A DNA stretch of 42,217 nt from Hyphomonadaceae bacterium (GCA_035548775.1 DASZSI010000144.1:1-42217); one strand, 5' to 3'; positions 1-42,217 are shown, counted from the stretch's first letter. The notes: a model not told the origin generated them from the sequence alone. A program made the numbers and translations.

Positions 1-477
1 GCGATACCCACACGCGCCGCCCGGATGATTGACCTTGAACGGGGTTACCCGCGCGCCAGCGACGGGCTCGAAGGAGAGCTCCGGCTCAATCGTCTTCCAC
101 TCAAGCCTGGCAGGGAAGGCCGCCGCAGCCTCGGGCGTGAAGGGCGGCTTCAAAAGCGCGCGCGCTGCGGCGTTAGGGTCGTCTCCGTTCGCCATCGACC
201 ACACAGAGATGCGCGTGTCTTTCCGCCACAACGGCGCAAACTGGACGAAGCCGATCAAGTGGTCGATGTGGGCATGGCTCAGCAGGACATGCGCGTGGGT
301 TGGCGCATCGTTCTGCATCAGGCTCTCGCCAAGCCCTCGCAGGCCCGATCCGGCATCGAGGATAAGGCGTTCGCGTCCGCACTTCACCTCGATGCACATG
401 GTGTCTCCGCCATAGCGCACAAACTTGGCGCCCGTGGCCGGGAAGGTTCCGCGCACGCCCCAAAAGGTCACGCGCAT
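1..477 (-). CDS. MBL-fold metallo-hydrolase, N-terminal 159 codons only (gene runs off the left edge)
   Basis: Absent from the ORF track because no stop lies in the window. My reverse-strand translation from the ATG at 477 reads MRVTFWGVRGTFPATGAKFVRYGGDTMCIEVKCGRERLILDAGSGLRGLGESLMQNDAPTHAHVLLSHAHIDHLIGF... and carries an HxHxDH zinc motif (SHAHIDH). The ATG sits 1 nt after the ndh stop (TGAAATG), which suggests an operon. Confidence 0.7.
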   Translation of the reverse strand, partial: MRVTFWGVRGTFPATGAKFVRYGGDTMCIEVKCGRERLILDAGSGLRGLGESLMQNDAPTHAHVLLSHAHIDHLIGFVQFAPLWRKDTRISVWSMANGDDPNAAARALLKPPFTPEAAAAFPARLEWKTIEPELSFEPVAGARVTPFKVNHPGGACGYR

Positions 478-478
478 T

Positions 479-1879
479 TCACGCCGCCTGCCGCTTGGCG
501 GTGGCGCCGCCGTCGCGCGCTGGCCGAGCGGGTTCGTCCACCGGTCCGGTGATAAGCCGCGCGCCGCGCTGGAAGGTCAGGTAGCTCCAGGCCCAATCCC
601 CCGCGACCGAGAACCGGTTGCGGAAACCGATCAGGAAATAGATGTGAGCCAGACACCAGGTCAGCCAGCCGACAAAGCCTTTCAGCTTGATCGCGCCGAA
701 ATCCGCGATTGCCGCTTTTCGTCCAATGGTCGCCAGCGCGCCGAAGTCCTGGTAGCGGAAGGCGTCGCGCTTCGAAGCTGGCGCCCTGGCCAGCTTCTTC
801 AGCAGCCGGCCAAGATATTCGCCCTGCTGCTTCGCCACAGGCGCCAACCCAGGCAATTGCTTACCCTTGTTGTCCTTCGCGAGGGCGCAGTCGCCGATCA
901 CAAAGATCTCGGGATGGCCTTCGATCGACAGATCCGCCTTGACCGGAACCCGGCCAGCCCTGTCCCCCTCAAGGCCGAGCCATTTGGCGACCGGCGACGC
1001 TGCGACGCCCGCCGCCCAGATCACGCACGCGGACGGTAGCGTCTCCTCCGCTGCGCCCATGCTCAGCATGACGCCATCATCGTCAATGCCGGTCACGCGC
1101 GTGTTCATCATCAGCTCGACGCCAAGCTTTTTCAGCGACTGTTCGGTGTAGGCCGACAGGCTTTCCGGGAAAGTAGACAGTGCGCGAGGACCGGCTTCAA
1201 CCAGCACCACGCGTGCGGCCTGCGGGTCGATGGAACGAAAATCGCTTGCCAGGGCGCGATGAGCCAGCTCCGCGATCGAGCCGGCCATCTCCACGCCCGT
1301 GGGTCCGGCGCCGATCACCACGAAAGTCAAAAGACGCTTCCGCGCAGCCTCGTCATGCTCCAGCTCAGCGCGCTCGAAGGCCAGCAGGATGCGCTTGCGC
1401 AACTCGGTCGCGTCCTCGAGCGATTTCAGTCCGGGAGCGAACTGCTCCCAGTCGTCGCGACCGAAGTATGAGTGTCGCGCCCCCGTAGCGAGGATCAGGT
1501 AGTCATAGTTGATGCGATGGCCGGCGTCCTGATTGACCAGCACCACCTCGCGGCGCGCGGTGTCAATGCCGCTCACTGTGCCAAGCAGCACTTCGGCATT
1601 CTTCTGCTTGCGCAGGATAGTGCGGATCGGCGTTGCGATCTGACCGGGAGAAAGACCCGCGGTCGCGACCTGATAGAGCAGGGGTTGGAACAGGTGGTGA
1701 TTGCGCCGGTCGACCAGCGTCACGCGCACGTTTGCGCTGGCCAGCGCCTTTGCCGCCGAGAGCCCGCCGAAGCCAGCGCCGACGATGACCACGCGTGGAC
1801 GGCCGTCGGTTTCGCCCGCGGCGCGCATCTCCGGCGTACAGCCGCATGTTGCGCTGTGAACGTGGAAGGAAGTCTGCAT
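479..1879 (-). CDS. ndh: Type II NADH:quinone oxidoreductase (NDH-2), FAD-dependent
   Basis: Rossmann motif VVIVGAGFGGL, NDH-2 hallmark NHHLFQPLLYQVAT, and a second dinucleotide fold VVIGAGPTGVEMAG. I chose the ATG at 1879 (MQTSF...) because GGAG lies 5 nt upstream. The track ORF extends to 2041 with no protein-like sequence. Confidence 0.9.
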   Translation of the reverse strand: MQTSFHVHSATCGCTPEMRAAGETDGRPRVVIVGAGFGGLSAAKALASANVRVTLVDRRNHHLFQPLLYQVATAGLSPGQIATPIRTILRKQKNAEVLLGTVSGIDTARREVVLVNQDAGHRINYDYLILATGARHSYFGRDDWEQFAPGLKSLEDATELRKRILLAFERAELEHDEAARKRLLTFVVIGAGPTGVEMAGSIAELAHRALASDFRSIDPQAARVVLVEAGPRALSTFPESLSAYTEQSLKKLGVELMMNTRVTGIDDDGVMLSMGAAEETLPSACVIWAAGVAASPVAKWLGLEGDRAGRVPVKADLSIEGHPEIFVIGDCALAKDNKGKQLPGLAPVAKQQGEYLGRLLKKLARAPASKRDAFRYQDFGALATIGRKAAIADFGAIKLKGFVGWLTWCLAHIYFLIGFRNRFSVAGDWAWSYLTFQRGARLITGPVDEPARPARDGGATAKRQAA

Positions 1880-1910
1880 CGCGTTCTCCATGGCGAGGCC
1901 GGTTGGAACG

Positions 1911-2405
1911 TCAGACGGCGGGTGAGAGGAACTGGCCCGCTTTTTGGCCCAGTATGCCCACTTCCCTGAATCGGAAGATAAGAAGCGACAGGCAGCCAAT
2001 CCAGACCGTGCAGGCGGCCATAAATAGCCCGCCGCCGTCATTATTGGGGTCTACGCCCAGGGGGGTGAACAGGTGGAACGAAATGGCGCCGGTCATGATG
2101 GCAAGGCCAAGCGCTGCACCGAGAGGCTGCAGGAAACGGTAAGGCTTCACCAGCATGCCGCCGATGAGCAGGAAGGAGGCGATCAGTTCCGCCGTGCCGA
2201 TGGAATACTGGCTGAAAACGCCGGTGTGCCCGAACAGGCCGGGCGCGCCAAGGCTGGTCGCCCACGCATCCAGACGGCCAAAGATCACCTGTGTCTTTGG
2301 ATGGTCGGTGAACTTGTAGCGCAGCGAGTCGAGGAAGATCGCCGAGTTGAACACGGCGATGCCGTGCGGGGCCCAGGTCTGGGCAAGCTTCAGGACGGAC
2401 GGCAT
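1911..2405 (-). CDS. DoxX-family small integral membrane protein
   Basis: 164 aa starting MPSVLKLAQTWAPHGIAVF..., with about four hydrophobic segments of DoxX style (FLLIGGMLVKPYRFLQPLGAALGLAIMTGAISFHLF). ATG at 2405 is preceded by AGGAG. It ends 31 nt upstream of ndh. Confidence 0.75.
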   Translation of the reverse strand: MPSVLKLAQTWAPHGIAVFNSAIFLDSLRYKFTDHPKTQVIFGRLDAWATSLGAPGLFGHTGVFSQYSIGTAELIASFLLIGGMLVKPYRFLQPLGAALGLAIMTGAISFHLFTPLGVDPNNDGGGLFMAACTVWIGCLSLLIFRFREVGILGQKAGQFLSPAV

Positions 2406-2744
2406 CAGGGCAGCTCCTGGCTGAGAAAGGAAACCGGCAGCGCGCGCGAGGTCTTTCGGACTCTTGCTTTGGGGGAGGGCGCGCGCCGCCGGGAGGGGAA
2501 AGGTTTTGCGTCGGGCACGTAGCGCTCGCCACGCACCAGGGCGAAAGCGGGGTGGAAGTCGTTGCACGCAGTTTCCCAATCAATGTCGTGGCGCATGATG
2601 ACGTCTCCCTGCTCTGGACCCTGGTTGCGTACGAGCCGCTTGCGGCCATGGGGAGAGAGTGCCGAACCCCCGCTTTGAACTGAAATGCCGGGTTCCTATG
2701 GGGTGCATGCGCTTGGCGTATGGACGGCTGCAAAAGTTGCGAAA

Positions 2745-4148
2745 TCAGGCCATCACGGCCAGGTCGACGGGGGTCGAAACGCCCTCCACCGCCGCCTGGC
2801 TCACCAGTCTCAACGGCTCGCCGGCGGCGCCCTGGGCTCGCGCGGTTTCCCACGCCTCGCGCGTGGCGATGACCCGGGCCGCTTCGACCTTGGCGTGTTT
2901 TTCCAGCTTTGCGGCAAGGTTCACAGCATCGCCGATAACCGTGAACTCCAGCCGGTCATCGTGCCCGATCACGCCATGGACAACCGGTCCGTGCGCGATC
3001 GCCACTGCGACACGAAGCGGCGGAAGACCGGCCGCCGCACGATCCGACAGCCATGTGTCGGACGCCGCTAGCAGGGCGGGAATCGCGGCGAAAGCGTCAG
3101 CGGCTTCCCGGCTCGTAGCCTTTGACGTGCCAAAGCTTACCAGCATCCCGTCGCCCATGAACTTGTCGACGGCGCCGCCAGCTGCTTCGATCACCGGCAC
3201 AAACCGGCTCTGGTATTCACGCAGCAGCTCGATTGTCTCGCCCGGCGAAAGCTTGGCCGCCGCTGCGGAAAATCCACGCAGGTCGATGAACATGATCGCA
3301 GCGGGCTTGAGTTCGCCGTCACCGGGTCTCAAGGCGGTGTCGGAGGATCGCACCCGCTCGGCGGCTGACCGGTCGAGGAAACGCGACAGGTCCGCCGCGG
3401 CGATGGATTCGGCGTTGGTCGATATTAGCAGGGCCCGCGCCCGGGCGACGCCGAGAGCAAGGATCGCGGTGACCGCCAGGATCGCAACGATCTTCTCCCA
3501 TTCCGCACCCCAAAGGACGGCGAAGGAGGTCATGTAGACGCGATAGTCGGACGTCACCGGCGCGTCCTTCGCTGCTATCGCCACCAGGACCAGCCAGCCG
3601 ATCGAAGCCAGCACGCCGGTTGCGACAACCTGAGCGGCGTCGAACCGCAATGCCCGAAGGGCAATGAAGATGAAGGCATAGTAGAGCGTCGGTCCCTTGA
3701 GATAGAGCGCCGCGGGGGCATCATACTGAAGCGTGAAGCTCCAGATCGCGACCATCAAGACAAGGATATCCATCGCTGCAGCGATGATGAGAAACGAATG
3801 GCTGGGCGCCCGGCGATAGGCGCACCGCAACCGCCAGGCCACGAAGACGCCCCACGCGAGCAGGGCGATGGGCACGGGCTCGAAGCGGCCCGACTCCATG
3901 AAGGCCCCATGGGTCAGAAGGTAGAGTGCAAAGAACAGCACGATGCCTGCGAGCTGCAGCCAGCCGACCAGGATCTCGATCCGCTCTTCCGCCTCTGCAA
4001 TCGCCTTTGCCACGCGCGGCGGCGGTTGCGGCGAAAAAACCTCCGCAAGCGCCATCATCGCGGGAGCTGCAAGCCGGATGATCCGCTGGCGGAGGGTCTC
4101 CTGGGCGGGCGAGCCGGAGCTGGTGTCAGCCATGCCTACACCGCTCAC
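2745..4148 (-). CDS. Membrane-anchored class III adenylate/guanylate cyclase (class IIIb-like)
   Basis: The N-terminal half is multi-pass hydrophobic. The C-terminal catalytic domain has FIDLRGFS (metal Asp), GGAVDKFMGDGMLVSFG (substrate Lys plus second metal Asp) and FTVIGDAVNLAAKLE. The GTG start at 4148 overlaps the patatin stop (GTGA). An alternative ATG lies at 4133. Confidence 0.85.
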   Translation of the reverse strand: MSGVGMADTSSGSPAQETLRQRIIRLAAPAMMALAEVFSPQPPPRVAKAIAEAEERIEILVGWLQLAGIVLFFALYLLTHGAFMESGRFEPVPIALLAWGVFVAWRLRCAYRRAPSHSFLIIAAAMDILVLMVAIWSFTLQYDAPAALYLKGPTLYYAFIFIALRALRFDAAQVVATGVLASIGWLVLVAIAAKDAPVTSDYRVYMTSFAVLWGAEWEKIVAILAVTAILALGVARARALLISTNAESIAAADLSRFLDRSAAERVRSSDTALRPGDGELKPAAIMFIDLRGFSAAAAKLSPGETIELLREYQSRFVPVIEAAGGAVDKFMGDGMLVSFGTSKATSREAADAFAAIPALLAASDTWLSDRAAAGLPPLRVAVAIAHGPVVHGVIGHDDRLEFTVIGDAVNLAAKLEKHAKVEAARVIATREAWETARAQGAAGEPLRLVSQAAVEGVSTPVDLAVMA

Positions 4149-5218
4149 AGGTAGACGTCGGAAATGTCGATCGTGCTTTGCACTCCAAGATCGTTGAAAC
4201 TTTGCTCGATGAATTTTTCGGCCTGCTCGCGGCCTTCATCACGCAGATGAGTAAGGAACTCCCAATCGCAATTCAGCTTGGAGGAGACCGACAGCTCCTT
4301 CATGAACTCACCGCCTGCGATCGAGTGGATCAGCATGCGCTTCATGTTGGCGCCCGAGAGCGCCTTGTCGTCGATCAGCTTGGTCACAAAGGCGATCGCT
4401 CGCATTTCCCTCATCAGCGAGGAATTGAACGAGATTTCGTTGATGCGATTGAGGATATCCTTGGCCGAGGTCGGCACGTCCGGCCGTTCGATCGGGTTGA
4501 TGTGCACGACCAACACATCGCGGCTGTCGCAAGCATAGATCAGCGGGAAGATCGCCGGATTGCCCATGTAGCCGCCGTCCCAGTAGGCCTCGCCGTCGAT
4601 CTCGACGGCCTGGAACATGAAGGGCAGGCAGGCCGAAGCGAGAACCGCATCGGTCGACAGATCTTTGTTTTCGAATACGCGGATCTTTCCGGTGCGGACG
4701 TTGGTAGCGGAAATGAAAAGCTTGATCGCATCGCACTTCCGCAGCGCTGCAAAGTCCACCGTCTCATCCAGAGCGGTGCGCAGCGGGTTCACGTTCAGCG
4801 GGTTGAACTGGTAGGGCGAGAAAAGCCGCGTCACCAGGTCGAACATCAGGAAGGCAGGCGAGGAATCGAGACCGTGATTGTGCGCCAGCCGATCAAACGG
4901 GGTTGGCTGCAGCGGACTCGAAAGTCCTGCATGCGCAATGCGCCGCCAGAAGTTGGCCAGCGCCGTCTTGGCGCCTTCACGCCCACCTTGCGTCAAGCCA
5001 TAGGCCATCACCGCAGCATTCATCGCGCCGGCGCTGGTGGCCGATACACCTTCGAATGAGACACGGTCTTCCTCAAGCAGGCGATCAAGTACGCCCCATG
5101 TAAAAGCGCCGTGCGCGCCGCCGCCCTGCAGAGCGAGGTTGATGGTTTTGGTCGCCGCGGCTGGCTTGCCCGCCTTGCGCGTGCGGATCGCGGGCATGAG
5201 TTCCGGATTGTCGTACAT
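4145..5218 (-). CDS. Patatin-like phospholipase/esterase family protein
   Basis: Oxyanion loop LQGGGAHGAF, nucleophile-elbow variant ATSAG (G-x-S-x-G type) and catalytic Asp context YWDGGYMGN. A strong SD (GGGAGGA) precedes the ATG at 5218. Confidence 0.85.
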   Translation of the reverse strand: MYDNPELMPAIRTRKAGKPAAATKTINLALQGGGAHGAFTWGVLDRLLEEDRVSFEGVSATSAGAMNAAVMAYGLTQGGREGAKTALANFWRRIAHAGLSSPLQPTPFDRLAHNHGLDSSPAFLMFDLVTRLFSPYQFNPLNVNPLRTALDETVDFAALRKCDAIKLFISATNVRTGKIRVFENKDLSTDAVLASACLPFMFQAVEIDGEAYWDGGYMGNPAIFPLIYACDSRDVLVVHINPIERPDVPTSAKDILNRINEISFNSSLMREMRAIAFVTKLIDDKALSGANMKRMLIHSIAGGEFMKELSVSSKLNCDWEFLTHLRDEGREQAEKFIEQSFNDLGVQSTIDISDVYL

Positions 5219-5239
5219 GGTTTCCTCCCGATTTCTGGA

Positions 5240-6082
5240 TCACTGAGCCGTCCAGGCGCCATCGACGGGCAGCGCCGCGCCGGTGATGCCAAGGCCAAAT
5301 GGCCCCGCGAGGAAGGCTGCCAGCGCGCCGATTTCTTCGACCGTCGCGAAACGCTTGTTGGGCTGCGCCTTCAAGAGGACATCGGTGATGACCTTCTCGC
5401 GCGGTATCTTGTGGGCTGCCGCCTGTTCCTCGATCTGTTTTTCGACCAGCGGCGTCCAGACATAACCCGGGCAGATCGCGTTGGCTGTGATGCCTGCCTC
5501 CGCCGTCTCGAGCGCGATGGTCTTGGTCAGACCGAGCACGCCGTGCTTTGCGGCGACATAGGCCGACTTGAACGGCGAGGCGACGAGCCCGTGAGCCGAC
5601 GCCACGTTGATGATGCGGCCGAACTTCCGCTCGCGCATGCCGGGCAGGGCGGCGCGAACCGCGTGAAACACCGACGACAGGTTGATCGCCAGGATCGCAT
5701 CCCACTTGGCTTGAGGGAATTCTTCGATCTTCGACACGAACTGGATGCCGGCATTATTGACCAGGATATCGACAGCGCCCGCTCGACGTTCGGCGAAGCG
5801 CACCATTTCGACGACTTCATCGGAGCGGGAGAGATCAGCTCCATGATAGTGCACGTCGGTGTCGTGCTTCAGCGCCAGCTCGGCGCGCGTGATCTCGATC
5901 TGCTTCGCGTCGCCGAGGCCGTTGAGCACCACGGTAGCGCCGCGCTGAGCCAGGGCCTCCGCGACCCCGAGGCCAATGCCGCTGGTCGAGCCGGTGACGA
6001 TCGCCGTGCGGCCCTCAAGATTCCGGTCAACCATCATCATGTCGGACGGCTTGGCGGCGGGGTGCATCATTTCGGTTTGCAT
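5240..6082 (-). CDS. bdhA: 3-hydroxybutyrate dehydrogenase (short-chain dehydrogenase/reductase)
   Basis: AIVTGSTSGIGLG NAD-binding motif, NNAG, catalytic S...YVAAKHG, and the BdhA-typical stretch ITANAICPGYVWTPLVEKQI. GGAG lies 6 nt upstream of the ATG at 6082. A shorter start in the MMMVDRN run is possible. Confidence 0.9.
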   Translation of the reverse strand: MQTEMMHPAAKPSDMMMVDRNLEGRTAIVTGSTSGIGLGVAEALAQRGATVVLNGLGDAKQIEITRAELALKHDTDVHYHGADLSRSDEVVEMVRFAERRAGAVDILVNNAGIQFVSKIEEFPQAKWDAILAINLSSVFHAVRAALPGMRERKFGRIINVASAHGLVASPFKSAYVAAKHGVLGLTKTIALETAEAGITANAICPGYVWTPLVEKQIEEQAAAHKIPREKVITDVLLKAQPNKRFATVEEIGALAAFLAGPFGLGITGAALPVDGAWTAQ

Positions 6083-6103
6083 GGGGAGGCTCCTTTTTGT
6101 GAG

Positions 6104-7357
6104 TTATCGGATTGCTGACTTGGGAAGACGAAGCGTGAAGGCGAGCACGGCCGCGAGAACCAGCGCTGCCGCGATGCCACTGACCGTCGCTGGCCAACCA
6201 AAGCGATCGAACACCTGGCCGAGGACAGCGCTGCCAACGAGGCCGCCGAGGAAATAGCTGGCGAGATAGAGCCCCGAAGCCGCCCCCCGGTCGGCGGTGG
6301 CTGCGCGCGAGACGAAGCCGGTAGCGACGGCCTGGGCGAAGAATGTTCCCACGCCGACCATCACCATGCCGATCAGAACGCCGGCCAGATTGCTGGCCAG
6401 CAGCGGAAGCAGGCCCGCGAAGGCGACGCCAAGGCCAAGACACATCGCGCGGCAGGCGCCGATCTTCTGGACCAGGCGTCCGGCCAGCGGCGTCGTCACG
6501 ATGGAGGGCGCGAAGACGAAATAGACCAGGCCGACGCTCATCATCCCCAGTGAAAGTGGCGCGCGCACGAGCACAAAGTTCACGTAGGTGAATGTGCCGA
6601 TGAAGGCGAACAGGATCAGGAAGCCGATGGCGAAGCTGGTACGCAGCGCGGGATTGGACAGGTGCGCCTTGAACGTGTCGAAGGCGGACAGGCCCATGGT
6701 CTCCTGCCCGACCATCTTCGGCGTATTGCGGATGGTAAGGAGAACCAGCACGCCGCCCGCCAGGTTGAGCGCCGCGAACAGGTAGAAATTCCAGGCCAGT
6801 CCAAAATGATCGACCGCATTGGCCGAGATCAGGCGACCCACCAGGTTCGAGGCAACGTTGCCGGTCACGTAGGCGGAAAACGCGCCGGCCGAAGCCGCCG
6901 CCGTGCAGCGCTCGCCCAGATGCGCAAGCGTCAAAGTGAAGGCTGACGACATAAGCACGCCCTGAACGATCCGCAGGGCGGCGAACGTCCCGAGGTCGGG
7001 AGCGTGGGCGAGCAAGGCAGTCGGAATGGAAAGCAGGAAGAGCGCTGCGATGATGCCGATCCGGCGATTGATGCTCTGGCTGAACAGCGCAACCAGGACG
7101 CCGGCGATCGCCATGCCGAGAGTGGCCGCGTTGACGGCGATGCCTGCGGCGGACGGCGCCACGTGATAGCGGGCCGCCAGCGCAGGCAGGATCGCTTGTG
7201 TCGCGAACAGGTCGACCACGGTGAGAAAGGCCGTCAGCCCGATTATGATCAGGCTGAATGCGGGAACCACGGGCCGGGGCCGTGCACGCATCGGGATGGC
7301 GGTCGGGGGCATGACAAATGGTCCGCTTTGAAACTGCGATATGCGTGGCGCCGGCAT
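6104..7357 (-). CDS. MFS transporter (12-TM type, YnfM-like by eye)
   Basis: Hydrophobic throughout with typical MFS loops (GRLISANAVDHFG, GRLVQKIG). The start is uncertain. No clear SD precedes 7357, and in-frame Met codons at 7312 and 7291 are alternatives. Confidence 0.8.
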   Translation of the reverse strand: MPAPRISQFQSGPFVMPPTAIPMRARPRPVVPAFSLIIIGLTAFLTVVDLFATQAILPALAARYHVAPSAAGIAVNAATLGMAIAGVLVALFSQSINRRIGIIAALFLLSIPTALLAHAPDLGTFAALRIVQGVLMSSAFTLTLAHLGERCTAAASAGAFSAYVTGNVASNLVGRLISANAVDHFGLAWNFYLFAALNLAGGVLVLLTIRNTPKMVGQETMGLSAFDTFKAHLSNPALRTSFAIGFLILFAFIGTFTYVNFVLVRAPLSLGMMSVGLVYFVFAPSIVTTPLAGRLVQKIGACRAMCLGLGVAFAGLLPLLASNLAGVLIGMVMVGVGTFFAQAVATGFVSRAATADRGAASGLYLASYFLGGLVGSAVLGQVFDRFGWPATVSGIAAALVLAAVLAFTLRLPKSAIR

Positions 7358-7410
7358 CGGTTTTGGGGGCTGTGGACCGGCGGCGCCACGCTGTCGCAGA
7401 GCGCTGAGGA

Positions 7411-7440
7411 GGGAGTGGGCTTCCGGGGGTGAGGGGGGGG
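7411..7440 (+). repeat. Canonical G-quadruplex motif ending in a G8 homopolymer
   Basis: GGG-AGT-GGG-CTTCC-GGGGG-TGA-GGGGGGGG on the plus strand, C-rich on the minus-strand transcript. It lies in the 136-nt cupin-MFS spacer. Confidence 0.5.
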
Positions 7441-7473
7441 CGGAAGTCCTGCCCTGGCTCAGGCTCTACATCA

Positions 7474-7497
7474 GTAGGCCGTGGGGCGGCGGCCTAC
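7474..7497 (-). terminator. Stem-loop overlapping the cupin stop codon
   Basis: GTAGGCCG / CGGCCTAC form a perfect 8-bp stem with an 8-nt loop. There is no U-tract, so it could equally be an mRNA-stability or processing element. Confidence 0.25.
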
Positions 7498-8003
7498 ATC
7501 ACATGGTCGTCCTTTTTGCCGGTTGCGTCGGCGGGCGGCAGGATGTCGGACGAGAAGAGAACGGCGGTCGTCTTGCCGGTGTTCTTCCACCAGTGCGCGA
7601 TATCGCCCATTTCCGGAATCACATCGCCGGCCTTGTGGACGATCGGCACCGCGCAGTTCGAGCGGTACTCGGTCACCGTGCCCGATTGCACATAGATGTT
7701 GGCGGGGCGCGTGTTGTGCTCGTGCCACGGCACGACGCCGCCCTTCTCGATCACCAGCTTGCGCAGGCGCAGTTCGCGGCCCGCGATGTTGTAGCTGTCG
7801 AGCTTGATGTCGCCGATCACGGTGTCGGTGACCATAGACGGGGTCATCGGGCCCGGTTTGGTGGCGCCGGCCATCACCTTGTCGGCTGGGCATTCGCCGG
7901 CCGAAGCCGTGCCGGTGAAACCGACCATGATCGCTGAAACCGCAGCGGCGGCGGCGACCAGTTTGCGGGGAGAAATCGGGCGGGTCTTGCGGGAGAGGAT
8001 CAT
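7494..8003 (-). CDS. Secreted cupin-domain protein
   Basis: Starts at the ATG at 8003 (MILSRKTRPISPRKLVAAAAAVSAIMVGFTGTASA, signal-peptide-like). Cupin motif GGVVPWHEHNTRPANIYV...HKAGDVI...HWWKNTG. The track ORF extension to 8237 is not protein-like. Confidence 0.75.
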   Translation of the reverse strand: MILSRKTRPISPRKLVAAAAAVSAIMVGFTGTASAGECPADKVMAGATKPGPMTPSMVTDTVIGDIKLDSYNIAGRELRLRKLVIEKGGVVPWHEHNTRPANIYVQSGTVTEYRSNCAVPIVHKAGDVIPEMGDIAHWWKNTGKTTAVLFSSDILPPADATGKKDDHVM

Positions 8004-8252
8004 CTCTGGCGTCTTTCCTGTGTTGCGCGCCAGGCCGAATGCCTCAGCGCCGTGCCAGGAGAAAAACCAGACTCCGTTGTCCGGTTGAAATGCCCGGACG
8101 GTCTCAATTCCATGCAGGTTTCGTATGTAACGCGCTCTCCTCCCGCGTGCGTCATGCATCGGAGTTATCGCGGGGATATTCATCCGGCATTTCAGTTGTC
8201 GTCCGGGCCTTGCGACAACGGCTTCATCGAAAGCCAACAGAAGGCCCTTTCA

Positions 8253-8708
8253 ATGCTGAAGCACGTTTTCGCCGCCGCCTTTGTAGCAGCCGCCGGCTTG
8301 GCCGCCGCTCCTGCGTTCGCGGACAAGCCGCCGGTCTACACTGACGTATTCTCCGACGTGGCGGTCGGCGGCTATGACGCAGTCGCCTACTTCACCGATC
8401 ACCAGCCGGTGGCCGGGAGCGATAAATTCACGACCAAATACATGGGCGCGAAATACAAGTTCGCGACCCAGGAACATCTTGATGCGTTCGTGAAACAGCC
8501 CGCGCTCTACGCTCCGCAATTCGGCGGCTACTGCGCCTGGGCGGTGTCGCAGGACCACACCGCCAAGGGCGATCCCAAGGTCTGGCGTGTCGTCAATGGC
8601 AAGCTCTACCTGAACTACAACACGGATGTTCAGAAGAAGTGGGAAAAGGACATCCCCGGCCTGGTCGCCAAGGGCGAAGCCAACTGGCCCGCCGTTCTCA
8701 AGAAATAG
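8253..8708 (+). CDS. Secreted YHS-domain protein (Cys form of the YHS Cys/Sec family)
   Basis: Signal peptide MLKHVFAAAFVAAAGLAAAPAFA. The YHS-type core is GGYDAVAYF...KYMGAKYKFATQEHLDAF...FGGYCAWAVS. The key Cys is an ordinary TGC codon, with no in-frame TGA. ATG at 8253 checked in the sequence. Confidence 0.75.
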   Translation: MLKHVFAAAFVAAAGLAAAPAFADKPPVYTDVFSDVAVGGYDAVAYFTDHQPVAGSDKFTTKYMGAKYKFATQEHLDAFVKQPALYAPQFGGYCAWAVSQDHTAKGDPKVWRVVNGKLYLNYNTDVQKKWEKDIPGLVAKGEANWPAVLKK

Positions 8709-8740
8709 CGAAGTCCACCCTCCCTGCCGACAGGTGTCCC

Positions 8741-9691
8741 ATGATCCCGTTCAACCGGAAGTTTGAGTTCGACTACGGCGTTGCGCACGATGTTTCCCCC
8801 CTCGTCCGGCGCGTGGTTGCTCGAAACCCCGGCCGCTTTACCTGGACGGGCACGGGCACGCTGATTGTCGGCAGGGAGGATGTGGCGGTGATCGATCCCG
8901 GTCCGGACCGGGACGATCACTTCGCCGCCCTCGAGGCTACGATCGACGGTCGGCCGGTCAGCGCCGTTCTGGTGACGCACAACCACATGGACCATTCGGC
9001 CATCGCCCGCCGCGTCGCGGACCGTTTCGACGCTCCGCTCTGCGGCCGCCGCGGAGAGACCTCGGCTGAGGATGGCGGCGCCGCGCGCCTGGAGGCGGGC
9101 GACGATCCCCACTTTTCCCCGGACATCGAACTGGAAGACGGCTGGCGCCTGCGCGGCGACGGCTGGACGATCGACGCCCTGCATACCCCAGGGCATACCG
9201 CCGAGCATTTCTGTTTCAGCCTCCTCGAGGAGAAGACCCTGTTTTGCGGCGACCATGTGATGGCGTGGTCAACCAGCATCGTCACCCCGCCCGACGGGCA
9301 CATGGCGACGTATATCGACAGCCTGCGCCGCATTCGCCACATGGGTTTTGCGCGCCTGGCGCCGACGCACGGACCGTCAATCGATTCCCCCGGCTCCTTC
9401 ATCGACGCTTATGTCGAGCACCGGCTTCAACGGCGCGCGCAGGTTCTTGGCCTTGTCGGCGCAGGATCGGTCAGGATCCGTCAGATCGTCGATGCGCTGT
9501 ATTCTGATCTCTCGCCGGCCTTGAGGCCGGCGGCGGCGCTGTCCGTCCTCGCGCATCTTATCCAACTGGTTGAGGAAGGCCTCGTCGTGGCCTCGCCCAG
9601 TTGCACCCTTGGCGCGGACTACAGGCTGTCACGCCCCCGCGCCACGCCGATCAAACGAACGGAAACGGTCGAACCTGCGCTGGCGAACTGA
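8741..9691 (+). CDS. MBL-fold metallo-hydrolase
   Basis: Begins at the ATG at 8741 (MIPFNRKFEF...). HxHxDH motif VTHNHMDHS, later HTPGHTAEH and GDHVM. It starts 32 nt downstream of the YHS gene. Confidence 0.85.
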   Translation: MIPFNRKFEFDYGVAHDVSPLVRRVVARNPGRFTWTGTGTLIVGREDVAVIDPGPDRDDHFAALEATIDGRPVSAVLVTHNHMDHSAIARRVADRFDAPLCGRRGETSAEDGGAARLEAGDDPHFSPDIELEDGWRLRGDGWTIDALHTPGHTAEHFCFSLLEEKTLFCGDHVMAWSTSIVTPPDGHMATYIDSLRRIRHMGFARLAPTHGPSIDSPGSFIDAYVEHRLQRRAQVLGLVGAGSVRIRQIVDALYSDLSPALRPAAALSVLAHLIQLVEEGLVVASPSCTLGADYRLSRPRATPIKRTETVEPALAN

Positions 9692-9747
9692 TCGCCGGCA
9701 ACGCGGTCTCGAAGACTGGACGTCGATGCGATTCCGCGCCAGCCCGG

Positions 9748-10248
9748 CTAGAACCTGTTCTTGACCAGAAGGACTTCCATGATGCGCTTGGCGTCGTTGG
9801 CGTCCAGCTGCATGAAAGCCATGATCTTGTTCAGGTAGTCGGCCTCAACGGGAAGCAACGCGCCATCCGCCAGGATGATGTCCACGCAGTGCGCGAAGAC
9901 GGGAAGGCGCATGTCCATCGGCAGGGACTGGCAGGCCTCCTGCAACCCGTTCGGGCGGTTCTTGAGACGCTCATTGACCGATGTATTGGCGGCGGCCAGC
10001 TGGCTGGGACTCACGGTCTTCAGCGCGCGCGACCGGCGGGCCAGAGCGTAGATCTCTCCCTGTTCCTCGACCGAAACATTGCCGTCGACGGACGCCGCCG
10101 CCAGCAGCAGGCAGAGAAACGCTTCGGGAACCGACCAGTCCGTATTGCGCTGCTGCTTGAACTGCTCGGTGAGTTTGTCGAGGTCGAAAGCCGAGGAAGA
10201 CGCCGGCGCCTCCGGGGCGGCCTGAAAGATGTTCATGACGTCCGCCAT
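9748..10248 (-). CDS. TerB-like (tellurite-resistance TerB family) protein, paralog A
   Basis: 166 aa with a TerB-like helical pattern: FLCLLLAAASVDGNVSVEEQGEI ... FAHCVDIILADGALLPVEADYLNKI ... DAKRIMEVLLVKNRF. AAAGGAG lies 7 nt upstream of the ATG at 10248. Clear paralog of 15257..15772. Confidence 0.75.
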   Translation of the reverse strand: MADVMNIFQAAPEAPASSSAFDLDKLTEQFKQQRNTDWSVPEAFLCLLLAAASVDGNVSVEEQGEIYALARRSRALKTVSPSQLAAANTSVNERLKNRPNGLQEACQSLPMDMRLPVFAHCVDIILADGALLPVEADYLNKIMAFMQLDANDAKRIMEVLLVKNRF

Positions 10249-10281
10249 GTCCGGACTCCTTTTTCAACTCGCGACCCAGGA

Positions 10282-10297
10282 TCGAAACGCGTTTCGA
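10282..10297. promoter_or_regulatory. Perfect 16-bp palindrome upstream of TerB-like paralog A
   Basis: TCGAAACGCGTTTCGA lies 34-49 nt upstream of the ATG at 10248, just downstream (minus strand) of the hairpin at 10313..10344. Confidence 0.3.
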
Positions 10298-10312
10298 GCG
10301 CTGAATCAATAG

Positions 10313-10344
10313 CCGGGGCGTATGCGGCCAGCGCCACGCCCCGG
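10313..10344 (-). terminator. GC-rich stem-loop between the 203-aa gene and TerB-like paralog A
   Basis: CCGGGGCGT / ACGCCCCGG form a perfect 9-bp stem with a 14-nt loop. On the minus strand the stem is followed by CTATTGATT, a weak U-tract. Confidence 0.4.
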
Positions 10345-10388
10345 CAATGACAGTCATCTGTCCGTCGACTTGGCCCGTTGGCCGGTCG

Positions 10389-11000
10389 TCAGCAACCCGG
10401 CTTTCCAGGCGAGCATCCGGTGGCGCCCGGCGTGCCCTGGATGTTGGGTTGTTTGGGTCCGGTCGGCGTCGGCGCCGGGCCGGAAGGCGCCCGGTCAATA
10501 CGGTTGAACTCGTTCTGCAAGTCCGCGACGTACTTGGTGAGCTGCTGGATGGCCGCGTCCCTCCACGCTGGAGGGGTAATCTGGCGCTGTGTCATGCCGG
10601 GGCGGCGCGGCAGCACCTCCTCGGTGTCCTTCTGCAGCTTCGCTGCCTGGGCCAGAAGGCCTTCGATCTGGCCATACTGCAGCTCGTGGGCCTTCAGGAT
10701 CGCGTCCTTCGCGGCGAGATCCTTGTCCTTCGCAGCGATAAGGCCGTCCTTGTCGCCCAAGGCCTTCTTCTGATCGGCGATCGTCGTCGTCTGAGTGGCG
10801 ACCGTCTTCTGGGCCTTGTCGGCTTCCATGTAGAAGTATCCGGTTCCGGCGATGGCGGCGCCCAGGAACAGGACCACGAGGAAGCCCAGGAAGCCCCGCG
10901 AAATGAACAGGCCGCCCTGGCTCTCGCGCGGAGGCGGAGGAGGAGGCGCCGGTGGAGGCGGAGGCGGCGATTCTACGAAAACTGTTGGAACTCGATCCAT
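10389..11000 (-). CDS. Bitopic membrane protein: polyproline N-terminus, one TM, coiled-coil, Pro/Gly-rich tail (unknown function)
   Basis: MDRVPTVFVESPPPPPPAPPPPPPRE, then TM GFLGFLVVLFLGAAIAGTGYFY, then a Lys/Ala/Asp-rich heptad-like region. AAAGGGG SD lies upstream of the ATG at 11000. It starts 27 nt downstream of the preceding gene. Confidence 0.6.
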   Translation of the reverse strand: MDRVPTVFVESPPPPPPAPPPPPPRESQGGLFISRGFLGFLVVLFLGAAIAGTGYFYMEADKAQKTVATQTTTIADQKKALGDKDGLIAAKDKDLAAKDAILKAHELQYGQIEGLLAQAAKLQKDTEEVLPRRPGMTQRQITPPAWRDAAIQQLTKYVADLQNEFNRIDRAPSGPAPTPTGPKQPNIQGTPGATGCSPGKPGC

Positions 11001-11027
11001 GTCAAAACCCCTTTGCCACCTTGACCG

Positions 11028-13115
11028 CTACTGCCTCGGGGCTTCGCAGTCGAACACCCGATAGAACTTGAAGAACACTTCGCCGGCGGCGCGGTCGGCA
11101 TCCGACAGCGGCACCAGCGCGGTGTTGAGTCCACATCCCACCACCACGGCCTTGCCATATTCGAGCAGGACCTGGACGTTCGCAGGCTTGGGCGCGCCCG
11201 GCCAAGTGAAGGTGATGTCGTTGCCGTGGACCGGATCGCCCGGCGGTGCAGCGGCGACCAGACGCTTGGCTTCGTTGGCGCCCTGGTTGAATGCGAACTG
11301 CGCGGAGTCGCGAAGGATCAGTTTCGCCGACGCGTCAGCAATCTGCGCCTGCCGCAGATAGAACATCCCGCGCAGCAGAAGCCCTTCCGGTTTTCCGTCG
11401 CTTCCCGAGCACCAGGTCGACATGCCATCGCCGGTCACGCTCTTCCCGCCACGCATGATGTGGGCAAGGCAGGCGTAGTTCCGCGGAGGATTGGGCGCTC
11501 CCACCTGGACGGCGCGTTCCGCGTTCGAGACAGCGGTTGCCGACAGCGGGCTCGCGCCAGCCTTCTGCGCGTCGATCAGGCTGAGGTAATAGTAGGCATC
11601 AGCCTTATACTGCAGCTCGCCTGGGGGTGGGCTGCCGTTGAGGCCGCCGGTCTTGTCGATCACGCCCTGGAATTCGGACGTCGCCTGCGTGAGCAAGCCT
11701 TGCTTGTAATAGCTCAGGCCGATTTCAAATCCGGGCCGCGAAGATTGCGGATTGGCGCTTCTCGCCCGCTCATAGGTCTGGCGCACCGTTTCCGGTTTGG
11801 AGGTCGGCAGCGCAGCCTTGACCTCTGCCAGCTCAAGCAAGGCGTCCGACAGCGAGGGCCCCTGCGGCAGCAGCGCGACAGCTGCTTCATAGACCTGGTC
11901 GGCTTGGGCGGACTGGTGTGCGCGGTTCAGAGCGCGCGCCAGTTTGAGCTGGCGCTCGGCATTCTTCGGCTCCAACCGGGAGGCCGAGGTGAGCTCGGTG
12001 ATCGCCTGCTGGAGAAGGCTCGAAGAGTCGGTTCCGGCGGCGTCAGCAAGCGTAGCCTGTCCGAGCAGGGCCTGGGCGCGGCCCTCGTGAGCGGCGGCTT
12101 CGTCCTTCTGCAACTGACGCTCGGCAGCCATCCGCGCGGCAAGCTCGAATGCGCCCGCCGCCGCGATGTAGCTTTCATTCTTGCCCGTTGCCGAACTGTC
12201 CGCGAGCGCAAGATTGGCGCGGCCAAGACCCATTCTCGGATCAAGCGCGTTGGGATCGACACCTGCCGCCTTCTGGAAGGAATCGATCGCGATGCTCAGA
12301 TTGCCGGTGGCAAGCGCAGCCTGGCCATCGGCGGCATAAATTTTCGCAAGCTCGGTCTTGGCGCTGGCCGCAAGGGTGGAGCGGCCCGGCATGGTTTCCC
12401 GGCGGACAAGCTCTTCAAAGTCCACCCGCGCCTTACCCGGATCGGTCGCCAGGCCGCGCGCCAGATACGAGTTGGCGCGAAGCGAGACGAACTCGTCATA
12501 GCGCGTGTCGGTAGGATCGGAAGCAAACGGGCGCGCAACATCGGTGATTTCAAGTTGCCGGATCGCCTCGGAATAGCAGCCGACCTTGCCGACGCAGACG
12601 CCTCCGGCTGACTGCGCGGTAACCGGAGGATCGGCCTGCGCCAGACCGATGTAAGCGCGAGCGAGATCGTAGACACGGCCATAGCGGAAACGCTGGTTGG
12701 CGAGGACGACGGCCGCGTCCTTCTTGTCGTTCGGTTTGGCCGGGCGGGTCAGTTCCGGATGGTCGTTGCTGAACTGGTTCATCGACCGGCTGATCGCCGA
12801 TGCCGCCGTTACATACTCGCTGATGCCGTTTGCCGTAGCTTGGGCAAGGTGGGCGCGTGCGCCGTTATAGGCTGCGATGGCCTGGTCGCCGCCCTTTGCG
12901 TTGAGATCGACCGCGGTGGCGTCGCAAGTCCTCGCCATCTCGCCAAGCCGACCGGCGTCCGGAAGCCCGACATCGCGGACGATGCAGTCCTTGCCGCCAT
13001 TCCAAGCCGCGCCGCTTTTCACCTGAGCTGCGGCCGTCACGGCGCTCAGCGCCATCGCGGTCAAAATGGCAACTCGGGAAGCGGACCACAGATACCCGCC
13101 CGATACCCCACTCAT
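11028..13115 (-). CDS. Secreted Ala-rich TPR-like repeat protein (unknown function)
   Basis: Signal-peptide-like MSGVSGGYLWSASRVAILTAMALSAVTAAAQ. The long helical-repeat composition has TPR-like blocks (e.g. GNLSIAIDSFQKAAGVDPN, AERQLKLARALNRAHQ). ATG at 13115; the track uses an upstream GTG at 13124. Confidence 0.7.
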   Translation of the reverse strand: MSGVSGGYLWSASRVAILTAMALSAVTAAAQVKSGAAWNGGKDCIVRDVGLPDAGRLGEMARTCDATAVDLNAKGGDQAIAAYNGARAHLAQATANGISEYVTAASAISRSMNQFSNDHPELTRPAKPNDKKDAAVVLANQRFRYGRVYDLARAYIGLAQADPPVTAQSAGGVCVGKVGCYSEAIRQLEITDVARPFASDPTDTRYDEFVSLRANSYLARGLATDPGKARVDFEELVRRETMPGRSTLAASAKTELAKIYAADGQAALATGNLSIAIDSFQKAAGVDPNALDPRMGLGRANLALADSSATGKNESYIAAAGAFELAARMAAERQLQKDEAAAHEGRAQALLGQATLADAAGTDSSSLLQQAITELTSASRLEPKNAERQLKLARALNRAHQSAQADQVYEAAVALLPQGPSLSDALLELAEVKAALPTSKPETVRQTYERARSANPQSSRPGFEIGLSYYKQGLLTQATSEFQGVIDKTGGLNGSPPPGELQYKADAYYYLSLIDAQKAGASPLSATAVSNAERAVQVGAPNPPRNYACLAHIMRGGKSVTGDGMSTWCSGSDGKPEGLLLRGMFYLRQAQIADASAKLILRDSAQFAFNQGANEAKRLVAAAPPGDPVHGNDITFTWPGAPKPANVQVLLEYGKAVVVGCGLNTALVPLSDADRAAGEVFFKFYRVFDCEAPRQ

Positions 13116-13369
13116 CACGTCCACCCACCATCAATAACGCCCAATGGAAATCTTTATGGACGAAGTCCGGGGCCGCCAAAAGTGCTAAACCGCACTAAGA
13201 CGGAATATCAGCGCACCGCGACGCGATTGTTGCAAAGCCGTGCAGGCGCGCCGCGCCGGAGGACGAAACGATGCAATCGGCGGTGGCGTGACAGCGGTTG
13301 TGATCTTACCAACTGTCCACTTTCGAGGGCTGTGGACCGCCTCATCGTTTCGCCCACCGACTCAAGGGT

Positions 13370-14770
13370 TTAGTGGGCCGCTTCCCCCTGCGCCTTCCCC
13401 TTAGGACAAGTAAGCGATTCGCCCTTGTGCTGGCTTTCCACGATCGCCCGCGCTTCGGCCAGCAGGTTGGCGTTGAGGAGAGCCTCCAGTTCACACGGAT
13501 TGAACCGTCCAACCGCGTAGAACCGAACGTTCTGAAGCGCTTCGGTCTCGGCTTTCCGGGCGGCCGGGCTGGTCAGGTGTTTTGCAGACAGGGCTCGCAG
13601 CAACTCGTTCCAGGGAAACAATCCTGTTCGCTCAACGGCGGCGGCGTTGGCGAAGGCGCCGTCGAAATCGCCATCGCGCAGGAAGGAGAAGCTGACATTC
13701 TCGCGGCTGCCGCTAAGCTGGTTGTCCGTCTGGTGCAACCGCCGCCGCAGATTGATCGCATGATCGAGGCAGGACCGCGCCAGCAGCATGCGTGGTGAGC
13801 CCTTTGCGCCGGCCTCGCCCGGCCCGCATAACGATGTCGCGAGATCCATCGTATCCTTGAGTTCGGCTTCGGGTGTATCGAATGTGGCGATCAGCTGCGT
13901 GCCGACGCCATGGAAGGCGTTCATGGCCAGCGTAAGTTCCGCTTCATCGCGAGTGGCCTCGGAAATCTCACCACTCTGCCTCAACGCCAGGGCGTAATCC
14001 TGCAAGGCCTCGCGAGAGCGCCCCAGCTTGCGTTCGCATTGGGCGCGCCAGTAGAGCGGCTGCGGACCCGGCGGGGCGCCGACGGACGCTGCTGCAATGT
14101 CCTTGAACACAGAATCGCAATCGCCGAGCGCGTAGTTCGAACGGCTTGACGAGGCATAGATATAGTCGACCCAGGCAAGGCCGGTGCTCGCTGGCCTAAC
14201 AAGGGCGCTGTCCTTCTGCGCCTTCTCGAAGGACGCCTTGGCGTCTGCCAGCAGGCTGGGCAAGCCGGGGGCGTCCGCGGCGATCTGTTCGCCGGCCCTG
14301 TCCCACGCCAGCAGGGCCGCGGCGCCGCGGATAAGAGCGTGCTGCCCGGAGCTGGCTTCGGAGTGCATGTCCGCGGCGGTGTTCTCGATCAGGAGTTCAT
14401 CGTTGAGCGAATGTCCTCCACGTTCAAGATAGACGCCCACCACATTGATCACATCGCCGGGCCGCGACGCGGCGGCCTTGGACTTGATTGTCGCGACACG
14501 GAATTCGTCATAGGTGCGCCGCACCGCGCGCTCGAGATTGGCGACCTGGTTGGTCTGGCGGTCCGCGGTCAGTCGGGCGTCAAAAGCCTGGCGCTGCAGG
14601 TTTATTGAGGTTTCGCCAAGGGAATTGGCGACATTATAATAGTAGACCCCCAGCGCCGCCGACATCGCGACGAGCACGATAAGGGCCGCAAACCCGGCAA
14701 AAAGTATCCGCCGAAAGCCTTGTTGCTCCCGGGTGATCAGGGCGACGAGGTCTTCTTCCGCTTCCGCCAT
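13370..14770 (-). CDS. N-terminally membrane-anchored helical protein (unknown function)
   Basis: MAEAEEDLVALITREQQGFRR, then TM ILFAGFAALIVLVAMSAALGVYYY, then a long soluble helical region. GGAGAG SD lies upstream of the ATG at 14770, 16 nt after the preceding gene. Confidence 0.65.
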   Translation of the reverse strand: MAEAEEDLVALITREQQGFRRILFAGFAALIVLVAMSAALGVYYYNVANSLGETSINLQRQAFDARLTADRQTNQVANLERAVRRTYDEFRVATIKSKAAASRPGDVINVVGVYLERGGHSLNDELLIENTAADMHSEASSGQHALIRGAAALLAWDRAGEQIAADAPGLPSLLADAKASFEKAQKDSALVRPASTGLAWVDYIYASSSRSNYALGDCDSVFKDIAAASVGAPPGPQPLYWRAQCERKLGRSREALQDYALALRQSGEISEATRDEAELTLAMNAFHGVGTQLIATFDTPEAELKDTMDLATSLCGPGEAGAKGSPRMLLARSCLDHAINLRRRLHQTDNQLSGSRENVSFSFLRDGDFDGAFANAAAVERTGLFPWNELLRALSAKHLTSPAARKAETEALQNVRFYAVGRFNPCELEALLNANLLAEARAIVESQHKGESLTCPKGKAQGEAAH

Positions 14771-14786
14771 CCCCGCTCTCCGCCGC

Positions 14787-15209
14787 TCAGGTCACCAGCG
14801 AGGCGACCATCTCCATCCACAATTTCCGCTTCTTCTTGTCGGCGCACTGGAGATTGCCGAGGAAGCCGGCGAAAAGCTTGGCGCGCCCGGTTCGCGCGGC
14901 GAACAAGGTTCGCTCGATGGAGTTGATGCAGTTCTGAGCAGCCCACCAGCTTCCAAAGAATCCGATCACCGCGGCCGACAGGGGCGTCAGGAGCTGCAGT
15001 GCGCCGAGCCACTCGCTTCCCGATCCGTCGCTGATGCGGCCCGAGACAAAGACGAAGGCGATCGTCGCGGTTGCAAATACCAGCATGACCAGCGAGAACA
15101 GGAACAGCCCGAAGCACATTCCGCGCGCACGGCAGTGATGCAGCCTTTCCGCTTCAAGGATCGCGGCCAGCGCCTCGATATCGTCCTGCTCGATGTGCTG
15201 AGTGCTCAC
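14787..15209 (-). CDS. Small two-TM membrane protein (unknown function)
   Basis: GTG start at 15209. Hydrophobic segments are CFGLFLFSLVMLVFATATIAFVFV and LLTPLSAAVIGFFGSWWAA. It sits 47 nt after TerB-like paralog B and 16 nt before the next gene. Confidence 0.55.
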   Translation of the reverse strand: MSTQHIEQDDIEALAAILEAERLHHCRARGMCFGLFLFSLVMLVFATATIAFVFVSGRISDGSGSEWLGALQLLTPLSAAVIGFFGSWWAAQNCINSIERTLFAARTGRAKLFAGFLGNLQCADKKKRKLWMEMVASLVT

Positions 15210-15256
15210 AGCCCTGGTCCTGTCAAACCATCGTCCAGCTTGATCGTCGATCCGGC

Positions 15257-15772
15257 CTAGAACCGGTTCTTGATAAGCAGCACTTCCATGATCCGCTTGG
15301 CGTCTTCTGGCGTCAGCGCAAGGAAACCGGTGATCCGGTTAAGATAATCCGCCTCTGCCGGCGCCAGGTTGCCGTCGGACAGAATAATGTCGACGCAGTG
15401 GGCGAAGGCAGACAGTCGCATCTCCGAGGGCAGCGCAAGACAGGCCTCCTCGAGCCCATCCTTGCGCTCCGCCAGCCGTTTCTGAATCACGGTATTGGCC
15501 TGCGCCAGCTGGGTCTGGTTCATGCTCTTGAGAGCGCGTGACCGCATCAGAAGCGCCTTCACCTCTTCCTGCTCTTCACGAGAAAAAACCCCGTCGACCG
15601 AAACGGCCGTAAGAAGAAGGCAGAGAAACGACTCGCCGACCGTCCAGTCGGTGTTCCGGCTCTTGCCGAAGTCGGCGGCAAGCTTCTCGAAATTGAAACT
15701 GGAAGCCGGTCGTTCAGGCGGCGCCTGAAAGATGTTCGCTATGTTGGTTATAGGAGTGACATCGTTCGCCAT
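15257..15772 (-). CDS. TerB-like (tellurite-resistance TerB family) protein, paralog B
   Basis: 171 aa. It aligns by eye with 9748..10248 along the whole length: NIFQAPPERPASS / RNTDWTVGESFLCLLLTAVSVDG / RSRALK / MRLSAFAHCVDIILSDGNLAPAEADYLNRI / DAKRIMEVLLIKNRF. ATG at 15772. Confidence 0.75.
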   Translation of the reverse strand: MANDVTPITNIANIFQAPPERPASSFNFEKLAADFGKSRNTDWTVGESFLCLLLTAVSVDGVFSREEQEEVKALLMRSRALKSMNQTQLAQANTVIQKRLAERKDGLEEACLALPSEMRLSAFAHCVDIILSDGNLAPAEADYLNRITGFLALTPEDAKRIMEVLLIKNRF

Positions 15773-16636
15773 CGAACCCCGGCTCCGCCCGTTCCTGCTG
15801 TTTTGACGATGCCGGTATCAGCCTTGAAACGCAAGTTGCCATGGGCGTCAGCGCATCGGCGGGCCGGAAAAATGCCTTCCAAGACCGGCGATTGGGCGCG
15901 CTGACGCTAGCAGCGGCACATCCGCTCCAGACTGCAGGAGTTGTGTCGATTCGTTTCGGTGGTCGCGTGTCGTAGCCGTCAGTCCTTGGGGACAATGACG
16001 ACGGTCTTACAATGACCGGAGCTGCTCGAGCAGGCTGACGCCACGGTCATGGTGCTCTCACTTAATAATGTTGGACGCCGTCGGCGAAACTCGAGATGGC
16101 GCTGCCCTTTGCAAGTTGGGCTGGGTGGCATGAAGGGCAGTGGCGCCGGGCGCCCGAAATCATCGATAGGTGCTTGTTGGCACGACAGGGCAACGAGGCG
16201 CCGCCGCCCGCCGTGGTCCGCATCCAGGTGATCGCGAAATTAGGATCGTCATGCCTTGGCGAGCAGGCGCGCTGGACTAGCTGAAACGTTTGGACCCCTC
16301 GCCTGAGGAAAGAAGCGATCCGTTTCGCCCGAGGCGAGGCCCTGCACACGGCGAAAATCCAGGCGCGGACCGCGCTTCGGCATGTGAAAAGCCTTGGCCT
16401 GAAAAGAACCACCACATTTTACCCGGAAATTGTCAGGTAGTGGCTATCCTTATCGCATTTCGACGAGTCGCCCGCTCATTTGTCGTCCCCTAACAAGAAA
16501 GTGTGGAACTTTTTTTCTAAGACGGGTTGACGCGACGAACTTCAAACAGATCGACTGCTCTTCTAAACGCGTGACGGGGCGGGAACGGCATTCCTCGCGG
16601 CGTCACATCAACAAGCGTCTCGAGGGAGTATGTTGA

Positions 16637-19600
16637 ATGGGGTCAGCATCATTTTGCCGTAGGCTGCGGCTTTCCGCGGCCGTCGGCGCCATTGCGGCCG
16701 GCATCGCCTGGCCAGCTTATGCGCAAGACACGTCTACACAGCAGCAACCGCCGCCTTCAACGGTCGATCGGGTAAAGCCGGCCGACGAGTCGACGGATCC
16801 GAATGCGCGCGACGTGGTGGTGGTGACAGGCACACGCCTGCAAAGTCAGTTCACCAGCGCCTCGCCGATGACCATCATCTCGGCCGACTCTGCTTCCGAA
16901 AAAGGCATCTCGGATCTCGCGTCGCTCTTGCGTGATTCAACCGTCGCCGCCGGCTCGCCGCAGATCACCGCAATCACCTCCACCGCCTTTGTCCAGAACG
17001 GCGGCACGGGTGTGGAAACGATCTCGCTGCGCGGCCTCGGTGACAACCGCACGCTGGTTCTGCTGGATGGCCGCAGGGCCGGTCCCGCCGGCACGCGCGG
17101 ATCAGTCGGCGCCTTCGACCTCAACGTCATCCCGCTCTCGGCGATCGAGCGGGTCGATATCCTGAAGGACGGCGCTTCATCGATCTACGGATCGGACGCC
17201 GTCGCAGGCGTGGTCAACATCATCACCAAGAAGGGCGATGATTCGAGCGTCAACGCCTTCTACTCCCGGCCGACCGAAGAGGGCGGGGCGCAGTTGCGCG
17301 TCAACGGGTCCTACGGCGCCACCTTCGGCAACATGCATTTCCGTGTGACCGGCGACTACTACAAGCAGGAAGAGCTCCGGCGCGGCCAGCGCGACTTCTT
17401 TGATTGCGCGCAGCCCTACGTCTTCAACACCGACGGCTCGCGCGCCGACGTCGTCGATCCGCGCACCGGCAAGCCGAACTGCACCAGCGACCTGCCCTGG
17501 GGCCACGTCTGGTATTATGACTATGGGGCCGACCCATCGCTGCCGTGGCGGTCCAACCCCGGTCTCATTCAGTACGACTACGACCACAATCTGGGGCAAT
17601 TCATCCCGCCCTTCGGCCCGGTGGCGAACAATTTCCATGCGCCGCCGAACTGGTTCCCGGTCAGTTACGGCTCGCTGTTCACCAACAACGTGAACGATCC
17701 CTATTACGGCCCATCGGCCAAGAACTCGGTTGCGGTGGAGAACTTCCACCATCCGTTCCAGGACAACCAATCCCTGTCTCCGGAAGTCGAGCGGATGACC
17801 GTGTTCGCCAACGGCGAATGGGATCTGAACGACCACGCCACGATCTACGCCGAAGCGCTGCTCAACCGGCGCACCACGAAGGTCAGCAGCTATCGCCAGT
17901 TCTGGACGTTCCAGTACGTCTACGACTACGGCTACATCAACAATGGCGTGTCGGACGGGGACTATGTCGGCGACCCGCTTGCCATCGCGCAAGGCTGGAC
18001 GGGCGACAACACCTTCTTCAGCCCGACCACGATCACGGATCACGCGGGGGATACGACGCAGGTCGACTATATGCGTTTCGTCGGCGGCGCCCGCGGCGAT
18101 CTCAACTTTCTCGGCATGGACGGATGGACGTGGGACACCTCGGTTCAGTTCTCGCGTTCGCGCGGCAGCTACAAGACCGACATCATCTGGGATGATGCAA
18201 TCACGCCCTACCAGTACCGGAGCGATACCTGCGCGGGGACCGTCACGGACTATCGCGGCGTGCCGTGCATGGACATCAACTGGTATGATCCGCAGTTCCT
18301 CGCCGGCAATTTCTCGGCGGCGGAGCGGGCCTTCCTCTTCGGCACGATCAAGGGCCACACGACCTACGAGGAAACCTCGTTCGAGGGCTTCGCGTCCGGC
18401 AAGCTGTTCGACCTGCCGGCCGGCCCGCTGGGCGTTGTGATCGGGGTCGACTACCAGCACGATCGCATCAACGACGTGCCGGCCCAGGCCACGCAGGACG
18501 GCGCCACCTGGGGCGACAGCAAGGCGGGCATCACCCGAGGAAGCGACAACACCAAGGCTGTCTTCACCGAGGTCTCGATCCCCATCGTCAAGGGATTGCC
18601 CTTCATCGAGGACCTCAGCCTGTCGGCTTCCGGCCGCTACACCGACGTTGATTCCTATGGCAGCCAGTCGACCTACAAGGTCGGCCTCAACTGGCAGACG
18701 ACTCCTTGGATGCGCTTCCGGGCGTCCCAGGGCACATCGTTCCGGTCGCCTGCGCTGTTCGAGCTCTACCTGTTCAACGAGACGTCGTTCGGCTCGCTGC
18801 GGGTGGACCCTTGCAACAACTGGGGCTCGGCTCTTGCCAACGGCACCATCACCCAGAGGATCGCCGACAACTGCGCCGCCGACGGCATTCCCAACAACAA
18901 GGGAACCGCCGGCGTTTCGCCGACGATCACTTCGTCCGGCGGGGCGGGCAACCTCAACGCCGAAACCTCGACGGCAAAAAGCCTGGGCGTCATCTTCACG
19001 CCCAGCTTCGCCAATCTCAAAGTGTCGATCGACTATTTCGACATCGAGGTCGACAACGAGGTCACCAAGCTCGGGGCGACCAACATCCTGCTCGGATGTT
19101 ATCAGTCCGACCACCACGCGACCGATCCGCTGTGCAGCCTCTTCACGCGTATCCCGGCCGGCTCTGGCGGGGCGTTCAACCTCGCGACGATCACCGACAA
19201 CTACATCAACATCGCAACCCAGCATAACCGCGGCGTTGATTTCGAGGCGCTCTACAAACTCGACCTGCCGGTCGGCCAGTTGAGCATGCGGGCCGAAGCC
19301 TCGCGCGGCCTGGAGGTGCAGACGCAGCTCCTGCCATCCTCCGTCCCGCGAGACACCAATGGCGAGATCGGCAACCCGGAATGGGTTGGCAACTTCGAGC
19401 TTACCTACGATCTCGACGACTGGTCGTTCTTCTATGGCCTGCGCTATGTGGGGGAAACGTCGAACGTCGATCACTTCGGCAGCCAGCCGCAGACTTATTT
19501 CGGCCAGCCGGTGCGCTATGTGCTGTCGACCGACGCCTTCACCTACTCCAGCATCTCGGTCAGCCACGACTTGCCGTGGGGGATGAGCGCCCGGGTCGGC

Positions 19601-19744
19601 GTCAGCAACGTCTTCGACCAGGAGCCCCCGTTCGTCACGACGATTTCGGGCGAGTACAACACGGTCGGCAACGTGCCGCTCGACGGCTCGCAATACGACT
19701 TCTTCGGGCGAACCGTGTTCGTCGACTTCACGAAGAAGTTCTAG
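16637..19744 (+). CDS. TonB-dependent outer-membrane receptor (large, about 1000-aa class)
   Basis: Signal peptide ending AWPAYAQ. TonB-box/plug region [12 protein letters not shown]...SPMTIIS, plug motifs [29 protein letters not shown], and a C-terminal beta-barrel ending [13 protein letters not shown] with terminal Phe. No N-terminal FecR-signalling extension recognised. Confidence 0.9.
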
Positions 19745-19767
19745 GACCTCAAGGGAAACCATCCCGG

Positions 19768-19795
19768 ATGGGCGGCAGCGCAGGCTGTCGCCCAT
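19768..19795 (+). terminator. Stem-loop downstream of the TonB-dependent receptor
   Basis: ATGGGCGGCAG-CGCAGG-CTGTCGCCCAT is an 11-bp stem with one mismatch, 24 nt after the stop, followed by TCCGTT (poor U-tract). Confidence 0.3.
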
Positions 19796-19874
19796 TCCGT
19801 TAGTGCTGGCCGTTGTTGGTCCTTCCGCCGGCCCCCGCATGCGCTAAGGTCGGCTTGAGAACAGGAGACCGCCC

Positions 19875-20666
19875 ATGCCGCTCGTTCGGATGGCCCCGGA
19901 TAATTTGAACGAACGCAATACCGAATTCGAACAGGCGCCGCTCAAGCAGCCGGTGTTCCTCAACTCGGTTCCCAAGTGCGGCACGCACCTCATCCGCAAC
20001 ATCGTGCGGATGTTCGTGCCGGTGCCCCAGCAATACCACAAGATCTTCATCCAGCTTCCGTTCATCGGCCAGCATCTGGAGGCGTTCTCGCGCGAGAAGC
20101 CGATGCTGAGCTGGGGCCACATGCTGTTCGCCGACAATTCGGCGATCGCGCTCAAGAACGTCCGTCACGTGCTTCTGGTTCGCGATCCCTATGACTGGGT
20201 GCTCGCGCGGGCGCGGTTCTTCCTGTCGGAAAATTTCGACGGCTCGATGGACAATCTGAAGCGGGGAGGGATCAGCAACAACGACCTCCTCAACCTCATG
20301 ATCCTCGGCATCCACGGCAAGGCGCCGAACCTGGAGGAGACATTCCGCCACAACGCCGCTGGCTGGATGGGAACCTCGACCTACATGATCCGCTATGAGG
20401 ATCTGGTCCATCATGTGAAGCATCTCGACACGCCGCCGGCCGAAGCCTATTTCCGCGCGCTGTTCGCTTATTGCGGCATCGAAGTTCCATCCGACTGGCG
20501 TCAGCGCATCGTCATCGGCTCCGATCGCAAGCAGAGCGGCACGGCCCGCGAGAACCTCAAGGGCGCCCAGCCCGACCTCCCAGACGAATTGCCGGACGCG
20601 CAGAAACGCCTGGTCGAATATGCCGCCCCCGGCCTTCGACGCCTTCTCGGCTATTCGATGATCTAG
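19875..20666 (+). CDS. Sulfotransferase-family protein (PAPS-dependent type)
   Basis: 5'-phosphosulfate-binding loop PKCGTHLI and 3'-phosphate motif LLVRDPYDWV. No signal peptide. AGGAGA lies 6 nt upstream of the ATG at 19875. Confidence 0.8.
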   Translation: MPLVRMAPDNLNERNTEFEQAPLKQPVFLNSVPKCGTHLIRNIVRMFVPVPQQYHKIFIQLPFIGQHLEAFSREKPMLSWGHMLFADNSAIALKNVRHVLLVRDPYDWVLARARFFLSENFDGSMDNLKRGGISNNDLLNLMILGIHGKAPNLEETFRHNAAGWMGTSTYMIRYEDLVHHVKHLDTPPAEAYFRALFAYCGIEVPSDWRQRIVIGSDRKQSGTARENLKGAQPDLPDELPDAQKRLVEYAAPGLRRLLGYSMI

Positions 20667-23140
20667 GCTTGTCTCAGAACATCGGCTGGCCGTTGGATCG
20701 CTGCACGCAAGACAACGCCGATCGTCGCCGCCCACGCTATAGCCAAGGTAGTTGCCATGCTGACGACGAAGGGGGCTGGAGATAGTTCGATCCGGTCGGC
20801 GAACGCGCTCAGGTATGCATTTGCGGCCAACCAGGCGAGCGGCCAGGCAAGCAGGTTACCGATCAGGACAGGTTGCGAGAAGTCTACCAGCAGCAGCCTC
20901 ATCACGCGCAACACCGACGATCCAAGTGTCTTCCGCACCGCGATCTCGTGACGGCGCTTACCCGCCACATGGACGGCAATCCCGATTAGTCCCACCGAAG
21001 CAATGACGAACGCCGTAGAAGCAAGCAGGATGAAAATCTGAGCGACCCGTCCGTACTGACGGTATTTTTGTTCGAACTGCTGATCGTAGAAATTGATCTG
21101 GGCGGGAATGTTGGGCGCAATCTGATTGAACACCCGGTTGATGCTTGCAAGGCCGGCCGCGACCTCCGCACGATCAAGTTCGACGATCGGCCGCTGCGTG
21201 CCAAAATCACTCCTCTTGGCGTAGCTGTAGGCCACCCCGGACTCCGACAGGGACTCCAGCGCCGTGGGTTCGGATTCGGTCACGCCGATGATCTCTGCCG
21301 GGCGCGCGGCCGATCCCGTCATCGAGGCCGGAATATAGGCGAACTGGCCGATTGCGGCTTGCGGCGTCGCAAATCCCAGCCTGTCAGACAGCTTGCGATC
21401 GATGACAATCTGCGGCGTCTTTGTTAGGTCGCGCGAAAGCAGGCCGGCGATCGCCGAGTCCTTTTCCGGATCGAACTCGCGTCCGGCGAGTAATTTCAGA
21501 TTAAAGGCGTCGAAGTATTGGTCTCCAACCGACTTGGCCATGACCATGGAACCTGTCGCGCCGGGATTGGCGGAACGGGCCAACAGGACTCCGTTAAACT
21601 GGCCACTCCAGGGCGCGATGTCGGTGACTGCAACTCTTATAATGCCGGGTTGTTTAGCGAGATTGTTCGCCAACGTGTCGTAGTCGATGCCGACGCGCGA
21701 AAGATCGTTCAGGATCACGACGGGATTCTGTCGCGGCGCCAGTACGGTCTGTTCGAGGTGGGCGCGCTGCAGCTGAGTGACCGCAACCAGGATGAGCAGG
21801 AAGCTGGCGCTGGCGAACTGGACGGCGACCAGGACGCGGGCCGCCAGCAGGGAGCCCGATCGGGATCTGCCCGATCTCAGCGCCGCCGCCGGCCGCACAC
21901 CTGACAGAACCAGCGCAGGATAAGCTCCCGAGAAGAATGCCGCCACGACGACCAGGGCGACGATCAACGCGATGCCGCCAAAGCCGCTGCTGAGGAAATA
22001 GAGGATATCGACATTCATGGACGCGCGCACAACCGGCGCCGCGAGAGCTAGTACCGAGAGAGAGATGAATGCCGCTATGCCGGTGAGTACGAGGGCCTCA
22101 AGCCAGGCCTGCGCCATCACCTGTAGAGCGCCAGCGCCTAGGACGCGCCGCATGCCGACTTCTTTGGACCGTCCTAGCGCTTGCGTGGTTGCGAGATTTG
22201 CGTAGTTGACGCACGCGATCAGCAAGGTCAGCGCCGCCAGCGCCAGCAGCGCCACCACAGCCGATGTCTTCATGCCGTTGCTCGCGAACCGCCGACTGTC
22301 CAGTTCGTATGTGGCGAGCTTGCCTGCAGGGAGGGCGGCCATTCGCGTCCGCGCCACGCGTTTCAGCGTATCCGGTATGTGTCGGTCAAGGACAGCGGAT
22401 AGCTGCGTATTGAAAGTCTCGACCGACATGGGTCGCGGCAGGACGACGAATGTGTAAGGCATCAGCGCAAGCCATGCTTCCGTCTTGTCGAGCGCAATAG
22501 TTCTCGGATTGCCGGCCCAGTTGCGCAGCATGTCGAACCGGAAGACGGCATCCGTGTTCTGCCCCATGAAAGACGGTTGCCGAACCTGCCGCATAACCCC
22601 CGTGACGGTGAGTTCCTCCGCGCCGTTCAGCAGGACGCGTTGGCCCATGGCCGGCGCGTCGCCAAACAGGCGCTGAGCGGCATCCTGCGTCAGCACCAAT
22701 CCATCGGGCGAATTGAGCGCCGTTCGCGGATTGCCTGCCACAAAGTCGAAATCGAAAATATTCAGGAAATCCGCGTCAACGGTTCCCTGGTTGAGCAGCA
22801 CTTTGTTCGGGCCAGCAGCCACAGCGACATCTGCGGTCGGAATGGCTCGCGCGACATGCTCGATCTGCGGAACGTCCTGCTTCAGGTAGTTCGCCAGTGT
22901 CCAGGTCGAGGTCGTATTGAGGTCGCGTGGCGGCTGGCCGGCCGGGGCATTTGACTGGCCGATAAAATAAGTGCGGCTCGCCTGTGCGTGGTAGCCATCC
23001 GCCGATTGCCAGTAGGTCGCGATGCCGATCGCCGCGATAAAGCAGGCAAGACCCAGCGCCAGTGTCACAATGTTGGCCGCCGACGTGAACGGCGCTTTGA
23101 GGATGCGGGCGAGGGCCGGGCTTAGATGGTTCCGAAACAT
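20663..23140 (-). CDS. ABC transporter permease, duplicated FtsX/MacB-type (825 aa), paralog 1
   Basis: True start is the ATG at 23140 (MFRNHLSPALARILKAPFTSAANIV...) with GGGAGG upstream. Two FtsX modules are present (CVNYANLATTQALGRSKEVGMRRVLGA... and GIAVHVAGKRRHEIAVRKTLGSS...), each after a large extracytoplasmic domain. The track ORF extension to 23620 is out-of-frame overlap with paralog 2. Confidence 0.85.
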   Translation of the reverse strand: MFRNHLSPALARILKAPFTSAANIVTLALGLACFIAAIGIATYWQSADGYHAQASRTYFIGQSNAPAGQPPRDLNTTSTWTLANYLKQDVPQIEHVARAIPTADVAVAAGPNKVLLNQGTVDADFLNIFDFDFVAGNPRTALNSPDGLVLTQDAAQRLFGDAPAMGQRVLLNGAEELTVTGVMRQVRQPSFMGQNTDAVFRFDMLRNWAGNPRTIALDKTEAWLALMPYTFVVLPRPMSVETFNTQLSAVLDRHIPDTLKRVARTRMAALPAGKLATYELDSRRFASNGMKTSAVVALLALAALTLLIACVNYANLATTQALGRSKEVGMRRVLGAGALQVMAQAWLEALVLTGIAAFISLSVLALAAPVVRASMNVDILYFLSSGFGGIALIVALVVVAAFFSGAYPALVLSGVRPAAALRSGRSRSGSLLAARVLVAVQFASASFLLILVAVTQLQRAHLEQTVLAPRQNPVVILNDLSRVGIDYDTLANNLAKQPGIIRVAVTDIAPWSGQFNGVLLARSANPGATGSMVMAKSVGDQYFDAFNLKLLAGREFDPEKDSAIAGLLSRDLTKTPQIVIDRKLSDRLGFATPQAAIGQFAYIPASMTGSAARPAEIIGVTESEPTALESLSESGVAYSYAKRSDFGTQRPIVELDRAEVAAGLASINRVFNQIAPNIPAQINFYDQQFEQKYRQYGRVAQIFILLASTAFVIASVGLIGIAVHVAGKRRHEIAVRKTLGSSVLRVMRLLLVDFSQPVLIGNLLAWPLAWLAANAYLSAFADRIELSPAPFVVSMATTLAIAWAATIGVVLRAAIQRPADVLRQA

Positions 23141-23151
23141 GGTTGCCTCCC

Positions 23152-25629
23152 TCAGGCTCGGCGAAGGACGGTTGCGGGATGGAGGCTGGCGGCTTTCAGC
23201 ACGACGCCGATCACGGCAGCCCATGCAACCACGAGCGTGATGGCGAGGCTGAGCGCAAACGGCGCGGGCGTGAGGTTGATGCGCTCGGCGAAGGCGGAGA
23301 GGTAGGTCTGCGCAGCAATCCACGCCAATGGCCAGGCGAGCAGGTTGCCGATCAGCACCGGCATCGAGAAGTCGGTCAGCAGAAGACGCACAACCCCGAG
23401 CGTGCTCGAGCCCAGCGTCTTGCGCACCGCGATCTCGTGCCGGCGTCGCGAGGCGGCGTGCACGGCAATGCCGAGGAGGCCGACGGTCGAGATCAGGAAG
23501 GCCGTGCCAGCGAGAAGCGTGAACAGCTGACCGAACTGGGTGAAGGTGCTGTAGCGCTGTTCGAACATCTGATCGTAGAATTGCAGGTTGAGCGGCACGT
23601 TGGGCGCGAGTTCGTCCCACACCCGCTTCGCGTGGCTCGCGGCCGCGGGCACGTCGTTGCGGGAGATACGCATGATCGGGAATTGCGGGCCCGGCGACTT
23701 GGGCGCGAACGAATAGACATGGCCGGAGACTTCGGACGCTTCCATGCTCGAGACTTCATTCTCGATGACGCCGATGATCTCGACCGGAAGAGCGCTCAGG
23801 CCCGCGTCTCTGCGTAGCGACTCGGGCACATAGATGATCTTGCCGACTGCTTCCTGCGGCGAAGAGAAGCCGAGCCGCGTCGCGGCCAGGCGGTCGATGA
23901 CCAGGGGCGGCGTACGGCTCGATGGCGACGTGTAAAGCTGCGCGGAAACAGTATCGCGGTTTCGGTCGAACACCCGGCCGGCCACCGTGCGCAGATTCAG
24001 CGTTGTGAAATAGTCGTAGCCGATGTTCTTGTAGTCGAAGACGGGTACGGCAGCCGCCGGATCGGTCGAGCGCGCCAGTTGCAATGCCTGAATGCCATAG
24101 CCCCAGGCGCCCATGTCGCTGACCGTAACACTCTTGATGGCAGGTGATTGTTTCAGCCGCCCTTCCAGCGTGTCGAAGTCGATGCCAAGCGGGCCGATGG
24201 GATTGAGCATCGCGACCGGATCTTCGAGATTCGACAGTGCGACGCGTTCGGCCTCCATGCGCTGCTCCTGCATCACTGTGACCATGATCAGCAAGAAGCT
24301 GGCGCTGACGAACTGGATGACGACGAGGACCCGGCTGATCATGCGAGGACCGGATCGGCTGCGCCCGGCTTGCAGCGCCTCGGCAGGGCGCGCCGCCGAC
24401 AGGCGAATCGCGGGATAGGCGCCGGCGACGAAAGCCGTCAGTACAACGATGCCGATGATGGAAGCGATCGCGGTCGGGCCTGCCGTCCAGACATAAAGGG
24501 GATCGACGCCCATATTGGCGCGCACCCAGGGCGCAGCCAGCGCAAGAAAGCCGACTGCGATCACGAAGGCGATCAGCGAAAGGATGCTCGTTTCGGTCCA
24601 GGCCTGCAGCATGATGCTGATGCGACGTGCGCCAAGCGTCTTGCGCATGCCGACTTCCTTGGCGCGGGTCGCGGACTGCGCGGTTGCGAGGTTGGCGTAG
24701 TTCACGCACGCAACGATGAGAGTTAGAAGGCCGAGCCCAAGGATCAGGGAGATGGCCGACAGTTTCACGCCATCGCCCGGCGAGATCTGGTTCTCGATGC
24801 CGAGCGTTCGCATCCGGCTGATCGGAAAGGCGTCAACGAAGAGGCTGGCTGTGCCTGCCTGAGCCGGCGGCAGGTGGCGCTTCAGGAAGGCCGGCAGTCT
24901 TTCCCTGACCGAATCCAGCGATGCGCCGGCTTTCAGCCTGACGAAGGTGAAGCCGTTCAGATTTACCCAAAGCTTGTCGAACTGTTCGGCGCCAGGCTGA
25001 GCGCTCCACGGCTGGATGGCGTCGAACACCATCGTCATGCCCTTCGATCCCATGAAGGAGGGCTGGCGCACCGGATTGATCACGCCGGTGATCGTGGCGT
25101 CCTGCTTGCCGGCGAGAATCACGGTCTGGCCCAGCGCCGGACGATCGCCGAACAGCTTCCGCGCCATGTCGCGATCCAGGATCAGGCCGTTGGGATTGGC
25201 GAGTGCCGTGGCGGCGTTGCCCTCCACGAAATCAAGATCGAAGATATTGGTGAAGTCCGGATCGGCCGATGCGAGGTTGGCCAGGAACTTCTTGTCGCCC
25301 GCGGCCATGGCGACGTTGTAGGTGACGTTTGCCCGCGCGACGTAGGCGAAGTCCGGAAAGTCCTGCTTGAGATAGGGCGCCATGGCGGGCGTCGCCCACT
25401 GGTTCATCATTCGCGGCTTGGTCGCGCCCGGCGCGTTGATGCTGTAGCTGATAAAGGCGATGCGGTCGCTGTCGTGGTGATATTTGTCCGCGCTCTGCCA
25501 GTAGGTGACGATGCCGTGCGCCGCCAGGAAGCAGATCAGGCCGAGCGCCAGCGCCAGGATGTTCGCCGCCGTCGTGAACGGCGTTCGCGTGATGTTGGCG
25601 AATGCGGACTGCAGGTGATGGCGGAGCAT
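23152..25629 (-). CDS. ABC transporter permease, duplicated FtsX/MacB-type (825 aa), paralog 2
   Basis: MLRHHLQSAFANITRTPFTTAANILALALGL... with the same architecture as paralog 1. AAGGAG lies 6 nt upstream of the ATG at 25629, 12 nt after paralog 3. Confidence 0.85.
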   Translation of the reverse strand: MLRHHLQSAFANITRTPFTTAANILALALGLICFLAAHGIVTYWQSADKYHHDSDRIAFISYSINAPGATKPRMMNQWATPAMAPYLKQDFPDFAYVARANVTYNVAMAAGDKKFLANLASADPDFTNIFDLDFVEGNAATALANPNGLILDRDMARKLFGDRPALGQTVILAGKQDATITGVINPVRQPSFMGSKGMTMVFDAIQPWSAQPGAEQFDKLWVNLNGFTFVRLKAGASLDSVRERLPAFLKRHLPPAQAGTASLFVDAFPISRMRTLGIENQISPGDGVKLSAISLILGLGLLTLIVACVNYANLATAQSATRAKEVGMRKTLGARRISIMLQAWTETSILSLIAFVIAVGFLALAAPWVRANMGVDPLYVWTAGPTAIASIIGIVVLTAFVAGAYPAIRLSAARPAEALQAGRSRSGPRMISRVLVVIQFVSASFLLIMVTVMQEQRMEAERVALSNLEDPVAMLNPIGPLGIDFDTLEGRLKQSPAIKSVTVSDMGAWGYGIQALQLARSTDPAAAVPVFDYKNIGYDYFTTLNLRTVAGRVFDRNRDTVSAQLYTSPSSRTPPLVIDRLAATRLGFSSPQEAVGKIIYVPESLRRDAGLSALPVEIIGVIENEVSSMEASEVSGHVYSFAPKSPGPQFPIMRISRNDVPAAASHAKRVWDELAPNVPLNLQFYDQMFEQRYSTFTQFGQLFTLLAGTAFLISTVGLLGIAVHAASRRRHEIAVRKTLGSSTLGVVRLLLTDFSMPVLIGNLLAWPLAWIAAQTYLSAFAERINLTPAPFALSLAITLVVAWAAVIGVVLKAASLHPATVLRRA

Positions 25630-25641
25630 CTGGCGTCTCCT

Positions 25642-28131
25642 TTACGCGTGCCTGAGGGCTTCGGCTGGGCGAACGCTGGCGACTTTCAAGACGATGCCGA
25701 TGACGGCCGCCCAGGCGATGACCAGAGTGATGATAAGGCTGACGAGGAAGGGCGCCGGCGTAAGCTCGATGCGGTAAGCGAAGGCCGAGAGATAGGACTG
25801 CGCCGCGAGATAGCCGACCGGCCAGGCAAGAAGATTGCCGATCAGCACCGGGATGGAGAAGTCGGTCAGCATCAGCCGCACGACGCCCGCCGCGCTGGAG
25901 CCCAGCGTCTTGCGTATCGCCACCTCGTGTCGGCGCCGCGAGGCGGCATGCACCGCAATGCCGAGCAGGCCGATCGAGGCGATCAGGAAACAGGTCGAGC
26001 CGAGCAGGGCAAAGAGCTGACCGGCGCCGGCCTGCTGGCGATAGGTCTGTTCGAACATCTGGTCGAAGAAATGAAAGTTGGCAGGCGTATTTGGCGCCAG
26101 CTTGTCCCAGACCTTGGTGATCGCAGCGAGAGTGGCTGGAATGTCGGCTGCGCTGATCCTCACGATCGGATGCGGCGGCATGTAGGGCGGAAAGACCGGA
26201 AAGTAGCGATACAGGGTTCCAGCGCCTTCGCCTGCGATGCCGTTGATGCGCATGATATCGGCTTCGACGACGCCGATGATGTGCAGGGGCGCCTTGTAGG
26301 CATAGATCGTCTGGCCGACCGCCGCTTGCGGCGTTTCGAAACCCAGATTTCTGGCAAGCAGCGCGTCGATGACGATGTGGCCATCTTTCATCGCCAGAGG
26401 ATCTGCGGGCGAGGCATCCTGCTCTTCGAGCTTGCGCCCGGCGAGGAGCTTCATGTTGAGCGTCTCGAAATAATCGAGGCTGACAAGCTTCGAATAGCTA
26501 AAGTTGGCGCCATAGGCTTGATCAGGCGAGCGGCCGACCTGCTGCACCGAGTCATTGACGTACTTCGTGCGCTTGAGATCCCACGGCGGAGAATTGGCCG
26601 CTGTTACGTTCTTGACCCCAGGCTGGGCCGAAAGCTGCGTTCGCAGCGTGTTGAGATCGACGCCAGTCGAGGCGAGGTTGTTGAGGACGAGAACAGGGTC
26701 TTCGCGCGGGCTGATCGCGCCCGCCTCGATATGCTCGCGCTGGAGTTGGGCCGTAATCACCAGCAACAACAGAAAGCTGGCGCTTGCGAACTGGATCACG
26801 ACGAGGACATTGGCGATCGGCCGCGCGGCGGTTCTGGATCTGCCCGAACGCAACGCGCTAGCCGGCTGAACGCGTGACAGCACGAAGGCGGGATAGGCGC
26901 CGGCAACGAAGGCGACGACCAGAACAACGAAACCGGCACCGATCAGGGCACCGCTGCCGCTCCGGAGGAAATACAGGATATCAACGTCCGAAAGCATGTG
27001 GACAGCAGGTCCCGCCAAAGCCAACAGGCCCAACGCCGTAGCGAACGCCGCCAGCGACTGGATCAGCGCCTCGATCCACGACTGGATCATGATTTCCCGC
27101 CTGCGTGCGCCCACCACGCGGCGCATGCCGATCTCCTTGGCGCGCATAACGGCCTGTGCTGTCGCAAGGTTCGCGTAGTTGACCACAGCGACCACGAGGG
27201 CGATCGCGCCGAGCAGCAGCAAGACAAATATGACGGAAACGGACGCGCCGAACTGGGACTCAATCAGGGCATCATACTTCCGTGTTGACATCCCCGAGAT
27301 CGGCAGGATCGATCCCGTCATCGTCGCCCGCTTGGTGTATTCGCGCGGGATGCGCGCCTCGAACAGGGCGGCGAGGCGGCGATTGAAGACATCGGTGGAT
27401 AGCGAAGGCGGCAGCACGACGAACGTGAACGCGTCGAACTGCATCCAGGAATCCTTGCGGTCGGCGAGGGCGCCGGTTGCATCGCCCGCCCAGGCGCTCA
27501 ACATGTCGAATCGCAGAACAGCGTCCTCGCCTTCGCCCATAAAGGAGGGTTGCGGCACGGGCGCGATCACGCCGGTGACGGTGGCGGTGCGCGTGTTGTC
27601 GATCAGGATCGACTGGCCAAGCGCCGGCTTTGATCCGAACAACCGTTGTGCGGCGGTTGTCGTGAAGATGACGCCGTCGGGCCGTGACAGCGCTTGGCGC
27701 GCATCGCCCGCCACGAAATCGAAATGGAAGATGTCGAGGAAGGCAGGATCAGCGAGCGCTGCATGAAGCATCTGCTTGGTGGCGCCTGTAGAAACGGCGG
27801 CTTCAACCGGCAGCGAGGTGCGGGCGACGTTCGAAATCTCCGGAATGTCCTGCCTCAGGTAGCGCGCCAGCGTCGATGTGCTCGGCAGGCCAAGCTGGCC
27901 AAATCCCGCCCCGAGGTTTGGACCTCCCGCCTTCATGTCGATCTTCATGCCGACAACGAACGTGCGCGCCGCATCCTTCTGATAGGCGTCGCCCGAACTC
28001 CAATAGACGGAAGTACCGTATGCGCCGAGGAAGCAGGCCAATCCCAGCGCCAGAGCCAGTATGTTGGCGACCGTCGTGAAGGGCGTCCGCACGATGCTGG
28101 CGAAGGCGGATGAGAGGTAGTGCCGGATCAC
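25642..28131 (-). CDS. ABC transporter permease, duplicated FtsX/MacB-type (829 aa), paralog 3
   Basis: (GTG)[30 protein letters not shown]... with the same architecture. The GTG start overlaps the ATPase stop (GTGA). Confidence 0.85.
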   Translation of the reverse strand: MIRHYLSSAFASIVRTPFTTVANILALALGLACFLGAYGTSVYWSSGDAYQKDAARTFVVGMKIDMKAGGPNLGAGFGQLGLPSTSTLARYLRQDIPEISNVARTSLPVEAAVSTGATKQMLHAALADPAFLDIFHFDFVAGDARQALSRPDGVIFTTTAAQRLFGSKPALGQSILIDNTRTATVTGVIAPVPQPSFMGEGEDAVLRFDMLSAWAGDATGALADRKDSWMQFDAFTFVVLPPSLSTDVFNRRLAALFEARIPREYTKRATMTGSILPISGMSTRKYDALIESQFGASVSVIFVLLLLGAIALVVAVVNYANLATAQAVMRAKEIGMRRVVGARRREIMIQSWIEALIQSLAAFATALGLLALAGPAVHMLSDVDILYFLRSGSGALIGAGFVVLVVAFVAGAYPAFVLSRVQPASALRSGRSRTAARPIANVLVVIQFASASFLLLLVITAQLQREHIEAGAISPREDPVLVLNNLASTGVDLNTLRTQLSAQPGVKNVTAANSPPWDLKRTKYVNDSVQQVGRSPDQAYGANFSYSKLVSLDYFETLNMKLLAGRKLEEQDASPADPLAMKDGHIVIDALLARNLGFETPQAAVGQTIYAYKAPLHIIGVVEADIMRINGIAGEGAGTLYRYFPVFPPYMPPHPIVRISAADIPATLAAITKVWDKLAPNTPANFHFFDQMFEQTYRQQAGAGQLFALLGSTCFLIASIGLLGIAVHAASRRRHEVAIRKTLGSSAAGVVRLMLTDFSIPVLIGNLLAWPVGYLAAQSYLSAFAYRIELTPAPFLVSLIITLVIAWAAVIGIVLKVASVRPAEALRHA

Positions 28132-28835
28132 GCCGTCGCCTCTTCGCGGCGGGTGGCGGTGGGTTTGGCGACGGCGGAAACGACTCGGCCATCCAGCATG
28201 TTGATGATGCGCTCGGCCTCGGAGGCATCGGCGGCGTTGTGGGTGACCATCACGATGGTGGCGCCGTGGTCGTGCAGGACATGAAGCATGTCGAGCACCT
28301 CGCGGCCGTTCTTGGAGTCGAGGTTGCCGGTGGGTTCGTCGGCTAGGATCAGCGTGGGATCATTCACCACCGCGCGCGCGATCGCGACGCGCTGCTGCTG
28401 ACCGCCTGAGAGCTGCGCCGGCTTGTGCTTGGCGCGGGCGTTGAGGCCCACCAGCTCCAGCACTTCGCGCACGCGCTCCTTTCGTTCGCCCGCATTGACG
28501 CCGCAATAGAGCAGGGGCAGGGCGACGTTGTCGCGAACGCTGAGCTCGTCAATGAGGTTGAAGCTCTGGAACACGAAACCGAGATGTTTCTTGCGCAGGC
28601 CAACCAGCTTGCCTTCCGGATAGCGTGATACCTCGACGCCATCGAGAACATAACTGCCGCTCGACGGCTTATCGATCATGCCGAGAATGTTGAGCAGGGT
28701 GGACTTGCCGCAACCCGATGGACCCATGATGGCGACGAACTCGCCCTTCTGTATCTCGAGGTTGACGCCATCGAGCGCCATCGTCTCGACATCGCCCACG
28801 CGGTAGGTTTTTCGCAGGTCGGTCAGTTTAAGCAC
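28128..28835 (-). CDS. ABC transporter ATP-binding protein (MacB/LolD/DevA-like NBD)
   Basis: Walker [14 protein letters not shown]-loop, signature [14 protein letters not shown], Walker [13 protein letters not shown] and H-loop VTHN. GTG start at 28835 with GGGGGAGG upstream. Confidence 0.92.
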
Positions 28836-28861
28836 GTCCGCCTCCCCCTCTTTCCGAGGTG

Positions 28862-30223
28862 TCAGTTGAAGTCGATCCGTTCGACGTCCTTGAAGCCATC
28901 ATAGCTTGACGTGATCACACGCTCTCCCGGAGCGAGGCCCGAGACCACTTCGATCGCCTCGGGGTTGCGGCGGCCGAGCGTCACCTTGCGCTTGATTGCC
29001 TGCTTGCCGTCTGACGACATCACCAGCGCCCACGTTCCGCCCGTCTCGTCGTAGAAGGGGCCGTTGGCGACAACTACGCTGCCGGTCGTCTCGCCTAGCT
29101 CGATGCGCGGCCGCATGGTCTGGCCACGACGAATGCTTTTCGGCGCCGCATCCTTGAAGCGCAGGTCGACCTGGAACTGCCGCTCCTTCACATCCGGATA
29201 GACCTTCGCGACCGTCATCGCGTAGGTCGCGCCGTCCAATTCCAGATTGGCTGCCTGCCCGGCGGCGACACGGCCGAGATAGAATTCGTCGACCAGGGCG
29301 GTGATCTTGAACGCATCCGTGGAATCGACCTGGCCGATGCGCTGGCTAGGGTTCACCACTTCGCCCACCTTCAACGTGAAGCCGGTCAGCTGGCCCGCGA
29401 TCGGCGCCGCGATATTTAGGTTGTTCAGGTTCTCGCGGACCAGATCGAGGCTCCTGGTCATGCGGTCGATCGACTGTTGCAGCTGTGCGAGGTTGCGTCC
29501 GGAAACTTCGCGCTGCTCTGCCTGTGCGGCGACGATCTTGTCGCGCTGGGCCTGACTGTGCGCAAGGTCCGCTTCCAGGTTGACGATGATCGATTTCGAT
29601 ATTCCCTCGTTCTCCAGCGGCTTTTGTCGGGCGAGACTATCCGTGATGCGCGCGATGTCGCGGTCGACATCGATCAGGTCGCGGTCGTTGCGCACGTCGC
29701 CCTGCTGGAAGGCGAGCTTTGCGTTGGCAAGATAGCTCTCGGTTTCGGTGAGCTGCGCTTCGCGGCTCAGCACTTCGAGTTCCAGCCGCGTGTTCTTGAG
29801 GCGGGCCAGCGGCCGGCCGGCTTCCACGATGGCGCCGTCCTCGACGAGAACATCGGTCACCTGGCCGCCGTCGACAGTGTCGAGGAAGACCGTGTCGAGC
29901 GGAGCGACATTGCCGGTCACCGGCACGTAGTCGCTGAATGTCGCCTTTTCGACCCGCGAAACCGTTACATGGTCCAGCGCGACCGCCAGCGATTTCGCCA
30001 TGCCATAGCGGAGATAGCCGAACACGCCGACAGAAAGGACAGCGAGAATCACCAACACGACGGCGGCTCGCATGGGCGTGATCCGGCGAGGCTTTACCGC
30101 ACGATCCATTGCGGAAAGCGCCGACGCTTCCACGGACGGTCCGTTCGGGTCCGCAATCGGTCCGTGCGGCTGATCGCCCGCAACGCCCGCCTTTTCGCGC
30201 TTGAACTTGGCGATGACGCTCAT
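28862..30223 (-). CDS. HlyD-family periplasmic adaptor (membrane fusion protein)
   Basis: N-terminal TM (AAVVLVILAVLSVGVFGYL), a lipoyl-like beta region, a long coiled-coil hairpin (LEVLSREAQLTETESYLANAKLAF... AQRDKIVAAQAEQRE) and a C-terminal beta-barrel. First gene of the exporter operon. Confidence 0.85.
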   Translation of the reverse strand: MSVIAKFKREKAGVAGDQPHGPIADPNGPSVEASALSAMDRAVKPRRITPMRAAVVLVILAVLSVGVFGYLRYGMAKSLAVALDHVTVSRVEKATFSDYVPVTGNVAPLDTVFLDTVDGGQVTDVLVEDGAIVEAGRPLARLKNTRLELEVLSREAQLTETESYLANAKLAFQQGDVRNDRDLIDVDRDIARITDSLARQKPLENEGISKSIIVNLEADLAHSQAQRDKIVAAQAEQREVSGRNLAQLQQSIDRMTRSLDLVRENLNNLNIAAPIAGQLTGFTLKVGEVVNPSQRIGQVDSTDAFKITALVDEFYLGRVAAGQAANLELDGATYAMTVAKVYPDVKERQFQVDLRFKDAAPKSIRRGQTMRPRIELGETTGSVVVANGPFYDETGGTWALVMSSDGKQAIKRKVTLGRRNPEAIEVVSGLAPGERVITSSYDGFKDVERIDFN

Positions 30224-30247
30224 CGGCGCGCGCTTCCAGTGCCAGAA

Positions 30248-30273
30248 TGGTGTATCAGATACCTAATACACCA
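30248..30273. promoter_or_regulatory. Inverted repeat in the exporter/GntR divergent intergenic region (operator candidate)
   Basis: TGGTGTAT-CAGATACCTA-ATACACCA has perfect 8-bp arms. It contains the nested palindrome GTATC-A-GATAC and fits the GntR-family GT-Nx-AC operator style. It lies between the HlyD start (30223) and the GntR start (30342). Confidence 0.4.
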
Positions 30274-30341
30274 CATATGGACGCAAGCTGTCAATCGGGC
30301 TATATGAACGGTGCGGTTAGACTCGCCATCAAAGGTGGAAA

Positions 30342-30698
30342 ATGACGACGAGCGCGGCGAGCTGGAACGACAGCCAGCCGATCTATCGGCAGATCATGGA
30401 GACCGTGATCGGGCGGATCCTGGAAGGCTCCTATCCGGAAGGCGAGTTGCTACCCTCCGTGCGCCAGCTGGCCATCGATTTCGAGGTCAGTCCGCTGACC
30501 GCGGCCAAGGTAATAACCGAGCTCGCGCGCGAGAACCTGACGGAGAAACGCCGGGGCATCGGTTTTGAAGTGCGTCGCGGCGTACGCAAGGTCCTGCTGC
30601 ATCGCGAGCGCAAGCGGTTTCTCGAAGAGGAATGGCCGGAAATCCGCGCGCGCATGAAGCGCCTCGGCATCGAGCCGCGCGACCTGCCTAGGGACTAG
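30342..30698 (+). CDS. GntR-family transcriptional regulator, short YtrA-like subtype
   Basis: 118 aa with a winged-HTH: IYRQIMETVIGRILEGSYPEGELLPSVRQLAIDFEVSPLTAAKVITELARENLTEKRRGIGFEV. The C-terminal part is too short for a FadR/HutC effector domain. Divergent from the exporter operon. Confidence 0.85.
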   Translation: MTTSAASWNDSQPIYRQIMETVIGRILEGSYPEGELLPSVRQLAIDFEVSPLTAAKVITELARENLTEKRRGIGFEVRRGVRKVLLHRERKRFLEEEWPEIRARMKRLGIEPRDLPRD

Positions 30699-30872
30699 GC
30701 GCGCCCGGCTATTGTGTAGGTCTGCCTTCCTGTTTCCAGCGGGCCGACGGCTTGGCGTCATTGAAGCGGTTGAGTTCAACTCAAGGCTCAACCAAACTCG
30801 AATCCCTTCCCGGCAGGTTAGGATTTTGGCAACCGTTCTAGCCAAGCCTTTGGGTCGACTAGGGAGGCTAGG

Positions 30873-32081
30873 ATGGCGGTTGGGGAATCCGCATCCATCG
30901 CAGAGCTCGGCGACCTGCTTTCGCGCCTTCGGGATCTCGCGAAAGTCAAGGACACGATCGATGTCGCGCAGCTCCAGTTTGTCGGCCTAGATAAAATCAG
31001 GCGCGCCTACGGCGAGCGTTGGCTCGAGCACAAGTCGCGAATCCAGGATGCGGCGGAATCCTATTTGCGCAAGCGCGTCGGCGCAGAGGACTTTCTGGTT
31101 CGCGGGGATGCCGGCTTCTTGATCGTGCTCACCGGCGCGACCGGGCCAAGGGCTCATGCGGTCACTGCCGAACTCACGCACGGGCTCAACGCCTTTTTCA
31201 CTGGAGACATAAGGGAGTCGCCGTCCCCGGAGTTCCGCGGCGCGGCGCAGAGCGCCCCTACCAGGGAACTTGAAAGATCCCTGAGACACCGCCCCGATCT
31301 CGCGCCGCCCGCTGAACCCGCGTCCGAGGAAGGCGGTGCGACCGATCTGGACTGGAAATTCGAGCCAGCATGGGACGTTCGTCGAGAAGCGCTGTCCTAC
31401 TGGTGCGTTACGCCCTTCAATCGTGCGACGGGACTTCGCGTTCCGGGTTACCAGTTCGAGACGGCGGCCGTCCACACGCCCCAGTTCGTGAGAATCGACG
31501 AGGCGGCGCTCTGGATTTCCGAGCAGACGTTGATCGATCTTGCGAGATCCGGTCGGCAGGCGCTGGTCAGCGCTACCATTCACGCGCAGAGCCTGACCAG
31601 CCTTGCTTCCCGGGCACGACTTCTTGCGACGATCGATCGCCTCGACCCGGCCCTCCATCGGTTCCGCATCGTGAAGATCGCTGGCGTGTCGCAAGGCTTT
31701 CCGCGGCTCTATCTCAAGGAGATCGTCGGCGCCTTGCGTTCGCGGCTTCCCAACCTGACCCTCGTAGCCCAATGGGATGAACCTGATATCGCAAGCCTTC
31801 TTCATCCGGGGCTTTCCGGCATCGGGTTTGTAGCGCCGGGTTCGGGCGTCATGTCGGGCACGGTGACGGCGATACCCGCCTTGATGTCTAGGGTCAGCGC
31901 GGCGATGAAGCAGGCTCACGCCGCGCGTATGCGGTTCTTCGTTGAAGGCGCCGTCACAAAATATCTGGCGCTTAAATTCGCCACTGCTGGCGTCGACAAT
32001 CTGTCTTCGTCTTCAATCTGGCCGGCGCGCCCCTCGGCGGAAGGCATGCTCAAATGGTCCGCTGACCGCCTCGTGGCCTAA
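30873..32081 (+). CDS. Stand-alone degenerate GGDEF-like / degenerate EAL-like protein (candidate c-di-GMP receptor)
   Basis: The N-terminal half resembles a GGDEF fold (LQFVGLDKIRRAYGERW ... FLVRGDAGFLIVL, with GDAGF where GGDEF is expected). The C-terminal half resembles EAL (FEPAWDVRREALSYW) but lacks the catalytic N (TIHAQS), E-x-x-E (IVKIAG) and DDFGTG (AQWDEPD). GGGAGG SD lies upstream of the ATG at 30873. Confidence 0.55.
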   Translation: MAVGESASIAELGDLLSRLRDLAKVKDTIDVAQLQFVGLDKIRRAYGERWLEHKSRIQDAAESYLRKRVGAEDFLVRGDAGFLIVLTGATGPRAHAVTAELTHGLNAFFTGDIRESPSPEFRGAAQSAPTRELERSLRHRPDLAPPAEPASEEGGATDLDWKFEPAWDVRREALSYWCVTPFNRATGLRVPGYQFETAAVHTPQFVRIDEAALWISEQTLIDLARSGRQALVSATIHAQSLTSLASRARLLATIDRLDPALHRFRIVKIAGVSQGFPRLYLKEIVGALRSRLPNLTLVAQWDEPDIASLLHPGLSGIGFVAPGSGVMSGTVTAIPALMSRVSAAMKQAHAARMRFFVEGAVTKYLALKFATAGVDNLSSSSIWPARPSAEGMLKWSADRLVA

Positions 32082-32234
32082 GCAGGCGGGTTCCCTGCAT
32101 CGCAATTGCGTGAATGGTTTACGCCGGACGCCATTCCGTTAACGGTCCAGCGCTTTTGTTCCGCGGCGTTAAACCCCTGTTCGCCCTCGGCCAATAACTT
32201 TTCGGATGTTGCAGCCAGCGCAGGGTCATAGGGG

Positions 32235-34220
32235 ATGGCGACCAACCGTAGCCGCGCTTTCTCGCTCGTCGGACTGAGCATCATCGCGCTCGTGATTTTC
32301 TCCGTGTCGGCGATGTCGGTTGTCGCGGCCCTTGCCGGCGTCCAGCTGTCCTCGCAACAAGCCGTCGCATCGTGGCGGAAATTTTCCGACCAGGCGTCGG
32401 CGGAACAACGCGCGTTGCGCGCCTTCGTCACTCAGGCGGGTGTCGCTGGCCTGATAGAGGATTACCACAAGCTCGCCGTCACGGGCGACGAGACGCTGGT
32501 GCCGATGGTCTACGGCCGGGGCGGGGCGGCTCTGGGCGCTCTCAGCACATATCCGGTCGACGGCGCCTCGCCGGAAGAAACCGCGGCGCGTGCGACACTC
32601 CAGGGTCTCATTCGAAGCTACATGGTCGCGGTTGGTCCCATCGTGGCGATGCACCATGCCGGTAAGCCGGCCAAGGAAGTCCTCGCGGCGGCGGACATTG
32701 ACGGCAAGGCCGCCTTCGCCGCGCTTCAGACGCTCGCGACCGCAACCACGCGCAGCATGACGACGAACAACGACGCCTCGGATTCCAAGGCGCTCATCCT
32801 GCTCGACATCCGGCGCTACCTCGGCCTCGAGGGACTTGTCCAGAACGCCAACCGTTACCTGGTCAAGGACGATCCCTCGATACTGGAAGCAGTGCGCCGG
32901 GACGTTGAGAACATGCGCCAGGCGGCGGAGCGCTATGGCCGCCATCCGATGACGGACAGCGAGCGGGCGGCTCTCGCACAATTGGTCGCCGAGATCGAGA
33001 AAGTCGAGGCCCGCCTCGAAGCCAACAAGACGTCCGGAATTCTGTTCTTTGACTCCCGGAAGATACAGGCGCCGCTGACCGAGCTCGAAAAGACTGTCTA
33101 TGGCGAGGCTGTGGCGGCCCAAGCCAACCTGCAGGCCACGCTCACGCAGGTCTCCGAGCGAGCCGGCAATGTGATCACCATTGTCGGCGTTGGCGCGGTG
33201 CTGCTGGTGGGCGGCGCCATATGGCTGCTTCTCTTCCGCATCGGCGGCCGCATCAAGGCGATCACCCGGTCGATGCGTGATCTGGCCGCCGGCAAGCTCG
33301 ACACCGAAATCCCTGCGGCGAGCGACCATGATGAAATCGGCGACATGAGCCATGCGCTTGCCGTCTTCCGGGATGGGCTGCGCGCCAATGCGGCGCTGAC
33401 CACGGAACTCGCGGAAAGCAGCCGGCTGGCGTCGCTGGGAGCGATGGTCGCCGGCATGGCGCACGAACTCAACACCCCAATCGGAAACGCCCTTGCCGTC
33501 TCCTCAATGCTGGATGAACAGTGCAAGTCCTTCCGCAAGGATCTCGCGTCGGAACGCCTGTTGCGGTCGATGCTGGAGCGTCACGCCGCCAGTCTCGAAG
33601 AAGCGGCGACTCTCATCCAGCGCAATCTGGTTCGCGCAGGCGAGCAGATCGGCTCGTTCAAGCAGGTCGCGGTCGATCAGACCAGCGGCAAGCGGCGCGA
33701 ATTCCACTTGGACGACGTGCTCGCCAATGTCGTCCAGTCGCTGCATCCGACGTTCAAGCGCACGCCCTTCACCTTGTCGCTTGGCGATCCGTCCGGGGCG
33801 GTGATGGATTCCTATCCCGGCGCGCTGTCGCAAGTCGTCACCAACCTGGTCGAGAACGGGCTGAAGCACGGGCTAGCAGGATGCGACACCGGCAAGGTCG
33901 AAGTCAGCGTTCGCCGGCTGGGGCCGCATTACATCGAGATTGCTGTTGCCGATACCGGCGCGGGCATCCCCGACGACATCAAGCCCAGCATCTTCAACGC
34001 CTTTTTCACGACGAAGGCCGGCAAGGGCGGCTCCGGGCTCGGTTTGCACATCGTGAAATCAATCGTCTGCGGACCGCTTGGCGGTCAGATAAGCGTTGTG
34101 TCCCAGCCGGGCCAGGGCGCGCGGTTCATTCTCACCCTTCCCACCAAGGCGCCGGCGGAGGCTCAGGCCGGCGAAGCGACGGAGCGCACCTATTATGCAG
34201 CCGCTCAACACGCAGCCTGA
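32235..34220 (+). CDS. Sensor histidine kinase (2 TM, periplasmic sensor, HAMP, HisKA, HATPase)
   Basis: TM1 is FSLVGLSIIALVIFSV and TM2 is VITIVGVGAVLLVGGAIWLLLF. HAMP is RSMRDLAAGKLDTEIPAASDHDEIGDMSHALAVF, the H-box is MAHELNTPIGNA, and the ATP lid is DTGAGIP...GGSGLGLHIVKS. Confidence 0.85.
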   Translation: MATNRSRAFSLVGLSIIALVIFSVSAMSVVAALAGVQLSSQQAVASWRKFSDQASAEQRALRAFVTQAGVAGLIEDYHKLAVTGDETLVPMVYGRGGAALGALSTYPVDGASPEETAARATLQGLIRSYMVAVGPIVAMHHAGKPAKEVLAAADIDGKAAFAALQTLATATTRSMTTNNDASDSKALILLDIRRYLGLEGLVQNANRYLVKDDPSILEAVRRDVENMRQAAERYGRHPMTDSERAALAQLVAEIEKVEARLEANKTSGILFFDSRKIQAPLTELEKTVYGEAVAAQANLQATLTQVSERAGNVITIVGVGAVLLVGGAIWLLLFRIGGRIKAITRSMRDLAAGKLDTEIPAASDHDEIGDMSHALAVFRDGLRANAALTTELAESSRLASLGAMVAGMAHELNTPIGNALAVSSMLDEQCKSFRKDLASERLLRSMLERHAASLEEAATLIQRNLVRAGEQIGSFKQVAVDQTSGKRREFHLDDVLANVVQSLHPTFKRTPFTLSLGDPSGAVMDSYPGALSQVVTNLVENGLKHGLAGCDTGKVEVSVRRLGPHYIEIAVADTGAGIPDDIKPSIFNAFFTTKAGKGGSGLGLHIVKSIVCGPLGGQISVVSQPGQGARFILTLPTKAPAEAQAGEATERTYYAAAQHAA

Positions 34221-36423
34221 GATCGCTGGCGACGAAGTCGCCATCATCGAGGATGACATTGGCGCAAACGGCGCTCCGTCCGCACGGCCCGATCGCGCAC
34301 GCTGGAAAATCCTTGTCGTCGATGATGACGAGGAGGTCCATGCAGTCACTCGCTTCGTGCTGGGGAAGGCCGAGCTTCTGGGCCGCCCGCTTGATCTCAT
34401 CGAGGCCAAGAGTTCGCGGGACGCCCAGACCGAACTGCTGCACCATTCCGACATAGCGGTCATCCTGCTCGACGTGGTGATGGAAGAGCACGACTCCGGC
34501 CTCAAATTCGCACGCTGGGTGCGCGAGGCCGGCCTGGAGGATGTTCGCATCATCCTTCGCACCGGCCAGCCTGGCTACGCGCCCGAGCTAGATGTGATCC
34601 GGGACTACGACATCAATGACTACCGGGCCAAGAGCGAGCTGACACAGACGCGTCTCATCACATCGATGACCGCCGCACTGCGTTCCTATCAGCAGATCGA
34701 AACCATCGAGCGCAGCCGCCGCGGCCTCGAAATGATCATATCCAGCTGCAGCCAGCTGTTCCAGAAACGCGAGCTGGCGAGCTTTTCACACGGCGTCTTG
34801 CTGCAGATCGCGAGCCTCTGCGGCATCGACGGCGATGGAATGATCTGCGCGGCCACGGAAAACGCGGCGCCTGCCGACTCAAGCGTGATCAGCGGAGTTG
34901 GAGCACTCGCGCCCTTCATCGGCAGTCATCTGCGTGATCTTCCCGACGAAGCCAACCTGAAAACGGCGACGCTCGAAGCTATCCGCCGGAACATGTTCTC
35001 CACCGACGGGCCGCTGTTGTTGTCGGTCGATACGCCGCCGGACAGGCGTTTTGTCGCTTCGCTCGACCACAGCCTGCCGCTCGACGCCATGGACTCCGCT
35101 CTCCTGCGGGTGTTCGCCGCCAACATAGCGGTAGGCTTCGAAAACGTCGGGCTGATCGAGAGGCTGGATCGCCTGGCCTACTGGGACGAGACAGCGGACC
35201 TGCCCAACCGGCACCGGCTACTCAAGGATATCGGCGATCATGACGCCGATGACCGATACGTCGCTCTCGTTCGCGTGCTGACATATTCCGATACGCTTTC
35301 CGCCTTCGGTCAGGCCATGGCGACCGGTCTCCTGCGCGAGATTGCTGGGTGCCTGCGCGAGTTGCCGGGCCAGCCCGAAGTCTACCGGTACGCCGAGGAT
35401 GTACTTGGTCTCGTGGTCAAGCCGGGCTCGGCGGCTGAGGCGCGCCTTGCAGATCTCGAAAGCTGCCAGTTCCAGGTGGTAGGGCAGGTAATGCGGGCTC
35501 GCTTTGCCATCGGCTGCGCTCCTCTGGCCTATCAGGGCGACGCCGCGTTGATCTGCGAACAGGCCTTTGCCGCACTTTCGCTTGCTGGCGTGAATGGCCG
35601 CGGCGACCTGGTCCACTTCGATGCTCAGATGGTGAAGGACGCGCGCAACCGGATCGAACTGATCGCCGCGCTGCGCAGCGCGCTGGAGGATGGGCAGGTC
35701 GATATCGCCTTCCAGCCGCTCGTCGATATCGCATCCGGCGCCTGCAAGGGATTCGAAGCTCTCGCGCGCTGGAACCGGAATGGCGCACCAGTTTCGCCGG
35801 CCGAGTTCATACCGCTCGCTGAGCAGGTCGGGCTTTCGCTGAAGATCTTCGAACTGGGCGTCCGTCGCTCGGCGCACCTACTGGCCAGGTTGAACGCGAA
35901 AGGCTGTGCGGCGTATGCATCCGTCAACCTCGCCGCCTGCGACCTGGAGCGCGAGGACCTGTTGCCCTTCATGATGAACCTGCTGGGACGCACCCAGTTG
36001 CCGCCATCTTCGCTGCAGATTGAAATCACCGAGCAGTCGCTCATCAGGGACTTCACGGTGTCGGAGCGCAACCTGCGCGGACTGAAGAACCTCGGGTGCA
36101 GGATCGCCATCGACGATTTTGGGACGGGCTATTCCTCGCTGTCCTACATCGGCCGGCTGCCAGTGGATGTTCTCAAGATCGACCGGCAATTCGTCACCGA
36201 CATCGCGACCAACGACTCGTCCCAGGCGATCGTGAGCCTCACGATTGCCCTTGCCCAGCGGCTGAAGCTTGACGTGCTGGCCGAAGGCATCGAGACCGAA
36301 CAGCAACGATCGGTTCTTGCCGGCATGGGGTTGCGGCACGCCCAGGGCTATCTGTTCGCCAAGCCGATGACCGTCGCACAGGCAGAAGCCTGGCAGGGCT
36401 CGCCAGGCGGAGCCGGCAGGTAG
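34195..36423 (+). CDS. Response regulator: REC, GAF-like linker (DUF3369-style), degenerate GGDEF, intact EAL phosphodiesterase
   Basis: ATG at 34195 overlaps the kinase gene by 26 nt. REC is KILVVDDDEEVH...AVILLDVVM. The GGDEF position reads YRYAEDVLGLVV (degenerate). EAL motifs are intact: FEALARW, SVNLAA, LQIEITEQ, IAIDDFGTGYSSLSY, LKIDRQFV, LAEGIETEQQ, AQGYLFAKP. Confidence 0.85.
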   Translation: MQPLNTQPEIAGDEVAIIEDDIGANGAPSARPDRARWKILVVDDDEEVHAVTRFVLGKAELLGRPLDLIEAKSSRDAQTELLHHSDIAVILLDVVMEEHDSGLKFARWVREAGLEDVRIILRTGQPGYAPELDVIRDYDINDYRAKSELTQTRLITSMTAALRSYQQIETIERSRRGLEMIISSCSQLFQKRELASFSHGVLLQIASLCGIDGDGMICAATENAAPADSSVISGVGALAPFIGSHLRDLPDEANLKTATLEAIRRNMFSTDGPLLLSVDTPPDRRFVASLDHSLPLDAMDSALLRVFAANIAVGFENVGLIERLDRLAYWDETADLPNRHRLLKDIGDHDADDRYVALVRVLTYSDTLSAFGQAMATGLLREIAGCLRELPGQPEVYRYAEDVLGLVVKPGSAAEARLADLESCQFQVVGQVMRARFAIGCAPLAYQGDAALICEQAFAALSLAGVNGRGDLVHFDAQMVKDARNRIELIAALRSALEDGQVDIAFQPLVDIASGACKGFEALARWNRNGAPVSPAEFIPLAEQVGLSLKIFELGVRRSAHLLARLNAKGCAAYASVNLAACDLEREDLLPFMMNLLGRTQLPPSSLQIEITEQSLIRDFTVSERNLRGLKNLGCRIAIDDFGTGYSSLSYIGRLPVDVLKIDRQFVTDIATNDSSQAIVSLTIALAQRLKLDVLAEGIETEQQRSVLAGMGLRHAQGYLFAKPMTVAQAEAWQGSPGGAGR

Positions 36424-36650
36424 TCGCCAACTAGCCTCTTGCCTCCGCGGCGCGGATATGGCCTCGCGCGAGTTCGAAAGCGGATGGTCTTCTCCGCCAA
36501 ACCGGTTGTGCCCGCTTCGGCCGGGCGGCGGTTCACGAAGCTGGGATTGCCGCTGCGTTATCGATTGACCTCTGCGTCAATATTCGCCGATCGTTTTGAC
36601 GCCGCCCCGCCTGAGAAAAATTGGAAGATGTTTGGAACGCGAGACATCGC

Positions 36651-38720
36651 ATGAAAACCAAAATTGTGGTCGTCGGCCTGTTCTTCCTCGCAACCTCTGC
36701 GATTCCACTTACCGCCGCCGCCCAGCCGAGCAGCGGTGCGGCCGTCGATGCAGAGGCGTTGTTCAAGGCGCGGTGCAGCGCGTGCCATGAACCGGCAATC
36801 GAACGGGCGCCCGGCCGTGAGCAGCTGCGTGCGCGCAGCAGTCAGGAAATCACCGAAGCTTTGACCAGCGGTATTATGCAACCGATGGCCCAGGGTCTCG
36901 GCCCCGCCGAGATCGGCGCGCTTGCCGGCTTGCTTGGCGGAAGGCCAGCCGAAGGCTCTAACAATGCGGGCATCGCCGCTCCTGCGTCCGCCCCAGCCTC
37001 GCCGCCGGCAATCAAGTCAGCGCCTGCGGATGTCGCGGCGAGTATCCTCGCCAAGCTGCGCGCCGTTACGCCTGCCATGGCAGCAAACCCTTCGCCTGGC
37101 GACTGGCTGCAATGGGCGCGCACACAGGACGCCCAGAACTTCAGCCCACTGACGACGATCAACCGGAACAATATAGCCACCCTTGCGCCCGCATGGCGCG
37201 CTGCGCTGCAGCCCGGGCCGAGCATGCCGATGCCGGTGGTGCATGACGGCGTGATGTTCCTGCAGACGACGCCCGATGTTGTGCTCGCCTTGAACGCCGC
37301 GAACGGCGAACTGCTGTGGCGTCACGTCTATGTCCCCAGCGTTCCTTCCAGCCAGAAGATGGGACTGTCGCTTTCTGGTGATCGAGTATTCGTACCGACG
37401 TCGGACCTGCATGTGATCGCGCTCGATGCGAAGACCGGCGCCCAGGTCTGGGACCACGAGATCGAACTCAGCGCTCCGGCGACCAACCGGCGTGATTTCC
37501 AGCTTCGCAGCGCTCCGTTGATCGTCGGCGACAAGGTCATCCAGGGCGTCACCGCCAGCGGAGCGCCCGGCGGCGGCTATATTGTCGGACTTGATATCGC
37601 GACAGGACGCGAACTCTGGCGATTCCATACCATTCCTCGGCCGGGAGAGCCTGGCGGGAACAGCTGGAACGGGATACCGATCGAAGAGCGCAAGGGCGCC
37701 TCCGTCTGGGATCAGGGCAGTTACGACAAGTCGCTGAACCTCGTCTACTTTGGCGTTGGTCAAACCTACGACACCGCCCCTCTGCTAAAGCGTTCGTCGG
37801 ACCCCTCGGTCAATAACGACGCCCTCTATACCGACTCCACCCTCGCGCTCGACCCCAACACCGGGCGCCTGGTCTGGTATTACCAGCACCTCGCCAACGA
37901 CCAGTGGGATCTCGACTGGGTGTTCGAGCGGCAGCTCACGACGATGAAAGTCGCCGGCAAGACGCGCCGGGTGGTGGCGACCATTGGCAAGATGGGCATT
38001 CTAGACGCGCTCGACGCCAGGACGGGCGCTTACCTGTTCTCGATCGACGCCGGCACGCAAAACGTCATCGCCAGCATCGATCCGAAGACAGGCGCCAAGA
38101 CGATCGATCCGAACAAGATTCCCGATGTGACGCGCCCGACCCTGATCTGCCCCGGGGTCTCGGGCGCGCGCGCCTGGCCTGCCACCTCGATGAACGCCAA
38201 GAGCCAGAAAGTTTTTGTCCCGATCACGGAGTGGTGCCTGACGTTTGGCTCTCAGGGCGCGAAGCTTCTCTCAAGTCCCGGCGCCCAGTTTACCAACGCC
38301 AATCACCCGGATGCGGACAAGGACGGCATGATGGGCCGCCTTCAGGCGATGGACCTGTCAGGCCACAAACGTGACTGGAACCACGACCTGCCGGCGCCGA
38401 TCTCGACGTCCGTGCTCGCGACGGCGGGCGGCGTGGTTTTCTCCGGCGATCTTGATCCCGCACTCAAGGCGTTTGACGATCGCGACGGCAAATTGCTCTG
38501 GACGGCGCCGCTCGACAATTTCCCGAGTTCGAGCGTCATCACCTACGCGGTCGGCAAGGTTCAATACGTTGCCGTGGTTACGGGCCTGCGCAACAATCAC
38601 GTCAATGATCTGTCTCGCCGTTATCAGGCTTTCCGCCGCGGCAGAGGTGAAACCGCTCCCAATCCGAACGGGGCGCCGGCGATACAGGTGTTCGCCCTCA
38701 ATGGCGGGGCGGCGCAGTGA
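36651..38720 (+). CDS. Periplasmic quinohemoprotein dehydrogenase: N-terminal cytochrome c domain plus PQQ beta-propeller (PVA-dehydrogenase-like order)
   Basis: Sec signal MKTKIVVVGLFFLATSAIPLTAAAQ and heme motif CSACH (36774..36788). An Ala/Pro linker is followed by PQQ-propeller style repeats (DWLQWARTQDAQNFSPL, PVVHDGVMFLQT, LALNAANGELLWRH, ALDAKTGAQVWDH, GLDIATGRELWRF, LALDPNTGRLVWYYQH, AFDDRDGKLLWT). TTG at 36621 is an alternative start. Confidence 0.85.
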   Translation: MKTKIVVVGLFFLATSAIPLTAAAQPSSGAAVDAEALFKARCSACHEPAIERAPGREQLRARSSQEITEALTSGIMQPMAQGLGPAEIGALAGLLGGRPAEGSNNAGIAAPASAPASPPAIKSAPADVAASILAKLRAVTPAMAANPSPGDWLQWARTQDAQNFSPLTTINRNNIATLAPAWRAALQPGPSMPMPVVHDGVMFLQTTPDVVLALNAANGELLWRHVYVPSVPSSQKMGLSLSGDRVFVPTSDLHVIALDAKTGAQVWDHEIELSAPATNRRDFQLRSAPLIVGDKVIQGVTASGAPGGGYIVGLDIATGRELWRFHTIPRPGEPGGNSWNGIPIEERKGASVWDQGSYDKSLNLVYFGVGQTYDTAPLLKRSSDPSVNNDALYTDSTLALDPNTGRLVWYYQHLANDQWDLDWVFERQLTTMKVAGKTRRVVATIGKMGILDALDARTGAYLFSIDAGTQNVIASIDPKTGAKTIDPNKIPDVTRPTLICPGVSGARAWPATSMNAKSQKVFVPITEWCLTFGSQGAKLLSSPGAQFTNANHPDADKDGMMGRLQAMDLSGHKRDWNHDLPAPISTSVLATAGGVVFSGDLDPALKAFDDRDGKLLWTAPLDNFPSSSVITYAVGKVQYVAVVTGLRNNHVNDLSRRYQAFRRGRGETAPNPNGAPAIQVFALNGGAAQ

Positions 38721-39062
38721 TCTGGCGGGAGGCCGACGGCGTTAGCTGCGAGTTCCGAAGGAAGAACAAGTGTTCGTGATGCCGAACGCTTCCGGGAATT
38801 GGCTCGTGCAGCGCACGGCGCGCAATAGATGACAACCCGGCATTTGACTTGAGTTTCTGCCCGGTATTGCGTTGCTGAAGGAGAAACGTCTGGTTCTCCT
38901 GCAAGGGCGCGGGGGCTGTATTCTGCCGCATCTTCATGCCGTGCGTGGTTTGATTGTGGCGGAAGTCGTGGCTTACTTCACCTCCACGGCGCACGATGCG
39001 AATGCGATACCGGGCGCGCAAAAGCACTGGCGAGTGTGACGGAATAGATTTTGGAGTGGGAA

Positions 39063-39503
39063 ATGCGTACAGCTGCGATCCGACTTGCGGTGCTGGTTGG
39101 AGTTCTGGCTGGTTGTCCCGCGGGCCTTGCGTCAGCCCAGCCCCCAGCCGCAGCACCCCTGACCGCTGAGGACGTTGCCGCGCTCAAGAATCCTTTGCCG
39201 TTCAACAGCGAGTCCATCGCAGCAGGGAAGACAGTGTACCTGTTGAACAATTGCGCCGCTTGCCATGGGTCGGATGGCAAGGCGCTCCTCGACATCGTTG
39301 CGGAAAACGCGACCGACCTGACCGATCCCAAATTCTGGAACAACGGGACGGAACCTGGTCAGATATTCAAGTCGCTTCACGACGGCGCCGGTCCGAAGAT
39401 GCCCGCCTTCAGGGGAAAGATCAAAGACGAGGACCTCTGGCGCCTGGTCAATTTCATACAAAGCCTGTGGCCGGCTGATCGTCAGCCTCCAAAGCAATCC
39501 TAG
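39063..39503 (+). CDS. Small class I c-type cytochrome, possibly lipid-anchored
   Basis: Heme motif CAACH (39252..39266) and distal Met context GAGPKMPAF. The signal peptide carries both a lipobox-like LAGC and an ASA-Q SPase I site. GGAG lies 6 nt upstream of the ATG at 39063. Confidence 0.85.
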   Translation: MRTAAIRLAVLVGVLAGCPAGLASAQPPAAAPLTAEDVAALKNPLPFNSESIAAGKTVYLLNNCAACHGSDGKALLDIVAENATDLTDPKFWNNGTEPGQIFKSLHDGAGPKMPAFRGKIKDEDLWRLVNFIQSLWPADRQPPKQS

Positions 39504-39563
39504 ACGCCGGCAAATCACTGGCGACCAAAGCGCACTCAGATGCGCAGTCCGAATGGGGAGAAG

Positions 39564-41600
39564 ATGATGACCGATACCAAAGACGGCTCGCCGGACGAAA
39601 ACAGCTCGGTGACCAAAACTGCGGACGTTGCAGCGGCAGAGCAAAGCCCGTCCCGTCGGGAGCTCTTTCCATCGCTCGCCGCCGGCGCCGTGGCCGTTGG
39701 CTCGTTGCCCCTGTTCGCCGGAACAGCCCAGGCCCAGAAAGCCAAGGCTCAGAAAGTTGCGGCCTCGATTCCATCCATCCAGATCCCGAAGGAAATTCCG
39801 CAGTCTCTGACCGATCCCCCGAAGACCTATTCATTTGAAGGCAGGGGGATGACCGGCGCTGAGGTTTTTGCGCAGCTGTGCAAGAAGGAAAATCTCGCGG
39901 CGATGTTCTGCGCACCGGGAAATTACACGGTCATCCACGCTGTCGCTGCCGCCGGAATTCCTAGCTATGGCGGGCGCACCGAAGGCTCGATGTGCGCCGC
40001 CGCCGATGGCTTCTCCAGGGCGACCGGTGAAGTGGTCGCGTGCTCAGGCACCGAGGGCCCCGGCTTTACCAACATGATCGCCGCTATCTCGGCGGCTCAC
40101 TGCGCGCGCACGCCGCTTCTGGTTCTCGCGAGCAACGCCCAGATTTCCGGCGACGACCGCGAGAAGTTCATCCAGCAGATCTACCAGCAGCCTCTGACCG
40201 AAGGCATCAAGAAGTACGGCAAGCGCATGATCGCGCCCAACCGCGTTCATGAGTACGGAGCTTACGCCTTCCGGCACCTCAAGTCAGGAATCCCCGGACC
40301 GGTACACCTGGATTTTCCTGGCGAGGTGGCGCGACAGCGCTTCACGGATCCCTCGGCGCTCACCGACTATTACGACAAGACTCGCTATCGGACGGAGTCG
40401 GTCGCCGTTCCAGGCGCCAAGGACATCGACAAGGCGATCGACATGATCAACCGGGCGCAGCGGCCGATCCTGGTCGCTGGCCACGGCGTCTTCCATCGCA
40501 AGGGCTGGGATGCCTTGATGCAGGCGGCGGAAAAGCACGACCTTGTGGTGGCTACCAGCGGGCCGATGAAGGGCCACTTCCCGGATGATCATCGCCTGTC
40601 GGCAAACCTGTCGCCGGACGCCTTGCTCAGCGCCGATCTTGTGATCTTCGTCGGGCAGTACTGCATGCCGAGCCCAGGCGAGTACCGGTTCAATCCGGAC
40701 ATCAAGTCCATCCGCGTCCATCCCGTCGCCGAGGACATCGGGCGCAACTGGCCGATCGATCTGGGCATTGTCGGGGACGAGGGTGTGTTCCTGGACGAGC
40801 TGGCCAACAAACTGCCTCGCAAGACGCGCGACAGTTGGGTGTCGGAGATCGCAGCCGCCCGCAAGAAATACCAGGATGAACTCGACGACACTTATCGCAA
40901 AGGCCTGAAATACAGCGCCGACACAGGATTCCTGCATCCGGCTGTCATCTGCCGCGAGATTCACGAGTTCTTCTTTGCCGGCAAGGGCGGCATCGATCCC
41001 AAGCAGACCCTGCACGGGTGGGGCGGCAACACCATGCCGGGCTATATCGGCCCCATGTGCCGGAGCAACCGGCCGGCGCAGGGCATCATTCCGCCTTATC
41101 AGTTCGGCACCATCGGTCAGGACCTCTCCATGGTGCTCGGCGCGACGGTGGCCGTCAAAGAAGGCGTGGGGCCACAGAGCGCGTACAAAGGCGCGCCGTC
41201 CGTTTGCCTGACCAGCGATGCCGGATTGGGCTATAGTCTTTTCGAAGTGGAGACGGCGGCCAAGTACAAGATCCCGCTCATCGGTATCGTCTACAACAAC
41301 AATGCGTGGGGAACCTTTACCAGCGCCCAGGCCTCGCCGCGGTCGGTGCACCTGCACCTCTTCCAGGAGAACCTGCGCTACGACAAGGCCGCGGAAGGTC
41401 TGGGGTGCCGGGGCGAATATGTCCGTACGGCGGAAGAATTCCGCGCTGCGCTCAAGCGCAGCTACGACATCGCAGCGAAGGAAAGCCTGCCGAGCTTGAT
41501 CAACGTGCAAGCGATCAAGGAATTCAGCGACGCCGCCAAGTATCCCCCCGGCGCCTTGTGGGGCGGCGCCGAACCCAGCGCCGCCGGCGGCATGCATTAG
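39564..41600 (+). CDS. Thiamine-diphosphate-dependent enzyme (acetolactate-synthase/benzoylformate-decarboxylase superfamily) with a putative Tat signal peptide
   Basis: PYR domain GGRTEGSMCAAADGFSRATGEVVACSGTEGPGFTNMIAAISAAHCARTPLLVLASN. PP domain with the ThDP/Mg motif written as SDAG-x23-NNN (41214..41303). The N-terminal extension contains SRRELF, a hydrophobic stretch and AQA. GGGGAG SD lies upstream of ATG 39564/39567. An internal alternative start at 39849 (MTGAEVF) would remove the signal. Confidence 0.8.
   Translation: MMTDTKDGSPDENSSVTKTADVAAAEQSPSRRELFPSLAAGAVAVGSLPLFAGTAQAQKAKAQKVAASIPSIQIPKEIPQSLTDPPKTYSFEGRGMTGAEVFAQLCKKENLAAMFCAPGNYTVIHAVAAAGIPSYGGRTEGSMCAAADGFSRATGEVVACSGTEGPGFTNMIAAISAAHCARTPLLVLASNAQISGDDREKFIQQIYQQPLTEGIKKYGKRMIAPNRVHEYGAYAFRHLKSGIPGPVHLDFPGEVARQRFTDPSALTDYYDKTRYRTESVAVPGAKDIDKAIDMINRAQRPILVAGHGVFHRKGWDALMQAAEKHDLVVATSGPMKGHFPDDHRLSANLSPDALLSADLVIFVGQYCMPSPGEYRFNPDIKSIRVHPVAEDIGRNWPIDLGIVGDEGVFLDELANKLPRKTRDSWVSEIAAARKKYQDELDDTYRKGLKYSADTGFLHPAVICREIHEFFFAGKGGIDPKQTLHGWGGNTMPGYIGPMCRSNRPAQGIIPPYQFGTIGQDLSMVLGATVAVKEGVGPQSAYKGAPSVCLTSDAGLGYSLFEVETAAKYKIPLIGIVYNNNAWGTFTSAQASPRSVHLHLFQENLRYDKAAEGLGCRGEYVRTAEEFRAALKRSYDIAAKESLPSLINVQAIKEFSDAAKYPPGALWGGAEPSAAGGMH
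39651..39734 (+). other. Putative twin-arginine (Tat) signal peptide core of the ThDP enzyme
   Basis: S-R-R-E-L-F (consensus S/T-R-R-x-F-L-K), followed by PSLAAGAVAVGSLPLFAGT and the A-Q-A cleavage motif. Confidence 0.6.
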
Positions 41601-41624
41601 GATCGCGAACGCAGGATCCGGACC

Positions 41625-42122
41625 ATGCAAGTCGCAGCCGCAGAGATGGACGTCGACCTGGTGGACGGGATTCTGCGCACCTATGCCGAAAAGGGCGTGT
41701 TCACCGGTTACGCGCGCCTGAAGCACTCCACCAGCGCGGCGCAATATCGGATACGCTGGTTCTACTCGCGCCCGATGGATGTATCTCTCGATCGCAAGCG
41801 ACAAACGATCTCGCTGCCCGAATTTTTGCCCTCGGTGGATCTGCAGCCCGTGCTGGTGCGGGATCTGCGAGCCTTCTTGCGGGGAATGTCGGAGTTGCCC
41901 GAGCACCGGCGTCTGGATGAAACGCGGGCCGAGCTATCCCTGAGACGAAAGGGCAATGCGCTGACGCTCGCAGTCCGGAGCCTTGATGGCGATCTGGAAT
42001 ATGCCTGCCGAAAGCTGGTGCATATCGCCAACGAAGTGCTTCTCGTCTTCCTGAGCTCGCATCTCTACGACCAGTACAAGATCGACGGTCTTGGGGTCGA
42101 TCCCGAGACGATCTGGGGCTGA
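41625..42122 (+). CDS. Hypothetical cytoplasmic protein, 165 aa, no recognisable motif
   Basis: The ORF starts 24 nt after the ThDP gene, with AGGA 8 nt upstream of the ATG. No signal peptide or TM. Composition is protein-like (MQVAAAEMDVDLVDGILRTYAEKGVFTGYARLKH...). Confidence 0.5.
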   Translation: MQVAAAEMDVDLVDGILRTYAEKGVFTGYARLKHSTSAAQYRIRWFYSRPMDVSLDRKRQTISLPEFLPSVDLQPVLVRDLRAFLRGMSELPEHRRLDETRAELSLRRKGNALTLAVRSLDGDLEYACRKLVHIANEVLLVFLSSHLYDQYKIDGLGVDPETIWG

Positions 42123-42217
42123 TTGGATTCCATCACGCTTTGATGCGCCGGGGAGCAATCACCGCTTCAACAAATCGAGAGTGCACATTAAAACGCGCAC
42201 TTCGCCCGTCTTTTGCT

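Follow-up and report, generated by a model that had tools for sequence, protein, structure and literature searches.

Genes 2, 3 and 4 of the locus described here form a conserved and previously undescribed unit, consisting of a cytochrome c with predicted Sec export, a ThDP enzyme with predicted Tat export, and a cytoplasmic protein of 165 amino acids. This periplasmic three-gene unit is carried by hundreds of soil and water bacteria. A literature search for the combination of an exported ThDP enzyme and cytochrome c found no published description, and the original prediction had likewise known of no described example.

The unit lies close to the end of the window (the whole stretch of DNA analysed, 42,217 nucleotides), where positions 36651-42122 hold four co-directional genes on the plus strand (Table 1), the last ending 95 nt before the window does. 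ORF calls and Pfam searches of the four proteins agreed with the layout first proposed: PQQ, cytochrome c and TPP_enzyme_N/M/C domains were recovered in the respective genes, with intergenic gaps of 342, 60 and 24 nt between genes 1-2, 2-3 and 3-4. The 342-nt gap is long enough for a promoter of the module's own; it had no Rfam match, its promoter and terminator signals were not above shuffle expectation, and its conservation relative to locus L081 was patchy. At two other loci (L084 and L174) a divergent intergenic region, and no PQQ gene, lies directly ahead of the module, so independent expression is possible.

Table 1. Genes and sequence features of the four-gene locus (window coordinates)
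Feature	Position (nt)	Strand	Basis
Gene 1, quinohemoprotein, predicted Sec export	36651-38720	+	Pfam, NCBIfam
Gene 1 haem c motif CSACH (residues 42-46)	36774-36788	+	sequence
Gene 1 WDLD (DxD) metal-site signature (residues 419-422)	37905-37916	+	alignment
Gap between gene 1 and core module, 342 nt	38721-39062		between ORFs
Gene 2, soluble class I cytochrome c, predicted Sec export	39063-39503	+	Pfam
Gene 2 haem motif CAACH	39252-39266	+	sequence
Gene 2 axial Met motif MPAF	39399-39410	+	sequence
Gene 3, ThDP enzyme, predicted Tat export	39564-41600	+	Pfam, RR leader
Gene 3 twin-arginine motif SRRELF	39651-39668	+	sequence
Gene 3 predicted cleavage site AQA/Q	near 39726-39737	+	sequence
Gene 3 exported-form extension IPSIQIPKEIP	39768-39800	+	family signature
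Gene 3 catalytic Glu (E140) in GGRTE	39969-39983	+	alignment
Gene 3 GQYCMP	40653-40670	+	family signature
Gene 3 family insertion GVGPQSAYKG	41163-41192	+	family signature
Gene 3 Mg-ThDP motif SDAG...YNNN	41214-41303	+	alignment
Gene 3 invariant C-terminal His	41595-41597	+	family signature
Gene 4, 165-aa protein, family undescribed	41625-42122	+	conserved adjacency
Gene 4 conserved P-E-H-R-R	41898-41912	+	family conservation

Relatives of the ThDP enzyme were found in 460 GTDB species (460 relatives), and at E <= 1e-20 the family comprises more than 1,900 protein clusters. Identity across phyla is 63-70%, which points to a specific, strongly selected function. Neighbourhoods were compared at 80 loci encoding ThDP relatives. 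Genes 2-4 were linked at 67 of these, in several phyla and in two orders, cytochrome c-ThDP-gene 4 (49 loci) and gene 4-cytochrome c-ThDP (18 loci). The cytochrome c gene adjoined the ThDP gene at 71 loci (71/76 where the flank was sufficient), at a median of 17 nt upstream, and gene 4 was adjacent at 69, while every other neighbour family was present at 13 loci or fewer. Relatives of gene 1 (21-34% identity) occurred at 10 loci and a PQQ propeller of whatever type at 17; the minor neighbours, at 17 of the 80 loci, included three PQQ families, xylose-isomerase-like TIM barrels and 3-keto-disaccharide hydrolases. At 80 loci of PQQ relatives with 42-70% identity to gene 1, neither a ThDP gene nor a gene 2-type cytochrome nor gene 4 was found (0/80). 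Adjacency at 71/80 and 69/80, against 17/80 for a PQQ propeller and 0/80 at the loci of PQQ relatives, therefore defines genes 2-4 as the conserved unit.

These counts divide the original prediction, which had placed quinohemoprotein, cytochrome c and RR-leader ThDP enzyme in one candidate pathway. The association of cytochrome c with the ThDP gene stands, and that of the quinohemoprotein does not: family-wide, the ThDP genes are not syntenic with it. Gene 2 had also been taken for the usual electron acceptor of gene 1, and this assignment has to be given up; gene 2 is the dedicated partner of the ThDP enzyme, not of the PQQ dehydrogenase. In many places (L173 and L170 among them) the genes around the module are unrelated to it, and no co-encoded dehydrogenase is therefore needed for its function. 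Cytochrome and gene 4 accompany only the exported form of the ThDP enzyme. A leaderless cytoplasmic homologue in Rhizobium, at 59% identity, lies within an NRPS cluster and adjoins two SDR dehydrogenases, with neither cytochrome nor gene 4 alongside.

Gene 3 matched TPP_enzyme_N (6e-23), TPP_enzyme_M (8e-21) and TPP_enzyme_C (1e-17), and on this three-domain architecture is a predicted member of the ThDP-dependent decarboxylase superfamily (POX/ALS/OXC type). E140 and the SDAG...YNNN motif aligned with their counterparts in E. coli PoxB, Gcl, IlvI and Oxc. GGRxE and YNN were kept in 120/120 homologues, and all 120 end in the C-terminal His. As judged from the alignment, the ThDP site is intact, with the catalytic Glu and the Mg-ThDP motif both retained. 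The same alignment showed the FAD loop (GMxGxxG...) and the G-x-R-F(D-D-R) segment to be absent from the middle domain: the 9-residue loop is deleted, and the segment is replaced by GQYCMPSPGEY. FAD-free E. coli OXC has an 8-residue gap where the loop is deleted in gene 3, and this region of gene 3 resembles the ADP-binding OXC. Membership of the flavin-dependent branch (pyruvate oxidase, AHAS, glyoxylate carboligase, CDH) was rejected on the missing loop and motif, and by sequence gene 3 resembles the flavin-free OXC/HACL/BAL group. Its PDB matches (8x3x, 5e-41; 8vzk, 4e-37; 2ag0, 6e-30) placed BbmA, OXC, HACL and BAL closest, and the top Foldseek matches were HACS, BAL and OXC. A structure model of the ThDP enzyme was of poor quality (pLDDT 57). 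No NCBIfam model reached its cutoff with gene 3. Acetolactate synthase was rejected as an identity, with 163 bits against a cutoff of 587 for NF004516 and 159 against 538 for TIGR00118; nor does gene 4 appear to be an IlvH/IlvN small subunit of the ALS type, its profile giving an hhalign probability of 0.1% against E. coli IlvH.

The N-terminus of gene 3 has the sequence features of a Tat substrate, namely an RR motif, a hydrophobic region and an AxA site, and the enzyme is probably exported by the Tat pathway. Export had been predicted from the twin-arginine leader, which reads SRRELF...AQA, and the family agrees, with an RR motif in 116 of 120 relatives. In three of the four exceptions the called start lay too far downstream, and the fourth (SRRSFW) escaped the regular expression. 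A family-wide RR leader fits the export of an oligomeric enzyme already loaded with its cofactor. Three of the seven family leaders tested passed the cutoff of TIGR01409, a curated Tat-signal model, and the leader of the window's own gene 3 matched the curated Tat models weakly, with 14.7 bits to TIGR02811.

The partner cytochrome is of class I (PF00034, 9e-13). Its homologues carried CxxCH in 69/69 cases and a lipobox in only three. One homologue, at 56% identity, lies 5 nt upstream of a Tat-ThDP gene; another, at 39% identity, has no ThDP gene adjacent.

Gene 4 is a real conserved gene and the third member of the core module. Its product has no signal peptide and no match in Pfam, NCBIfam or the PDB, nor in Pfam or the PDB by profile, and belongs to a family of 335 clusters that are nearly all stand-alone proteins; W45-H46 is conserved. 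An AF2 model (pLDDT 89.6) has the fold alpha-beta4-alpha-beta2-alpha. With this model Foldseek returned no match at E <= 0.001 and weak matches to secretion-chaperone-like proteins (E > 0.01, TM 0.4-0.55); the best by TM-score was 8q8o, a small regulator-like protein (TM 0.48-0.55). No DNA-binding domain was detected by Pfam and profile searches. Lacking Pfam or PDB homology and any Foldseek match at that threshold, gene 4 was rejected as a member of the known REMP families (NapD, TorD, DmsD). We infer that the protein is cytoplasmic and a candidate export or assembly chaperone.

Gene 1 begins with a Sec-type leader, followed by a region with a weak Pfam match to Cytochrome_CBB3 (residues 32-92), a linker rich in Ala and Pro (about residues 100-135) and an 8-bladed PQQ propeller (residues 143-646; Pfam PQQ 1.2e-63). 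The N-terminal haem had been recognised in the original prediction, and the same order is found in the L081 and L084 orthologues. Type II quinohemoprotein ADH (IIB/IIG) requires a C-terminal cytochrome c and was rejected, as the haem motif of gene 1 precedes the propeller. WDLD aligned to WDYD of a canonical PQQ-ADH at another locus (L034), so that by alignment gene 1 has the DxD pair (catalytic Asp) defined for lanthanide-type 8-bladed PQQ dehydrogenases (bioRxiv 10.64898/2026.07.10.737718). The closest PDB entry is 4MH1, sorbose dehydrogenase (1.4e-74). Orthologues with 78-87% identity are found no further than about 7 kb from the module at L081, L084, L174 and L176; in the window's alphaproteobacterial clade they are near the module in four lineages, in three arrangements, and absent in two. 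This recurrent proximity makes a local functional link between gene 1 and the module plausible within the clade. Gene 1 is a clade-specific neighbour outside the conserved core.

We tentatively favour, at a little short of an even chance, a reading in which genes 2-4 encode a periplasmic ThDP oxidoreductase passing electrons to its dedicated cytochrome, while gene 4 encodes a chaperone for export or assembly. Together the three genes would make up a periplasmic redox module complete in itself. The ThDP enzyme would fold and bind Mg-ThDP in the cytoplasm, assisted or proof-read by the gene 4 protein, and then cross to the periplasm in folded form through the Tat system. There ThDP would add to a carbonyl substrate, candidates being a 2-oxo acid, an aldehyde, or an alpha-dicarbonyl or alpha-hydroxyketone such as a keto-sugar. 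Decarboxylation or C-C cleavage would leave an electron-rich carbanion/enamine (Breslow-type) intermediate. From this the soluble cytochrome c encoded beside the enzyme would take two electrons, one at a time, and hand them to the respiratory chain; hydrolysis of the acyl-ThDP would then release a carboxylic acid. In the window's lineage the PQQ quinohemoprotein may make the carbonyl substrate from an alcohol, polyol or sugar. Both the electron transfer from enzyme to cytochrome and the substrate class are inferred.

An acceptor cytochrome c gene next door is typical of periplasmic dehydrogenases, as in MxaF/cytochrome cL and the Tat-exported NicA2/CycN. We know of no natural precedent for direct ThDP-to-haem transfer, and direct oxidation of the ThDP intermediate in two one-electron steps is so far known to us only from benzaldehyde lyase, as an engineered 'new-to-nature' activity. 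In that enzyme, a near PDB relative of gene 3, aldehyde oxidation runs through two successive one-electron transfers, with the Breslow intermediate as donor and an artificial oxidant as acceptor (PMC12352684); as no flavin takes part, flavin-free chemistry is feasible. On the other side, the ThDP enzyme shows no sign of a redox cofactor, with both FAD loop and RFDDR-type motif missing, the similarity of gene 4 to secretion chaperones is weak, and the window's Tat leader scores poorly. The Rhizobium homologue works without a cytochrome, so the core chemistry common to both forms is not necessarily oxidative. A more specific form of the proposal, which we regard as possible while leaning against it, is that nature has here a ThDP:cytochrome c oxidoreductase that does without flavin, with direct haem oxidation of the Breslow intermediate, and gene 4 the founder of a new class of Tat-substrate chaperones.

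The exported enzyme could instead be a redox-neutral periplasmic C-C lyase, hydrolase or decarboxylase, acting on 1,2-diones, acyloins, 2-keto-aldonic acids or keto-sugars, with the cytochrome serving periplasmic dehydrogenases that make the substrate and are encoded nearby in some lineages (here gene 1) and elsewhere in others. This stands close to the idea of the original prediction. We consider it rather doubtful. It would account for the absent flavin site, and the closest characterised relatives (BbmA, OXC, HACL and BAL) are redox-neutral lyases, ligases and decarboxylases. The Rhizobium homologue beside its two SDRs has the layout of a cytoplasmic 'oxidise then ThDP' pathway; gene 1 orthologues stay near the module through three rearrangements in the window's clade, and the PQQ, TIM-barrel and hydrolase neighbours at 17/80 loci also fit, as does the relationship of gene 1 to sorbose dehydrogenase. 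The sorbose dehydrogenase pathway leads to a 2-keto acid. The redox-neutral scheme leaves unexplained, however, why a cytochrome and no dehydrogenase is tied to the ThDP gene at nearly all informative loci. Gene 1 moreover carries a haem domain of its own, and the loci of its PQQ relatives lack the gene 2-type cytochrome.

A variant of the oxidoreductase proposal changes only the part played by gene 4, making it either a small subunit that leaves the cell interior together with the ThDP enzyme, carried by the RR leader of the latter, or a regulator of the operon that stays in the cytoplasm. That leaderless subunits can hitch-hike through Tat is established, PaoABC being an example (PMC4273604). 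Strict linkage to the exported ThDP form in a protein without signal peptide would suit such roles, as would the modelled resemblance to 8q8o, but similarity to IlvH is nil, no DNA-binding domain was seen and the fold matches fall below significance for either role, and we think the variant unlikely. That all four genes are functionally unrelated and adjacent by chance is very improbable. The 342-nt gap and the lack of a PQQ gene at most ThDP loci would be expected if so; the linkage of genes 2-4 across phyla and in two orders refutes it for these three, and in four lineages of the clade an orthologue of gene 1 is again found next to the module.

In textbooks, ThDP enzymes are catalysts of the cytoplasm. 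A family that is exported and has a cytochrome c of its own would bring a new cofactor class to respiration-linked periplasmic oxidation, beside PQQ, flavin, molybdenum and haem. If the more specific, flavin-free proposal is correct, Acidobacteriota, Planctomycetota and some Proteobacteria would gain an unrecognised periplasmic route along which 2-oxo acids, aldehydes or keto-sugars feed electrons into aerobic respiration. The family is not rare, its hosts being abundant yet poorly cultured soil and freshwater bacteria, and it is masked by the pipeline labels 'acetolactate synthase-like' and 'thiamine pyrophosphate-binding protein'. The module yields three hypotheses open to direct test (that the ThDP enzyme is exported through Tat, that the cytochrome is reduced when substrate is supplied, that gene 4 acts as a chaperone), and may serve as a natural template for engineered single-electron ThDP biocatalysis.

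Among known systems, OXC, HACL/HACS, BAL and BbmA share the TPP_N/M/C architecture with gene 3 and are its best sequence and fold matches, and E. coli OXC has the same gap in place of the FAD loop. Identity is only about 20-25%, however, and these enzymes are cytoplasmic or peroxisomal, act mostly on CoA thioesters, and have neither signal peptide nor cytochrome partner; the gene 3 family is set apart by the GVGPQxxYKG insertion, GQYCMP, PGNYT, the N-terminal extension and the C-terminal His. CDH and IolD, of the same superfamily, perform the C-C cleavage of cyclic 1,2-diones invoked in the original prediction, but CDH is a distant match (2pgn, 1.5e-15; Foldseek rank 37). It also binds FAD, and is not known to carry a Tat leader or to work with a cytochrome.

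Gene 1 has the order of PVADH, as we take it to be, with haem c before the PQQ propeller, and PVA loci (pvaA/pvaB; oph-pvadh-cytC) also have a small cytochrome c gene nearby. Here, by contrast, the cytochrome belongs to the ThDP module, and among solved structures gene 1 is closest to sorbose dehydrogenase; Pfam found no serine hydrolase (OPH) among the four genes, the window ending 95 nt past gene 4. NapD, TorD and DmsD are, like gene 4, small, leaderless cytoplasmic proteins whose genes share an operon with that of a Tat-exported cofactor enzyme, and gene 4, like them, is absent where the enzyme is not exported (the Rhizobium homologue); it has no sequence or significant fold similarity to them.

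Pyruvate oxidase (PoxB/POX), again of the same superfamily, carries out oxidative decarboxylation and passes electrons from the ThDP intermediate to the respiratory chain, a functional analogy on which the suggested oxidoreductase role is based. PoxB works with FAD and quinone on the cytoplasmic side of the membrane, whereas gene 3 lacks the FAD loop, is predicted to be periplasmic and has a c-type cytochrome as partner. In that arrangement it resembles MxaF/cytochrome cL, PQQ-ADH/cytochrome c550 and NicA2/CycN, in which a periplasmic cofactor enzyme is encoded beside a class I cytochrome c acceptor; NicA2 is likewise exported by Tat. The literature search found no ThDP counterpart of these pairs, which use PQQ or flavin where gene 3 is predicted to use ThDP.

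One genome per GTDB species was scanned for relatives of the ThDP enzyme encoded by gene 3, and the best 80 of the 460 loci obtained were examined, each flank being included to a maximum of 10 kb. By tblastn, relatives of the gene 2 cytochrome c were present in 71 of these loci and relatives of gene 4, which encodes a 165-aa protein, in 69; just 10 had a relative of the gene 1 quinohemoprotein, 21-34% identical to it. When every ORF in the same loci was clustered without bias, only the cytochrome and gene 4 emerged as broadly conserved real neighbours, and no further family exceeded 13 loci. A PQQ propeller of any kind was found in 17, belonging to three different families and mostly confined to a few related lineages. 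The cytochrome gene lay a median of 17 nt upstream of the ThDP gene, and the gene order was cytochrome-ThDP-gene 4 in 49 loci, gene 4-cytochrome-ThDP in 18, partial in six and ThDP alone in seven. Of the last seven, two are truncated contigs; the remaining five have complete flanks, and three or more of them are second copies in MAGs with a complete module elsewhere. In the reverse comparison, 80 metagenomic loci carrying gene 1 relatives (42-70% identity) contained no ThDP gene, no gene 2 cytochrome and no gene 4. The conserved unit is therefore cytochrome c, the ThDP enzyme with its twin-arginine (RR) leader, and gene 4, hereafter the module. For the family at large, the link that the original prediction drew between the quinohemoprotein and the ThDP enzyme is not supported, and gene 2 is more than an electron acceptor for gene 1. 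A protein of about 490 aa, with an N-terminal cytochrome c and a C-terminal copper type II monooxygenase domain, was seen near the module in 10 of the 80 loci.

In the window, the originally described layout of four co-directional genes with gaps of 342, 60 and 24 nt is exact from the ORF coordinates (Table). Rfam, promoter and terminator scans of the block gave no signal over background, and alignment of the region 5′ of the cytochrome gene among relatives revealed no clear common element. Just 3′ of the gene 1 stop, ACAAGTGTTCGTGATGC, which includes the inverted repeat GAACA-AG-TGTTC, is shared by the window and the related locus L081; it may be where a regulator binds, or may belong to a weak terminator. 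Directly 5′ of gene 1 on the same strand are a HAMP histidine kinase and a response-regulator-DUF3369-EAL protein, whose longest ORF overlaps the kinase by about 125 nt. This pair is a possible local c-di-GMP-linked regulator; its position beside the module is not conserved in relatives. No link to the block was found for the rest of the window (NDH-2, cyclase, patatin, MFS, TonB receptor, MacB/HlyD and this histidine kinase and RR-EAL protein), and two long high-GC3 ORFs had no Pfam match at E <= 1e-5.

Coordinates of the block and of features discussed in the text
Feature	Sequence	Position	Strand	Basis
Gene 1, quinohemoprotein	window	36651-38720	+	ORF
Gene 2, cytochrome c	window	39063-39503	+	ORF
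Gene 3, ThDP enzyme	window	39564-41600	+	ORF
Gene 4	window	41625-42122	+	ORF
ACAAGTGTTCGTGATGC	window	38760-38790		
HAMP histidine kinase	window	32235-34220	+	
Response-regulator-DUF3369-EAL protein	window	34096-36423	+	longest ORF
Two high-GC3 ORFs (698 aa, 466 aa)	window	11028-14770	-	
Three-gene companion of the module	L081 (also L084, L174, L085, L175, L001, L176)	12803-17465		
Cytochrome c/copper type II monooxygenase protein	L032 (and 9 other ThDP loci)	7913-9385		
Rhizobium gene 3 homologue	L177 (= NZ_CP071629.1 254621-256462)	9980-11821		

Close relatives of the window have ThDP enzymes 77-93% identical to gene 3, and gene 1 orthologues, where present, are 78-87% identical. In the window and L081 the orthologue lies upstream of the module and is co-directional with it; L084 and L174 have it downstream and convergent, and L176 about 6 kb downstream, past three other genes. 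It is not present in L001, L085, L175 or L173. As proximity survives rearrangement, this suggests that, in the window's clade, gene 1 has a real but facultative tie to the module. A trio of genes is a more regular companion there than gene 1. Its products are a PSD3/5/4-PSCyt3-PSD2 lipoprotein carrying a single CxxCH, an unnamed protein of 459-461 aa that is Sec-exported, and an RR-leader protein of the DUF1552 (HXXSHH) type; the literature (PMC5615132) assigns the trio no function. Since the window stops 95 nt past gene 4, the trio may lie just beyond its end.

Gene 3 contains the TPP_enzyme_N, M and C domains of Pfam, as expected of a ThDP enzyme. None of 50 NCBIfam models reached its cutoff, so 'acetolactate synthase' is a superfamily label only. 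The family is large and tightly conserved, with 1,905 clusters at E <= 1e-20; among the best 120, identity is 63-100% and length 633-686 aa. In 116 of these 120 an S/T-R-R-x-F-L motif precedes a hydrophobic stretch; three of the other four have late-called starts, and in the fourth the regular expression overlooked SRRSFW. A curated Tat-signal model passed its cutoff for three of seven leaders tested, the window leader (SRRELFP...AQA) being a weak match. From the motif and the Tat model, export is predicted to be a family-wide trait.

When gene 3 was aligned with PoxB, Gcl, IlvI and Oxc from the E. coli MG1655 genome, E140, the catalytic Glu, proved intact, as did the Mg-ThDP motif (SDAG...YNNN). 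A 9-residue loop common to FAD-binding members is deleted, similar to the 8-residue gap at this position in the ADP-binding Oxc, and GQYCMPSPGEY stands in place of the G-x-R-F motif. Family signatures include PGNYT, a 10-residue insertion ahead of the ThDP motif and a C-terminal His. His is the very last residue in all 120 homologues (His678 in the window, 41595-41597) and could act as an active-site lid or as a metal or haem contact. The typical tail is EPGVGAFAH, and a terminal His also ends a cytoplasmic homologue from Rhizobium. Among solved structures, the flavin-free BbmA, OXC, HACL/HACS and benzaldehyde lyase come closest, and CDH is distant; a literature search found no account of BbmA. 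The AF2 model from a 22-sequence alignment was poor (mean pLDDT 57, N-terminal half below 50), and Foldseek with it only repeated the sequence ranking and was uninformative on cofactors or docking.

The Rhizobium homologue, found by plasmid search on p3 of R. leguminosarum GLR17 and serving as a control, is 59% identical to gene 3 and has neither a signal peptide nor an N-terminal extension. It is flanked by two SDR genes and an NRPS/TauD cluster, and neither a cytochrome gene nor gene 4 lies close to it. These two genes thus go with the exported form only, and the common catalytic core needs no cytochrome by itself. The surrounding NRPS/TauD/SDR/PPTase genes form a secondary-metabolite cluster; the plasmid is conjugative and the strain is in culture. 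The homologue could offer a tractable system for studying the family's core chemistry.

The cytochrome has the CAACH and MPAF motifs of the class I protein originally proposed, and CxxCH is kept in all 69 homologues. Although the window protein has LAGC, a lipobox occurs in only three of the 69, which rules out lipoprotein anchoring as a family trait. A 56%-identical homologue sits 5 nt upstream of a Tat-ThDP gene, whereas a 39%-identical one does not; this cytochrome family is specific to the module. Gene 4 has no signal peptide and no match in Pfam, NCBIfam or PDB, profile searches of Pfam and PDB also being empty. An exhaustive search gave 335 clusters, almost all of them unfused proteins of 150-190 aa, and no fusion among them was informative. 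Gene 4 defines a new protein family. It is unrelated to IlvH, which rules out an AHAS small subunit. Its AF2 model was confident (pLDDT 89.6), with an alpha-beta4-alpha-beta2-alpha fold. Foldseek returned no significant match, and the highest TM-scores (0.4-0.55), which offer a weak lead, were with secretion chaperones of the ExsC type and a small regulator from Pseudomonas (8q8o).

Gene 1 has the predicted Sec-type leader, CSACH (residues 42-46), Ala/Pro-rich linker and PQQ propeller (Pfam PQQ, 1.2e-63). It scored under the cutoff of the curated methanol/ethanol family model, and its closest solved relative is sorbose dehydrogenase 4MH1 (1.4e-74). At the catalytic-Asp position it has WDLD (residues 419-422, window 37905-37916), aligned with WDYD of a canonical XoxF-type enzyme and matching the DxD signature of lanthanide-dependent PQQ dehydrogenases; 4MH1 has WDQE there. 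The gene 1 quinohemoprotein, with its N-terminal haem, may be lanthanide-dependent. A literature search on PVADH domain order found nothing relevant.

In the module, an RR-leader cofactor enzyme is joined by a dedicated soluble cytochrome c, whose gene lies a few bases upstream, and by a small predicted-cytoplasmic protein found with the exported form only. Periplasmic dehydrogenase modules, with their cytochrome acceptor and Tat chaperone, have a matching layout, and we therefore tentatively favour, at somewhat below an even chance, gene 3 being a ThDP-dependent oxidoreductase. The carbanion intermediate on ThDP would give electrons to, and be oxidised by, the gene 2 cytochrome. Such chemistry is feasible, since with an artificial oxidant the Breslow intermediate of benzaldehyde lyase has been shown to undergo single-electron oxidation without flavin (PMC12352684). 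The main alternative, which we rate as somewhat less probable, is that the enzyme is redox-neutral, a lyase or decarboxylase whose substrates come from periplasmic dehydrogenases, and that the cytochrome serves those dehydrogenases. This reading is favoured by the cytoplasmic homologue and by the PQQ neighbour specific to the clade, but it leaves unexplained why the invariant partner is the cytochrome and not any dehydrogenase.

The minor neighbours of the ThDP loci hint at carbohydrate oxidation; as each is found in at most 13 of the 80 loci, in related lineages, they are not decisive on the substrate. Together with the sorbose-dehydrogenase-like gene 1, they make carbohydrate-derived carbonyls a reasonable guess. 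The original prediction knew of no described example of the combination, and our literature search likewise found no periplasmic or Tat-exported ThDP enzyme and no ThDP-cytochrome c pair. The combination is undescribed, but its parts are of known kinds.
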